From a candidate division WS1 bacterium (GTDB lineage: Bacteria > Armatimonadota > Zipacnadia > Zipacnadales > Zipacnadaceae): 45,218 nt of DNA. Made by a program: the position numbers and the translations under genes. Below, one piece after another: positions 1-45,218 of this stretch (positions within the stretch are counted from its first letter, which is position 1; every line of letters starts with the position of its first letter). Below the pieces are notes generated by a model. That model was not told the origin of the DNA. It ran no database searches and worked only from the letters and a program-made list of their open reading frames with translations. The stretch lies in the NCBI GenBank assembly GCA_012523355.1, contig JAAYIR010000045.1:1-45218 (forward strand), given 5' to 3'.

Positions 1-104
1 ACCTTCTCACCCATAGCCGCGGTGAGGCGACGGCCAAAAAAGAGCAGCAGGCCGCAAGCCGCAAATGGTAAAACTGAATTCAGCCATGCCAAATTAAGGA
101 ACAT
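1..104 (-). CDS. nuoL: NADH:quinone oxidoreductase subunit L, 5' end only (runs off window)
   Basis: Not in the ORF track. Manual translation from ATG at 104 gives MFLNLAWLNSVLPFAACGLLLFFGRRLTAAMGEK, resembling NuoL N-termini (AWL..LP...LL.FGRRL). Overlaps the MFS stop; expected position after nuoK. Confidence 0.65.
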   Translation of the reverse strand, partial: MFLNLAWLNSVLPFAACGLLLFFGRRLTAAMGEK

Positions 105-1404
105 GATTTGCTTGCTGTTGCCGCGCCTCCCCTCGCGGCTCAGGACGCTCGGAGTGCGGCTCACGTACCCTCATAAAGGCCACCCCGGCCACCAGAATGA
201 GCATGGCTCCTGTAATCACAAACGGCACCCGCACGTCACTGTGGGCTGCAATGGTGCCTCCTACCAGCGGTCCCAGAGCGCCGCCCAGACAAGACATCGA
301 GCACATCAGGCCAAAGGCCCCGCCGTAGCGCTCTCTGGGCACCAGCGTCCCCACCAGCGCGTTCACTGCCGGGCCGCTTCCGCCACTGGAGAGACCCAAG
401 AACGCCCGCAGTCCAAACAACTCGCCCAGATTATGAACAAAGGCCTGGGGCAAGCAGAACAGGCCCGCGGTCCCGGTGCAGGCCACCAGGACCTGCTTGC
501 GGCCAATCCGATCACACAACCGACCGCTCCCCACTGCAGACACAGAAGCCACCAGACCAGAAATGGCGAGCATCATCCCAGTCACCGAGGCCACGTCCTG
601 CCGAGCCACTGCGATCTTCTCCACCAGCAATGGGAACAGGGGTCCCGCGACGGATCCAGAAAGATTGAGCAGCAACGCCACCACCAGCATGGTAGTGAAC
701 CCCGGGGTGCGCAACACATCGCCCATTGCGCTGCGTCCCGGCTGCTTCCCTGGCCCAGGCCGCCGGAAGTGTTCCCGTGTGCCAAAGACTACCAAGAGCC
801 CGGCGGTGAACAACAAAGCCCCCGTAATGAAGAAGGCTGCCCGATAGCCGAAGCGATCCGCGGCGATACCGCCCAGCAGAGGCCCAATGGCGAAACCGCT
901 GAATATCGAGGTCTGTATGAGTCCCATGCTGAACCCCATTCGGGAGCGCGGCGTAACGCTGGAGACCAGCGCGGTTGCCGCCGTCACGGTGCCAGTCACG
1001 AAGCCCTGCACCAACCGGAGCACGATGATCTGTCCCAGACTCGTCGCCAGACCCATCAGGGCCATGACTGCCGCTCCGCCAAACATCGCCCGCAAGACCA
1101 TGGGCCTCCGTCCATGTCGGTCGGCCACGCTCCCCCAGATGGGCGCAGCGACCATCATCGCGAGTCCAGTCACTGAGACCGTGACGCCGGACCAGAAGGC
1201 CACCTGGGCGTCTCCCCGCACGCCCAACTCCCGCAGATAGAAGGGCAGAAAGGGCATCACGAAGGAGAACGCAATCATGGCAATCAGTTGCGCGATCCAC
1301 ATCACATACAAGGTCAACTGCCAGCCAGGCGTTCCGTCTGCGCTGGTGTCAACGCCCTCTTCTACTGCCGTCAGCTGTTGCTGCAGCTCAGGTTCACTAG
1401 CCAT
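94..1404 (-). CDS. MFS transporter (DHA1/MdtG-like)
   Basis: About 12 hydrophobic segments; motif A in both halves (GSVADRHGRRP, GRLCDRIGRKQ); FSFVMPFLPFY. Start placed at ATG 1404, downstream of the nuoK stop. Confidence 0.9.
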   Translation of the reverse strand: MASEPELQQQLTAVEEGVDTSADGTPGWQLTLYVMWIAQLIAMIAFSFVMPFLPFYLRELGVRGDAQVAFWSGVTVSVTGLAMMVAAPIWGSVADRHGRRPMVLRAMFGGAAVMALMGLATSLGQIIVLRLVQGFVTGTVTAATALVSSVTPRSRMGFSMGLIQTSIFSGFAIGPLLGGIAADRFGYRAAFFITGALLFTAGLLVVFGTREHFRRPGPGKQPGRSAMGDVLRTPGFTTMLVVALLLNLSGSVAGPLFPLLVEKIAVARQDVASVTGMMLAISGLVASVSAVGSGRLCDRIGRKQVLVACTGTAGLFCLPQAFVHNLGELFGLRAFLGLSSGGSGPAVNALVGTLVPRERYGGAFGLMCSMSCLGGALGPLVGGTIAAHSDVRVPFVITGAMLILVAGVAFMRVREPHSERPEPRGEARQQQANHVP

Positions 1405-1450
1405 ACTATCATCAGCTTCTTTGAAGTATTGCTCCGTTGTTACCGCTAAC

Positions 1451-1798
1451 TTATCCGCGGAGTTGGTCCATCTCGTCCGGCGTGACACTGCCTATGTTGC
1501 GGTACAGAGCCAAGATCAGCGCCAAACCAACGGCAGCCTCGCAAGCCGCCAGCGCAATGACCATGAGCGCAAAGACCTGTCCACTCACGGCTGCAGGCTG
1601 CACATAGCGGTTAAAGGCCACCAGGTTGAGGTTGGCCGCGTTAAGCATCAGTTCCAGGCCCAGCAGAATCGCCACCGCATGGCGACGGGTCAAGACGGCA
1701 AACAGGCCCATAACGAACAGCAATCCGGCCAGAATCAGGTAGTGCTGAAGCCCGACGTGCAGCCCGGGCAGATAGAATTGTGGCGCGGCAAAATGCAT
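1451..1798 (-). CDS. nuoK: NADH:quinone oxidoreductase subunit K
   Basis: LELMLNAANLNLVAF and ALAACEAAVGLAL motifs. Confidence 0.95.
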   Translation of the reverse strand: MHFAAPQFYLPGLHVGLQHYLILAGLLFVMGLFAVLTRRHAVAILLGLELMLNAANLNLVAFNRYVQPAAVSGQVFALMVIALAACEAAVGLALILALYRNIGSVTPDEMDQLRG

Positions 1799-1869
1799 GA
1801 TTTATCAGCTTCAGACGACCGCCTGCGACAGCCCCGATCGCCTCACGGCAGCAGGGAGGGAAGTCGGAG

Positions 1870-1922
1870 GACCCCTCCCGGCGGCGCAGACGCCGCCGAC
1901 CTCCCCTCAAGGAGGGGAGGTG
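1870..1922. repeat. Solo REP-like double-hairpin element, same family as the repeats around the DUF559 gene
   Basis: GACCCCTCCC-GGCGGCG(caga)CGCCGCC-GA-CCTCCCCT(caagg)AGGGGAGG-TG; same architecture as the copies at 11628, 12100 and 12233. Confidence 0.8.
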
Positions 1923-1987
1923 TCGGACTCTGGCCGCAGGCAGTGCGGTTCCAGAGGTTGGGCATACAATGGGCCAGAGGCCCGAAC

Positions 1988-2506
1988 CTACTCTCCCTCC
2001 GCGCGTGTGCGGGCAATCACGATGGCCCCGATGATAGCAGCCAAGATGACCACTGAGAGGGCCTCGAAGGCGAGAACCTCCCGAGTGAGCAGGGCCTGAC
2101 CCAGCTGGGCGGCGTTGCCCACGCCCAGACTGCCCGGGTCCTGTCCCGCAAAATCGGTCATCAGCAGTGCTGCCACCAAGGCCAAGAACATTGTGCCAGC
2201 GGCCAACAGCCCAACTAGCGGGTTGTGGCTTCCGGCCAGAATCCCTCCACCGAGAATGCGCTGCAGCATCATGACCGCAAACAGAATCAGTACTGTGATG
2301 GCCCCGGCGTAGATGAGAATCTGCACGGCGAACATGAAGTGCGCGGCCAGCACAGCGTACAGGCCGGCGATCCCCAGCAAGCAGGGCAGCAGGGCCAGCG
2401 CGGCATGCAGCACCCGACGCGCAAAGAGGACCCCCAGCGCCGATACCAGGATCAGTGCTGCGACCAGATAGAAAGCCAAATCTGCGAAGATCTGTACGTC
2501 AGACAT
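1988..2506 (-). CDS. nuoJ: NADH:quinone oxidoreductase subunit J
   Basis: VQILIYAGAITVLILFAVMM and LAFEALSVVILAAIIGAIVIAR motifs. Confidence 0.95.
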   Translation of the reverse strand: MSDVQIFADLAFYLVAALILVSALGVLFARRVLHAALALLPCLLGIAGLYAVLAAHFMFAVQILIYAGAITVLILFAVMMLQRILGGGILAGSHNPLVGLLAAGTMFLALVAALLMTDFAGQDPGSLGVGNAAQLGQALLTREVLAFEALSVVILAAIIGAIVIARTRAEGE

Positions 2507-2560
2507 ATTAGATTACAGTGCTCATTTTGCGAGACGCCGCCCATAGCCGGCGGCCGCGGC

Positions 2561-3637
2561 CTAGAGTGGCCCCGGATTCGGCCCCTTGACTTCCCGCATT
2601 ATCGCCCAGGCCAGGGCCCAGGGACGCACATAATGGCGGTGCAGTGGCGTCACTCCCAGACCGTAGCCAACGGCGAGAGCGCCGCCCGCCACCCGCATGG
2701 CAGCCTCGGGCAACAGCGCCAGCATCCACAAGGCTCCACCAAACAGCGTCAGGATCACCAGATAGCCCCACCAGTCCCACCACACCATGTGGAAGGACCG
2801 CAGCTCCTTGAGCACGGCGCAAAGAGCCATCTCGAGCTCCTGGCCCCGCAGCTTACGCGATTCATGCCACGTCCCCCACAGCCCAATCACCAGTCCCCAC
2901 CCCCAAAAGAGCCAGGCGAGTGCGGGCACGCCGAGGCACAGAGAACCGTTACTGCTCCAGCCGGAAGCCAGGCTTGACAAGCCCACGCTGAGCAGACTGG
3001 CCTGCACCAAGATCAGGAGCAGCGGCAAATTGTACCTGTACCGCGGATGCGCCAGGAGCAAGTCCGGGGTAAGTGCCCGGACCTGCGGCGAGTCCAAGGC
3101 TGCCATCCGGACGGACGCCGGCTCGCCCTTCAGGTGGCGGATGACCTTCCACGCTTCACGGTGGTAGCGGCGCAGGTCCCAAAGACAGGCGGCCACGGCA
3201 ATATCCACCGGCACCGCCGCCAGGGCTCTGCCCGCCAGCCCTTCCGGACCGGGCACGATCACGGGCACAAAGGTCAGGCCATACAACACCACAAAAACGA
3301 GCACCCCAAAGAGCCGCTGGCCAAGGCCAATTCGTGGCCGCACGCGCATCACCGAGCCAATGACACCACGAGCAAAGTTGCGCGGAGCCAGACGCAGATA
3401 GCCCGCCACTAGCGTGGCCCCCAGCAGGATGCCCCAGGCGATGTCCGCCGCAATGCGCAGGACGACTTCTCTGGTAGCCTGGCGGGGTCCCTGCGCGGTC
3501 AGCCAGGCCAGTGCCTGCCAGAGGTCGTAGAGGGCCAAGGCCACAAAGACCAAGGCCCAAGCGGGACTCGGCAGTCGAGGCCGATCGCGCACCGCCGCTG
3601 GGTCCAGACCGTTGACGTCAAGGTTCACGCACGTCAC
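2561..3637 (-). CDS. Hypothetical multi-pass membrane protein inside the nuo operon
   Basis: Long ORF with many hydrophobic, Trp-rich segments; GTG start forms a GTGA overlap with the nuoI stop; no family recognised. Confidence 0.7.
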   Translation of the reverse strand: MTCVNLDVNGLDPAAVRDRPRLPSPAWALVFVALALYDLWQALAWLTAQGPRQATREVVLRIAADIAWGILLGATLVAGYLRLAPRNFARGVIGSVMRVRPRIGLGQRLFGVLVFVVLYGLTFVPVIVPGPEGLAGRALAAVPVDIAVAACLWDLRRYHREAWKVIRHLKGEPASVRMAALDSPQVRALTPDLLLAHPRYRYNLPLLLILVQASLLSVGLSSLASGWSSNGSLCLGVPALAWLFWGWGLVIGLWGTWHESRKLRGQELEMALCAVLKELRSFHMVWWDWWGYLVILTLFGGALWMLALLPEAAMRVAGGALAVGYGLGVTPLHRHYVRPWALAWAIMREVKGPNPGPL

Positions 3638-4164
3638 GCGCCGCCATCGGCGACGCAACCCACCGGTTCCACCCGCTGAGGTTCCGGAATGTTCCGACCA
3701 CGTTCACGCAGCGTGTCAAGATCACGAATGAGCTTTTGGGGCTGGTCGGTGGCCGTTTCGTAATCCGGGGTCATCGTGATGGCGGCCACAGGGCAGACTT
3801 CCACGCACAGCCAACAGAACTGGCAGAGGCCGGTGTCAATACGGAACTGCACCGGGTGCCGATCCTTGCCCTTGCCCTCCGGGGTGATATGGATACACTG
3901 GTCCGGGCAGATATTCTGGCACTGCAGGCAGGCGATACACCGGAGCCCGCCGGGGCGCTCGGGATCACTGAGGAGAGCGAAGTCGCCGCGGTAGCCCGGG
4001 CGGGGCTGGTAGTCGGGCCGATGGTCGCGTCGCGGATAACGTTCACATACTCCGGGCCGAATCAGATTGATCCCTGTAATGTACAAACCAACCAGGATGG
4101 ACCACGCACCGGCGGCGAGGATCCGCAACAGGTCCCACAGGTTATCTCCGTATCGCTTGCGCAT
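3634..4164 (-). CDS. nuoI: NADH:quinone oxidoreductase subunit I (2x[4Fe-4S])
   Basis: CIACLQCQNICP and CQFCWLCVEVCP ferredoxin motifs; follows nuoH. Confidence 0.95.
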   Translation of the reverse strand: MRKRYGDNLWDLLRILAAGAWSILVGLYITGINLIRPGVCERYPRRDHRPDYQPRPGYRGDFALLSDPERPGGLRCIACLQCQNICPDQCIHITPEGKGKDRHPVQFRIDTGLCQFCWLCVEVCPVAAITMTPDYETATDQPQKLIRDLDTLRERGRNIPEPQRVEPVGCVADGGA

Positions 4165-4172
4165 GGGTTATC

Positions 4173-5246
4173 TCACACGTACAGGGCTGCGGTTCCGGCG
4201 ATGAGCAAGCTCAAGAAGCCCACCGGGAGCAAGACTTTCCAACAGAGAGACATAAGTTGATCCACTCGCAGGCGGGGTAAGGTCCAACGCACCCACATCA
4301 AGAAGAACACCGTGACCGTGGCCTTGCCCAGCAACCAGATCACGCCAGGAATACGCAGCGGATCCGGATAGCCGAAAGGGGAGCTCCATCCCCCCAGAAA
4401 CAGGACGCTGAAGATCAGGCCCACCAGGAAGAAGTTGCCGTATTCGGCGAGGAAGAAGAACGCAAACTTCATCCCCGAGTACTCAGTATGATAACCGGCC
4501 ACCAACTCGCTCTCGGCCTCCGGGAGGTCAAACGGTGTACGATTCACCTCCGCGGTAGCCGCGATCAGATACAGAATTACCGGGAGCCAGAGCCAGGGTC
4601 GCCACAGGTTCCAGCTCAGCAGTCCGAGCGTTTTCTGCTGATCCACGATGGTAGAGAGCGAAAGCGAACCGGCCAGCAAGACCACACAGACGACGGCCAG
4701 AAGCATGGGCACTTCATAGCTGATCATCTGAGCCGCGCCCCGGAGGGCGCCGAGCAGCGACCACTTGTTGTTTGAGCCCCACCCACCCATGAGAATGCCG
4801 ATCACCGATAGCGACCCAAAGGCCAGGACGTAGAGCACCCCGACATGGGCATCCACCATGCGGGCAATGGTGCCCCCTTCCTCCCAGGGGATGACCAAAT
4901 AGCCCAGTAAGCCGACCACGAAGAAGGCTATGGGCCCCAGGGTGTGGAGGATCTTGTCGGCACCGGCCGGCACGATGTCTTCCTTCTGCAGAAGCTTGAG
5001 GGCATCCATGGCGGTCTGGAATATCCCCCAAGGCCCGACGCGCTCGGGGCCGAGGCGGCTCTGAATATACCCGCTGATCTTGCGCTCCAGGTAGATGAAG
5101 ACCAAGGCCACCACCATCACCAGAATCAGGATGGCGACGCCACCCACGATCCAGGCCAGTATGTCCACGAAGACCAGGGGGACGTGCCAGGCCTGGAACC
5201 AGGCGGTGAGTAGATCGCGGAGCCAGTTAGCGATGAAGCTCAGCAT
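4173..5246 (-). CDS. nuoH: NADH:quinone oxidoreductase subunit H
   Basis: ERKISGYIQSRLGPERVGP, GAAQMISYE, NRTPFDLPEAESELVAGYHTEYSG. Confidence 0.97.
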   Translation of the reverse strand: MLSFIANWLRDLLTAWFQAWHVPLVFVDILAWIVGGVAILILVMVVALVFIYLERKISGYIQSRLGPERVGPWGIFQTAMDALKLLQKEDIVPAGADKILHTLGPIAFFVVGLLGYLVIPWEEGGTIARMVDAHVGVLYVLAFGSLSVIGILMGGWGSNNKWSLLGALRGAAQMISYEVPMLLAVVCVVLLAGSLSLSTIVDQQKTLGLLSWNLWRPWLWLPVILYLIAATAEVNRTPFDLPEAESELVAGYHTEYSGMKFAFFFLAEYGNFFLVGLIFSVLFLGGWSSPFGYPDPLRIPGVIWLLGKATVTVFFLMWVRWTLPRLRVDQLMSLCWKVLLPVGFLSLLIAGTAALYV

Positions 5247-5252
5247 GGTCGC

Positions 5253-6365
5253 TTACCTGTCTACGTCTCCAAGAATGATATCCAGGCTGCCGAGGATGGC
5301 CACCAGGTCTGCAACATAGGCTCCCTGGCACATCTCGGGATAGGCCTGGAGGTTGTGGAAACTGGGCGCGCGCCAGTGAAGGCGATAGGGCTTCTCGCTG
5401 CCGTCTGAGATGAGATAGACGCCCAGCTCTCCGCGGGGGGACTCGATGCGCACATAGATTTCGCCTGGGTCCGGCTTGAGCTTGCGCGGGACCTTGACGT
5501 TGATCTCACCCGGCGGCAAGCGATCCAGGCATTGGTGGAGCAGGTGGACGCTCTGCAGCATCTCCTCCTGTCGCACCAAATGGCGCGCCATGACGTCGCC
5601 TTCCGGGCGGGTGGGCACGTCAAACTCCAATTCGGGATAGACGTAGTAAGGCGCGGCACGCCGGAGGTCATAGCTTACCCCGGAGCCACGGAGAGTAGGT
5701 CCGGTCACGCCATAGCTCAACGCCGCCTCGGGCGAGAGATAGCCAACGCCCTCGGTACGGCTGCGGAAGATGCGATTGCGGGTGAGGAGAGCATCGTACT
5801 CCGCCACCCGCCTGGGGAACTCGTCGAGGAAGCTGCGGAGTCCTTCGCAGAAACCAGGCGGGAGGTCATTGCGCAAGCCACCGATGCGGAAGTAATGATA
5901 GAGCAGCCGCTGGCCGCTGGCGTCCTCGAAGAGCTGGAGGATGCGCTCGCGCTCGCGGAAGCAGTAGAGGAAGACGGTGGTGGCGCCGGTGTCCATCCCC
6001 AGGGCGCCGTAGTAGACCAGGTGGGAGGCGATGCGGTTCATCTCCGCCATCATGACTCGAATCCACTGGCAGCGGGGCGTCGGCTCAACGCCCAGCAGGG
6101 ACTCCACCGCCCGGACGTAGGCCAATTCGTTGGCCATGGCGCAGAGGTAGTCGTAGCGATCGGTGTACGGCAGGTACTGACGATAGTCGAGCCGCTCGGC
6201 GATCTTCTCCAGCGAACTGTGCAGGAAGCCGATGTCCGGGCGAACCTCCAGCACTCGCTCGCCATCCAGGCGCAGAATCAGGCGCAACACCCCATGCGTG
6301 GAGGGATGCTGTGGCCCCATATTGACGACGAGTTCTTCAGTTACACAGGTAGGGTCCCAGGTCAT
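5253..6365 (-). CDS. nuoD: NADH:quinone oxidoreductase subunit D
   Basis: NMGPQHPSTHGVLRL, ESPRGELG, C-terminal GDVDR; no Ni-binding CxxC pairs. Confidence 0.97.
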   Translation of the reverse strand: MTWDPTCVTEELVVNMGPQHPSTHGVLRLILRLDGERVLEVRPDIGFLHSSLEKIAERLDYRQYLPYTDRYDYLCAMANELAYVRAVESLLGVEPTPRCQWIRVMMAEMNRIASHLVYYGALGMDTGATTVFLYCFRERERILQLFEDASGQRLLYHYFRIGGLRNDLPPGFCEGLRSFLDEFPRRVAEYDALLTRNRIFRSRTEGVGYLSPEAALSYGVTGPTLRGSGVSYDLRRAAPYYVYPELEFDVPTRPEGDVMARHLVRQEEMLQSVHLLHQCLDRLPPGEINVKVPRKLKPDPGEIYVRIESPRGELGVYLISDGSEKPYRLHWRAPSFHNLQAYPEMCQGAYVADLVAILGSLDIILGDVDR

Positions 6366-6931
6366 GATGCGCCAGTTTCATCTTCCGAAGGCGGGCCGCC
6401 CAGCACAGCGTCGGGGTCCTCGCGTAACGGATCCGGGCTGAGCAGCGGGTTAGAGCGATCGTATTCGTAATCCTTGAGCAGCGGATAGCCGACGAAACCC
6501 TCCGGAAGCAGCAGGTGCTCGCAGTTAGGGTGACCGACGAAGGTCACCCCGAACATCTCCGCAACTTCCCGCTCCGGCCAGAAGGCGAGCTGCCACAGAC
6601 CGGTCACCGTGGGGACCTCGGCCTGCGCCCGGGGCAGGTCCACCTTCACCAACACCATCTCCGCGCCATAGCCCCGGCACAAGGCGTAGACCACCTGCAC
6701 GCGATCGCCCCAGTCCACGCCGCACAGATCCGTCAGGCGGGAGTAGGGCTCGGGCAATTCGTGGAGCCGGTTGAGCAGGGGCAGCAGGTTCTCCGGAGTG
6801 GTGAGCAACTCGGGCCGTCCGGCCCGCACGCAGCCACCGGTAGTCAAGTCACCCGCGATCTCCTGCAACTCGGCAGACAAGGGCTCCGGGCTCGACACCG
6901 AAGCTATCTGCTGCTCCTGACCCTCACTCAT
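6362..6931 (-). CDS. nuoC: NADH:quinone oxidoreductase subunit C
   Basis: [32 protein letters not shown]; 4-nt overlaps with both neighbours. Confidence 0.93.
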
Positions 6932-7548
6932 GGCAGTTCCCGCTTACGAAAGAAGTCCTCATGCTGGCGTTCGCCGTGGCCGATGGTGTCCGCGATTGAC
7001 TCGCGTCGCATGAGCTGGTGCAGTTTGCGGATCGCGTCTATGAACGACTCGGGGCGAGGCGGGCAACCCGGCACGTAGATGTCCACAGGTACCACGCGGT
7101 CCACGCCCCGGACCACGCTATAGGCGTGATGGTAAAAGCGGCCGCCGCTGATCGCGCAATTACCCACGGCGATGACGTACCGCGGCTCGGGCATCTGGTC
7201 ATACAGCCGACGCAACACATCAGCCATCTTCAGGGTGAGCGTTCCCGCGACCAGCATGGCGTCGGCCTGGCGAGGACTGCCTCGGAAGAAGACTCCAAAC
7301 CTATCCAGGTCGTAGCGACTGGCGCCAACAGCCATCATCTCAATGGCGCAGCAGGCGAGGCCGAACTGGAGTCCCCAAGTACTACAAGCGCGCCCGGTAT
7401 CGAGGACCTTGTCCACCACGTTAATGAAGGCCACCGAGAGCCCGCCCTCGTGATGAGTCTGGGCCCAGCGGCGCAGCGGTTGCTCAGGTGCCCGGGGTAG
7501 ATTGCCGGGCAGTTGGCGGAGGCGGTCCTCCAGCTCCCTCAGACCCAT
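6928..7548 (-). CDS. nuoB: NADH:quinone oxidoreductase subunit B
   Basis: [34 protein letters not shown]. Confidence 0.97.
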
Positions 7549-7916
7549 TCCAGATCCCCCTTCCGCCAGGCATACGCAAGTCCCAGCAAGAGAACAGCGA
7601 TGAAGATGCCCATCTCTACAGCAGGAAACAGATTCAGACCCGCCTGCAGGCTGAGGGACTTGTAGACTACTGCCCAGGGGACAAGGAATATCGCTTCAAT
7701 GTCGAAGAGCACGAAGATCAGCGCAATGACGTAGTAACGAACGAAGAACTTACTCCAGGCCTCCCCCCACGGGATGATGCCGCACTCGTACGTAAGCAGC
7801 TTATCCTCGTACTGGTCTACGGGCCGCAGCAGGTAGGCGATGAACAAGGCAACCGCAGCGAAAGCAAGCCCCAGCGCGACCAAGGTGGCCACTGGGCCGT
7901 AGTGGATGGCAGTCAT
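7539..7916 (-). CDS. nuoA: NADH:quinone oxidoreductase subunit A
   Basis: [30 protein letters not shown]; start trimmed to ATG 7916 after AGGGG RBS-like sequence. Confidence 0.95.
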
Positions 7917-8075
7917 GGATGTCCCCTGAGGTTCGAATAACGGCGCACTTCCGGTCTCGGCCAGCCACAAAAGAGGGGCTCTATCACGCGAGCCGAGCCC
8001 CGGGGATTGCCGTAATTTGTGCCTGCAAGCGCACTGATCACTGCCACGCGACCAAACTCTACAGGCAGTAGAGGT

Positions 8076-8104
8076 ATTATAGCCCGGACCCTCGAGTCTG
8101 TCAA
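8076..8104 (-). promoter_or_regulatory. Sigma70-type promoter of the nuo operon
   Basis: Perfect TTGACA-17 nt-TATAAT on the minus strand. Confidence 0.9.
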
Positions 8105-8245
8105 ACTGGGGGCCACCGGCACATGGCTCACACGTGGGCCCGAGAGACCTTGCTTGACCCCGGGACTTGCCGCCTGTGCTACCTTCTGCCCTCCTCTCGC
8201 GGTCAGCCAGGTAGACAACCAGCTCACACCCAATATGGCGCCTGC

Positions 8246-8274
8246 TTGACAAGGCGCGGCGGAACCGCTATCCT
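8246..8274 (+). promoter_or_regulatory. Sigma70-type promoter for small ORF and tRNA-Met
   Basis: TTGACA-17 nt-TATCCT. Confidence 0.8.
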
Positions 8275-8296
8275 ATCCCCCTACGGAGGAGCATTG

Positions 8297-8470
8297 ATGA
8301 GCAAGATCAGAGTTAACTACGAGCAACTGCGCGCGGCTGAGACCAAGCGGATGCGCGAGTTTGAGCATCAGATACTGAGCGGTCTGGACCGCGAGGTTGC
8401 AGGCCGCCGCGAGGCCAAGCGCAGTGGGAAGAAGAAGCGTGGTCGGGGGCCCCGGCGCAGCAGTAGCTAA
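8297..8470 (+). CDS. Small basic hypothetical protein (57 aa)
   Basis: GGAGGA RBS 6 nt before ATG, directly after the promoter; Arg/Lys-rich tail (RREAKRSGKKKRGRGPRR). Confidence 0.7.
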   Translation: MSKIRVNYEQLRAAETKRMREFEHQILSGLDREVAGRREAKRSGKKKRGRGPRRSSS

Positions 8471-8484
8471 ACCAACAAGACGGT

Positions 8485-8561
8485 GGCGGCGTAGCTCAGG
8501 TGGTCAGAGCGCGCGGTTCATACCCGCGTTGTCGGAGGTTCGACTCCTCCCGCCGCTACCA
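8485..8561 (+). tRNA. tRNA-Met (CAT), elongator type
   Basis: Cloverleaf: acceptor GGCGGCG/CGCCGCT, anticodon arm CGCGG-TTCATAC-CCGCG, GGTTCGA T-loop, encoded CCA. Confidence 0.93.
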
Positions 8562-8628
8562 TATTCCTGGGGGTTGGCTGTCTATGAACTGGCGGGGAGG
8601 CACCGACGCCGAACTGTGCAGTCTCCTG

Positions 8629-8664
8629 GAACGGCGGGCGTGGGCGCCCGCCGTTCGTTGTTGT
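8629..8664 (+). terminator. 12-bp hairpin, probable terminator after tRNA-Met
   Basis: GAACGGCGGGCG-tggg-CGCCCGCCGTTC followed by GTTGTTGT (weak U-tract). Confidence 0.5.
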
Positions 8665-8701
8665 ATGCTCGGAAAGAAGCGCCGTCAGGAAGGTATCACC
8701 T

Positions 8702-9154
8702 ATGGCAAGGATAACGGATGAGGACTTGCGCTGGTTGCTGGAGCTTCTCCAGCAGGAGGCCTTAGCCGAGATCGAGGTGCACGAGGGCGAGGAGGAGGTT
8801 CTGCTGCGCGGCACCTTGGGTCTCCCCCCCGCGGGGGTGGCCTTCCCACCGTTAGCGCCTGCCCCGCCCCCGCCCGCTGGCGCAGGGGCCCTGGAGCTCA
8901 CGGAGAATCAGATCCCGGTGCTTTCGCCGATGGCGGGGGTCTTCTACGTGGCACCTTCTCCCGGCGCAGCCCCTTTCGTCAAGGTCGGTGACCATGTGGA
9001 ACATGGCGACACCGTTGGCCTGGTGGAGGCCATGAAGCTGTTCAGCGAGGTCCCGGCCCCCACCTCGGGCACCGTCATTCGCTTCCTGGTACAGAATGAG
9101 GAGACCGTGGAAGCCGACCAGTGCCTGATGGTCATCGAGCGTAGCCGACACTAG
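8702..9154 (+). CDS. accB: Biotin carboxyl carrier protein
   Basis: SPMAGVFY, EAMKL biotinylation motif, Pro/Ala linker. Confidence 0.9.
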   Translation: MARITDEDLRWLLELLQQEALAEIEVHEGEEEVLLRGTLGLPPAGVAFPPLAPAPPPPAGAGALELTENQIPVLSPMAGVFYVAPSPGAAPFVKVGDHVEHGDTVGLVEAMKLFSEVPAPTSGTVIRFLVQNEETVEADQCLMVIERSRH

Positions 9155-9258
9155 GCCCTGTCTGCGGGGCGCGTCTGACTGCCGTCCATGGCAAGACGAC
9201 ATTCGCCGGCCTTGGTTGACTGCGTATCCCCCATTCTGTCCTGGAGAGCGTGAGCAGC

Positions 9259-10545
9259 ATGAATCACGAGATACGTGTCGGCATCCTGGGTTGTGGAGTC
9301 GTCGGCTGTGGCACTTACCAGGTGTTACAGGACAACGCGGAACAGATCTCCCGCGTGACGGGTGCGCGGCTGCAGGTGGTGCGGGTGGCCGATCTTGACT
9401 GGAAACGCGAGCGGCCCGTGGAGATTCCCCCAGAGCTACAGACCAGCGAAAGCATGGCTCTGGCCACGGCCGAGGACATAGACGTGCTTGTCGAGACTAT
9501 GGGGGGGATACATCCCGCAAAGGAACTGGTGCTGGCGGCCATTGGAGCGGGGAAGAGCGTCGTTACCTCCAATAAGGAGTTGATGGCCAGACACGGCGCC
9601 GAGATACTGGAGGCGGCGGCCCGGCAAGGAGTGGACGTCCAGTTCGAAGGAGCTGCGGGGGGCGTGATCCCCATCGTCCGGTCGCTGAAGGAGAGCCTGG
9701 CGGCCTGTCGACTAGAGAAGGTGCTGGGCATCGTCAACGGCACCACAAACTACATCCTGACTCGCATGAGCGAGGAGGGACGGCCCTTCAAGGAGGTCCT
9801 GGCGCAGGCGCAAGCCCTGGGCTATGCAGAGGCCGATCCAACCGCAGACGTGGAAGGCCTTGACGCAGCTAATAAACTCGCGATCCTCGCCGCCGTGGCC
9901 TTTGGGGGGCGCATTCGCGTGGAGGAGATCTTCCGGGAGGGAATCAGCAGTATCTCTCCCGTGGACCTAGACTATGCGCGGCGGGTAGGCAAGGTGGTCA
10001 AGCTGCTGGCGATTGGGCAGCGTGCAGGGGAACGCGTCGAGGTGCGCGTTCATCCAGCCATGTTGCCCCGAAGCCATCCCCTGGCGGCGGTGAACGGGGT
10101 CTTCAACGCCATCTTCGTGGAGGGACCGGAGTGCGGGGAGGTCATGCTTTTTGGGCGAGGGGCGGGCTCTCTGCCGACCGGTGCGGCAGTGGCAGGGGAC
10201 GTAGTTGACTGCGCGCGCAATCTCCTAACCGGGGCCCGCGGACGGGTCCCTTGCCGGTGTGAGGGGCAAGCCCAGGTGGTTCCCATGGCGGAGATCGAGT
10301 CCTCGCTCTACGTCCGCACGCAGGTGCTGGATCGTCCCGGAGTGCTGGGGGCGATGGCGATGGAGTTTGGGCGGGAGCAGGTCAGTATCGGCTCGGTCAT
10401 TCAGGAATCCACGGACGGCAAGGTCGCGGAGATTGTCTGGATTCTGCACAGCACACCGGAGGGCCGCTTGCAGAAAGCCCTGGACGCCATCAAGGCACTG
10501 GACGTTGTCGTGGAGATCAGCAGCGTCATTCGAGTGTTGGGGTAG
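9259..10545 (+). CDS. hom: Homoserine dehydrogenase with C-terminal ACT domain
   Basis: GCGVVG, VVTSNK, GIVNGTTNYIL, GYAEADPTADVEG, DRPGVL; alternative GTG start at 9250. Confidence 0.96.
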   Translation: MNHEIRVGILGCGVVGCGTYQVLQDNAEQISRVTGARLQVVRVADLDWKRERPVEIPPELQTSESMALATAEDIDVLVETMGGIHPAKELVLAAIGAGKSVVTSNKELMARHGAEILEAAARQGVDVQFEGAAGGVIPIVRSLKESLAACRLEKVLGIVNGTTNYILTRMSEEGRPFKEVLAQAQALGYAEADPTADVEGLDAANKLAILAAVAFGGRIRVEEIFREGISSISPVDLDYARRVGKVVKLLAIGQRAGERVEVRVHPAMLPRSHPLAAVNGVFNAIFVEGPECGEVMLFGRGAGSLPTGAAVAGDVVDCARNLLTGARGRVPCRCEGQAQVVPMAEIESSLYVRTQVLDRPGVLGAMAMEFGREQVSIGSVIQESTDGKVAEIVWILHSTPEGRLQKALDAIKALDVVVEISSVIRVLG

Positions 10546-10552
10546 GTGTGCT

Positions 10553-11626
10553 ATGTCGAGTTCACGATACCCCTGGCCAGGCGTGATAGAGTATTACAGC
10601 GACTTCCTGCCGGTGTCCGATGCGACTCCGCGCGTGACGCTGCTGGAGGGCAATACGCCACTGATCCCGTCGGTCAGTATCGGCCCTTCCCTACCGGGGA
10701 AGCTGGAGCTGTGGTTCAAGTACGAGGGCGTGAACCCCACGGGTTCCTTCAAGGACCGGGGCATGACCATGGCTATCTCCAAGGCCGCTGAGGCGGGCGC
10801 GAAAGCCACCATGTGCGCCTCGACCGGGAATACTTCGGCGGCGGCAGCGGCCTACAGCACCCGCGCGGGGATGCTGTCCATCGTGCTTATCCCGGCAGGC
10901 TACGTGGCACTGGGGAAGCTAGCCCAGGCCCTGTCCTATGGAGCGCGAACGATTCAGGTAGACGGGAACTTCGACGACTGCCTGCGGCTGGTGCGCGAGA
11001 TTACCGACAAGTATCCGGTGGTGCTGGTCAACTCGCTGAATCCCTACCGGATGGATGGACAGAAGACCGCAGCCTTCGAGGTCTGCGACGCGCTGGGGGA
11101 GGCGCCCGCCTATCACGCGTTGCCGGTGGGGAACGCCGGTAACATCACCGCCTACTGGTGGGGCTACAAGGACTACCAGGAGCGAGGAATCACCGAGCGC
11201 ACGCCGCGCATGCTGGGCTTTCAGGCGGCGGGCGCAGCGCCGCTAGTGAGCGGGGAGCCGGTGTCGAAGCCGGAGACCGTGGCCACCGCCATTCGCATCG
11301 GCAATCCCGCGCGTTGGCAGGACGCCATGAAGGCGGTCAAGGAGTCGGACGGGATCCTCCGCGCGGTCACGGACGAAGAGATTCTCGCGGTCTACCAGGA
11401 GCTCGCGGCGAAGGAAGGCATATTCTGCGAGCCGGCCAGCGCGGCCTCGGTGGCAGGAGTTATGAAGGTGGCCGCCGAAGGGTTCTTTGGTGAGGAATCG
11501 GCGACGGTCGTCTGCACGCTAACCGGCCACGGGCTCAAGGACCCCGACCGGGCGGTGTCTCTGGCCCAGGAACCCGAAGAGGCTCCGGCAGAGACAAAGG
11601 CGATTGTGGAGATGTTGGGGTTCTGA
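10553..11626 (+). CDS. thrC: Threonine synthase
   Basis: EGNTPL, NPTGSFKDRG (PLP lysine), ASTGNTS, PVGNAGN, TGHGLKDP. Confidence 0.97.
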   Translation: MSSSRYPWPGVIEYYSDFLPVSDATPRVTLLEGNTPLIPSVSIGPSLPGKLELWFKYEGVNPTGSFKDRGMTMAISKAAEAGAKATMCASTGNTSAAAAAYSTRAGMLSIVLIPAGYVALGKLAQALSYGARTIQVDGNFDDCLRLVREITDKYPVVLVNSLNPYRMDGQKTAAFEVCDALGEAPAYHALPVGNAGNITAYWWGYKDYQERGITERTPRMLGFQAAGAAPLVSGEPVSKPETVATAIRIGNPARWQDAMKAVKESDGILRAVTDEEILAVYQELAAKEGIFCEPASAASVAGVMKVAAEGFFGEESATVVCTLTGHGLKDPDRAVSLAQEPEEAPAETKAIVEMLGF

Positions 11627-11627
11627 A

Positions 11628-11716
11628 GACTCACCCCGCCCTGCTGCGCAGGGCGACGCTCCCTTTGAAAAGGAGGGTGCGCCGCAGACGGCGTGCAGAA
11701 GACGACTCGGACCCCA
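11628..11716. repeat. REP-like triple-hairpin repeat, copy A
   Basis: Near-identical direct repeat of 12100-12187. Confidence 0.9.
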
Positions 11717-11718
11717 GG

Positions 11719-12318
11719 ATGAGTCAGCCAACCGGCAAGGTGGTCATCGTCTCGATTGACCGCGAACGTTATCTGGCTCTGCGGGAACGCGCCCGAGAAA
11801 TGAGGCGGGAGCCCACGCTGGCTGAAGCCGCGCTCTGGAAGCGTCTGCGGAACGGCCGACTGGGTAGATGGCACTTTGAGCGTCAGTTTGTGGTTGGGGA
11901 GTTTATCGTTGATTTCTACTGCCATGCGGCGCGGCTAGTGGTGGAGGTGGATGGCCCGGTTCACGACCATCAGACCGAACGTGACGAGGACCGGGATGCT
12001 ACTCTCGTATCGCAAGGGTTGCGGGTTCTGCGCTTTCCGAATGAGCGGGTGCTGAGGGACATCTGCGCGATCTTGAGCGAGATTCGGCGGGCCGCAGAGG
12101 ACTCTCCCCGCCCTGCTGTGCAGGGCGACCCTCCCTTGAAAGGGAGGGTGCGCTGCAGACAGCGCGCAGAGAACGACTCGGAGCCAGAGCAGGTTTTGCT
12201 GGAGGAATCCGCAGCGCGCGTACTCGCGCGCTACCCTCCCTTCCAAGGGAGGGTCGGCAGCGTCCGCGCTGCCGGGGTGAGTCCCCGGCGGAGACGAAGG
12301 CGATTGTGGAGTTGCTAG
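11719..12318 (+). CDS. DUF559 / Vsr-like endonuclease domain protein
   Basis: PTLAEAALWKRLR, FERQ, FIVDFYC, LVVEVDGPVH, RDEDRD, GLRVLRFPN; the C-terminal ~70 aa are translated repeat sequence. Confidence 0.92.
   Translation: MSQPTGKVVIVSIDRERYLALRERAREMRREPTLAEAALWKRLRNGRLGRWHFERQFVVGEFIVDFYCHAARLVVEVDGPVHDHQTERDEDRDATLVSQGLRVLRFPNERVLRDICAILSEIRRAAEDSPRPAVQGDPPLKGRVRCRQRAENDSEPEQVLLEESAARVLARYPPFQGRVGSVRAAGVSPRRRRRRLWSC
12100..12187. repeat. REP-like triple-hairpin repeat, copy B (direct)
   Basis: GACTCTCCCCGCCCTGCTGTGCAGGGCGACCCTCCCTTGAAAGGGAGGGTGCGCTGCAGACAGCG...GACTCGGA. Confidence 0.9.
12233..12283. repeat. REP-like double-hairpin repeat, copy C (inverted)
   Basis: Reverse complement reads GACTCACCCCGGCAGCGCGGACGCTGCCGACCCTCCCTTGGAAGGGAGGGT. 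Confidence 0.9.
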
Positions 12319-12371
12319 GCCTGGCGCAGATGCCCTTAGGAACGGGTGAAACAGATGGACGATTCTCCTGA
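12285..12371 (+). pseudogene. Displaced duplicate of the thrC 3' end
   Basis: Translates PAETKAIVELLGLAQ...FS* versus thrC PAETKAIVEMLGF*; 30/36 nt identical. Confidence 0.75.
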
Positions 12372-13245
12372 AAAGGCAATTCTGTACACTGACCTGCCGG
12401 GGGCTTTGAGTCGGCGGTTTGGGAAGGTGCGCGATATCTATGACTACGGCGATTGTCTGCTCATCGTCGCCACCGACCGCATCTCCGCCTTCGACTGCGT
12501 CATGCCCAACGGCATCCCCGGCAAGGGGAAGATCCTCACCGCGCTCTCCAAGTTCTGGTTCGACAAGACACAGCATATCATCCCCAACCACATCATCTCC
12601 ATGGACCCCGCGGACTTTCCGGAGCCCGCCCAGGAATCAGCGGACTTGCTGGAAGGGCGCACGATGATGGTCCAGAAGGCCGAGGTGGTGCCGGTGGAGT
12701 GTGTGGTGCGCGGATACCTGGCCGGGTCAGGGTGGAAGTCGTATCAGGAGACCGGCGAGGTCTGCGGACATAAGCTCCCGCCGGGCCTGCAACTCTCCGA
12801 CCGCCTGCCTGAGCCGCTCTTCACCCCCTCCACCAAGGCCGAATCGGGACACGATGAGAATATCTCCTACGCGCAGGCCGCGGAGATTGTGGGACAGGAG
12901 ATAGCCGATCAGCTCCAGGAGAAGTCGTTGGCGCTGTATAACTTCGCCAACGGGTACCTCACCACGCGGCGGCTGATGATTGCGGATACCAAGTATGAAT
13001 TTGGCCTGCTGGACGGCAAGCTGATCGTGATCGATGAGATGATGACGCCGGACTCCTCCCGCTACTGGGACACGGACAAGTATCAGTCTGGTCGCGCGCA
13101 GGAGGCCATGGACAAGCAGTACGTGCGCGATTACCTGGAGACGCTGGACTGGAACAAAGAGCCCCCGGCGCCGGAGCTGCCGCCGGAGGTGGTGGCGGAG
13201 ACAAGGCGGATCTATGAAGAGGCCCTGCGCCGCGTCACCGGTTGA
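12355..13245 (+). CDS. purC: SAICAR synthetase
   Basis: GKVRDIY, ATDRISAFD, PVECVVRGYLAGSGW, IADTKYEFG, TPDSSRYW, DKQYVRDYL; alternative GTG start at 12346. Confidence 0.97.
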   Translation: MDDSPEKAILYTDLPGALSRRFGKVRDIYDYGDCLLIVATDRISAFDCVMPNGIPGKGKILTALSKFWFDKTQHIIPNHIISMDPADFPEPAQESADLLEGRTMMVQKAEVVPVECVVRGYLAGSGWKSYQETGEVCGHKLPPGLQLSDRLPEPLFTPSTKAESGHDENISYAQAAEIVGQEIADQLQEKSLALYNFANGYLTTRRLMIADTKYEFGLLDGKLIVIDEMMTPDSSRYWDTDKYQSGRAQEAMDKQYVRDYLETLDWNKEPPAPELPPEVVAETRRIYEEALRRVTG

Positions 13246-14659
13246 GCGCCTGCGGGAGCGCTTTGAGGAGGCCAACGGACGCTACGGTCTGCTGGCTGAG
13301 GGAACGTCGGTGCTGGTGGCGGTCAGCGGGGGATCGGACTCCGTGGCTCTGCTGCACCTGCTCCATACTCTCTGCGAGGAGCTCTCACTCACCCTGGGCG
13401 TGGCGCACCTGGACCACGGCATCCGCGTCGCGGAGTCCAGGGCAGAGGCGCGGTACGTCGGGGCCATGGCCAAGCGCCTGGGCCTGCCAATGTATGCAGG
13501 CCGAGGAGACACGCTGCGGCACACGACAGAGCACGGACTGTCCCTGGAGATGGCCGCGCGAGAAATTCGCTATGCCTTTCTGGAGCAAGTGTGCACGCAG
13601 CAAGGCTACGAACGTATCGCCCTGGGGCACACCGCCAGTGACCGCGTGGAGAACACCCTCCTGCATATCCTGAAGGGAAGCGGGCTGCATGGTCTGCGCG
13701 GTATGCCTGCTCGCCGCGGCAGCATCATTCGTCCACTGATCACCGCCTGGCGCCGTGAGACTGAGGCATATTGCCGGGCACGGAGGCTTCGCCCGCGACA
13801 AGACCTCACTAACCTCCAGCCGGAGGCGGCGCTCCGTAATCGCCTGCGGCATGAACTTCTGCCTCTTCTGCGAGAACAATACAACCCCGCTCTGGACAAA
13901 GCCCTGCTGCGCCTGGCCGAGGCCGCGGAGGCCGAGTTGGAATGGACTGAGCCGCTCGTCGAGCAGACCTATGAGCGCTTGGCGATACCGACCCAGGAGG
14001 GGATAGCGATGAACCTGGCGGGGTTGCGAGGCCTGGCCTGCGGACTGCGTTACCGAATCTGGCGCGAAGCCTGGGAGGCGCTGCGCAGGACCGGCACTGA
14101 CCTGACCTCAGTCCATTATGAAGCGTTAGAGCATTTGCTGTGGGAATCCGACACCGGCAGGAGAGCGTCTCTCCCGGAAGACATGGAGGGTGAAAAGGGG
14201 TATAATGAGATAGTCCTGGGCCGGGGCCTGGCAAGGCCGGACCGCTCAGCCGATTGGCACGAGCAGGTCTTGCCCCCTGGCGGAGAGGCGCGAATCCCGG
14301 AACTTGGCCTGTCTGTCAAGGCCAGACTGCTGTCAAAGCGCCCCACAGACCTGGGGGCGGCGCGCAAGAGGCGCATTGTAGTGGATGCCGACCGGGTATG
14401 TTGGCCTCTGTGTGTGCGTGCATGGCAACCCGGGGACGTAATGGTGCCACTGGGGATGATGGGACATAAGAAGCTGCAAGACATCTTCGTGGATCACAAG
14501 GTGCCGGTGGACCGCCGCCGGACGCTCCCAGTGATAACGGAGAGCGGCGGAGAGATCATCTGGGTCGTGGAATTGGGAATGGCCGATGGCTTCCGCGTCA
14601 GTAAGGACACGCAAAACTACCTGCAACTGACGGTCTGTGACAGTGGGGAATGTGAGTAG
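13214..14659 (+). CDS. tilS: tRNA(Ile)-lysidine synthetase
   Basis: AVSGGSDS PP-loop, HLDHGIR, EMAAREIRY, RNRLRHELLP, C-terminal KKLQDIFVDHKVP; start uncertain. Confidence 0.95.
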   Translation: MKRPCAASPVERLRERFEEANGRYGLLAEGTSVLVAVSGGSDSVALLHLLHTLCEELSLTLGVAHLDHGIRVAESRAEARYVGAMAKRLGLPMYAGRGDTLRHTTEHGLSLEMAAREIRYAFLEQVCTQQGYERIALGHTASDRVENTLLHILKGSGLHGLRGMPARRGSIIRPLITAWRRETEAYCRARRLRPRQDLTNLQPEAALRNRLRHELLPLLREQYNPALDKALLRLAEAAEAELEWTEPLVEQTYERLAIPTQEGIAMNLAGLRGLACGLRYRIWREAWEALRRTGTDLTSVHYEALEHLLWESDTGRRASLPEDMEGEKGYNEIVLGRGLARPDRSADWHEQVLPPGGEARIPELGLSVKARLLSKRPTDLGAARKRRIVVDADRVCWPLCVRAWQPGDVMVPLGMMGHKKLQDIFVDHKVPVDRRRTLPVITESGGEIIWVVELGMADGFRVSKDTQNYLQLTVCDSGECE

Positions 14660-14670
14660 AGAATAGACCT

Positions 14671-16632
14671 ATGCGAAGATACAACGTTCTGGTTTGGGTG
14701 CTACTGATTCTGGCGGGAACCGCCATGCTCTGGGTCATTGGGAACCAGAGGAGTCAAGCCCAAACCGAAAAGGTGTACACTTACTACACTGACTTCCTGG
14801 CGGACGTGGAGGCGGGGAAGATCACCACGGTGGTTATCTACGGTGGTCAGCGTGCCGGTGGGGACTTCGTGCCCGAGGCTTTCCCGGATACGGCCTACAA
14901 GACCTATACGGTGGACTTGCCCCCGGACCCGGAACTGGCCGAGAAACTCTCCAAGATGGCCCCCGGCGTGAAGGTGCGGCTGGCACCGGTGACCTTCGCC
15001 GACCGGCTGCCGGATCTCCTCATCTCCGCCATCCCCTTCCTGCTGTTGATGTTCATTGTCTGGATGGTCATCGCCCGTCAAATGCGCATGAGCGGTGGGC
15101 AAGCCTTCGATTTTGGGCGCAGCCAGGCCAAGCTTCTCGGTGAGAACTTTCACCGGGTGACTTTCAGTGATGTAGCGGGGATGACCGAAGTCAAGGAGGA
15201 GCTGCAGGAGATCGTGGAGTTCTTGCGTGACCCCGAGCGCTTTCGGGCCATCGGGGCCAAGATTCCCCGCGGAGTGCTCCTGGTGGGTCCACCAGGCTGT
15301 GGCAAGACGCTGCTAGCTCGAGCGGTGGCCGGAGAGGCCGGGGTGTCTTTCTTCTATATCAGTGGTTCGGACTTCGTGGAGATGTTTGTGGGCGTCGGGG
15401 CCTCACGAGTGCGGGATCTGTTTACGCAGGCTAAACAACACCTGCCCGCGATCATCTTCATTGATGAGTTGGATGCGGTAGGCCGTCTCCGCGGCGCAGG
15501 CCTAGGCGGAGGGCACGATGAGCGAGAACAGACACTGAACGCCTTGCTCGTGGAGATGGACGGGTTCGATCCCAACTCGGATATCATAATCCTGGCGGCG
15601 ACCAACCGTCCGGATATCCTGGACCCGGCCCTCCTGAGGCCGGGGCGGTTCGACCGTCACGTCGTGGTGCCTAACCCTGACCGTAACGAGCGCAAGGCCA
15701 TCCTGGACCTCTACCTCCAGGATAAACCCATTACCCCAGAGGTAGATGCGGAGAGCCTAGCCAAACGGACTCCCGGGTTCTCCGGCGCCGACCTGGAAAG
15801 CCTGGTCAACGAGGGGGCGTTGCTGGCGGCCCGTCGGCATCTCAAGCAGATTGGAATGCAGGAGCTGGATGAGGCCATCGAGCGCGTCATGGCCGGTCCG
15901 GAGCGGCGCAATCGAGTGATCACGGAGAAGGAGCGCCGGATTGTGGCCTACCACGAGGCGGGCCATGCGCTGATCGGGACCCTACTTCCCGACTTTGACA
16001 GGACCTACAAAGTCACCATCCTGCCCCGGGGCATGGCGATGGGCTATACGATCAATCTCCCCGAGGAGGACCGCTACCTCAACACGCGCAGTGAACTGGT
16101 CAGCCGGATGATCCAGGCGCTGGGTGGCCGGGTCGCCGAGGAGGTTGTCTTCGGAGACGTGACCACGGGCGCGCATAACGATCTCGAGCGCGTCACCGAA
16201 GTCGCCCGGGAGATGGTGACCGAATACGGCATGAGTGAGAAGTTGGGGCCTATCACCTACGGCCGTCGCCACGGTCCCGTCTTCCTGGGCAAGGAGTTCG
16301 CTGAGGAACGCAACTACTCAGAGGACGCCGCAAGGCAAATAGATGCGGAGATCCGCAGTTTGGTGGATGACTGCTATGCGCGCGCCCGAGAGATGATCAC
16401 GGAACACCGGGACAAGCTGGACCTCCTGGCAGAGAACCTCCTGGACCGGGAGACCCTAACGCAAGAGGAAGTGGAGGCTCTAGTCCGGGAAGGACGCCTG
16501 CCCACGCCTCCACCCGCGCCCGCAGAGCCCGCGTCGCCCGGCAGAGAGCGGACCGGCGTCGTGGCAGAGACACCGACGGAGGCCAAACCTCGCGGCGCCA
16601 GCCTGCCTCCCCCCATTCCGGAATCGCCTTAG
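14671..16632 (+). CDS. ftsH: ATP-dependent zinc metalloprotease FtsH
   Basis: Two TM segments, [41 protein letters not shown]. Confidence 0.98.
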
Positions 16633-16645
16633 CAGACCCGTAAGC

Positions 16646-17152
16646 ATGGCTTCCGCCTCAGAGACCACATGTTACCTCAGCCTGGGCAGTAACCTGGGAG
16701 ACCGGGCCGAGAATCTGCTTACGGCCTTAAGGCGCCTGGGTTCACTAGCGGGGGTGCGCATTGAGCGCCTGTCCTCGCTGTATGACACAACCCCCGTTGG
16801 AGTTACTGAGCAGCCACGTTTCTTGAATATGGTAGCCGAGCTTCGCGTACAGCTGCCGGCGCGCGAGTTGCTGGCGGCTTGCCAGCGGATTGAGCGGGAG
16901 CTGGGACGCGATCGTCAGCAGCGCTGGGGCCCTCGCACGCTTGACCTGGACTTGTTGCTGTATGGCAAGGCGCGCTCGGACGATCCGCAACTAGTTCTTC
17001 CCCATCCGCGTATGACCGAGCGGCAATTCGTCCTGGTCCCGCTCACTGAGATTGCGCCCGATCTAGTTCTCCCCGACGGCCGTACTGTGGCAGAAGCTGC
17101 CGACCCCCGGGACCCGAACGTCCGGCTTACGGGCCAGGTCTGTTTAGAATGA
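16646..17152 (+). CDS. folK: 6-hydroxymethyl-7,8-dihydropterin pyrophosphokinase
   Basis: LSLGSNLGDR, RWGPRTLDLDLL, LPHPRMTERQFVLVPL. Confidence 0.97.
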   Translation: MASASETTCYLSLGSNLGDRAENLLTALRRLGSLAGVRIERLSSLYDTTPVGVTEQPRFLNMVAELRVQLPARELLAACQRIERELGRDRQQRWGPRTLDLDLLLYGKARSDDPQLVLPHPRMTERQFVLVPLTEIAPDLVLPDGRTVAEAADPRDPNVRLTGQVCLE

Positions 17153-17211
17153 GTGCCCCGGCGCTGAGGGCCGAGGCACTTGCTGGTCTGACGTTTGGCG
17201 CAGAATCCACC

Positions 17212-18132
17212 CTAAGACATTTCTATCTTCACGTCGTTGGCCACGCCACCCAGGAGGGTGTAGTCAGTGCGCACCGTCTGGAGGATAGATCCAGGAACAA
17301 ACTTGTTCACGGGCCCGTGGGCTACCAGGCGGGCGATGAAGGCCTGCCAGGAGTAGCTTCCGGGAGGGCCGCACATGCCATCCAGCCAGAAGCTGCGATG
17401 CCGGGCGCCCAGGATGTCGGCTGGGCCGATGGTAGCCGCTTTCGGGGGCACCCAGGACCAGTCTCCCCCGAAGGAGTGCAGGGCGTTTTGCATGATGGTC
17501 ATGGGCGTCAGTTCCACGATCTGGGCTTTGGCCGCGCAGTACTCCTGGAGCGTGTCATAGTTGTGCCCCAAGCTGGACTCCCAGAAGGCGATGTGTCCGC
17601 ACCAGCCGATGCCGCCGTAACAGGCATCAGCGCCTCCCGCCTCAGCTATCATGTCGGAGTACTTGCTGATGTTGTCCGTGTTAGGAAAGTGAATGTTCTC
17701 GCTGGGAGGCCGCAGTTTCTCATCGATGCGGCCGAAGAAGTTAGCCCACATTGCCGTGGCGAAGGAACCCGCCCAGTCCGGCGGCGCAGTCTGCCCCTTC
17801 TCATCAGCGTACTCGTCCATATTGAAAGTCACCAGATGGTGACAATCCAGGCCGAGCTTGTTGATCAGCCGTGCGGCAATATCGTATTGCGGAAGAGGCC
17901 CTACGGGTAGGATGAAGACGCACTTGCGCCCCTCTTCAGCGGCTTGCCGGATCCGCGTGACGAGGTCCAGCGCGAACTCGGCATAGAAAGCCGTCTCCTC
18001 TTCAATCACCGAGATATGGAAGTCGGGATTCGGGTGCTCGCAGATGTGCTCCTGCGGGATCGCTCGTACCCGGGCACACACCTCCGGGTCCTGAAAGTCG
18101 ATGAACCGCGCTAAAGCAGGCATGAACGACAT
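17212..18132 (-). CDS. NagB-family glucosamine-6-phosphate deaminase/isomerase-like protein
   Basis: ILPVGP, TFNMDEY, GGIGWCGHIAFWE; GGAGGAG RBS; substrate uncertain. Confidence 0.8.
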   Translation of the reverse strand: MSFMPALARFIDFQDPEVCARVRAIPQEHICEHPNPDFHISVIEEETAFYAEFALDLVTRIRQAAEEGRKCVFILPVGPLPQYDIAARLINKLGLDCHHLVTFNMDEYADEKGQTAPPDWAGSFATAMWANFFGRIDEKLRPPSENIHFPNTDNISKYSDMIAEAGGADACYGGIGWCGHIAFWESSLGHNYDTLQEYCAAKAQIVELTPMTIMQNALHSFGGDWSWVPPKAATIGPADILGARHRSFWLDGMCGPPGSYSWQAFIARLVAHGPVNKFVPGSILQTVRTDYTLLGGVANDVKIEMS

Positions 18133-18167
18133 CGAAATCTCCTCCCCTTGAGAGTGATGTGAGGTTC

Positions 18168-19430
18168 TTAGGAACCAGTCGGACTGACCGCGGTCACCTT
18201 GAGACCGGCCCAGAACGACTGCAATAAGGGTTTCGCCTCTTCCTCGCCGCCGGGCGGCACGGCCGCCGTGAGCACAAGCCCTTGCCCTTGACTGATCAAG
18301 TAGTACCTGTCGTAGGTCCTGCCCTCTCCCTGAAGCACAAAATGGTGCGCCGTGACCTCTCCTAGCATGCCGATTTCGTCCTTCACGCTGGTCAAGGCAG
18401 GAACTCGCGCAGTAGCAGCGGTGACAAAATCCGCCAGTGAAGTCCCCTCCTTCAGAGGTTCCAGCGACACTGTAAAGGCAAGCTGTCCCTCTCCGGCTTT
18501 GGGCCCCAGGAGGAATAGCTTGATCTGCTCAGCGTGTTCCTCCGTGCGGGTGCTGCGCTGCCAGCCGGGCGGTATGGTGAGCGAGAGTCCTGCCAAGGAG
18601 ACAGTCTCTGGCTGCGCCGCCGCGGCCGGAGCACCAGTAGCGGGTGCGGGCTGTGCCGGACGAGGACCTCCAGGCTGCTCTTCCGGTGCAGGCTTCTGGC
18701 TGACCTGACTAAGCGTTCGCTGCTGCTGCTGGTACAGCTGCCCATCTCGATAGCGCTTGAGATCCTCCAGCAGGTTCTCCATCCTGATAATCAAACGGTC
18801 CAACTCCTCCGCCGGGACAATAGCTTCATAGATCTCCACTTCCCCCATCTCCACGCACTTGTCGGAGCCATGGTTGGAGGTAAGCAGCAAGCGTATGTAA
18901 CGCGCTTCGGTAGGCGGAAAATCAAAGGTCTGTTTGACCGCCCGATTTACCACCTTGTATCGTCCGATGGTCTTCCAGGGACCGTTAGCATCAGTGACGG
19001 AAGCCTCGAGCGTGAAATCCTGCACCCAGCGGCCGATGAAGGACGGGTCGTCAGTAGTAGGGTCAATGACGATGCGACTGATGAGCCGCGTGACGTCCTT
19101 GCCTGTCCGAGGATCGGAGAAGGCCAAGACTATCCATTGGGGCCGTTCATCGGAGGGAGGCACCTGGGAGGACCAGCCGTAAGAATCGGCAGGCGTGTAG
19201 CTCCCCACGACGTACTTGCCGTCAATGAGGTTGGAGGCTTGCCACTCAGGGATGGGTTTGCCCTGCTCATCCAGAGACTCGCTGGAGAAGCTGACAATCC
19301 GGCCACCATTAGCTGCAGCGGCGAGGTTTGTGTTGCCCGCCACAGCCGGCAGGTCCGCCGCCAGCAGCGGCGACCAGGAAGCGAAGGTCAAACAGGTGAG
19401 CGCGGACAGAAGCAGGCTCAGGTATCTCAT
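18168..19430 (-). CDS. Secreted protein: discoidin/F5-8 type C-like domain plus PsbP-like C-terminal domain
   Basis: Signal peptide; NLAAAANGG, SNLIDG, PQWIVL, ARYIRLLL, EVEIY; Gln/Pro/Ala linker; LTIPPGW opens the second domain. Confidence 0.7.
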   Translation of the reverse strand: MRYLSLLLSALTCLTFASWSPLLAADLPAVAGNTNLAAAANGGRIVSFSSESLDEQGKPIPEWQASNLIDGKYVVGSYTPADSYGWSSQVPPSDERPQWIVLAFSDPRTGKDVTRLISRIVIDPTTDDPSFIGRWVQDFTLEASVTDANGPWKTIGRYKVVNRAVKQTFDFPPTEARYIRLLLTSNHGSDKCVEMGEVEIYEAIVPAEELDRLIIRMENLLEDLKRYRDGQLYQQQQRTLSQVSQKPAPEEQPGGPRPAQPAPATGAPAAAAQPETVSLAGLSLTIPPGWQRSTRTEEHAEQIKLFLLGPKAGEGQLAFTVSLEPLKEGTSLADFVTAATARVPALTSVKDEIGMLGEVTAHHFVLQGEGRTYDRYYLISQGQGLVLTAAVPPGGEEEAKPLLQSFWAGLKVTAVSPTGS

Positions 19431-19465
19431 TCTCGTCACTCCTATGGCATCATCAGTCTACGTGG

Positions 19466-21304
19466 CTAGGGGCCCTCGCCCGTCGTCGGAACTGGGAAGG
19501 TGAACTCCTGGAGCTTCTCTCCCTCATGATACACGACGATCGAGGTATTGCCCTCCCCAACGATGGTGATGGTTTTCTTCATTGCCGGATCAATGGTGTC
19601 GTCGAGCACCAGCTTGGGCCCGCCGGTTTCATCTCGCCGGACCACCTTGATCCTCTGAGCGCTCCTTTGACCGGTACCGGTGATCGTGAGCAAATACCGT
19701 CGCTGGCGGGGGTTGGCTCCCTCAAAGGTGGTGTCGGGCTTGCAGGTCACGACCGGCGGGGGCTCACTCATGGCGGTGGCCTCCGCCGTCAACTCTTCCT
19801 CTTCAGGAACGACTTCCGGCTCTGGACCTTTACTGAGCGTCACATTAATGGTCGTGCCCTTCTCGACTCGGGTGCCGGCCTCAATGCTCTGCTCCAGAAT
19901 CTCACCGGTGGGCACCGTGGGGCTAAAACGCTCGGCGATCTTGCCCAAGAGCAGCCCCGAGCGGCGCAGCAGTTGGGCGGCCGCGTCGCGATCACTGCCA
20001 AGCAGATCGGGGACAGAGGCCACCTCCACCCCCTTGTTGACGACGAGGGTTATTGGAGACCCTGCTCGGATCATCTCTCCCGCGGGCGGGGATTGCTCGA
20101 GCACAGTACCAGCCGTGGCTTCGGGGTCTGAACGGTAGGTTACGCCGGCGAGTTTGAGGCCGGCCTCGGTGATAGCTAAACGCGCATCGGCCTCAGAACG
20201 GCCCTTCAGCTCCGGCACCTGAACCAACTTGGCCATGGCACCGGGATAGAAGGCCACATAGACGAGCCAGAAGGTGGCCACCAGCGCCAACAGCACCACC
20301 AGGACCGCCAAGAGAGTCCCCCAGACCAAGGAACCATCCGTCTTCTCGGCGGAGCGCACTGCTGGGCGAGGCCGCGGGGCAGGCACCTGAGGCGGTGGGG
20401 AGGGTGGGGCCACGGGCACCTGGAGCAGCATAGTGCGCTCTTCGCTGCGCGGGATGACCCCGGTCCGCTCCAGCTCCTCTCCGGAGAGCAGCTTGCGCAG
20501 GTCGCCCAACATCTCTTCGGCTGTCTGATAGCGGCGGCTGAGATCCTTGGCCAGTGCCTTGCGGACCACATACTCCTCGGCCGGCGTGACCGCGGGGTTG
20601 ATCTCTCGCGGCGAGGGAACGCGCTCATGCACGTGCATAGCCGCGACCTGGGCCGCGCTCTCTCCGATGAAGGGCGGGCGTCCGATGAGAGCCTCGAATA
20701 ATACACAGCCCAGGGAATACAGATCGGATTGCGGCCCTACTGGCCGGCCTTGTGCCTGTTCCGGCGAAATGTAGGCGGCGCTGCCCACCACCAGGCCGGG
20801 AGCCACGGCTCCGGTCTCCCCCGCTGCAGCGGCGATGCCGAAGTCAGAAAGCTTGGCGATGCCTTCTCTGGTGAACAAGATGTTGTGGGGTTTGACGTCA
20901 CGATGGACCAGGCCCTCGGCATGGGCATAGGCGAGCGCCTGGCAACACTCGATGCCGATCTGGGCCACTACCCGACCCGGAAAGGGGGCCCGGCTCTTTA
21001 TGCTGCGTTTGAGATCCGGTTCCGGCAAGTACTCCATCACCAGGAAGAAGAGGCCCCGGCTTTCGTCCTGGCCGGTATCATAGATCTGCACAATGTTGGG
21101 GTGATTAAGCTTGGCTGCAGCACGCGCTTCACGGCGGAAGCGGGCCACGACCTGCGGGTCCTGCGCGAGCTCTTCGCGCAGGATTTTCACTGCCACCGGG
21201 CGCTCCAGGGCGGTATCCCAGGCACGGAAAACCGTGGCGAGGCCACCCTCGCCAATCTTCTCCTCAAGCCGGTATCTACCGGCGAGCATATTGCCTTCCG
21301 CCAT
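19466..21304 (-). CDS. pknB: PASTA-domain Ser/Thr protein kinase (PknB/PrkC family)
   Basis: GEGGLATV, VAVK, HRDVKPHN, DFG, YISPEQ, one TM, two PASTA repeats (VPELKG, VPDLLG). Confidence 0.92.
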   Translation of the reverse strand: MAEGNMLAGRYRLEEKIGEGGLATVFRAWDTALERPVAVKILREELAQDPQVVARFRREARAAAKLNHPNIVQIYDTGQDESRGLFFLVMEYLPEPDLKRSIKSRAPFPGRVVAQIGIECCQALAYAHAEGLVHRDVKPHNILFTREGIAKLSDFGIAAAAGETGAVAPGLVVGSAAYISPEQAQGRPVGPQSDLYSLGCVLFEALIGRPPFIGESAAQVAAMHVHERVPSPREINPAVTPAEEYVVRKALAKDLSRRYQTAEEMLGDLRKLLSGEELERTGVIPRSEERTMLLQVPVAPPSPPPQVPAPRPRPAVRSAEKTDGSLVWGTLLAVLVVLLALVATFWLVYVAFYPGAMAKLVQVPELKGRSEADARLAITEAGLKLAGVTYRSDPEATAGTVLEQSPPAGEMIRAGSPITLVVNKGVEVASVPDLLGSDRDAAAQLLRRSGLLLGKIAERFSPTVPTGEILEQSIEAGTRVEKGTTINVTLSKGPEPEVVPEEEELTAEATAMSEPPPVVTCKPDTTFEGANPRQRRYLLTITGTGQRSAQRIKVVRRDETGGPKLVLDDTIDPAMKKTITIVGEGNTSIVVYHEGEKLQEFTFPVPTTGEGP

Positions 21305-21326
21305 CTGATCCAAGTTGCTTATCCTT

Positions 21327-22721
21327 CTATCCGCCCAGCAAGAGGCGTAGCACTTCACGTGCAAGGGGCCCAGCCGTCTCGGCGCCGGACTCGCCGCCCT
21401 CGACCACTACCGCCACAGCCGTGGTAGGATGCTCCACCGGAGCATAGGCCAACATCCAGACGTCCGGCTTGCCCTGTGCCTTTTGGGCCGTACCAGTCTT
21501 GGCCGCAACACTAACCCCGGGGATCTGCATGACCCCTGCCGTGCCCTGTTCCACGGCCGCGGACATCATACCTGCTACCTGAGCTGCCGTTGCCACGCTG
21601 ATCGCCCGCCCCGCCTCCTGAGGCCTCGCAGCCGAGATCACGTGCCCGTCAGCGTTAAGTATCTCCGCGACCAGATAAGGCTTGGGCACAACACCCCCAC
21701 GCGCAAAGGTCGCCGTTAGCCGCGCCAGGGCCAACGGCGTGACCATGGTCTGCCCCTGTCCGTAGGCAGTGTGCACGAGGAACTGTGTTCCTTTGGAGCC
21801 TAGGAGATCCGACATGCGTCCTGGTTTGCCCGGCAGCTGCAGCAGAGGATCATCCAACAGGTGGAAACGCCGCATATAATCACGGTATGCTTCCGCTCCG
21901 ATCTTGGCTCCCACCGTGGCAAACGTAATGTTACAGGACTGCGCCAGGGCGTCAGTAAGGGAGAGCTTGCCGTGAGCTCGGGGGCAGGCCACGCGCGTCC
22001 CGGCGACTCGCTCATCACCAGAGCAAGTGAACTCATCCTCCGGCGCAAAGGTATGCGTTTCCAGAGCAATGGCTGCCGTGGCTATCTTGAGCACAGACCC
22101 CGGCGTATACAGACCCTGGAGCGCGCGGCATAGTTCCGGAGAGAAAGGGTCAGTCCGGAAAACTTCAAAGGCCTCTACTGAGGCCAGGACCGTAGGATCA
22201 TAGGCCGGAGCACTGACCAGCACCTGGAGGGCACCATCTTGCGGATCGATGGCTACCACGGCTCCGCGGCGGCCACGGAGCATGCGCGTGGCCAAGCGCT
22301 GAGCCTCAGCATGGATGGTCAACTTCACATCACAGCCGCGGGACCGTCCCCGCCTGAGAAGATGCCAGGGATTGGCATAGCGCCCTACGCCGAGCAGGGG
22401 TTCACGCAGAGTGCGCTGAAGACCTGTGCGTTCGTTGTAGCCGGTCAGGTGACAGAAGGTCTCTGGCTCTGGATAGGAGGCGCGCCAGACACCCTGCTCG
22501 CGTCGAGACCCAAGGACTACCGTAGTTCCGTCCGCGGCATAAATGTTGCCCGGCTCAGTCAAGCTGAGCCGGAGCGCGGCCCGTGAGTTGTTGGGGTTGG
22601 CCTGCAGGTGCGGGGCGGCGACTACCTGCCAGTATCCCGCGGCCAAGGCCAGTATGACGAAGGCGGTCAGCCACACAAGAGCCAAGCGACGGATCTGCGG
22701 ACCGTAGGTGCTCACGAACAC
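21327..22721 (-). CDS. pbpA: Class B penicillin-binding protein (PbpA-like transpeptidase)
   Basis: SxxK (SVLK), SxN (SCN), KTG motifs; N-terminal TM. Confidence 0.9.
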   Translation of the reverse strand: MFVSTYGPQIRRLALVWLTAFVILALAAGYWQVVAAPHLQANPNNSRAALRLSLTEPGNIYAADGTTVVLGSRREQGVWRASYPEPETFCHLTGYNERTGLQRTLREPLLGVGRYANPWHLLRRGRSRGCDVKLTIHAEAQRLATRMLRGRRGAVVAIDPQDGALQVLVSAPAYDPTVLASVEAFEVFRTDPFSPELCRALQGLYTPGSVLKIATAAIALETHTFAPEDEFTCSGDERVAGTRVACPRAHGKLSLTDALAQSCNITFATVGAKIGAEAYRDYMRRFHLLDDPLLQLPGKPGRMSDLLGSKGTQFLVHTAYGQGQTMVTPLALARLTATFARGGVVPKPYLVAEILNADGHVISAARPQEAGRAISVATAAQVAGMMSAAVEQGTAGVMQIPGVSVAAKTGTAQKAQGKPDVWMLAYAPVEHPTTAVAVVVEGGESGAETAGPLAREVLRLLLGG

Positions 22722-23515
22722 TCATCCTCCGGACGATACTGCTCGAGCCAGGCTGGCAGGTCGAAGCCCGTCAGGCCCTGGCTGCGCAGGAACCAGAAGC
22801 CCTCCAGAACACCGGCGGGGCCAGGACGACTCGCGAGATAGCCGCCCTTGCGCCGCACCAAATCCTGGATAGTCTGGTGCGCGTCAGCAGGCGCCACCGG
22901 ATAGCATAGCTCCAGCATGGAGACGTCATTGACCCCTTCGCCAAAGGCGACGAGATTCTCCGCAGAGAGGCCCAGCTTGCTGGCGACCGCTTGCACTGCA
23001 CGTCCCTTGTTGACCCCGATCTGCAGGATGTCCACTGCCGAGTCTGGATGGACTTCTGGCGCGAGCTGTAAGCCGTGAGCTCGACAGAGGTCCTGCACCA
23101 GGTGGAGTACATGCTGTGACTTGCTCAGATCCCGATCGCGAGGGAAGATGGTCACACTGGCGAACTTGGGCTCCTCGTAGTATTCCGACTCACTCAGGCA
23201 CCCGTCCCACAGCAGCCGACGCAGCATGTTGACGTCGTTGAGATATTCGCCCTCAACCTCGAACAGCAGGCGGCTCCAGTCATAGAGGGTGGCCCCATTC
23301 TCACCGATGACCCATCCCGTAGCCTCCAGGCCCAAGCCCCGAGCCATGCCGCCCAGGTACTCATGGAGCTTTCCCGAGGCAAGCACCTGGGGCACACCGG
23401 CTTCGTCCAATTCAGCCACGAGGCCGCGCAGCATTCGGGGCGGTGGCCGGAAATGGTCGGCAAGAGTGCCATCAACGTCGTAAACGATTGCACGCAGGGA
23501 CAGGGTCACGGGCAC
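22712..23515 (-). CDS. HAD-superfamily type IIB (Cof/SPP-like) phosphatase
   Basis: DVDGT, ASGK, GENGA, GVNKG, FGEGVND. Confidence 0.9.
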   Translation of the reverse strand: MPVTLSLRAIVYDVDGTLADHFRPPPRMLRGLVAELDEAGVPQVLASGKLHEYLGGMARGLGLEATGWVIGENGATLYDWSRLLFEVEGEYLNDVNMLRRLLWDGCLSESEYYEEPKFASVTIFPRDRDLSKSQHVLHLVQDLCRAHGLQLAPEVHPDSAVDILQIGVNKGRAVQAVASKLGLSAENLVAFGEGVNDVSMLELCYPVAPADAHQTIQDLVRRKGGYLASRPGPAGVLEGFWFLRSQGLTGFDLPAWLEQYRPEDECS

Positions 23516-23530
23516 GCAAACACCACGCTC

Positions 23531-24766
23531 TCAGGTGGCGCTGTTGCGCGATATCGCGAGCAACAGCGCTACGGCGACAAAATTCATCAGCATAGAGGTC
23601 CCCCCATAACTGATGAAGGGTAACGGCAAGCCGGTCAGCGGAATGAGCTTCAGCACTCCGCCAACGATAATGACCGTTTGCAGGGCAAACATGGCGGTGA
23701 GACCCGCGGCCAGTAGCCCCTCGAAGGACTCCCGGGCTCGAAGAGCTATCCGACTGCCGGCCCAGATGAATAGAGCATAGACCAACAGCGTGCCCACTGC
23801 ACCAGCCAGGCCAAGGTCCTGGCCGAGTACAGCAAAGATCAGGTCCGTGCTGGCTTCGGGCAGGTTCTGGCCGGTCACGGGCATGACACCGAGTCCCATC
23901 CCACCGAGACCACCCTCGGCCAGAGCAAAGAGCCCCTGGGCTGGTTGGTAGCCCGCAGAGTTGTAGGTCTGCCAGGTATGCACCCAGGCCTCCACGCGCC
24001 GGGCCACATGTGGAAAATGCCACGAGGCCACATAAGCTCCTCCACAGAAGAGCGTGGCACTGACCACGACATGAACTGCGGAGCCCGTCGCGAGGTACAC
24101 CAGGGCCACGAACAGCCCAAAGAACAACACCGCCGTGCCCAGGTCTCTTTGCCCAACGAAGAGCGCCAGGCACAGGACGACCATCAGGGCCATGGGGGCG
24201 AGATAGCGGCCTTGCAGAAGAGAGAACCCGGACGTGCCACGGCGTGAGACACGGAGCAGGGGCCCCTTCTCGGCAATATACCCCGCCAGGAAGATGACCA
24301 TCAGTAGCTTGGCGATCTCACTAGGCTGGAAACTGACCCGTTCAAACAGGCTCAACCACAGCCGTGCACCGTTGCGTTCGACTCCCCAGAGGACCGTGAC
24401 CAGCATGAGTACCACGGCCGCGGTTCCAGCCAGGTATTTCCAGTTTTTGAGATGACTGGCACGTTCCACGAGGTAATAGGTGGACACGAGAACAGCAGCA
24501 CCCACGACAACCCACAGAATCTGCTTGGCCGCCAGAACGCCATTGATTCGCGACAGAAGGATGACGCTCAGGCTGGTCAAGAACGCTACCAGAGGCAGGA
24601 GAAGCCGATCCCGCGCAGCGCCCTGCAGGTCCAGGAGAAGGGCCGCCAGTATCACAGCTCCAATGGCAGCCAGGACTCGAAGCGCATGTCCCCATTGACT
24701 GCTCACCAGCATGGTGAGTGCCATGCCGAGGGCGGCGATAACCGCGACAAGCAGGAGCAAGCTCAA
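23531..24766 (-). CDS. rodA: SEDS family peptidoglycan polymerase (RodA/FtsW)
   Basis: NGARLW, FQPSEIAK, QRDLGTA, TDLIFA, LTGLPLPFISYGGTS; start uncertain. Confidence 0.93.
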   Translation of the reverse strand: MSLLLLVAVIAALGMALTMLVSSQWGHALRVLAAIGAVILAALLLDLQGAARDRLLLPLVAFLTSLSVILLSRINGVLAAKQILWVVVGAAVLVSTYYLVERASHLKNWKYLAGTAAVVLMLVTVLWGVERNGARLWLSLFERVSFQPSEIAKLLMVIFLAGYIAEKGPLLRVSRRGTSGFSLLQGRYLAPMALMVVLCLALFVGQRDLGTAVLFFGLFVALVYLATGSAVHVVVSATLFCGGAYVASWHFPHVARRVEAWVHTWQTYNSAGYQPAQGLFALAEGGLGGMGLGVMPVTGQNLPEASTDLIFAVLGQDLGLAGAVGTLLVYALFIWAGSRIALRARESFEGLLAAGLTAMFALQTVIIVGGVLKLIPLTGLPLPFISYGGTSMLMNFVAVALLLAISRNSAT

Positions 24767-24818
24767 TTCAAAACGACGGCTGCTGGTGATGCCGGCACGC
24801 TCCTTAGCGAAGGGTAGG

Positions 24819-25550
24819 TCAACGGCCGCCAGGGCTTGGTTGGGAGTACCTCAGCACGGTGGTGCCAATCGTGATCTCATCCTCATCACGCAGCACCATA
24901 TCGGTGTCCACCTTGCGTCCGTTGAGCAGGGTGCCATTCGTTGACCCGCGATCACGCAAGACTCGCCGACCGTCCTGGAGGAAGATCACGGCATGCTGCA
25001 TGGAGGCGAACTGGTCGGGCAGGACAATCGCGTTGTAGTCGGCGCGCCCGATAGTGGCGGCTGCCAGCAGGGGGTACTCGTGCCCCACCGGTATTTCAGG
25101 CGTCTGAGAGTGGATGACCACCAACTTGGCGGTGTCAGTTCGTGCCTCGGTCTGTCGCGGCACCCGTCCGGACTGGAGGGGAGCTGCCGGGACAGCCGCA
25201 CTCGAGGGCGTGGGCTCCTCCTGCAGAGCCTCGCGCAGCGCCGGAGACATCCCCGCGGCCAATGAACCGGAAGTCTCTCCGCTTGAGGGCGTGGGCAGCG
25301 GCATCTGTGCTACCGGGGGCTGCGGCCGCGGCCTTGGCGGGGCGACTGCGACAGAGCCTGGACGCGGCTCCTGAGCAGATGTGGGCCCGGGGGCTGTCTC
25401 GCGGCGGTACACACGAGGGCCCTCCCGCACGGGAGCACGTTCTCCTTCCTGTACCATTCCCTCACGAATCAGTCCTCGGTATACCACAAACACAAAGAGG
25501 TATATGAGACCGACAAACACCCATTTCCCAGCCAGCAGAGCTAGTTCCAT
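24819..25550 (-). CDS. Membrane-anchored FHA domain protein (FhaB/FipA-like)
   Basis: N-terminal TM, Pro-rich linker, IGR...S..HA...GSTNGT FHA motif. Confidence 0.9.
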   Translation of the reverse strand: MELALLAGKWVFVGLIYLFVFVVYRGLIREGMVQEGERAPVREGPRVYRRETAPGPTSAQEPRPGSVAVAPPRPRPQPPVAQMPLPTPSSGETSGSLAAGMSPALREALQEEPTPSSAAVPAAPLQSGRVPRQTEARTDTAKLVVIHSQTPEIPVGHEYPLLAAATIGRADYNAIVLPDQFASMQHAVIFLQDGRRVLRDRGSTNGTLLNGRKVDTDMVLRDEDEITIGTTVLRYSQPSPGGR

Positions 25551-25555
25551 GATTT

Positions 25556-26224
25556 CTACCGCACGTAAGAGAACCTCATCTGGACCAACCCTATCTCAAT
25601 CAGCTCGCCGCCACTCAGCAGTATACGATCGACCTTACGGCCGTCAACAAAGGTGCCGTTACTACTGCCCAAGTCCTCGAGAAGGTAGCCGGAATACGTC
25701 CACACCAGACGCGCATGTCGGCGTGAGATGGCAGCGTCCTCCAAAGGGAGACAACACTCCTCTGACCGCCCGATATCGGCCTCGCCCACAAACTCCAGCA
25801 CGCGGGGCTCGATTCCTGAGATCACCTCGAGTCGTGCAGGAAGGGAGTGGTCTGCAAAGTCGGCCTCGACACGGACTCGACCAGTCGCCAATCTCTGGTC
25901 GGGCTCCAGCTTCACGGTAAGCACTGGACCCACGAGACAGCTACGTTCAGCAGCGAACTCCGAGAGATACTGGGATAGCTCGTTCTCCAGCTCTCGCGCC
26001 ATCATCCCCAACAACCTCAGGTCGTCCGGCGAAAGCTTAACACGGTACTCGTTGGGCGCAATAGTGCCCTCAAGCCCCTGCATCTGCCGGTGATCCATAG
26101 CACGCGCGAGTTCAGCGGCAAGCTCCAGAGGCTCGAGTTTACCCGGCAACAAATGCCCTACACTCTCAACTGCAGTGCGCAGTGTGTCCTCCAAACGCTC
26201 AAGAACGCGCCGAGCTGCCCCCAT
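25556..26224 (-). CDS. DUF3662 + FHA domain protein (FhaA-like)
   Basis: LEPLELAAELARAMD, APNEYRV; IGR...ISRRHA...GSSNGT. Confidence 0.9.
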   Translation of the reverse strand: MGAARRVLERLEDTLRTAVESVGHLLPGKLEPLELAAELARAMDHRQMQGLEGTIAPNEYRVKLSPDDLRLLGMMARELENELSQYLSEFAAERSCLVGPVLTVKLEPDQRLATGRVRVEADFADHSLPARLEVISGIEPRVLEFVGEADIGRSEECCLPLEDAAISRRHARLVWTYSGYLLEDLGSSNGTFVDGRKVDRILLSGGELIEIGLVQMRFSYVR

Positions 26225-26233
26225 ACTGGCGTG

Positions 26234-26262
26234 ATTATATCAGAATCCCCCGGAACTGTCAC
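26234..26262 (-). promoter_or_regulatory. Promoter of the fhaA-pknB cluster
   Basis: GTGACA-17 nt-TATAAT with extended TG; only 9 nt between the -10 and the ATG. Confidence 0.75.
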
Positions 26263-26439
26263 ACTGAGCCGCGCAACGGGGTCCTGTCTCGATTCGCCGC
26301 ATTCCGCACAAACATGATATTATGCACGGACATCCGTTGCACCATTCTTGAAACATAGGGAAACGTACGTTCTAGGACGGGCGCGTCTCACCTGCATTCC
26401 CTGCCTCACCCTCGGCTTCTGGCTGCACGTCTGACAGGT

Positions 26440-26468
26440 TTGACTCATCCCCGTTCCTCTGCTATACT
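26440..26468 (+). promoter_or_regulatory. Promoter of rpsR
   Basis: TTGACT-17 nt-TATACT with extended TG. Confidence 0.75.
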
Positions 26469-26540
26469 CTGCACCGTTTGCGGAGAATCACCTCTGCGGG
26501 TTCTCCCCTTAGTCCAAGCAAACTCGAATGGATGATGAAG

Positions 26541-26816
26541 ATGGCACGTAACGTGGATCGCGGTGAACGTGGAGGCGAACGTGGAGGCCGGGGGCAGCAG
26601 CGTCGCGGGCGTCGCAGACATTGTCAGTTCTGCGTCTCCCGAGTGGAGATCATCATTGACTATAAGAACGTGAATATGCTCCGTCAGTATCTCGATGATC
26701 GGGCTCGCATCCGGAAGGCGCGGCAGACGGGCACCTGCCGCCGGCATCAGAGCCGTCTGGCCAGTGCGATCAAGCGTTCCCGTGAGATGGCCCTGCTGCC
26801 TTACATAGCTGACTGA
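26541..26816 (+). CDS. rpsR: 30S ribosomal protein S18 (zinc-binding C+ form)
   Basis: CQFC, IDYKNVNMLRQY, TGTCRRHQ, AIKRSREMALLPY. Confidence 0.96.
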   Translation: MARNVDRGERGGERGGRGQQRRGRRRHCQFCVSRVEIIIDYKNVNMLRQYLDDRARIRKARQTGTCRRHQSRLASAIKRSREMALLPYIAD

Positions 26817-26878
26817 CCAGAGAGTTTTCGCGACGGCGGGCGGAGGCCAAGGCTGTCTGCCGTTAGAAAGTCTCCCTA

Positions 26879-27133
26879 CTACTGCTTCGAGGGACGAATG
26901 AGCACGCCTTGGTCGGTGCTCTGGATCTCGATGCTCTGTTGCTCCCCTGGGGCGGTCTCCTGGCGGACAATGATGCTCTCGTGCGGCGGCATACCCCGGT
27001 ATTCGGTGGTGGGGCGTGACGGTGTCCCCCGCACGCGGATTCCCTTGTCTGCCGGCTGAGCCAGACGCAAGGCTGCCCACACGCCACCCACGAAGAGCAA
27101 CCCACAGATCAGGACGGCCCACAAGCGCTTCAT
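26879..27133 (-). CDS. Small exported or membrane-anchored hypothetical protein
   Basis: MKR plus a hydrophobic stretch typical of a signal or anchor; no family recognised. Confidence 0.55.
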   Translation of the reverse strand: MKRLWAVLICGLLFVGGVWAALRLAQPADKGIRVRGTPSRPTTEYRGMPPHESIIVRQETAPGEQQSIEIQSTDQGVLIRPSKQ

Positions 27134-27404
27134 TCTTCTCCGGTTCGGTGACCGGGGCCTCAACATGGTTCAAGCATAGCACAGTACCCAGAGGCGCCAC
27201 AAGCTCCAGTGCAAGTGAAGAGACCTACGATAGTCGCGAGTGTCCAGTGTGCCATGGCCGCTGACGGTCACTGAGAGGTACCCGCACGGGAGGTACACCA
27301 AGCCCAGACATCGAAGGGTGGCGATTGTGAGGGCCAAGCCTTCTTCGCTCCAGGCGCCTCAGGCTGAAGGAACCCCCTACCGAGAACGACAGTCTTCACA
27401 ACAG

Positions 27405-29369
27405 ATGGCATTTTGCGCCTTTGCCCGTAACTTACGGCGTAGCCGAGCCAGTCGGTGGCTGGCTGTGGTCGGCTGCGTTACGTTACTGTCGACCGGCGTG
27501 CATGCCAACCCGGAGGAAGACCTCGGGAGACTGATCGCACGCCAGTTTGAGCGACAGTACGGTCTCTGCCGAAGCCCCGTGCTGAATCGTTGGGTCACTC
27601 GGATCGGCGAAGAGATCGCTACTCAATCTCCGCGTCGCAACCTGACCTATCGCTTCGGGCTCGTGAATTCTGGCGAGGTGAACGCCTGGTCTCTTCCGGG
27701 CGGTTATGTCTACTGCACCACAGGACTACTGGGACAGGTGAATTCCGACGATGATCTGGCAGGGATCTTGGCTCACGAGCTCGCTCACTTGCAGAATCGC
27801 GACTTTCAACGGGTCCTCAAACGCCAAGGCTTGTTGGCAATCCTGGTCTTACTAGCCCAGAGCAACGGCCAAGAAGACCTAGGGACAGGGCTACAGTGGT
27901 ATCAGTTGTTCGACGGGCTGCGCCAGTCCCGGCGACATGAGGCTGCAGCGGACAACGTCGGTGTAGCGCTGTGCACCCGTTCGGGATATGACCCTGCGGG
28001 TCTCATCCACTTCCTCGACCAGATCGCCCAGGGGCAACATACATGGAGCTACTGGGAGACGCTTCTATCCACACATCCCCATCCGGCGCGACGCAAAGAG
28101 TGGGTCGCAAATGAGGTGTTGCGTAGTCTGACACCTGAGAGGAGAATTGCGTTAGCGCAGCGACTTGCTTCTCGCGCACGCTATCAACGAGCACTCCTGC
28201 ACCTCCAGCAAGCCCTGTCTCTCGATCCCACACGCGTAGACGGACACGTTGAGGCGGCACGCATATACCTGGCTCAGGGACGCCCTGCAAGCGCTGCCGA
28301 GCACGCGCGCCAAGCTCTGGAGTTGGCTCCTCACGAGGCCGAGGCAGCAAGCCTCTATCTGCAGTCAACTGGAGAAGTGTTACCCAGCCCCGCATACTGG
28401 TCCCCATCCGCGTCTCTGAGGTACAAGATGACGGCCCTCCAGGGGCAATTGGCTGCTCAAGAGCCGAACCGGCAGCGACTGCGTGGCCGGATTGCAGAGG
28501 AACTGCGCCGCTTGCACGGCAATGCGCGGTTTGCGCAGGCACTGGGAATTGCACAGGGCGTGACCACGGATGAGGCTGACTTCCTTCAGCTGGCACTGCT
28601 GGTGCAGGCGGCATTCGTTCTGCAGGAGATTGCCAACCTGGCCAGCCAGATCAACCAGATGCGTTGGCTAGAATATGATCTGCCGTCCGCCTTCGTGGAG
28701 GAAGCGTCGCGTTTGTTGCGGTCAGAAGCCCACTTTGGACGGGGGGCCGAATATGATCGCGCCGGAGAGCGGCTGGCGCGGAGTGAAGAATTGGCCCGGG
28801 ATGAACACCTGGAGGCCCTGGAGTCACTGGTGCACACTGCAGCAGAGTTGCGCCGGGTGGGGCAGCAAGTCGCACCGATATTCCTGGAATTGGTGGCGAG
28901 CGGCCGGGGGCGGCCACTGGGTCCCATGCTGGCCAGCCGAGGAGCCTTGATGGAGGCCCAGGTTCTGATGGCGCATGGAGACCTGCGTGAGGTTCGGCCG
29001 TCCACGAGCGCTGCGCTTCGCAAGCTGTGCGAGATAAGGGGCGGTGTCTACTCTGCTTCGCTGGCTCGGATGGGCGCTGGTGCGGGGACGCATCAGGCAC
29101 TGACATATGCAGAAGTACTGGCGCTGTGCTACGAGAACAACCCGGAGAAGGTCCTGGAGATCTGGAACAGAGAGGGCGACCTGGGGAGCGCGGCAGAGGC
29201 TCTTGCCACGAGCCCGATTACCAGCCCAGGGCCCCGGGAGGTCAAAGACGGAGGCAGGGAGAATGCCCTCTGGGGTGAGAGCGCGTACAGCGCCTATGTT
29301 CTCCTGCGGTTGAGCAGCCGGCGCTGCGCGGAAGAGCGAGTGGAAAGGTCTGAGGGGAGTCGGGAGTAG
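27405..29369 (+). CDS. M48 family metallopeptidase with TPR repeats
   Basis: VNAWSLPGG, ILAHELAH, EAAAD, GYDP, STHP; TPR motifs follow; start uncertain. Confidence 0.88.
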   Translation: MAFCAFARNLRRSRASRWLAVVGCVTLLSTGVHANPEEDLGRLIARQFERQYGLCRSPVLNRWVTRIGEEIATQSPRRNLTYRFGLVNSGEVNAWSLPGGYVYCTTGLLGQVNSDDDLAGILAHELAHLQNRDFQRVLKRQGLLAILVLLAQSNGQEDLGTGLQWYQLFDGLRQSRRHEAAADNVGVALCTRSGYDPAGLIHFLDQIAQGQHTWSYWETLLSTHPHPARRKEWVANEVLRSLTPERRIALAQRLASRARYQRALLHLQQALSLDPTRVDGHVEAARIYLAQGRPASAAEHARQALELAPHEAEAASLYLQSTGEVLPSPAYWSPSASLRYKMTALQGQLAAQEPNRQRLRGRIAEELRRLHGNARFAQALGIAQGVTTDEADFLQLALLVQAAFVLQEIANLASQINQMRWLEYDLPSAFVEEASRLLRSEAHFGRGAEYDRAGERLARSEELARDEHLEALESLVHTAAELRRVGQQVAPIFLELVASGRGRPLGPMLASRGALMEAQVLMAHGDLREVRPSTSAALRKLCEIRGGVYSASLARMGAGAGTHQALTYAEVLALCYENNPEKVLEIWNREGDLGSAAEALATSPITSPGPREVKDGGRENALWGESAYSAYVLLRLSSRRCAEERVERSEGSRE

Positions 29370-29375
29370 ATACTG

Positions 29376-30110
29376 GTGCGCTACGCCATTCTGTCTGATA
29401 TTCACAGCAATTTGTCCGCTTTGGAGGAGACGCTCCGGGTTGCAGCGGAGGCGAACGTGAACCGCTATCTGTGCCTGGGCGACATCGTCGGCTACGGTCC
29501 GAGCCCCAACGAGTGCTGCGAACGAATACGGGCCTTGCCGGGCATGTTCATTCGAGGCAATCACGATGAGGCCGCCATTCAGCCTGGAAAGGAGATGTGG
29601 TTCACTCCCGCAGCACGAGCCTGTATCACGTGGACACGGGAGCAGTTGACTTCGGAGAACCTGGAGTTCCTGGAGAGTCTCCCCCAAGAAGAGGTAGTAG
29701 AAGGGGCCATCCTATGTCACGGTTCCGTAGCTAATCCGGATCTGTACACGACGACACCTGAGGAGTCCATGGTGAGCTTCCAGGTGATGGAAGGGCAACT
29801 CGCTTTCTTCGGTCATACGCATTACGCCGAATGGTTTCGCCACAACAAGAACTCGGAATTGCCTGTGGAGGAGACCAGACCGCGGGGCGGCTTTCTCCGT
29901 CTGAGACGAGAGAGTCAGTTCATGGTCAACCCGGGCGCGGTCGGTCAGCCAAGAGATGGCAACCAGCAAGCCAGCTTCGTTATCTGGGACCAGACGGCGG
30001 GGACCATCGAGTTTCTCCGAGTTGACTACAACGTGGCCGACACCCAACGGCGGATGCTGGAGGCGGGCCTGCCAGAGAACATGGCATTGCGCCTGGGACT
30101 AGGAATCTGA
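29376..30110 (+). CDS. Calcineurin-like metallophosphoesterase
   Basis: SDIH, GDIVGYG, GNHD, HG, GHTH, NPGAVGQPRD. Confidence 0.93.
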   Translation: MRYAILSDIHSNLSALEETLRVAAEANVNRYLCLGDIVGYGPSPNECCERIRALPGMFIRGNHDEAAIQPGKEMWFTPAARACITWTREQLTSENLEFLESLPQEEVVEGAILCHGSVANPDLYTTTPEESMVSFQVMEGQLAFFGHTHYAEWFRHNKNSELPVEETRPRGGFLRLRRESQFMVNPGAVGQPRDGNQQASFVIWDQTAGTIEFLRVDYNVADTQRRMLEAGLPENMALRLGLGI

Positions 30111-30188
30111 GGTCCGCAGAGAACAAGAGCTTGCGGGGCCGGCCATAGTGATCCGGTTGCTGCACCGGTATGCAAGGAGGAATCAGCA

Positions 30189-30437
30189 ATGTCCACGGAA
30201 GACAAAGCTTTGCGCCGTCGGGTGGAGCACGAGATAGCCCGGTACGATATTGATTTCTCTCTGGGGAACGTGGCCGTAGTCCACAGCGTGGTCTACCTCT
30301 CGGGCAAAGTGAAGAGAACCCTGACTCCCGAGGGTCGCAACGTAGACCTGCAGAAACTCATGACCACCATCGTAGACTCAATTCGCGTCATACCCGGCGT
30401 CGCTGATGTGGCCATGGATTGCGACCTGCTGGGCTGA
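30189..30437 (+). CDS. Small BON-like domain protein
   Basis: AGGAGG RBS; V.V...VVYLSGKV and IPGV..V pattern. Confidence 0.6.
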   Translation: MSTEDKALRRRVEHEIARYDIDFSLGNVAVVHSVVYLSGKVKRTLTPEGRNVDLQKLMTTIVDSIRVIPGVADVAMDCDLLG

Positions 30438-30502
30438 GAAGGACCTTCCTCTCGAGATCCCGGACTGTACTGTTGGCCGGAGTTGGCCAGCCACGGAGGC
30501 CC

Positions 30503-31345
30503 ATGAGACACCTTGCTACAGAATCCCTGGTCAGACCTCTAAGCGAGCTCTGCCAGAGGATCAGTTTCGAGTTGCCGAAGGATATTCGGCGCGCACTCAC
30601 TGAGGCTGCGCGCAAGGAAAGCAACCTGCGGGCGCAAGAGATTCTGCAGATATTGCTGGCCAATCTTGAGGTAGCAGAACGCGACCGCGTTCCTCTCTGC
30701 CAGGACACGGGCATGATCGTGGTGTGGGCCCAGATAGGTCAAGACCTTTGTCTGGAGGGGAGTCTGCGGGCGGCAGTTGACCAGGCGGTGGCCCAGACCT
30801 GCGAGGAAGCACGCCTGAGGCCCTCAATGCTGAGCCACCCACTGAACCGCGCGAGCAATACCGGAGACAACACTCCCGCCTTTATTCACCTCGAGTTGGT
30901 TCCCGGAGATCAGCTCACGCTGCATGTAGCCGCCAAGGGCGGCGGTAGTGAGAACATGAGTGCGGTCTGGATGATGTCCCCCAGCCAGGGCCGCGAAGGC
31001 CTCATTGAGGCAGTAGTGGGACGAGTACGGGAGGCAGGAGGACGCCCTTGTCCGCCGCTGGTGCTGGGTCTGGGAGTGGGCGGCAATTTCGAGACAGCTC
31101 CCCTACTGGCCAAGCAAGCCCTGTTCCGTTCTCTGGGTGATCGCTCACCGGACCCGGTGTTGGCAGACCTGGAAGCCGAGATTCTTGCACGAGTCAATGC
31201 CACAGGGATTGGCCCCCTGGGATTGGGGGGCGACACAACGGCTCTCGCCGTACATGCTGTGGCCGGGCCCTGCCATCTAGCCACCATGCCTGTCGCCCTC
31301 AACATGCAGTGCCATGCGGCTCGCCACGGAACACTGGTGATCTAA
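30503..31345 (+). CDS. Fe-S fumarate hydratase / tartrate dehydratase alpha subunit
   Basis: PLCQDTG, KGGGSEN, PCPP, GIGPLGLGG, CHAARH; GGAGG RBS. Confidence 0.93.
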   Translation: MRHLATESLVRPLSELCQRISFELPKDIRRALTEAARKESNLRAQEILQILLANLEVAERDRVPLCQDTGMIVVWAQIGQDLCLEGSLRAAVDQAVAQTCEEARLRPSMLSHPLNRASNTGDNTPAFIHLELVPGDQLTLHVAAKGGGSENMSAVWMMSPSQGREGLIEAVVGRVREAGGRPCPPLVLGLGVGGNFETAPLLAKQALFRSLGDRSPDPVLADLEAEILARVNATGIGPLGLGGDTTALAVHAVAGPCHLATMPVALNMQCHAARHGTLVI

Positions 31346-31346
31346 C

Positions 31347-31925
31347 GTGCAACATACAGAACCAGCGCCGGATATGAACGCCGCACGTCTGGACCTACCC
31401 CTTACAAGGGGGGCAGTCTTACAGTTGCGTGCCGGACAAGCGGCGCGCCTCTTTGGCCCGATGTACACGGCGCGGGACGCGGCCCACGCGCGCCTCCGCG
31501 AGGCGCTGCGCACCGGCGAGTCAGCGCCGTTTCCGCTGGCCGGGAGTACTATCTACTATTGCGGCCCTACTCCGGGCAGGCTGCCCGAAACGCTGGGCGC
31601 GGCTGGCCCCACCACCAGCTCACGCATGGATGCGTATGCCCCGGAGCTTTATGCCTCCGGTATTCTTGCCACCCTGGGCAAGGGAGAACGATCCCTGGCG
31701 GTGCGGGAGGCCTGCCGCAACTATGGCACGGTATATCTGGTAACGGTCGGTGGAGCGGGAGCGCTGTTAGGGAGCCGTGTGGTGGCCGCAGAGACCCTGG
31801 CCTACCCCGATCTCGGTCCCGAGGCCATTCGGCGGCTGATCGTGAAAGACTTTCCGGTCTGGGTAGCCTATGACGCGCATGGAGGCAGCATCTTCCCCGG
31901 AGATCTCCCGCTGGAGGCCGATTGA
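31347..31925 (+). CDS. Fe-S fumarate hydratase / tartrate dehydratase beta subunit
   Basis: TARDAAH, YYCGP, GPTTSSRMD, GKG, DLGPEAI; alternative ATG at 31374. Confidence 0.93.
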   Translation: MQHTEPAPDMNAARLDLPLTRGAVLQLRAGQAARLFGPMYTARDAAHARLREALRTGESAPFPLAGSTIYYCGPTPGRLPETLGAAGPTTSSRMDAYAPELYASGILATLGKGERSLAVREACRNYGTVYLVTVGGAGALLGSRVVAAETLAYPDLGPEAIRRLIVKDFPVWVAYDAHGGSIFPGDLPLEAD

Positions 31926-31929
31926 GGGC

Positions 31930-33279
31930 ATGCGCGTGCTTGCCGGTTGGTTAGGCGCTCTATTTTATGCCCTCGGGCAGGGGGTGCTCCCAGCCGGACG
32001 ATTCGGACGCGCGCTGGCACGTCAGTTTCTCCGCCAGAGCCTGACGTTCTCACCACAACACCATCGGGCCCGCTCATACCTTGACTATCTCCTCGGTGTG
32101 CGAGACATGGAGGGAGGTGACCCCCAGGCCGCGCTACCCCTGCTGCGGCGGGCTGCCAAGGCTCTTCCTGCGGATGCCGCAGTTCGGTTGGACGCAGCAA
32201 TCGTCATGACTGCGTGTGGTGAGTATCAGAGCGCGGAAGCAGAATTCAACAGGCTACTGCAGGAACATCCCCGTCGTGTTCGGAATGAACCCCAGCTCTG
32301 GTTTGCCCTGGCCTGGTCACAGCTTCGACTGGGACAGTATTCAAGGTGTGAGGCAACTGCACGTCGGGGAGCTGAAGCGGGCGCTGCCACGGTACAGCTA
32401 CGCCTGGCTGCCCTGCTGGCCGGCTTCGGCAACGGCACAGCACTAGATGAAGAGGGCCTGCAGCAAGTGCTGAATACCCGGCCACAGCTCCTCCCTCATT
32501 TGCTCGAATTTGTCGAGCAACTGGTGGAGAGTCACCAGGCTTCACTGGCCAGTCAGTTATTGCAGGCTTTGCCAGCCGCCATCCAGCCCGACTGCTTGCG
32601 CTTGCTGGCAGGCTCAGCGCTTAACAGCGAGCGCCTGGAGGTTGCCCGGTGGGCCCTGCACCGCTGGAAGGACAGTGGGGCCTCTCCGGTGGAACGCCTG
32701 GTGCTGGCATCAGAACTACACCTCCACGAGGGCCGGTTTAAGGAAGCCATAGCACTTGCTCGCGAAGCAGTGAGTATGGACAGCGCCAGTGCCAGGGCCC
32801 AGGAGCGGCTGGGGGAGGCGTTGCTCCTGGGCGCACGCCTGGACGAAGCATACCCAGCCTTCGAGGCAGCTCTCCAGGGCGGCAGTTCCTCCTCGCTGGC
32901 GGCCGGCGTCCTGGCGCTCCGCCTACTGGAGCAGGGCGACCTCACCGGGGCACGCAGCCTCTTCCGCAGTCAGCGACGAGGAGGCGCGCTGGGCTGCGCC
33001 CTGGCTAACGCAGCCACCGCCAGCCTTCGCCTGCAGGAGGACAGGCTCCCGGAATCCCTGCGATGCGCCAACCTAGCCTGGGAGCAGTTTTCTGAACAAC
33101 CTTCGTGGGGACGCCAGCCCGTTGTATGTGATCTCCTGACCGATGCTTTGCTGCACCTTCTAGAGGCCCTGCTGGCCAGAGGCACCTTGCTCCGCAAGGC
33201 GGATCTGGATAACGCGCGTGAGCTACGGGACAACATCCTCTCAAGCCCGCCCGCAAGGCCCACTCCTCTGTCCAAGTGA
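31930..33279 (+). CDS. TPR-repeat protein
   Basis: Several TPR-like helical pairs, e.g. GRFKEAIALAREAVSMDSASARAQERLGEALL. Confidence 0.75.
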   Translation: MRVLAGWLGALFYALGQGVLPAGRFGRALARQFLRQSLTFSPQHHRARSYLDYLLGVRDMEGGDPQAALPLLRRAAKALPADAAVRLDAAIVMTACGEYQSAEAEFNRLLQEHPRRVRNEPQLWFALAWSQLRLGQYSRCEATARRGAEAGAATVQLRLAALLAGFGNGTALDEEGLQQVLNTRPQLLPHLLEFVEQLVESHQASLASQLLQALPAAIQPDCLRLLAGSALNSERLEVARWALHRWKDSGASPVERLVLASELHLHEGRFKEAIALAREAVSMDSASARAQERLGEALLLGARLDEAYPAFEAALQGGSSSSLAAGVLALRLLEQGDLTGARSLFRSQRRGGALGCALANAATASLRLQEDRLPESLRCANLAWEQFSEQPSWGRQPVVCDLLTDALLHLLEALLARGTLLRKADLDNARELRDNILSSPPARPTPLSK

Positions 33280-33434
33280 CCCTCCTCTCTCCCGCGCACC
33301 GACGGCAAGAGCCCTGTTGCACTTCTGTAACCCGCCGCTAGCCTGAGTGTTACCTGGCACACTTTGAGGCTGTCTGCAAGTTCACCGATAGTCACCTCGA
33401 GCAACACTCCTGCCAGCTCCTACGAGGTGAAACT

Positions 33435-34307
33435 ATGGCCAAGCTCTGGGTCTTCCTCCACGTGCTTGTTCTGCTCGCTGTAATCGTCGTGTCTCTCGTC
33501 ATGATTGCCGCACACCCTAGCGGGGCTGCCGAACTCCCTGCGCTCAATGCCCCTGGTGACTTTCTGCAGTTCTGGCAAGAGGCCGACCTCTCGCTGGCAC
33601 AATGGTCACCCGACCTCACGCATATCCCTGGCTCTCAAGAGGTCGAGTTCACTGGGTTCGGCGGCCTGCGTTGTACCGCGCGGGTACGATTACCTCGCCA
33701 AGGACCACCCTATGCCGGGGGCGTATTGCACATCACCGCCACCGGACGCCCATCAGGACCCGTTCCAGAAGACGGCCTGGTGCATCTCTTCATCTCCTGG
33801 GACCCCTCTCGTCCTGAGGCCGCCTGGCAGCTAGACGCGGGCGATGACCCCCGAAGTTGCGACCTCTACCGCGCCTGCCTCTCAGCGCGCCAAGCGCTTT
33901 CGCTCCTCGCCGCGCTGCCCGGTCTCAGACCCGGGCGTATCGCCGCCATCGGGGAGGGAATCGGGGGCATGGAGGCCCTGGCGCTGGCCACGATGGATCC
34001 GGACCAGGTGGCCTGTGTGGTGGGAATCCTGCTGGAAGGACCGAACTCCCGCATGGTGGGACTAGATGCAGATACGCGGGCGGTTGCCAGCTATTTCGAC
34101 CCGGCGAACTTCGCGCGCTACGTTCATGCTCCTGTACTGCTACTCGGACCCGAGATGGGCTCAATGGAGAGCGCAGCGTCAGCCGGCTCGCGATGGGTGG
34201 CTGAGAAACTGGCTCACATCTCCTCCGGAAGGCCACTGCTGGCTACAGACCAGGCCAGCAAAGCTCAGCTCATCCCCGGTCCGCCCAGGGTCGAGTCGGA
34301 GTCCTGA
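33435..34307 (+). CDS. Exported acetyl xylan esterase (CE7)-like alpha/beta hydrolase, probably inactive
   Basis: EFTGFGG, RIAAIGEGIGG (elbow Ser replaced by Gly), SYFDPANFA..VHAPVL; N-terminal signal or anchor. Confidence 0.65.
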   Translation: MAKLWVFLHVLVLLAVIVVSLVMIAAHPSGAAELPALNAPGDFLQFWQEADLSLAQWSPDLTHIPGSQEVEFTGFGGLRCTARVRLPRQGPPYAGGVLHITATGRPSGPVPEDGLVHLFISWDPSRPEAAWQLDAGDDPRSCDLYRACLSARQALSLLAALPGLRPGRIAAIGEGIGGMEALALATMDPDQVACVVGILLEGPNSRMVGLDADTRAVASYFDPANFARYVHAPVLLLGPEMGSMESAASAGSRWVAEKLAHISSGRPLLATDQASKAQLIPGPPRVESES

Positions 34308-34456
34308 TATGCTCACCCACGACAGAGGCGGCCGGAGAGGGGCCGTCTCTCGCGGTTCCAGCATGACAAGTCCTCAGCGCCCGGCACAGGAACAAAGCCG
34401 GGCGCCAGCACGTCCTAGTGCCGTTTTCAAACGTGCTCTGAGCGTGTGCACTGGTC

Positions 34457-37400
34457 ATGCCAAAGGCGCCTCAATCGCTCCACAAGCTGGCTCTATGCGC
34501 TGCCGTGGTTTGTTGCCTGGCAGAGCTGACCCCTGCGCATGCCGATTTTCTCGATTCCATCGAGAAGGCCCTGGACCGTGCGGGACTGTTCCAGGGCCTC
34601 CAGATCAGTGGTCAGAACTCGTTTACCCTCCAGAGGAACTTTCTACAAGGCTCCCAGGCCAGCTTTGAGGGACAACGCTGGGATACGGGAGATCTTCTCC
34701 GGCAGAGCAGTATCCATCTGGAGGGGCCCATCTGGAAGGAGTTCGGCTTCCGGGCAGACATTTCTGATTCAGGGTATGGCCGCGCGTACACCAACTGGGT
34801 GGTCGGATATGTGGGGCATGACACCGCCCTATACTACGGCAACCTGAACGTTAGTCTGATGGGCAACCAGTTTGCCAGCTTCGGTCGCACGCTGCAGGGC
34901 TGGCAACTGGACCAACGGCTCCCCAACAACGGTTTGATGCGTGCCTTCTACTCCCACGAGAAGGGACATACGCAAAACCAGGCGTTTCTGGGAAACAACA
35001 CCGCCGGACCATACTTTCTCACCTATACCCCCATCATCGAAGGCTCACTGCGGGTGAAGGTAGACGAACGGGCGCAGGAGCTCGGCACCGACTACCGCGT
35101 GGATTACCAGAGCGGGGAACTCTGGTTTCAGCCTTTCAGCGGTCCACCCAAGATCATACCGAGCACCTCGACGATCTCAGTCAGCTATCAGTCGGCGGGC
35201 TATGGCAGTTCACCCAGCACTCTCTCGGGCGTCCGTGCGGAGATGCCCATCTTCAAACGAAGAGGGCTGGTGGGGGCAACCTTCTTGCGCCAACAACGCC
35301 CCCGGGCCGGCCAGGGCGATACTGCGGGCCATCAGGAGGACATTTATCAAGGTTCCGGGACCACAGGACCCTTTGATACGAACTACCGCCCCATTCTGGC
35401 CGACGGAACGACAGTGGTCTACAAGGGCCAGAGCCAGACCATTTCCACCGCTCTGGTGGTGCTGGTAGACAATGCCCTCCAGACCGAGGGTCTGGACTAT
35501 GACTCATATCGGGACATCGGAAGGATCATCTTCCGCCGGCTTGTTCCGCCCACAGCGCTGGTGAGAATCCAGTACTACTATAGCCTCGGCGCCGATGTCA
35601 GCTCGCCAAACCTACAGGTCACCGGCCTGGATCTTTCGTACCGTCTTTCCCCTGAGATCACTCTGGCTACCCAGTTTGCACAGAGCGAGGGCGGAGGTGA
35701 CGGTGGGGGCGGATCAGCACTGTCGGGCCTGCTCACCTTCAGCCGCCCCGGGCTGCAATTCTCGGCTGAGTACCTCGACATGAGCCCGAGCTTCCGGTTT
35801 ATGGATTCGTCTGGCTTCTACACACAGCAGTCAGGGTTCGGCACCAACCTCTATTGGCGACCCAGCAAGTACCTGTCTCTGGAGGACTCCTTCTCAAGCA
35901 TGCGCAGTGCAACGGGGCTGTCGTTTGGATACAGCGGCTACGGAGGGGACAGTTACCTGCCCTCTGTTTACTCCGCAGTGGCGACGCAACAGGCCACTGA
36001 GCCAGACGAGGGCCTGAGTGTTGACACGTTACGCCACTCGCTGAGTGTCCGGCACGAGCGTCCCGGCTGGCCCACAGTGATGGCGGGCCGGAGCTTCATG
36101 TCAAACAGCGCGCTGCGCACCGGCAACAGCAGTTACCAGACCGACACTCTCCAGATCGCTCATGATTTTGGCCGCCGGCTGCGGGGCCAGGCCCAGTGGC
36201 AGGTCAATACTCAAGAATACTCAGCACCAACCACCTCAACCTCCGCACTGTTGTCGGGCAGCCGTTCTCACATGAACCAATACGCCCTGACCTGGATACC
36301 CAGCGATACACTCTCCTTCTCGGCGAACCTGAGCACTACTCGCACCGCTGGCAGAGGGGCTGCCGCCCTCGCCTCCAACCAGGCCTCCAGCTCAGACTCG
36401 GTTCAGTTCTCAGCTCGTTGGGCCCCCAGCGACCGGCTCAGCCTGAATCTGGATCACACCAGCAATGTCTCGCGAGGCGCTGTCACCAGCGGACTATACA
36501 CCTACCCGGCCGCCTGGCCTCATGCCCTGACTGTGCAGGAGACAGCAGCTCTGGCCCGGGACCGGCTTCGCGTTCTTCAAGGTGACAACACCACCGAGGT
36601 GGTCCAATTGCAGGACGATACGACCAACCTGGCCCTGACCTACCAGGTCTCGAATGCACTGAGCTGTGGACTCAGCCTGGGCCGACATAAATACAATACC
36701 AGTGGAGGCATCGGCTATCTGGCTAACAGCCTGCAAGACACGCGCAACCTGTTCTTCACGTGGCGGTTTTCCCCAGCGATGTCCTTGACCAGCAGTTTCG
36801 GTACTGATCGCCTTAACTACCTGGATGAGGGGCGCGGAGAGGTCACGAACAACACCTACTCCGCCTCGGTGAACTACCAGCCGAGCGGAAGCCTCTGGGG
36901 CACGGGGATAACCTTCAGCCGCCAGACAGGGAGCAGTCCCACCTATATCAACTTCGGTAATCGGCAGGGCTACGTCATGGTGGACACCGATCTCACTGAC
37001 GTGAGCGGGCAGGTTCGCTACCAACTCGCGGAGAAGGCCAGCGCATTCGCCAACATGAATCTATCCGACTTCGTGAGTGGCTTCTCCGCCTTCAACAAGC
37101 AGACAGCCGAGGTCGGCCTGGAGCACCAACTCAGCAACACCAGTCGCCTGGCCTTCAGCTATCGGCTGATCCGCAACTTGGCCGGCACGCCGAGTTCTCC
37201 TCTCTACGCGGGGATGAGTACCGGCGATCAGAACTACCAGGCTCACACTTTTGGCTTCACGTTGACCACCTCCTTTGGCAGCGGGGGTTCCGGCGAAGGC
37301 TTCAACGTACCCTCCGGAGGCTACGGAAGCAGTTACACCGGTGCGGAAGCCTACGGCACCTTCGGCGGGTTGGGGACTAGTGGCGCAGCAACGTTTGGCG

Positions 37401-37702
37401 GGTATCAGACGAGCCCGGGCTTCTCCACCACCAGTGGAGTTTTCGCCAACGCCGGGCTCGGGACACCTGGATTTGCCTCGGGGCGCGGTGACGACGCTGG
37501 CTTTTCTGCGAGATCGTGGAGTCCGGAGCAGGGTCGCGACCACGTACCGGCTTCCAGCCAACCCCCGGCGTTGGACTGGAGCGCAGCGGGGAGCGGAGAG
37601 TCAAGGGCAGAGGCAAGTGCTCCTCCAACTTCGTCCACCCTGGATACCTGGGAAGAAGGCCTATCCAGATGGGATTTCGGCACGCCCGGGGAGTGGTGGT
37701 AG
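34457..37702 (+). CDS. Large outer-membrane beta-barrel-like protein with SprA-like motifs
   Basis: Signal peptide (AHA-D); many amphipathic strands ending in Y/W-x-P/L-S; two G.DY..(D)Y..G.(I/L).F modules; Gly/Ser-rich tail. Confidence 0.7.
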   Translation: MPKAPQSLHKLALCAAVVCCLAELTPAHADFLDSIEKALDRAGLFQGLQISGQNSFTLQRNFLQGSQASFEGQRWDTGDLLRQSSIHLEGPIWKEFGFRADISDSGYGRAYTNWVVGYVGHDTALYYGNLNVSLMGNQFASFGRTLQGWQLDQRLPNNGLMRAFYSHEKGHTQNQAFLGNNTAGPYFLTYTPIIEGSLRVKVDERAQELGTDYRVDYQSGELWFQPFSGPPKIIPSTSTISVSYQSAGYGSSPSTLSGVRAEMPIFKRRGLVGATFLRQQRPRAGQGDTAGHQEDIYQGSGTTGPFDTNYRPILADGTTVVYKGQSQTISTALVVLVDNALQTEGLDYDSYRDIGRIIFRRLVPPTALVRIQYYYSLGADVSSPNLQVTGLDLSYRLSPEITLATQFAQSEGGGDGGGGSALSGLLTFSRPGLQFSAEYLDMSPSFRFMDSSGFYTQQSGFGTNLYWRPSKYLSLEDSFSSMRSATGLSFGYSGYGGDSYLPSVYSAVATQQATEPDEGLSVDTLRHSLSVRHERPGWPTVMAGRSFMSNSALRTGNSSYQTDTLQIAHDFGRRLRGQAQWQVNTQEYSAPTTSTSALLSGSRSHMNQYALTWIPSDTLSFSANLSTTRTAGRGAAALASNQASSSDSVQFSARWAPSDRLSLNLDHTSNVSRGAVTSGLYTYPAAWPHALTVQETAALARDRLRVLQGDNTTEVVQLQDDTTNLALTYQVSNALSCGLSLGRHKYNTSGGIGYLANSLQDTRNLFFTWRFSPAMSLTSSFGTDRLNYLDEGRGEVTNNTYSASVNYQPSGSLWGTGITFSRQTGSSPTYINFGNRQGYVMVDTDLTDVSGQVRYQLAEKASAFANMNLSDFVSGFSAFNKQTAEVGLEHQLSNTSRLAFSYRLIRNLAGTPSSPLYAGMSTGDQNYQAHTFGFTLTTSFGSGGSGEGFNVPSGGYGSSYTGAEAYGTFGGLGTSGAATFGGYQTSPGFSTTSGVFANAGLGTPGFASGRGDDAGFSARSWSPEQGRDHVPASSQPPALDWSAAGSGESRAEASAPPTSSTLDTWEEGLSRWDFGTPGEWW

Positions 37703-37705
37703 GAG

Positions 37706-39925
37706 ATGCGTATGGCAACTCTGCGAGGTTTCTCTCTTCTGGCGCTGAGCGTGGTGCTGGGCAGCGCAGCGTGGCCCGCGCTGGGGGCGTCACCTTTCCG
37801 CAATATCAACAACACCCCGTTTCGCACGCGCTGCAATGGGCCGCAGGGAGCCCTCCTGGCACCGGCGGAGCAGGCCGGCATACAACCGATGGCGGCACCC
37901 TCTGTAGTTGCTTCCCAACACAACGCCGCAGGTTTGGGCCGCGCCCAGCGTGCACTGCGGCTCCTGCAACAGATGTGGGTCAAGAGCCCGCGGGCAGAAG
38001 TGCGTTTCCCCCGGCTGATGTATCGCATGGCCAACGGGCAATTGGTGCTACCTGCCCTGGCGAGTGCCATGCAGACCCCCACAGCGGTCGGCGACCCGGA
38101 CAACAATCTCACTTTTGAGTTCCAGGGCTTTACGGCTCCGGACCAGCAAGCTCTGGCGGCCTACCTCCAGAACGCCTACCCCAAGATGCGTCAGGTGTAT
38201 GGCCCTCCGGCCTTCAACCAGACTGTCACCATTATCCAAGATAGCTCCATCCAAGCGGTACAGGGCGGGGTCTATGACGTCTCCTCCCACCAGATCCGCA
38301 TCCCGCCGCTCTCCGGCAACTTTGAGGAAGACACCTTCTCCCTGTGCATGTTAGTGCTGCACGCCTTCCGCGGTGAGACAGCGCTCTTCTACGATGTGTG
38401 GGAAAGTGGTATGGCAGGTGCTGCCGCCACCGTCGTGCAGACCACCTCAGGTGTCTCCCCCGGGTATAACCCTGTAGATCCAGGCCCCTTCTATGCCTGG
38501 TCCGTATATGAGGCACAGAATCAGCCGGCGTTAGCCAATAGCACGTTCTATCCTGCCTCCGGATTTGCGGGCATGCTCTACTTCCGCATCTGCATGGCCC
38601 GAACCGTCTGGCTCAAGTGCTGGGCCGAGAACAATGACTTCTTCCGCGCCTTCAACCAAGCCTACTATGCTGCCTACAGCTCTACACTCCCGGGGGACGT
38701 GCCAGCCCTGAAGGACGTCGGCGCTCAGGTACTGCCGCAGGTCGAGGGGATGTCCTGGTATGACTGGTACCAACGCCAGTATATCCTGGATACCTCCGTG
38801 CACGGAGGGCTTAAGCTCTATACCTGGAATGCGCCAACTGTGGACGGCGTAATCCTGCTGGTTGACCACTACCTGACGAGTGCCGATGGTGACGAGTCTC
38901 CCCGGGGAGGCACCGGCAGACTCACCTACTGGAACTATGATTTCTCGCTCAGCCTGTACGTAGAACCCAGCGATACCACGGTTACGGTGCCCGCCTCCGG
39001 TCCCGGAGCAGGAGAAGGCGCCCTCTTCCCCAAGTTCACGAGCATAGGCGGTCCACAGCGGATAACGGTTCAGCTTGACCTCAACGGCATGCGGGGACAA
39101 TACCCCTACCCGTACGGGGTGCGAGGAGACCAGTCCGGGGAGAATGATTTCTACGGCGCGGTCATGGAGGGCCCTTCCGCGACGTTGGACATCTCAGGGG
39201 CCTATACCAAGAGCGGCTTGACAGCGAATCGGGGAGTGTTCGGAACCTCCCTCAGTGGATCGCGACTTTCGCCCAGTCAGATCGTTGTCCAAGTAGCTAA
39301 CCCACAAGGTCAGATGGTCACCCGGACCATTAACGTCGGCTGGGACTCCTACGTCACGTTTCTCCCCGGAGGAGGACAGGCGGGTCTGACCCATACGTGG
39401 GAGAAGCAGGGGAATGGCATAATTATGATGTCCCTGCCGGTTGAGCCACTGCAGACCAACGCGGCCGTCGTTCTGGGGATTGATGCGCGCAAGCTGCTGT
39501 TGGCCCGCTGGGACCCCACCGCTCCGCCCGATGGTGCCTACCGGATTTGGCCTACCACGGAACCCTTCCAGCCAGGACGCGCGTACTGGCTCAAGTTGCC
39601 TGCGGACCTGACAGTGAATGCGGAGGGGCTGTTGCCGCCGCCGGGTCAGGATTATACGGTACCCCTGTCCCTGGGGTGGAACATGGTGGGCAGCCCGCGC
39701 CAGACTCCGGTCCTGGTTACAGACTTGAGGGTACAGACCGGCACCGACGAGACGATCTCCTTCGCTGAAGCTATCAATCGGGGACTGGTGCAGAGGGGTT
39801 TCTATGCGTATACTCCCGGGACCGGGTACCAACTGGCAGACACCCTGGACCCCTTTGATGGCTATTGGCTCCGCTGCCTGGTCCCCGGCGGCGCACGTCT
39901 CATCTTCCCGGCGGTGAGCTCATGA
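37706..39925 (+). CDS. Secreted protein with degenerate zincin-like domain and beta-rich C-terminal domain
   Basis: Signal peptide; GGVYD...MLVLHAF...WESGMA; C-terminal PGRAYWLK...LSLGWNMVGSP...PFDGYWLR. Confidence 0.7.
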   Translation: MRMATLRGFSLLALSVVLGSAAWPALGASPFRNINNTPFRTRCNGPQGALLAPAEQAGIQPMAAPSVVASQHNAAGLGRAQRALRLLQQMWVKSPRAEVRFPRLMYRMANGQLVLPALASAMQTPTAVGDPDNNLTFEFQGFTAPDQQALAAYLQNAYPKMRQVYGPPAFNQTVTIIQDSSIQAVQGGVYDVSSHQIRIPPLSGNFEEDTFSLCMLVLHAFRGETALFYDVWESGMAGAAATVVQTTSGVSPGYNPVDPGPFYAWSVYEAQNQPALANSTFYPASGFAGMLYFRICMARTVWLKCWAENNDFFRAFNQAYYAAYSSTLPGDVPALKDVGAQVLPQVEGMSWYDWYQRQYILDTSVHGGLKLYTWNAPTVDGVILLVDHYLTSADGDESPRGGTGRLTYWNYDFSLSLYVEPSDTTVTVPASGPGAGEGALFPKFTSIGGPQRITVQLDLNGMRGQYPYPYGVRGDQSGENDFYGAVMEGPSATLDISGAYTKSGLTANRGVFGTSLSGSRLSPSQIVVQVANPQGQMVTRTINVGWDSYVTFLPGGGQAGLTHTWEKQGNGIIMMSLPVEPLQTNAAVVLGIDARKLLLARWDPTAPPDGAYRIWPTTEPFQPGRAYWLKLPADLTVNAEGLLPPPGQDYTVPLSLGWNMVGSPRQTPVLVTDLRVQTGTDETISFAEAINRGLVQRGFYAYTPGTGYQLADTLDPFDGYWLRCLVPGGARLIFPAVSS

Positions 39926-41151
39926 GCCGGGGACCGTTCATGCGTGGGAATCCGAGACTTGCGATGCTCCTCCTCGTGGTAGCCGGAGCGGGAGTGGCGG
40001 GTTGCGGGGGAATAGGCTCAGGCGATGTCCAGACCCCGAACACGGCCACCGTGGTGGTGGAGACAGTGGAGCAGGGCACTACGACCCTGCTCCCCGTCGC
40101 AGCCAACATCGTGGTGGGGGGCATTCGCGGAACGGTAGATATGACTCAGCACTGGGTCATCCTCAGTGGGATTCCCCTGGATTCTGACAACCAACAACCC
40201 CTGACCGCGACTGCACCGGGGTATGTCACGGTCACGCAGACCGTTCAACTGAGCCCGTTTTCCTATACTACTGTGACCGTGGAAATGGCTCGGGCGGACA
40301 TCAATCAGACAGCAACCGTACAAGGCAGAGTCACCAACGGCGATAGCGGTGCGGGGGTCGCCAATGCTCTTGTCACCTTCATTCCTTCAGTCGGGAGTCC
40401 CGTATCGGGCTATACCGACAGCACGGGCCTGTACGTCATTGGAGGGATCGTCGCCGGGCCGGCAGAGGTGACCGTCAAAGCCATGGGCTATCTGGAAGGC
40501 ACGGCCACCACCGCCCTGATGGACGACGCCAGCGGCACTAATGATCCGGTGAATATCGCTCTGGTCAGCGGCAGCACCAAGGTGACCGTGACCGGCCGGG
40601 TGCTGCGTATGGGCCCGGAGACTCCCGTCGGAGGGGCCGAGGTCACCCTCGCCCAACTGAATCCTGTTACCACCGACGCACAAGGGAACTTCACCGTGAC
40701 CGAAGTCCCGGTCGGTCAGCAGACTGTTGTGGCGACGGCTCCGGGATACGACACGAGGACTCTCACGGCTGAAATCACCCCTACCATGGGGCCACTGATC
40801 ATCTACCTGCCGCCAACCTCGCCCGGACCGCCGCCTGCTCCCTACACCATATCCGGCGTCGTGACACTCATGGGAAAGAGTGACAACTCCGGCGCAACAG
40901 TTACGGCCACAGACCAGGCCACGGGGCAGATGGCGGGTTCCAGCACAACCGATGCAGCCGGGAATTACTACCTGTTCGTCCCGCCGGGCACTTACCGTCT
41001 CACGGTTAGCTATGGCACACACTCTGTGAGCCAGAGCGTGACTTTGCTGGGCGGAGGGCGTACACTAACGGGTGTGAACTTTACACTGGCAGTCACCCCA
41101 ACCGTATCGGGACTCTCAGTCAGCCAAAGAATAAGGGTCGTGGGGAAGTGA
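39922..41151 (+). CDS. Lipoprotein with about four carboxypeptidase-regulatory-like (Ig/transthyretin-like) domains
   Basis: Lipobox VAGC; repeated V.GRV...GA.V...TD..G.Y/F...P.G...A.GY units; ATGA overlap with upstream gene. Confidence 0.85.
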   Translation: MSRGPFMRGNPRLAMLLLVVAGAGVAGCGGIGSGDVQTPNTATVVVETVEQGTTTLLPVAANIVVGGIRGTVDMTQHWVILSGIPLDSDNQQPLTATAPGYVTVTQTVQLSPFSYTTVTVEMARADINQTATVQGRVTNGDSGAGVANALVTFIPSVGSPVSGYTDSTGLYVIGGIVAGPAEVTVKAMGYLEGTATTALMDDASGTNDPVNIALVSGSTKVTVTGRVLRMGPETPVGGAEVTLAQLNPVTTDAQGNFTVTEVPVGQQTVVATAPGYDTRTLTAEITPTMGPLIIYLPPTSPGPPPAPYTISGVVTLMGKSDNSGATVTATDQATGQMAGSSTTDAAGNYYLFVPPGTYRLTVSYGTHSVSQSVTLLGGGRTLTGVNFTLAVTPTVSGLSVSQRIRVVGK

Positions 41152-42272
41152 AGGAATACGCTGCCGGTATGAAAGCGTTGTTGCTCCTGGTAGCCTGGTT
41201 GTTGGTCTCGGGAAGCGGAGCCGTCCAGCCGGCAACTGCTCCGACGGCGGAAGCGCTCCCCAACAGCTGCACCGCCGGCGAGGAGCACGCGTCGGTATTT
41301 ACTCCGTACGCGCTCGCTAGCGGACGTCCGGCCTGGGCACCACTTGAACTGATCTGGGGGCAACTGCAGTACCGATCCGCTTTGGAGAGCATTCTCCTCG
41401 ACGGGGACTCCACTGCCCGCAACCGAGCCGCGCTGGCTCTGGGTCTGATAGGCGCGCAGGAATCGCGGGAGAGGCTGGCAACGACGATGACCCAGGCCGA
41501 GAACGATATCCGGCCCTGGGCCGGCCTGGCGCTGTGCTACCTGGGCGACCCACGCGGCGCGAATGAAGCACGCCGTCTCTTGACCACGGGTGAGCCTTGG
41601 GTTCGCTACTACGCCGTGGTGGGGCTCTGGCGCCTGGATTCTCCTGAGGCTCGTAGTCTCCTCAAGAAGTCCTACCCCACACAGGAGCCTTTCGTCCAAG
41701 CCATAATCTCCCAGGCTCTCCACAGCGCTCCCTGGCAGCCACCCAGTCGAGCGCAAACCCGCCAAACGACTTTCACACTCACACCCAATCAGTTGTGGAC
41801 CGAGATGGCCAGTCAGCTGGATCTCATCTGCGATTACTGGTGGCATCAGGGAGATTATGAGCAGTGCTGCCGGATCATGGAGACCGCCATCTTCTTCTGC
41901 CCGCAACGCGTGGACCTCTACGACAACATTGCGTGGTTGCAGTGGAGCCTGGGCCATGATGAGGTGGCGGTGAGAACCCTGAACCGCGGTTTATCCAACA
42001 ACCCGGGGAGTTGGCACGCGCACTTCAATCTGGGCTGGCACTATTTCAACACGAAGCGCTACGCCGAGGCTCTCCCCCACCTCCAGGCAGCGGCCACAGA
42101 TTCGAATGAGTGGTGTGAACCGATGCATCTCTATGCCCACACGCTGGAACGTTTGAGCCGCGGGCAAGAGGCCCTGCGCGTCTGGGAGGACTGCGTCGAG
42201 CGGTTCCCGGAGGATGTGGTGGGGAAGCGCAACCTCGAGCGCGTACGCCAGCGGTATTCCGGTTCGCAGTAA
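41148..42272 (+). CDS. Secreted HEAT-repeat + TPR protein
   Basis: Signal peptide; ARNRAALALGLIG and VRYYAVVGLWRL HEAT-like units; several TPRs; GTGA overlap. Confidence 0.8.
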   Translation: MKEYAAGMKALLLLVAWLLVSGSGAVQPATAPTAEALPNSCTAGEEHASVFTPYALASGRPAWAPLELIWGQLQYRSALESILLDGDSTARNRAALALGLIGAQESRERLATTMTQAENDIRPWAGLALCYLGDPRGANEARRLLTTGEPWVRYYAVVGLWRLDSPEARSLLKKSYPTQEPFVQAIISQALHSAPWQPPSRAQTRQTTFTLTPNQLWTEMASQLDLICDYWWHQGDYEQCCRIMETAIFFCPQRVDLYDNIAWLQWSLGHDEVAVRTLNRGLSNNPGSWHAHFNLGWHYFNTKRYAEALPHLQAAATDSNEWCEPMHLYAHTLERLSRGQEALRVWEDCVERFPEDVVGKRNLERVRQRYSGSQ

Positions 42273-42377
42273 GGAAACCCTATCCGAGACCTTAGGCGGG
42301 GAACACACTTCCACCGCGAAACAGAGCCCTTCAACGGCGATATCCGCACCTGCAGACTGGGCAAGTGAACGCCGACA

Positions 42378-43499
42378 TCAGGGAGACTGCGGCGGGACAC
42401 GCCTCGCTGGAGTCGAGGGCGGCGCAGAAGGCGTTTCTGAACCGCGGGGGGCTGTGCGAGGCCCTGGAGGCGCCGGCGTTACTGTGGGGCCTTCGGTTTC
42501 GGTGGCCGAGTCGTCTTCCTCGTTCGCGGGAGTCTCTGTAACCGTCTCGGCGGAGGGCTCGCCAGTGTTGGTACGCGTGCGCCCGGGTGCCACGGTGACA
42601 GTGACGGTTATCGTGCCGGATGTCACTGGCCGGATCCCGGTTGGCAAGTCCACCTCCGTAGTGTAGGTCCTCGTCCCCCGCAAGTCAGAGATGTTGATTC
42701 TCTTGGTGGGCACGCGCGCCAGTCGTTCGAGCACAGCTGCCTCTCCGCTGACAGTCACCTCGGGCGGCTCAACCCGCACTGCAGCCACGTAGAACCCTTC
42801 TGGCGGAGACCCGACCCGGGGCTCGATTCGCACTGTACGGCTGGGGGCCTTGGTCACAGGAATAGTGACTGTCCCTTCCACCGGGTCTACCCTGATTCCT
42901 CCACGAGCCTCTCCGCGTTCGTTCACCGCCCGCAACTGGGCGTTGACTTCCATGCTACTGCTAGTGCCCGAGACATCTACGTGAGCCACAATATGATGCA
43001 CGTCTGCCAGCAGTGAGTCTGGCCCTCGAACCTTCGCTTCCGCTGGCCGCACCTGGGGGCTGCTGATGACGTACCCCTCGGCCGGGCGGCCCTTCGTCTT
43101 GACCACCACCGGCAGAACGACCTCAGTCAGCTTGTCCAATGTGACTTGGGCCTCGCGGATGCTCATGTTGACCACATCCACGCCAACCCTCGAGGGCTCT
43201 GCAACTAACGATACCTTGTGCTCACCAGCCGAGAGACCGCTCAGATCGCCCAGAAGCTGAATCTCACCAGGCTTAATCTCCCGCACAATACGCCGCAGTC
43301 CCCGTACGGTGATCCTCGCCGTGTCAGGGCTCTTGCGCAGCAGCATCAGACCGTCCGGGATGTTCACCAGCAGCACCTGAACCTGCACCTCCCGTGTCTC
43401 GGGAGGGTTCTCGGCAATCGTCACGAAGCCCCAGAGGACTATCGCCACGATCAGCGACACTAGCTCAAGCCCCAAATTGTGTCTGATTGCACTTATCAC
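42378..43499 (-). CDS. cdaR: CdaR (YbbR-domain) regulator of diadenylate cyclase
   Basis: SLIVAIVLWGFV TM, three YbbR-like repeats (V.G...L), downstream of cdaA. Confidence 0.88.
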   Translation of the reverse strand: MISAIRHNLGLELVSLIVAIVLWGFVTIAENPPETREVQVQVLLVNIPDGLMLLRKSPDTARITVRGLRRIVREIKPGEIQLLGDLSGLSAGEHKVSLVAEPSRVGVDVVNMSIREAQVTLDKLTEVVLPVVVKTKGRPAEGYVISSPQVRPAEAKVRGPDSLLADVHHIVAHVDVSGTSSSMEVNAQLRAVNERGEARGGIRVDPVEGTVTIPVTKAPSRTVRIEPRVGSPPEGFYVAAVRVEPPEVTVSGEAAVLERLARVPTKRINISDLRGTRTYTTEVDLPTGIRPVTSGTITVTVTVAPGRTRTNTGEPSAETVTETPANEEDDSATETEGPTVTPAPPGPRTAPRGSETPSAPPSTPARRVPPQSP

Positions 43500-43520
43500 T
43501 GAAGCTGGATCCTCTGCACG

Positions 43521-44333
43521 TCACTTGCGCCAGAAGAAGCGCTTCTCCTGCAGCTGCGATTCGAACATCTCCATCAGTCGCTCGGTGAGTTGCGGGCGCT
43601 GCAGCGCAGGGCTCAGGGTGCCATTGACGGCCAGCGAGACATTGCCGGTCTCTTCGGATATCACGATTACCGCGGCATCCGTCCGCTCTGCCAGTCCCAG
43701 AGCCGCACGGTGACGCATTCCGGTTTCGGTAGACAGCCCAGGCCGCTCGGAGTGGGGCAGGACACAGGAGGCGGCCAGAAGTTCGGCGCCCCGTATGACG
43801 ACGGCACCGTCATGAAGTGGCGTGCGCGGGTTGAATATGGTCATCAGGAGCTCGACTGACACACGACCGTTGATCGCCTTGCCAGTACGGATGATATCCG
43901 ACAGCCGCTGCGAGCGCTCCATCACGATCAGTGCGCCGTGGCCTTTCTCCGCCATACGAAAGGCTGCCTCCACTACACTCGTGATAACATCCGGTACGCT
44001 TCCCCCCCCTACCGCGCTGAAACGCAACCCAAGGAAGTGCCCTCTACCCAGGTGTTCTAACGCCATTCGCAACTCTGGCTGGAATATGACCACGAGAGCG
44101 ATGAGGGCGACCGGAACGAGTGCACGCAAGATGTAGTTCAGAGTGGGCAACCAGGAGGAGATGAGGAAGATGAGCAGGAGGAGTCCCAGTCCACGGAACA
44201 GCGGTACCGCCCGTGTTCCTCGCATCAAGAGAAGGAGCCGGTAGACGAGATAGGCAACAATCAGGATGTCCAGCGCGTCCAGCCACCGGAGATTGTGCAG
44301 GATCTGCCGGAATGTCTCGAGAAGTTCATTCAT
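43521..44333 (-). CDS. cdaA: Membrane diadenylate cyclase CdaA
   Basis: Three TM, VIFQPELR, PLHDGA, GMRHRAA, ISEETG. Confidence 0.96.
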   Translation of the reverse strand: MNELLETFRQILHNLRWLDALDILIVAYLVYRLLLLMRGTRAVPLFRGLGLLLLIFLISSWLPTLNYILRALVPVALIALVVIFQPELRMALEHLGRGHFLGLRFSAVGGGSVPDVITSVVEAAFRMAEKGHGALIVMERSQRLSDIIRTGKAINGRVSVELLMTIFNPRTPLHDGAVVIRGAELLAASCVLPHSERPGLSTETGMRHRAALGLAERTDAAVIVISEETGNVSLAVNGTLSPALQRPQLTERLMEMFESQLQEKRFFWRK

Positions 44334-44373
44334 GGCGTGTACGAGCCGCTGGCACCCGCTAGAAGTCGAGCAG

Positions 44374-44403
44374 AATATAGCACAGGCGCAGGAGCAGCGT
44401 CAA
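44374..44403 (-). promoter_or_regulatory. Probable cdaA promoter
   Basis: TTGACG-18 nt-TATATT with extended TG. Confidence 0.55.
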
Positions 44404-44529
44404 TCAACGCCACGTCCAGGAGAGAGTGTGATCAGACCGCTGGGCCCGCTCGCAGAGAGCCAGCTGGGCCCGACGCCTTGAGTCGTCCACGCGGCAGGTA
44501 GGCGGTTGACACTCGAGCCCGGGTGACGG

Positions 44530-44558
44530 TTGAACTGCGCGAGAGTTGCTGCTATAAT
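44530..44558 (+). promoter_or_regulatory. Promoter of tRNA-Asn
   Basis: TTGAAC-17 nt-TATAAT with extended TG. Confidence 0.75.
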
Positions 44559-44597
44559 GCTGGGGCTGTCAACGATCGGCAATCTCTTCGCCGTGGT

Positions 44598-44672
44598 TCC
44601 CCGGTAGCTCAATGGTAGAGCAACCGGCTGTTAACCGGTTGGTTGGTGGTTCGAATCCGCCCCGGGGAGCCA
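44598..44672 (+). tRNA. tRNA-Asn (GTT)
   Basis: Acceptor TCCCCGG/CCGGGGA, anticodon arm ACCGG-CTGTTAA-CCGGT, GGTTCGAAT, encoded CCA. Confidence 0.95.
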
Positions 44673-45218
44673 GTCAGAACACCTCGCCCCTTCTGCTATC
44701 CAACAGAAGGGTTTTCGGTACTCTGGGAGCAGGTTTTCGCCATCGAAGGTGCAGTTCGATAGTAGAATATCGAGGAGCTTCCGCCTTTCGAGGGGATCTT
44801 GCCGAATCCACAGCGAATAGGCCTTGCTTGCGAGTTCGAGAATCCGGCTGCCCTCTTCGAAGTAACACTGGTTAGCGTTCTCGTACCGCTCCAAGCTCGC
44901 CCGGACCCGAACCTGGGCGCCCCGCCACTCGGCGCTTTTTGCCCGCCATGTCTCTTCCGATATCGTACCGTCCAGCTTGTCTTCGTATGACTGCTCGACC
45001 CGATTCTGCAGCCGGACGTATTCCCGTTGCAGCGTCTCGATCTGGCCGGCATGGAACTCGCGTTCAGCGGTATGGCTTTCCCGGAGGGCCTGGATGATCC
45101 AGTCCGCCGTGGCGCTGTCAATGGCGACGGCCTTCACGACGTCGCCAAGTAGTTCCTCAAGTTTCTCCTCTCGAATCGCTCGCTTGTCGCAGCCGCCGCG
45201 GAATCCGGTGCAGTGATA
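44631..45218 (-). CDS. Large serine recombinase, C-terminal part (starts outside window); edge of an integrated element
   Basis: YHCTGFRGGC zinc-ribbon, IREEKLEE, coiled coil, YEDKLDGTIS, ERRKLL; ends WLPGADSN, which is antisense to the tRNA. Confidence 0.85.
   Translation of the reverse strand, partial: YHCTGFRGGCDKRAIREEKLEELLGDVVKAVAIDSATADWIIQALRESHTAEREFHAGQIETLQREYVRLQNRVEQSYEDKLDGTISEETWRAKSAEWRGAQVRVRASLERYENANQCYFEEGSRILELASKAYSLWIRQDPLERRKLLDILLSNCTFDGENLLPEYRKPFCWIAEGARCSDWLPGADSNHQPTG
44688..44715 (+). terminator. Intrinsic terminator for tRNA-Asn, antisense within the recombinase CDS
   Basis: CCCTTCTG-ctatccaa-CAGAAGGG-TTTT, 15 nt after CCA. Confidence 0.6.

Follow-up and report, generated by a model that had tools for sequence, protein, structure and literature searches.

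A DUF559 nuclease cassette bracketed by hairpin modules at the thrC-purC junction of a candidate division WS1 bacterium

Gene order and the duplicated thrC end

The window, that is, the whole stretch of 45,218 nt that was analysed, contains a working threonine synthase gene (thrC) and, downstream of it, the SAICAR synthetase gene purC. Between two versions of the thrC end lies an insert of 658 nt, whose sole gene encodes a DUF559 protein (Pfam PF04480) and is flanked by hairpin modules. The features of the locus are listed in Table 1.

Table 1. Features at the thrC-purC junction of the window
Feature	Position	Strand	Evidence and remarks
thrC (threonine synthase), working copy	10553..11626	+	ORF and Pfam PALP, E 9.3e-69; ends ...IVEMLGF, then TGA
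thrC-end copy A	11585..11620	+	in frame and in use; repeat family D4 (repeat search)
Left module L	11627..11714	+	terminus GACTCACCCC, then three hairpins, the middle one degenerate; DNA fold z = -3.3
Putative degenerate right end of the upstream unit	11715..11727	+	GGATGAGTC, compare GGGGTGAGTC at 12274-12283
DUF559 (Vsr-like nuclease) ORF	11719..12318	+	Pfam PF04480, E 1.3e-34; genome search; 3HRL, E 8.5e-18
Module R1	12099..12185	+	direct copy of L, three intact hairpins; DNA fold z = -4.8
Module R2	12186..12284	-	inverted copy, same terminus and three-hairpin plan; DNA fold z = -6.95
thrC-end copy B and open tail	12285..12371	+	copy B is 12285-12320; tail ...ELLGLAQMPLGTGETDGRFS, then TGA
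purC (SAICAR synthetase)	12346..13245	+	Pfam SAICAR_synt, E 1.4e-74

The stop codon of thrC is the TGA at 11624-11626. Copy A consists of the last 12 sense codons ahead of the final Phe codon, and 30 of its 36 bases are identical in copy B, with an identical core of 15 nt common to both; the repeat search widened the pair to 41 nt at 83% identity. Four of the six differences are at third codon positions, one is a synonymous first-position change in a Leu codon, and one is ATG versus TTG (Met/Leu). Copy B stays open up to a TGA at 12369-12371, overlapping purC, and no upstream start codon yields an ORF of at least 40 aa from its tail. The insert is bounded by perfect inverted ends of 11 nt (11628-11638 and 12273-12283; I13 in the repeat search). 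The gene-end repeat with its coordinates and mostly synonymous differences, the inverted ends and the open downstream copy had all been described in the first-pass annotation, and each was reproduced here.

When six random substitutions were simulated in the 36 nt, an outcome of at most one amino-acid change had P = 0.0045. Because most of the differences are synonymous (P about 0.005 under neutrality), separate coding histories of the two thrC ends are favoured, which suggests that both evolved as coding sequence, in line with the original proposal. The synonymous excess is based on six differences.

A contig of 6453 nt from an independent study (run X2) covers 10900-13100 with 8 differences and no gaps, and short contigs from three further runs span the cassette junctions on the left and on the right. 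Since the whole arrangement was reproduced in an independent public assembly, it is not a misassembly. At least part of the stretch is present in 20 runs from 11 studies. No contig joint skipping the cassette was found in the four runs examined, of which three gave fragmentary cover. A metagenome scan with purC for an empty allele at the strain level gave only relatives at 60% identity or less.

No DUF559 gene was found in the thrC loci of 29 relatives. In 26 of these loci purC is the next gene after thrC, and in 10 the gap between the two is 14-29 nt. The empty junctions show that the cassette was inserted into an ancestral thrC-purC junction, as had been suspected. The ThrC of the window is 82-85% identical to same-genus ThrC, and 28 of the 29 relatives have Leu at the position of its final Phe. 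In two relatives (L007 and L008) long ThrC tails reach purC. The suggestion that the cassette brought a foreign gene end held in part: separate coding histories are favoured (five of six differences synonymous), but the relatives did not tell which copy is the foreign one. Same-genus genomes agree with the upstream end at 4-5 of 8 differing sites and with the downstream end at 2-3, and more distant relatives lean toward the downstream end (nucleotide comparison, 15 relatives).

At the same junction in a sister species (G002), the 5' end of purC is duplicated around a DUF3800 gene, without DUF559. This case suggests a recombination mechanism of a general kind, not one peculiar to DUF559, and it marks the thrC-purC junction as a hotspot for other cargo too.

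The DUF559 protein and its flanking hairpin modules

The DUF559 domain is encoded by 11779-12093, and the Pfam match (118.8 bits against a cut-off of 20.6) spans profile positions 3-107 of 109. NCBIfam PRK09767 ('DUF559 domain-containing protein') matched at 78 bits, under its equivalog cut-off of 218. The protein comprises about 126 aa of domain and a short two-helix lead; in the AlphaFold model (pLDDT 83.9) this N-terminus covers about 50 residues. The last 73 codons of the ORF cross the repeats, and its stop lies inside copy B in another frame.

Foldseek matched the model to 3HRL (E 2.3e-7) and to 3R3P, the catalytic domain of the homing endonuclease I-Bth0305I (E 2.1e-4, probability 1.0, target-normalised TM 0.75). 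The modelled structure thus supports these two as the closest solved folds, consistent with the earlier description of the enzyme as Vsr-like. The Vsr structures 1CW0 and 1VSR were matched at E 0.1-0.2 only, and no Vsr family was among the Pfam matches at E up to 0.01. The family-invariant residues D65, E76, D78, H82, D89 and R92 are all kept; the first five are invariant in 32 homologues and at least 95% conserved in 101. Position 54 is E in the protein of the window but R in at least 95% of the 101 homologues.

Pfam found in the protein DUF559 alone, plus a sub-threshold MTES_1575 match, and no NUMOD or HTH DNA-binding region. An assignment to the EDxHD-type homing enzymes therefore holds for the catalytic fold and not for the long N-terminal DNA-binding region. 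As reported in the first-pass annotation, the cassette contains no transposase; DUF559 is its sole ORF with a family match, and neither a HUH/Y1 gene nor a recombinase was found within the 658 nt. PADLOC returned only a weak DpdF stretch (E 8e-6) and a search of a phage collection only two weak matches. The gene sits between intact thrC and purC, outside any intron, intein or split gene.

The three-hairpin module is present three times, once ahead of the DUF559 gene and as an inverted pair behind it. Two relationships had been overlooked: L (11628-11714) is a direct repeat of 12100-12185 at 88% identity, and R2 is an inverted module of the same kind, in which the stems of hairpins 1 and 3 differ in sequence from those of the other modules. 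R1 and R2 together fold as a single unit with paired termini (z = -10.7). The inverted ends of the cassette are the tips of this module, and these outer unit tips form its terminal inverted repeats. Copies of 12236-12284 in other contigs (runs X2 and X18) end their match exactly at 12284. The putative degenerate right end ahead of the gene would provide the DUF559 ATG at 11719; in another contig of the same genome (C226) the ATG likewise follows directly after GGGGTGAGG.

Rfam 15, searched with 11400-12500 at E up to 1, gave only miRNA models far under their cut-offs, and seven related loci gave nothing at gathering score, with a sub-threshold match at L078 only. The window was also absent among the matches listed for the covariance model of the cross-phylum unit described below, which makes its repeats a divergent type. 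The genome itself is rich in REP-like hairpins (597 perfect GC-rich hairpins, 54 clusters). In a strict census, perfect 8-bp hairpins lay on both sides of one of its four DUF559 genes, against a random expectation of 0.5%, a figure not used as a statistic; at the remaining three the stems are imperfect or 7 bp long, as judged by eye.

DUF559 cassettes at other loci

Flanking repeats were found at 17 of the 21 DUF559 loci examined within the window's own family (12 direct, 5 inverted), with inverted arms of 45-63 nt at four further family loci and 21 nt at a fifth. Repeats of at least 30 nt flank 40 of 64 DUF559 loci from other phyla, and control windows displaced by 1.1-1.4 kb had none (0/67 and 0/67, together 0/134). 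In 64 of 80 loci, two conserved hairpin cores are found no further than 350 nt from DUF559, and their density is 2.78 per kb near the gene versus 0.064 per kb further off, a 43-fold difference. The covariance model of the unit gave 314 matches over 498 kb of DUF559 loci. Near-identical units are found with DUF559 in groups ranging from the AT-rich Nostocales to the GC-rich Chloroflexota, and DUF559 with units was also present in single MAGs labelled Bipolaricaulota and Poribacteria. Reading the units as integron attC sites was set aside: one tip of the cross-phylum unit contains a RYYYAAC-like word, but neither its other tip nor the tips in the window match, and a unit is made up of two short perfect hairpins.

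The only part common to ten Nostocales loci is a unit-DUF559-unit block of about 615 nt, 87-97% identical between differing flanks. Solo units are scattered through genomes, and at two cassette sites of a further genome (G003) the window's genome has only a solo hairpin element. DUF559 is patchy, with 3-7 copies per genome in the window's genus and none in 8 genomes of a sister genus, and cyanobacterial plasmids carry homologues. The sites that cassettes occupy are numerous and unrelated to one another; most are intergenic, as a rule 1-20 nt past a stop codon. The mobility of the cassette is thus well supported. One DUF559 locus of the window's genome (C117) is syntenic throughout the genus, where no cassette copies of at least 85% identity were found at different places, so that recent movement is unproven in this genus.

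A survey of DUF559 loci had been suggested for both the repeats and duplicated host-gene ends. The repeats proved common, as given above, and the duplicated ends rare, with three clear cases of an outer duplication of target sequence in 101 loci, one of them non-coding. Apart from the window, these are a direct repeat of 29 nt at 93% in non-coding DNA (L060) and one of 56 nt at 86% whose downstream copy is decayed and contains a stop (L085), and the repeat length therefore differs by locus (29, 36-41, 56+ nt). The count omits weaker pairs at L070, L093, L104 and L084, the last of 25 nt at 88% and possibly at the start of a pentapeptide-repeat gene. It was made at the nucleotide level, in place of a protein-level search for gene ends in the 101 loci that gave 375 matches, mostly low-complexity or repeat-encoded. 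No short target duplication of consistent length was seen at the cassettes or solo units inspected.

Origin of the cassette and related systems

With a probability of about 0.5, we read the 658 nt as a selfish DUF559 cassette, bracketed by dispersed hairpin units, that was imported into the thrC end by recombination. It would first have been placed in a related lineage, directly after the stop codon of thrC, which is where DUF559 cassettes usually sit, and would have come into the present lineage through recombination. The left side may have been settled by homology within thrC, importing the donor's final codons (...EMLGF and the stop). On the right, a non-homologous join may have formed at a TCC microhomology of 3 nt, 39 nt ahead of the last conserved Leu codon of the recipient. 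The native thrC end of the recipient (...ELLGLAQ...) would then have been displaced and left as an untranslated remnant running into purC. We infer which thrC end came from the donor and which from the recipient, as well as the one-sided route; recombinational import from a related lineage is the best reading. The spread of the cassette would be driven by the nuclease, most likely cutting or nicking at or near the units, with repair copying the cassette.

In homology-facilitated illegitimate recombination after DNA uptake, one end is anchored by homology and the other joins where a few bases of microhomology are present; the process is usually described with deletions, not duplications. It would explain the foreign DNA together with the hybrid gene, and may also account for the DUF3800 case.

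The repeat of 36-41 nt could instead be a long target-site duplication, for example from staggered nicks that were filled in, identical at birth and diverged in place. The host direct repeats just outside the cassettes at L060 and L085 would agree with this, as would the divergence of the thrC copies (17%), which is close to that of L and R1 (12%). We consider it unlikely in view of the predominance of synonymous differences, with Met/Leu as the only replacement (P = 0.0045 under pure drift, and about 0.05, a rough hand estimate, for duplication in place with only the upstream copy under selection). The variable repeat length also speaks against it, as does the lack of such a repeat at 98 of the 101 loci and likewise at the inspected inverted-repeat cassettes and solo units. 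The first-pass annotation had favoured a free-standing homing element aimed at thrC, which would always carry a replacement 3' end, perhaps cleavage-resistant, and cut empty alleles. Such an element would fit the fold shared with I-Bth0305I, the synonymous divergence of the two ends and the in-frame stop provided at the very edge of the cassette, and DUF559 domains are reported as intein endonucleases (PMC9403480), probably also at L043. Targeting of thrC gained no support, however: none of 97 other DUF559 loci has thrC or purC within it, the sites are unrelated and mostly intergenic, and outer duplications are confined to the three cases above. The protein also lacks the long N-terminal DNA-binding region of characterised EDxHD enzymes, and the DUF3800 insertion produced a similar duplication without DUF559, which together make homing to thrC quite improbable.

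An ordinary cellular DUF559 gene, around which REP-like hairpins gather and beside which the thrC copy arose by chance or slippage, is very improbable. The abundance of such hairpins in the genome, the synteny of the C117 locus and the age of the within-genus copies (below 85% identity) would be expected from it. It is contradicted by the empty control windows, the local enrichment of conserved hairpins, the shared unit sequence found with DUF559 from Nostocales to Chloroflexota, the block between different flanks and the absence of the gene from the junction in all 29 relatives.

Among known systems, the EDxHD or Vsr-like homing endonucleases resemble the cassette in nuclease fold, selfishness, patchy spread and sometimes a free-standing gene. 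According to published accounts, characterised EDxHD enzymes have a long N-terminal DNA-binding region (PMC3239194), Vsr-like and EDxHD homing enzymes are found in phage-like DNA, within introns, inteins or split genes (PMC3239194, PMC2677866), and fractured-gene loci have hairpins upstream of the endonuclease ORF (PMC2677866). The window's cassette, in contrast, has an intact gene on either side and dispersed units at its edges. Its terminal inverted repeats, with 11-nt perfect tips extending to inverted three-hairpin modules, are like those of an IS element or MITE, but it has neither a transposase nor a short target-site duplication of fixed length.

In REP elements the enzyme is RAYT, a HUH/Y1 single-strand transposase. 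The DUF559 loci share with REP/RAYT one enzyme gene flanked by a short hairpin repeat that also occurs in many solo copies, most of them directly behind genes, together with a small number of enzyme genes beside the many repeats; the likeness is one of organisation, not homology. The enzyme of the window is instead of the PD-(D/E)XK-type, Vsr-like, its units consist of two or three hairpins with inverted termini, and the partnership is putative. We tentatively raise the possibility, which we hold to be somewhat short of even odds, that DUF559 nucleases are the partner enzymes of the cross-phylum two- or three-hairpin units, a second REP/RAYT-like system with a Vsr-like nuclease in place of the HUH transposase. 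On this view, a cut or nick made by the nuclease at a solo unit would be repaired from an occupied copy, which would convert that unit into unit-gene-unit. Such repeat homing would account for the flanking copies in direct orientation, for the missing target duplications, for blocks that end sharply at the tips of the units and for the near identity of units all the way from Nostocales to Chloroflexota. Where repair is now and then resolved on one side only, adjacent host sequence would be brought in, as at the window's thrC.

In fungal mitochondria (Allomyces atp6), a mobile endonuclease ORF brings a foreign gene 3' end and the old end remains; GC-rich double hairpins are companion mobile repeats in fungal mitochondria. 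That system differs in being organellar and in using GIY-YIG or LAGLIDADG enzymes, and the DUF559 family seldom carries a gene end (3/101). Prophage e14 and phage 21 integrate into icd with a substitute 3' end through an integrase. There, too, the two gene ends share an identical core (15 nt in the window), most of the differences around it are synonymous, and the displaced end remains as a remnant.

In a search of openly readable main texts, no paper was found that connects DUF559 genes, or Vsr-like ones, with hairpin repeats at their flanks, and the papers listed for double hairpin elements were mitochondrial and plastid only. As far as these searches show, repeat-bracketed DUF559 cassettes are a widespread yet undescribed kind. 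DUF559 is among the commonest nuclease domains of 'unknown function' in bacteria. If it is the engine or a passenger of the hairpin units, many 'hypothetical' genes and GC-rich intergenic repeats would be explained, as would odd low-complexity tails in annotated proteins, because ORFs run into the repeats, and a compact nuclease with a recognisable DNA partner would be at hand for biochemical study. The hairpin units are common to cyanobacteria, Chloroflexota and the window's own family. At thrC-purC, an essential operon junction appears to tolerate the insertion since the insert supplies a gene end, the old end being left as a fossil.

The insert at the thrC-purC junction

The repeat of the thrC end around a DUF559 insert, described in the first-pass annotation, was borne out by the coordinates in the table and by the sequence itself, as the upstream, working end and the downstream, displaced end share 30 of 36 bases, 15 of them in an unbroken identical core. 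Of the six differences, five are synonymous and one is an M/L change; when six random substitutions were simulated in this stretch, at most one amino-acid change resulted in 0.45% of simulations. At the position of the working copy's final Phe, Leu stands in the ThrC of 28 of 29 relatives and in the displaced copy. The suspicion of misassembly was removed, since region 10900-13100 was matched by a 6453-nt contig of an independent study with 8 differences and no gaps, and both junctions were bridged by contigs of three further runs; the arrangement is therefore real. One contig of metagenome run X18 differed from the window at 12 of 323 positions in thrC (11017-11339) and a neighbouring X18 contig was identical to the window, pointing to either a mosaic strain or mixed strains.

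Features of the thrC-purC region of the window
Feature	Position	Strand or orientation	Remarks
thrC	10553-11626	+	ends ...PAETKAIVEMLGF, then TGA
thrC end, copy A	11585-11620		upstream, working
Insert	11627-12284		658 nt; starts 1 base past thrC TGA
Module L	11627-11714	direct	before gene; middle hairpin degenerate
DUF559 ORF	11719-12318		only gene in insert; domain E 1.3e-34
Module R1	12099-12185	direct	copy of L, 88%
Module R2	12186-12284	inverted
thrC end, copy B	12285-12320		36 nt for PAETKAIVE(M/L)LG; begins 1 base past insert end
Open frame of copy B	to 12371		overlaps purC start at 12346

The thrC gene was present in all 40 relatives searched, and the thrC-purC neighbourhood was examined at 29 loci. 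At 26 of these purC is next after thrC, the gap being 14-29 nt in 10, and none of the 29 carries DUF559. Both same-genus genomes with a thrC locus have other insertions at this junction. In G003 (locus L002), an ORF with DNA-methyltransferase-like motifs, as read by eye, stands directly 3' of the thrC stop in place of purC. In G002 (locus L003, coordinates 1005-2385), thrC and purC are 1379 nt apart, and between them lie a 103-aa ORF with no family assignment and a DUF3800 ORF (E 2.8e-12). The DUF3800 gene is preceded by 16 codons left over from the purC 5' end and followed by the start of the working purC; the two starts show 5 differences, 3 of them synonymous. The junction is an insertion hotspot, at which gene ends are duplicated without DUF559 as well. 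In a genome from another family of the order (G018, locus L024), the thrC-purC gap is 231 nt and contains solo hairpin units ending GGGGTGAGG and no DUF559.

The nuclease gene and its repeat modules

Among solved structures, the DUF559 protein had a single sequence match, 3HRL (E 8.5e-18). A structure model built on 32 homologues (pLDDT 83.9) matched 3HRL (E 2.3e-7) and, in its catalytic domain, the I-Bth0305I homing endonuclease (E 2e-4), with weaker matches to PvuRts1I, AbaSI and Vsr itself. The family-invariant residues D65, E76, D78, H82, D89 and R92 are all kept, while one position has E where at least 95% of 101 homologues have R. The last 73 codons of the ORF are read-through of the repeats. 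Unlike EDxHD enzymes, for which PMC3239194 describes a long DNA-binding N-terminus, the protein has no such region. The gene is apparently intact and encodes a compact Vsr-like nuclease.

The inverted ends noted earlier belong to a larger module, of which they form the tips; in it, the terminus G(G)ACTC(A/T)CCCC is followed by three successive GC-rich hairpins, and it occurs three times in the insert. In R2 the stems of hairpins 1 and 3 differ in sequence but the plan of three hairpins is kept, so that pairing rather than letters is conserved. As single strands, the modules folded far more stably than shuffles, with z = -3.3, -4.8 and -6.95 for L, R1 and R2, respectively, and R1 and R2 together form one folding unit with paired tips (z = -10.7). 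Since the matches to metagenome copies of R2 in other contigs end exactly at 12284, the right boundary of the insert is fixed there. The right half of the upstream unit seems to be gone except for a remnant, GGATGAGTC, which probably supplied the ATG of the nuclease gene. No Rfam family was matched by the insert. A solo two-hairpin REP-like element, of a type present on many contigs of the same genome, lies at 1879-1920.

Origin of the second thrC end

Outer direct repeats of host sequence outside the units were clear at 3 of 101 loci, namely the window, L085 and L060. At L085, a complete FGE-sulfatase gene has its last ~45 codons repeated on the far side of the cassette, in a decayed form that contains a stop (56 nt, 86%). 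At L060, where the insert is larger, the repeated DNA (29 nt, 93%) is non-coding. L084 has a direct repeat of 25 nt (88%) around its DUF559 (region coordinates 340-364 and 1368-1392), with the upstream copy before the cassette and the downstream copy at the start of a pentapeptide-repeat-like ORF; this is either a possible fourth case or a coincidental likeness of two repeat genes. Neither thrC nor purC occurred at 97 other DUF559 loci. A carried gene end is therefore not a trait of this cassette family, and there is no sign of homing aimed at thrC.

Because their differences are mostly synonymous, the two ends seem to have diverged while both coded for ThrC, that is, in different lineages. 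On the best reading, the occupied thrC region was imported: the thrC region of a related lineage, already with the cassette, would have entered the window's lineage, the exchange being resolved on the left through homology inside thrC and on the right by joining the cassette tip ...GAGTCC to the recipient ...GCTCC|GGCGG, with TCC common to both. Such an import with a one-sided join would leave exactly the structure seen. For the main rival, a long duplication in place followed by drift, P was roughly estimated by hand at about 0.05, on the assumption that constraint persisted on the working copy alone. The synonymous pattern makes a foreign gene end plausible, but the thrC sequences of relatives do not tell the native copy from the foreign one.

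DUF559 genes and their hairpin units across phyla

The wider pattern, in which DUF559 genes of several phyla show a close and specific association with a conserved hairpin unit, is of more interest than the thrC case. All four DUF559 genes of the window's genome adjoin CTCACCCC-type hairpin modules. DUF559 is found in 6 of 17 genomes of the family, with 3-7 copies per genome in the window's genus and none in the 8 genomes of a sister genus. At 21 family loci, the gene lies between direct unit copies in 12, inverted arms in 5 (45-63 nt, one of 21 nt) and neither in 4, and the left end of the cassette is typically 1-20 nt past a stop codon. Two sites that are occupied in G003 contain a solo hairpin element alone in the window's genome. 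Synteny across the genus was seen for one DUF559 locus, whose hairpin modules recur near-identically, dozens of times, elsewhere in sister genomes. In G009 (L043:1602-2903, minus strand), a DUF559 domain (E 2.4e-28) within a 433-aa open frame is flanked by sub-threshold Hint_2 and Intein_splicing matches, then a sub-threshold N6_N4_Mtase tail; surrounded by hairpin repeats, this frame looks like an intein with DUF559 as its endonuclease.

The best 80 of 224 relatives (45-60% identity) came from Chloroflexota, cyanobacteria, Armatimonadetes, Bipolaricaulota, Fraserbacteria, Latescibacterota and others. Many of these loci, from AT-rich Anabaena to GC-rich Anaerolineae, have in common a ~90-nt unit consisting of tip ACCTAACCCC, two hairpins with near-invariant stems and tip GGGGAGAGGT, with paired CT/AG to CC/GG changes in the second stem. 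In 64 of 80 loci the two hairpin cores are no more than 350 nt away from DUF559; their density is 2.78 per kb in that range versus 0.064 per kb elsewhere. The survey of repeats at other DUF559 loci, proposed earlier, found them at 17 of the 21 family loci. In the cross-phylum set, repeats of 30 nt or more flanked the gene at 40 of 64 loci with full flanks, versus 0/67 and 0/67 control windows displaced by 1.1-1.4 kb. A covariance model of the cross-phylum unit gave 314 matches in 498 kb of these loci, with no window match among those listed. The window modules are a divergent type of unit. Rfam has no family for the cross-phylum unit, and no description of the association was found in the mainly open-access literature searched.

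Ten Nostocales loci have only a ~615-nt unit-gene-unit block in common (87-97% identity) and differ in their flanks; solo units are scattered in Nostocales genomes, with no target duplication visible at them. Gene and units thus occur as a block in differing contexts, and units also alone, which together with the absence from all 29 relatives' thrC loci upholds the earlier view of a mobile nuclease cassette. The nuclease may drive this spread, a tentative proposal to which we give somewhat less than even odds: it would cut or nick at units or nearby, repair off an occupied copy would spread the gene into or beside units, and recombination between direct copies could delete the gene, leaving a solo unit.

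At L238 (G056:C1:2625585-2626124), a ~95-nt unit stands in two tandem copies with the same 24-nt flank before each, flank and unit having been duplicated together. Cyanobacterial plasmids also bear DUF559 homologues. On Synechocystis sp. B12 plasmid CP101712.1 (L249, 34736-36405), a DUF559 cassette with inverted arms and a CCTCACCCC-type tip has a DUF1156 CDS on one side and a 'hypothetical protein' on the other, and may split one gene.

Follow-up and report, generated by a model that had tools for sequence, protein, structure and literature searches.

The window analysed here is the whole of a 45,218-nt contig (C173) from a candidate division WS1 genome of 3.24 Mb (G000; 345 contigs, 64% G+C). 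Between thrC and purC lies a cassette of about 700 bases that carries a DUF559 gene. One hairpin-bearing repeat unit, A, stands to the left of the gene, and an inverted doublet of two further units, B and C, stands to its right, with the boxes outermost. A 41-nt duplicate of the thrC 3' end, 83% identical, brackets the entire insert. The differences between the two copies are mostly synonymous in the thrC frame. Coordinates are collected in Table 1, where the purC start is an ATG chosen from relatives; the ORF list gives GTG 12346.

Table 1. Features of the thrC-purC region, in window coordinates
Feature	Position	Strand	Details
thrC 3' end, last codons; left copy of the 41-nt duplication	11579..11619	+	Pfam PALP; stop TGA 11624-11626
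Unit A	11625..11714	+	box 11628-11637; hairpin 1 11637-11655; hairpin 2 ~11657-11679; hairpin 3 11680-11693; tail to 11714
DUF559 ORF, 199 aa	11719..12318	+	Vsr-like PD-(D/E)XK nuclease; Pfam domain 11779-12093
Unit B, direct copy of A	12097..12185	+	box 12100-12109; hairpin 1 12109-12127; hairpin 2 12126-12149; hairpin 3 12150-12165
Unit C, inverted	12195..12286	-	box 12274-12283; hairpin 1 12255-12274; hairpin 2 12233-12256; hairpin 3 12213-12232
Right copy of the thrC 3' end, non-coding	12279..12319	+	its distance to purC is the ancestral one, by comparison with the empty G005 site
purC, SAICAR synthetase	12358..13245	+	right-hand neighbour of the cassette

An earlier note on this DNA had described three copies of one structured repeat with a common layout, and that description stands. 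Each unit has a box, GACTCWCCCC, followed by hairpin 1, the dinucleotide GA, hairpin 2 (CCCTCCC-loop-GGGAGGG) and hairpin 3. A and B are direct repeats that agree at 85-90% over about 90 nt. C is inverted, as had been claimed, and the hairpin-2 arms of B and C are 96% complementary. The stems had also been read correctly: hairpin 1 is GCCCTGC/GCAGGGC in A and B and GGCAGCG/CGCTGCC in C, and hairpin 3 is CGCCG-caga-CGGCG in A and CGCTG-caga-CAGCG in B. Hairpin 3 of unit C is GCGCGCG-agta-CGCGCGC. Hairpin 2 of unit A is imperfect (CGCTCCC..., with a bulge). Single-strand folding gave z-scores of -2.9 for A, -5.6 for B and -6.8 for C against 200 dinucleotide shuffles, and the covariance model R1 matched the three units with E-values of 1.7e-11, 3.1e-15 and 5.4e-18, respectively. 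The nuclease ORF does run through B and C, with no stop from ATG 11719 until 12316-12318, and its tail from 12097 on is translated repeat. This read-through is incidental. It is not conserved as protein, since in an orthologous cassette, on metagenome contig L093, the ORF tail passes through hairpin 2 in a different frame and ends sooner.

Covariation was measured in an alignment of nine units: the three in the window, one on contig C233 of the same genome, four on L093 and one in G001. In this alignment 95.9% of cells pair, a level reached by 0 of 500 shuffles, in which 87.7% pair. Control structures slid by 1-3 columns pair in at most 56.6% of cells. Five of the eight pairs of hairpin 1 change on both sides (1/500 shuffles). 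Hairpin 2 is nearly invariant, with 7 of its 9 pairs never changing. The box and hairpin 2 are kept in sequence; hairpin 1 varies but stays paired. The earlier note had read such changes as selection on ssDNA or RNA structure. The part of that claim that holds is the pairing of hairpin 1 despite its change of sequence; selection is a less secure step, as templated repair may also preserve perfect palindromes.

The protein encoded between the units matches Pfam DUF559 (PF04480) over residues 21-125 with 118.8 bits (curated cut-off 20.6; E 1.3e-34). Its nearest solved structure is PDB 3HRL (E 3.8e-18). Across 30 homologues D65, E76 and D78 are invariant and H82 is nearly so, and all four are present here; the alignment has this protein as its first row, so the invariant columns include it by definition. 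A structure model (pLDDT 89) matches 3HRL best, followed by the homing endonuclease I-Bth0305I (3R3P, TM 0.73-0.76). Vsr (1VSR) is a distant fold match of the model, at rank 15 with E 0.078. A structure has been solved for the large DUF559 family, whose members are small nucleases that have, to our knowledge, no known role. Four DUF559 proteins are encoded in G000. They are 34-58% identical, and local DNA scores of their units were uninformative on whether nuclease and unit type diverge together.

Two known groups of nucleases offer a comparison. The nuclease fold is shared with the EDxHD homing endonuclease I-Bth0305I, and EDxHD homing endonucleases are, in the passages cited here, selfish genes that invade conserved genes (Taylor 2011, PMC3239194; Dassa 2009, PMC2677866), a habit comparable to that of an in-frame leuS copy of DUF559 described below. 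I-Bth0305I is presented in the same passages as a multidomain enzyme, whose gene is housed by a group I intron or lies between the halves of a split intein (PMC3239194; PMC2677866). In contrast, the window protein has a single domain of about 126 aa, and its gene is intergenic, lies in neither intron nor intein and is bracketed by hairpin repeats. The Vsr repair endonuclease differs in another way, as the DUF559 gene here is multi-copy and found in inserted contexts. Unlike in the Vsr pairing, no Dcm-type cytosine methyltransferase gene is adjacent, because the neighbours are thrC and purC.

The units resemble a repeat that has already been published. BoxC/PIT/TM repeats have been known since the 1990s, occur in hundreds of genomes and are linked to local rearrangement; as presented in the main text of Holder 2015 (PMC4666352), no origin, enzyme or function is known for them. 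That text reports no transposase or integrase near the motifs, and the terms DUF559 and endonuclease occur 0 times in it. The E. coli form, TMECO, has the consensus CCCTCNCCC N3-6 GGGNGAGGG N3 GGGNGAGGG (Holder 2015, PMC4666352, main text). The window units resemble this repeat, as described there, in their C-rich block and their pyrimidine/purine hairpin, and they have a putative counterpart of its mirror block; the family is abundant, intergenic and spread over many phyla. They differ from it in that A, B and C carry a 17-20-nt G+C hairpin in place of the N3 linker, plus a third hairpin. By eye, the strict TM consensus does not describe A, B and C: their arms are CCCTCCC(TT)/(AA)GGGAGGG, and the third block, GGGGTGAGTC, lies beyond a hairpin of about 20 nt. 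Judged by eye, with no control, G.G-C or T.A-T triplets could form at 7 of the 8 core positions of unit C. A long-linker version of the motif detector picks up units B and C. Judged by their sequences, A, B and C appear to be a variant of the published BoxC/PIT/TM repeat and not a new kind.

The exact A/B/C subfamily is small. Only 4 units occur in G000, 3 of them at this cassette, and a solo inverted doublet is present on C233. A sequence-only profile of A, B and C (nhmmer) was also tried; elsewhere it found just C233:908-963 and, weakly, C247:389-443, and it misses the superfamily. The architecture itself is common in G000: a box, a G+C hairpin, 1-3 bases and then a hairpin of the CCCTCCC or CCCCTCTCC type. 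There are 61 perfect copies of box, hairpin 1 and hairpin 2, in several subfamilies. Copies were also selected blind to the linker, by a box, 14-30 nt and a pyrimidine/purine hairpin. Among the 92 copies found in this way, which have 73 distinct linkers, 65 (71%) hold a perfect stem of at least 6 bp in the linker, compared with 112 of 1840 shuffled linkers (6.1%). The motif detector gave 227 and 268 matches in G000, without a shuffle control, and its long-linker class surely includes chance matches. The window also bears, at 1866-1923, a solo unit of a related subfamily, F2, which reads GACCCCTCCC, GGCGGCG/CGCCGCC and then a CCTCCCCTC hairpin.

The family extends through the genus. A scan with R1, which models the core, gave at least 23 matches in G000 and at least 10, 13 and 54 in the same-genus genomes G001, G002 and G003. 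There were 0 matches in G004-G007, G009 and G010 among the first 150 candidates per genome. As the first 150 candidates were scored in each genome, all R1 counts are lower bounds. Within family f1, genus g1 has DUF559 genes and units, and G004 and G007 have neither; the DUF559 search within this family left out G005, G006, G009 and G010.

Several features of the locus call to mind REP and REPIN elements. These are short structured repeats, often in inverted doublets. Many of their copies are gene-less, and the repeats flank one or a few nuclease genes. Bertels and Rainey reportedly linked REP/REPIN elements with RAYT in 2011. The window family shares the inverted doublets (B with C, the solo doublet on C233, and A'C' and B'C'' on L093) and the many gene-less copies. 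It differs from REP/RAYT in the flanked gene, which encodes a PD-(D/E)XK Vsr-like DUF559 nuclease and not a Y1 HUH transposase, in the triplex-type box of its units and in a looser coupling at the level of genomes. The units could still be ordinary REPs moved by the genome's own RAYT (Y1/HUH) transposase, with DUF559 as a bystander, and the earlier note had itself named RAYT/IS200 as the alternative to be checked. G000 has 5 Y1_Tnp genes, and one of these, on C151, is followed about 20-70 nt past its stop by units of the F1 subfamily, which we count against a link between the units and DUF559. The other 4 have other, unrelated flanking repeats. Among these flanks are tandem 26-nt repeats on C47, direct repeats of about 110 nt on both sides on C227 and three REP-like hairpins on C265. 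Across the phylum, the strict motif lies within 300 nt of 0 of 30 Y1_Tnp loci (30 genomes). Searches at E <= 1e-8 found no Y1_Tnp gene in the unit-rich genomes G002, G031 and G062 or in any of the 8 genomes of genus g31. Y1 genes are therefore not the local partner of these units (0/30 loci in the phylum, 1/5 in G000), and we regard the RAYT explanation as highly improbable.

The cassette is an insertion relative to its kin, as judged from conserved thrC-purC synteny and a short spacer in more distant relatives. The two genes are adjacent in 30 of the 30 relatives searched, and the spacer is 49-58 nt in G004, G005, G010 and G014 (by coordinates, with the sequence read for G005). Of the 80 metagenome loci found, L093 alone was used for comparison. 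It is related at about genus level and has a cassette at the identical site, in the order thrC, A' C', DUF559, B' C'' and purC. Between L093 and the window, protein identity is 83% for thrC, 81% for purC and 66% for DUF559; the nuclease gene is more diverged than its neighbours. Hairpin 1 of the A/B-type units also differs, reading GGCGCC/GGCGCC on L093. Unit C (window 12229-12284), by comparison, is 96-98% identical to L093 954-1009 and 1543-1594, with thrC/purC DNA at about 80%. The 41-nt thrC duplication is absent from the L093 cassette. Long flanking duplications are not general in G000 either: 1 of 88 unit arrays scored at least 14, compared with 0 of 437 mismatched-flank controls.

Near-identical copies of the cassette were found on contigs from public runs X1, X2, X5 and X19, which come from four studies, and one X2 contig shows 4 differences over the full 1201 bases. 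No contig in these runs skips the cassette; contigs drop rare variants, so this has no bearing on excision. Near-identity across four studies, together with the lack of a skipping contig, makes this copy look old and stable, which we count, as we do the greater divergence of its DUF559 gene, against an active pairing of nuclease and repeats. Contigs of four public runs also hold a further C-like unit in another context.

DUF559 genes and repeat units lie side by side far beyond this locus. The earlier note had proposed a test for enrichment of the repeats next to DUF559 genes, and they are very strongly enriched there. In G000 a box-plus-hairpin unit starts within 60 nt after the domain in 4 of 4 DUF559 genes, and 3 of the 4 also have an upstream unit. 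For a wider survey we took 80 DUF559 loci from many phyla and a strict detector, which demands a perfect hairpin with a 7-nt pyrimidine arm and a mirror block. Within 200 nt, it finds the motif downstream of the gene at 47 of 77 loci and upstream at 43 of 75 (3 and 5 loci, respectively, were dropped for flanks that were too short), compared with 7 of 427 control windows. The canonical triplex motif is the form that flanks most of the DUF559 genes examined. At many loci no more than about 15 nt separate the unit from the end of the DUF559 domain, and units stand on both sides. The flanking units are often inverted with outermost boxes, or are direct copies of a doublet. This adjacency is tight and specific, and it is seen in many phyla.

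The pairing reaches cultured bacteria. In E. coli K-12 the DUF559 gene ycjD ends in a degenerate hairpin, which is followed by a canonical TMECO. The strict detector misses this TMECO through one stem mismatch, and the counts above are conservative for that reason. At the same locus (L091; NC_000913.3, 1351050-1351420) a diverged duplicate of the ycjD 3' end, about 44 nt long, lies downstream of the gene around the degenerate hairpin, with TMECO beyond it. In Gillisia mitskevichiae DSM 19839, also cultured, a hairpin-DUF559-hairpin cassette, whose hairpins encode linkers, lies in frame within leuS and leaves one open frame of 816 aa (L073, 256-2703). Judged by eye from untranslated DNA, leuS at L019, L059 and L088 and metH-like genes at L036 and L072 look to have similar cassettes. 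No published link between DUF559 and hairpin or triplex repeats was found in the literature searched. The recurrence of the pairing across many phyla suggests that nuclease and repeats work together.

Hairpins that stand directly after a coding region, with stable stems that covary, might instead act in cis on RNA. They would then serve the DUF559 transcript or its neighbours as 3'-UTR stabilisers, terminators or insulators, and would be conserved for that role. Several observations speak against this. Units occur in both orientations directly after DUF559 genes, and also upstream of them, and there are hundreds of gene-less copies. A scan of 11300-12600 gave no sigma-70-like promoter and no T-tract terminator. 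Rfam at gathering cut-offs returned two tRNAs only, with nothing credible at E <= 10 in 11500-12400. PIT motifs have neither promoter nor terminator activity, according to earlier work cited in the main text of Holder 2015 (PMC4666352). We consider a cis-acting RNA or expression role very unlikely.

The coupling is looser when whole genomes are compared. Among 121 genomes of the phylum, at least 10 motifs are present in 29 of 53 with a strong DUF559 match, compared with 20 of the 68 that lack such a match (odds ratio 2.9, p 0.006, uncorrected for phylogeny). Counted by genus, the figures are 23/39 and 13/44, again uncorrected for phylogeny. At least 10 motifs are also held by 13 of the 50 phylum genomes that have no DUF559 match at all, with 221 in G127, and 18 of the 53 genomes with a strong match hold fewer than 5. 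In genus g31 all 8 genomes have motifs and only 2 have a strong DUF559 match. Copies of DUF559 lost at MAG assembly breaks may explain part of this loose linkage. Most of the 121 genomes are MAGs, which readily lose genes flanked by repeats, and in G000 itself 3 of the 4 copies are on contigs of 1.8-17 kb. The coupling of DUF559 and motifs at genome level is moderate only.

These figures lend themselves to a different explanation, in which the units spread or persist by slippage, by template switching at hairpins or through an unknown enzyme, and DUF559 genes insert into recombination hot spots that are rich in units, or are kept there, without acting on the units. The many unit-rich genomes without DUF559 (the 13 of 50 above) fit such hitch-hiking. 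So does the thrC-purC spacer, which in this genus is a hot spot for insertions: in G001 the site shows two C-like units at the contig start, in G002 (L002, G002:C40, 1000-2400) two unrelated ORFs together with a duplicated purC 5' end, and in G003 (L003, G003:C17) a DNA-methyltransferase-like ORF. TM sites are tied to local rearrangement in the main text of Holder 2015 (PMC4666352), which points the same way. Against it, other small mobile nuclease genes of the same genomes lie outside units, as at the 30 Y1_Tnp loci. The close fit of units to the domain end at many loci, with units on both sides, also argues against mere hitch-hiking, as does a flanking subfamily that is almost private to the cassette. 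We think it unlikely that DUF559 merely lands among the units, and give this reading a minority share of our confidence.

A functional pairing of the DUF559 nuclease with its flanking repeats is the best-supported of these readings. The small size of the exact subfamily, with 4 units in the genome, is a point that we count against it. The earlier note had proposed a system analogous to REP, in which a Vsr-like nuclease serves the repeats. What stands of that proposal is a structured family strongly enriched beside DUF559 genes; the ground for joining the two is adjacency and not activity. On that ground we give roughly even odds to a candidate selfish nuclease-repeat system that would follow a REP/RAYT-like logic with a different enzyme.

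From the arrangement of genes and units we infer recognition, cleavage and mobility by repair. The DUF559 nuclease would recognise the two conserved elements, the box and hairpin 2, once they are folded or extruded as a hairpin, a cruciform or a triplex. It would then nick or cut at the folded unit. Repair by copying from another unit would allow gene-less units to multiply. Where the cassette itself served as the repair donor, the nuclease gene would be carried into a new unit-bearing site. The logic would be that of REP/REPIN and RAYT, and the chemistry would be nearer to that of a homing endonuclease.

A broader reading is possible, and we advance it tentatively, as somewhat more doubtful than the candidate system itself. 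DUF559 nucleases, E. coli YcjD included, may be the missing partner enzymes of BoxC/PIT/TM repeats. Together they would form a cross-phylum selfish system that recognises folded DNA, multiplies gene-less units and can insert whole cassettes in frame into essential genes that remain intact. If the specific link is true, it would give a function to both the BoxC/PIT/TM repeats and DUF559, and it would add a second enzyme class to repeat systems of the REP/RAYT type. As ycjD adjoins TMECO, the question of how DUF559 and the repeats are related is directly testable in E. coli K-12.

What the first reader, a model, noticed from the sequence alone, without database searches (positions are those of the whole stretch)
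34457..42272. Coupled four-gene envelope operon built on a SprA-motif beta-barrel: candidate undescribed secretion or surface-assembly system
Seen: four exported proteins joined by a 3-nt gap, an ATGA overlap and a GTGA overlap. They are a 1081-aa strand-rich protein, a 739-aa secreted protein, a lipoprotein of tandem Ig-like domains and a HEAT+TPR protein. The barrel has two modules (about 35006-35128 GSLRVKVD...GTDYRVDYQSGELWF; about 35366-35583 LVVLVDN...GLDYDSYRDIGRIIF). From memory these resemble a motif in SprA, the type IX secretion translocon. No TonB box, POTRA or other T9SS gene was recognised. Inference: translocon, cargo, lipoprotein partner and periplasmic scaffold in a lineage without a canonical T9SS.
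Basis: partly seen in the sequence, partly recalled or inferred. Interest (0 to 1): 0.7.

Follow-up and report, generated by a model that had tools for sequence, protein, structure and literature searches.

The report
Giant SprA-like barrel operon, Lpt-linked
A conserved, unnamed gene cluster of Armatimonadota encodes a very large outer-membrane barrel with two partner proteins, and its usual neighbours suggest it may be the missing outer-membrane exit of the lipopolysaccharide transport bridge in this phylum.

Summary
The four coupled genes are real. g1 is a member of an unnamed Armatimonadota family with no Pfam match. Its AlphaFold2 model shows about 38 long beta-strands. The best structural match is SprA, the type 9 translocon, with 521-650 residues aligned.

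Only g1-g2-g3 travel together: g2 follows g1 in 45 of 48 loci and g3 in 36 of 38. g4 occurs in 5 of 32. In 22 of those 32 loci the cluster continues into a small lipoprotein and an lptC/lptA-like pair. In this genome that trio sits alone on another contig.

LptD barrel families are essentially not found in the phylum: 3 weak hits in 301 genomes and 0 in 151. LpxC is present in 293 of 301.

My best reading, at about 45%, is the outer-membrane end of an Lpt-type lipid bridge. A SprA-like protein translocon remains a live rival, because most g2 orthologues and seven other large proteins of this genome end in a T9SS-like C-terminal domain. No function was tested.

The scan reached the same reading earlier on another genome (e1-5089137).

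The parts
34457..37702 (+). g1: 1081-aa predicted giant outer-membrane beta-barrel (signal-like N-terminus, strands from about aa 49 to 941)
   Evidence: ORF and translation. AF2 model has pLDDT 72.6, pTM 0.62 and 38 long DSSP strand segments. SprA is the top structural match. 125 homologues, the named ones Armatimonadota.
35042..35128 (+). Inserted module 1 of g1 (aa 196-224, GSLRVKVD..GTDYRVDYQSGELWF)
   Evidence: Coordinates. Short strands at 199-223 between barrel strands. Lies inside the TIGR04189 match 191-280.
35453..35533 (+). Inserted module 2 of g1 (aa 333-359, LVVLVDN..GLDYDSYRDIGRIIF), a repeat of the same motif
   Evidence: Coordinates. Short strands at 318-359. Invariant residues V335, D338, G355, R356 and F359.
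37292..37699 (+). g1 C-terminal tail (aa 946-1081): Gly/Ser/Ala/Thr-rich, predicted disordered, ending in Trp-Trp
   Evidence: pLDDT below 50 from residue 950. Composition and end motifs: 16 of 55 aligned homologues end in WW.
37706..39925 (+). g2: 739-aa exported protein with a thermolysin/M1-like domain lacking HExxH (about aa 30-365), then beta-sandwich domains
   Evidence: AF2 model pLDDT 86.5 (one search is g1; g2 is). M1 aminopeptidase and thermolysin matches at Z 13.7-9.9. No Pfam family. Follows g1 in 45 of 48 loci.
39922..41151 (+). g3: lipoprotein with four transthyretin-like (CarboxypepD_reg) domains
   Evidence: Lipobox with invariant G27, C28, G29. Pfam PF13620 E 1e-32, 4 stretches. 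Present in 36 of 38 loci.
41148..42272 (+). g4: HEAT + TPR protein with a signal-like N-terminus; lineage-specific addition
   Evidence: Pfam HEAT_2 1.2e-11 and TPR_2 4.8e-12. Found in only 5 of 32 loci, never together with lptC/lptA.

Best explanation
g1, g2 and g3 encode an outer-membrane complex specific to Armatimonadota. It is built on a giant, SprA-sized beta-barrel and most likely forms the outer-membrane end of an Lpt-type trans-envelope lipid bridge. In that role it would stand in for LptD/LptE, which this phylum does not detectably have.

Shown:
- the barrel prediction and its likeness to SprA;
- the conserved order g1-g2-g3;
- continuation of that order into a small lipoprotein plus an lptC-like and an lptA-like gene in most relatives;
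- lipid A synthesis (LpxC) nearly everywhere in the phylum;
- no LptD barrel family found.

Inferred:
- Lipid handed along the jellyroll proteins LptC'/LptA' reaches the g1 barrel and leaves through it.
- The barrel has only two small inserts and no cap, so it would be a very wide hole. The co-conserved globular g2 is the best candidate to fill or cap it.
- No LolA was found, so g3 probably stays on the inner membrane and reaches across the periplasm with its four transthyretin-like domains.
- g4 (HEAT/TPR) is a later periplasmic accessory of this lineage, where the lptC'/lptA' genes have moved to another contig.
For: 1. Barrel. The AF2 model has 38 long strand segments between aa 49 and 941. 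All structural matches are outer-membrane barrels. The largest and tightest superpositions are on SprA: 6h3i_A Z 18.7, 5.6 A, 521 residues; 8gl6_A Z 18.7, 629 residues; 8gl8_A Z 16.1, 650 residues. The next match is MtrB with 453 residues at 13 A.

2. Synteny among the 69 loci. g2 follows g1 in 45 of 48 loci with at least 2.5 kb of room. g3 is present in 36 of 38 with at least 5.5 kb. lptC/lptA-like genes are present in 22 of 32 with at least 8.5 kb. Pfam LptC and LptD_N/OstA_2 were confirmed in L033, L034 and L069. Positions show the same order, g1 then g2 C-terminal domain then LptC, on single contigs of several families (for example G176, G104, G131, G001, G110, G004, G024).

3. This genome keeps the trio lipoprotein(199 aa)-LptC'(226)-LptA'(269) on contig C310. 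LptC' passes the TIGR04409 cut-off. LptA' also weakly matches the N-terminal part of an LptD model, E 6.8e-4.

4. LptD gap. PF04453 was found in 3 of 301 genomes (weak; 1 over the cut-off), with controls ringing in E. coli and Caulobacter. PF19838 was found in 0 of 151, with the control ringing in B. thetaiotaomicron. LpxC is present in 293 of 301 and LptC in 199 of 301.

5. Distribution like a housekeeping gene. g1 is in 211 of 301 phylum genomes, mostly one copy. A wider profile also finds distant forms of about 2000-2300 aa in 18 of 26 genomes of family f11.

6. Literature. [quoted passage not shown] LolA was found in 0 of 9 genomes of this family, in line with PMC11784454 (passages).
Against: - The link to Lpt rests on gene order only, and in the window's own lineage that order is broken (C173 versus C310).
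- The g1-linked pair is a second pair. A standard operon lptC-lptA-lptB-lptF/G lies elsewhere, on C89. The two pairs show no BLASTP similarity (E above 0.08), and 25-26 related loci match only the C310 pair. The linked bridge may therefore carry something other than LPS.
- g1 is not universal among LPS makers. In family f29 it is 0 of 15 with profile A1 and 1 of 15 with the wider profile A5, although LpxC is in 14 of 15. In f13 it is 0 of 7 with A1 (A5 was not run on f13), with LpxC in 6 of 7.
- g1 has no OstA jellyroll and no LptD family match.
- Its best structural match is a protein translocon. LptD aligns poorly (TM 0.17-0.32) and is not among the 50 rows.
- The Pfam LptD models may miss divergent LptDs. 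Synechococcus rang for LpxC and LptC but for neither LptD model.
- The strand count comes from a DSSP string of a model with pTM 0.62. I had no coordinates.
Confidence: 0.45

Rival explanations
1. A minimal, SprA-related protein translocon. g1 exports or displays proteins that carry a C-terminal Ig-like sorting domain, with g2 as its first or dedicated substrate or cap. The neighbouring lpt-like genes are then only fellow envelope genes, or supply a lipid anchor.
For: - SprA is the closest solved structure.
- TIGR04189 matches 30 of the 44 g1 homologues I scanned, best E 3.4e-21, almost always at model positions around 595-690. One match falls at positions 130-249, in line with the N-terminal strands.
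- Most g2 orthologues are about 1000 aa and end in a FlgD_ig-type domain.
- This genome has exactly 7 large ORFs ending in the same 95-aa domain. They include two subtilases, a beta-helix protein and a 2419-aa Ig/fn3 protein. One passes the T9SS type A CTD cut-off of TIGR04183.
Against: - g1 scores 21 bits against a cut-off of 200.
- The shared module also matches phage tail-tube and distal-tail models, so it is a common small fold.
- The Z-scores for SprA stand less than 1 above those of unrelated barrels.
- No GldL or GldM was found (controls silent).
- The window's own g2 lacks the C-terminal domain.
- Families f11 and f15 have such domains (25 of 27, 3 of 3) without an A1-type g1.
- In 5 genomes of family f17 the single ORF with this domain is not next to g1.
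Confidence: 0.2
2. A second Lpt-like bridge with its own giant exit pore, for a cargo other than LPS. The cargo could be another glycolipid, or lipoproteins such as g3 and the small neighbour lipoprotein, in a diderm that has no Lol pathway.
For: - There are two separate LptC/LptA pairs, and only the non-operon pair is linked to g1.
- Two lipoprotein genes sit inside the cluster.
- LolA was found in 0 of 9 genomes.
- The review PMC11784454 discusses Lpt as a possible lipoprotein route (passages).
Against: - There is no direct evidence for any cargo.
- No second LptB/F/G set was looked for.
- The simpler view is that four jellyroll proteins build one long bridge.
Confidence: 0.15
3. A structural or general-diffusion outer-membrane complex (large porin, S-layer or envelope anchor) whose closeness to lpt genes only reflects clustering of envelope genes.
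For: - Foldseek's best rows include Deinococcus SlpA, a large barrel of another Terrabacterial diderm.
- Distant g1 homologues give weak porin Pfam hits.
- The g3-type domains match an anammox S-layer model weakly.
Against: - There is no SLH or other wall-binding domain in g1.
- Strict three-gene conservation with translational coupling suggests a defined machine.
- An uncapped barrel of this size would be a poor porin.
Confidence: 0.12

Closest known systems
LptD-LptE outer-membrane LPS translocon with the LptC-LptA bridge
   Same: It is a large outer-membrane barrel encoded with a lipoprotein and, in 22 of 32 related loci, directly upstream of lptC- and lptA-like jellyroll genes. The phylum makes lipid A but shows no LptD barrel family.
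   Different: There is no match to PF04453 or PF19838 and no N-terminal OstA jellyroll. g1 has about 36-38 predicted strands against 26 (the figure 26 is recalled). The partners are a 739-aa pseudo-peptidase and a four-domain lipoprotein unrelated to LptE. The lipoprotein probably cannot reach the outer membrane because no LolA was found. The linked LptC/LptA are a second, divergent pair.
SprA/Sov, the type 9 secretion translocon (PDB 6h3i, 8gl6, 8gl8)
   Same: SprA gives the best and longest structural superposition: 521-650 residues at 5.6-7.5 A, spanning model residues 43-940 and chain residues 133-2401. The two share a small inserted module. Neighbour-gene orthologues carry a T9SS-like C-terminal domain.
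   Different: g1 is 1081 aa, while the NCBIfam SprA model has 2319 positions. g1 lacks the large extra domains. It scores 21 bits against a cut-off of 200. No GldL/GldM was found. It lies outside Bacteroidota. It is linked to lpt-like genes, which is not a known feature of T9SS loci (recalled).
Thermolysin / M1 aminopeptidase (gluzincin) catalytic fold, and its inactive relative TAF2
   Same: g2 residues of about 30-365 superpose on M1 aminopeptidases (Z 13.7-11.9), the M30 enzyme lugdulysin (11.5) and thermolysin (9.9). TFIID chains (6hqa_A, 5fur_I) are also in the list. The 'ESG' third-ligand motif is kept (E233 invariant).
   Different: The HExxH zinc motif is absent; the sequence at 208-213 is EDTFSL. 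No peptidase Pfam family matches any of 45 orthologues. It is therefore probably a binding module, not an enzyme.

Membership tests
SprA/Sov (NCBIfam TIGR04189) | Full-length match over the curated cut-off (200 bits) | tested here: not met
   21.4 bits, one stretch of 90 residues. 23.3 bits in the six-frame genome search. The best homologue reaches 74 bits.
SprA/Sov (NCBIfam TIGR04189) | Single-chain barrel of 36 strands | tested here: inconclusive
   38 DSSP strand segments, two of which may be one kinked strand. 521-650 residues superpose on SprA. I had no coordinates to count strands in the barrel wall.
Type 9 secretion system | PorL/GldL and PorM/GldM motor genes in the genome | tested here: inconclusive
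   No match in a genome that is 90% complete, but nothing rang in the controls either.
Type 9 secretion system | Cargo with a conserved C-terminal sorting domain | tested here: inconclusive
   7 ORFs end in a FlgD_ig-type domain. One passes the TIGR04183 cut-off (26.4 versus 23 bits); two more fall below it. Whether it is a sorting signal is untested.
LptD (Pfam PF04453, PF19838) | Barrel domain matches an LptD family model | tested here: not met
   g1 has no such Pfam hit at E up to 1. This genome has no match to either model.
LptD (Pfam PF04453, PF19838) | N-terminal OstA/LptD_N beta-jellyroll fused to the barrel | tested here: not met
   There is no LptD_N or OstA hit in g1. The model has only a helix (31-42) before the first barrel strand.
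Lpt pathway (by association) | Encoded with lptC and lptA | tested here: inconclusive
   True in 22 of 32 related loci. Not true in the window, where the trio lies on contig C310.
CarboxypepD_reg / transthyretin-like repeat lipoprotein (g3) | Pfam PF13620 over the cut-off, and a lipobox | tested here: met
   112.8 bits against a cut-off of 32.3, in 4 stretches. G27, C28 and G29 are invariant in 14 orthologues.
Gluzincin metallopeptidase (g2) | HExxH zinc-binding motif | tested here: not met
   The fold matches, but the motif is absent from the sequence and from the consensus.

The most novel reading that the evidence does not exclude
The cluster is one machine that joins a SprA-type giant translocon barrel to an Lpt-type jellyroll bridge. 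It would be a living link between LPS export and type 9-like surface display. Through it, a Lol-less diderm would move lipid-anchored material, such as LPS together with proteins or lipoproteins bearing the C-terminal domain (g2 first), to the cell surface.
Probability: 0.12. Interest if true: 0.9.

Novelty: new variant of a known kind. Interest (0 to 1): 0.74.

Why it matters
How diderm Terrabacteria insert LPS into their outer membrane without a recognisable LptD/LptE is a documented gap (PMC5007114 and PMC8871954; passages seen). This cluster offers a concrete, testable candidate for one phylum.

It would also be a second family of single-chain barrels as large as SprA. A 2026 preprint calls SprA the largest known barrel (10.64898/2026.03.07.710327; passage seen).

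If instead it is a protein translocon, it would place a SprA-type pore outside Bacteroidota.

Tried and rejected
- Complex prediction for g2 (28-739) with g3 (29-316) could not be run because the queue was full at every attempt. Binding of g2 to g3 is therefore untested. g1 is too long for that tool alongside any partner.
- A profile of 55 g1 homologues found neither SprA nor LptD among PDB sequences at E up to 1.
- Foldseek did not list SprA among its first 50 rows.
- phmmer with g1 residues 185-385 against proteins of 1893-5000 aa found nothing at E up to 0.01.
- The Atlas gave only unnamed Armatimonadota and Rifleibacteriota clusters. A SprA cluster scored 0.84, which is a lead only.
- Two cluster look-ups gave only Armatimonadota and Fervidibacterota names.
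- The phyletic link between g1 and the C-terminal domain is mixed: f29 lacks both, while f11 and f15 have the domain without an A1-type g1.
- Neighbourhoods of LptC in five genomes without g1 showed no g1-like ORF.
- A TonB-dependent or SusCD-like reading is rejected because there is no plug domain.
- An OmpM/SlpA-like tether is rejected because there is no SLH domain.
- The upstream 290-aa gene is not part of the unit. It matched in 2 of 69 loci.
- Paper searches found nothing on this family: SprA + Armatimonadota, type IX secretion + Armatimonadetes, FlgD + T9SS, LptD + Armatimonadota (0 papers), LptD + Armatimonadetes.


Full report
**Observation.** The window is contig C173 of a 3.24-Mb genome that is 90% complete. 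Its relatives are named Armatimonadota or 'Candidatus Zipacnadia' in public records. g1 is 34457-37702, followed by a 3-nt gap. g2 is 37706-39925, followed by an ATGA overlap. g3 is 39922-41151, followed by a GTGA overlap. g4 is 41148-42272. Later in-frame starts are possible for g2 (37712) and g4 (41169).

Pfam sees nothing in g1 or g2. It finds four CarboxypepD_reg domains in g3 and HEAT plus TPR in g4. The two motifs sit at aa 196-224 and 333-359. The remembered likeness to SprA is measurable but small: TIGR04189 gives E 3e-5 and 21 bits against a cut-off of 200.

**What g1 is.** g1 has 125 word-indexed homologues, every named one from Armatimonadota apart from one labelled Bacteroidota and one labelled only 'bacterium', and none with a Pfam domain. 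It has 354 representative clusters at E up to 0.001 in 1.84 billion proteins.

With 55 homologues as the alignment, AlphaFold2 gives pLDDT 72.6 and pTM 0.62. The model has 38 long strand segments from aa 49 to 941, two small inserted modules, and a disordered tail from aa 950.

Foldseek returns only outer-membrane barrels (MtrB, Deinococcus SlpA, LptD) at TM 0.17-0.39. An all-against-representatives structural search puts SprA first: 6h3i_A at Z 18.7, 5.6 A and 521 residues. The second look adds 8gl6_A (629 residues) and 8gl8_A (650 residues). No other barrel aligns more than 453 residues, and that one at 13 A. The Z-scores stand less than 1 above unrelated barrels, so the argument rests on aligned length and rmsd.

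I scanned 44 homologues, chosen. Of these, 30 match TIGR04189, nearly all at model positions of about 595-690, with a best E of 3.4e-21. The same module also matches phage tail models. g1 is therefore SprA-like in fold and size, but it is not a member of the SprA family as NCBI defines it.

**Partners.** The g2 model is confident (pLDDT 86.5). Residues of about 30-365 have the M1-aminopeptidase/thermolysin fold, but HExxH is missing while the ESG motif is kept. Beta-sandwich domains follow.

Most orthologues are about 1000 aa and end in a FlgD_ig-type domain. The window's g2 lacks that domain. The same 95-aa domain ends exactly seven other large ORFs of this genome. These include two subtilases, and one passes the T9SS type A cut-off.

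g3 is a lipoprotein. LolA was not found in 9 genomes of this family. Read with the review PMC11784454, this suggests g3 stays on the inner membrane.

**Synteny.** Among the 69 loci, g2 follows g1 in 45 of 48 loci with room, and g3 is present in 36 of 38. g4 is present in only 5 of 32.

In 22 of those 32, never together with g4, the cluster continues into a small CarboxypepD_reg lipoprotein, an LptC and an LptA/OstA protein. In this genome that trio stands alone on contig C310.

A standard lptC-lptA-lptB-lptF/G operon lies on C89. The g1-linked pair is a different, divergent pair.

**Phylum survey (301 genomes unless stated).**
- g1: 211.
- LpxC: 293.
- LptC: 199.
- LptD, PF04453: 3 weak hits.
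- LptD_2, PF19838: 0 of 151.
- The controls rang for both LptD models.

Families f11, f13, f15 and f29 lack an A1-type g1. A wider profile finds distant homologues of about 2000-2300 aa, with DUF11 inserts, in 18 of 26 f11 genomes. It finds 1 of 15 in f29.

**Reading.** The gene order, the LptD gap and the housekeeping-like distribution make an Lpt-type outer-membrane exit the best single explanation, at about 0.45. Papers state that LptD/E are not found in diderm Terrabacteria.

Several points count against it. The evidence is by association only. The linked LptC/LptA are a second pair. g1 is not universal among LPS makers. g1 has no jellyroll. Its nearest structure is a protein translocon.

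The SprA-like secretion reading (about 0.2) keeps the structural match and the C-terminal domains. It lacks motor genes, and its phyletic pattern is mixed. A second bridge for another cargo (0.15) and a structural role (0.12) remain open.

An earlier report of this scan on another genome (e1-5089137) reached the same Lpt-linked reading. I saw it only after my own analysis.

Noticed in passing
Own genome contigs C129:13040-18121, C129:21361-24723, C129:24750-27539, C269:1586-4939, C269:5023-8406, C192:36-7295, C34:19692-21674: Seven large ORFs (660-2419 aa) end in one conserved 95-aa FlgD_ig-type C-terminal domain. Two are subtilases, and three lie close together on C129. The domain occurs in 246 of 301 phylum genomes, with up to 16 scored matches per genome.
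   Followed up: partly
window 37292-37699 (g1 aa 946-1081): After the last barrel strand comes a Gly/Ser-rich disordered tail of about 135 aa ending in Trp-Trp. Homologues end in similar Trp- and acid-rich peptides (WW, RWWQWYE, DDMRDV). Its purpose is unknown.
   Followed up: partly
L103:10695-17081 (-) and L104:3743-10012 (+), family f11 genomes: Distant g1 homologues of about 2100 aa carry DUF11 and SdrD-like inserts, and are followed by further DUF11 proteins. These are an expanded, SprA-length form of the family, with no TIGR04189 hit.
   Followed up: partly
L093 (own genome C89:14000-23552), ORF 5887-7953 (-): The standard lptC-lptA-lptB-lptF/G operon is preceded by a 688-aa protein that by eye has many hydrophobic segments (likely membrane spans) and no Pfam match. 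It is followed by a DUF3084 protein.
   Followed up: no
window 42378-44333 (-): A CdaA (c-di-AMP synthase) and YbbR-domain gene pair converges on the end of g4. The same pair follows g4 in the closest relatives (L003, L005, L010, L019, L022).
   Followed up: partly
window 33435-34307 (+): A 290-aa protein with an N-terminal hydrophobic segment and no Pfam family lies 150 nt upstream of g1. A GC-rich inverted repeat around 34326-34350, seen by eye, separates the two.
   Followed up: no
window 24819-26224 (-) and 27240-29369 (+): Two FHA-domain proteins, one with an FhaA N-terminal domain, and a 709-aa M48 peptidase fused to TPR repeats. A split class I fumarase lies at 30419-31925.
   Followed up: no
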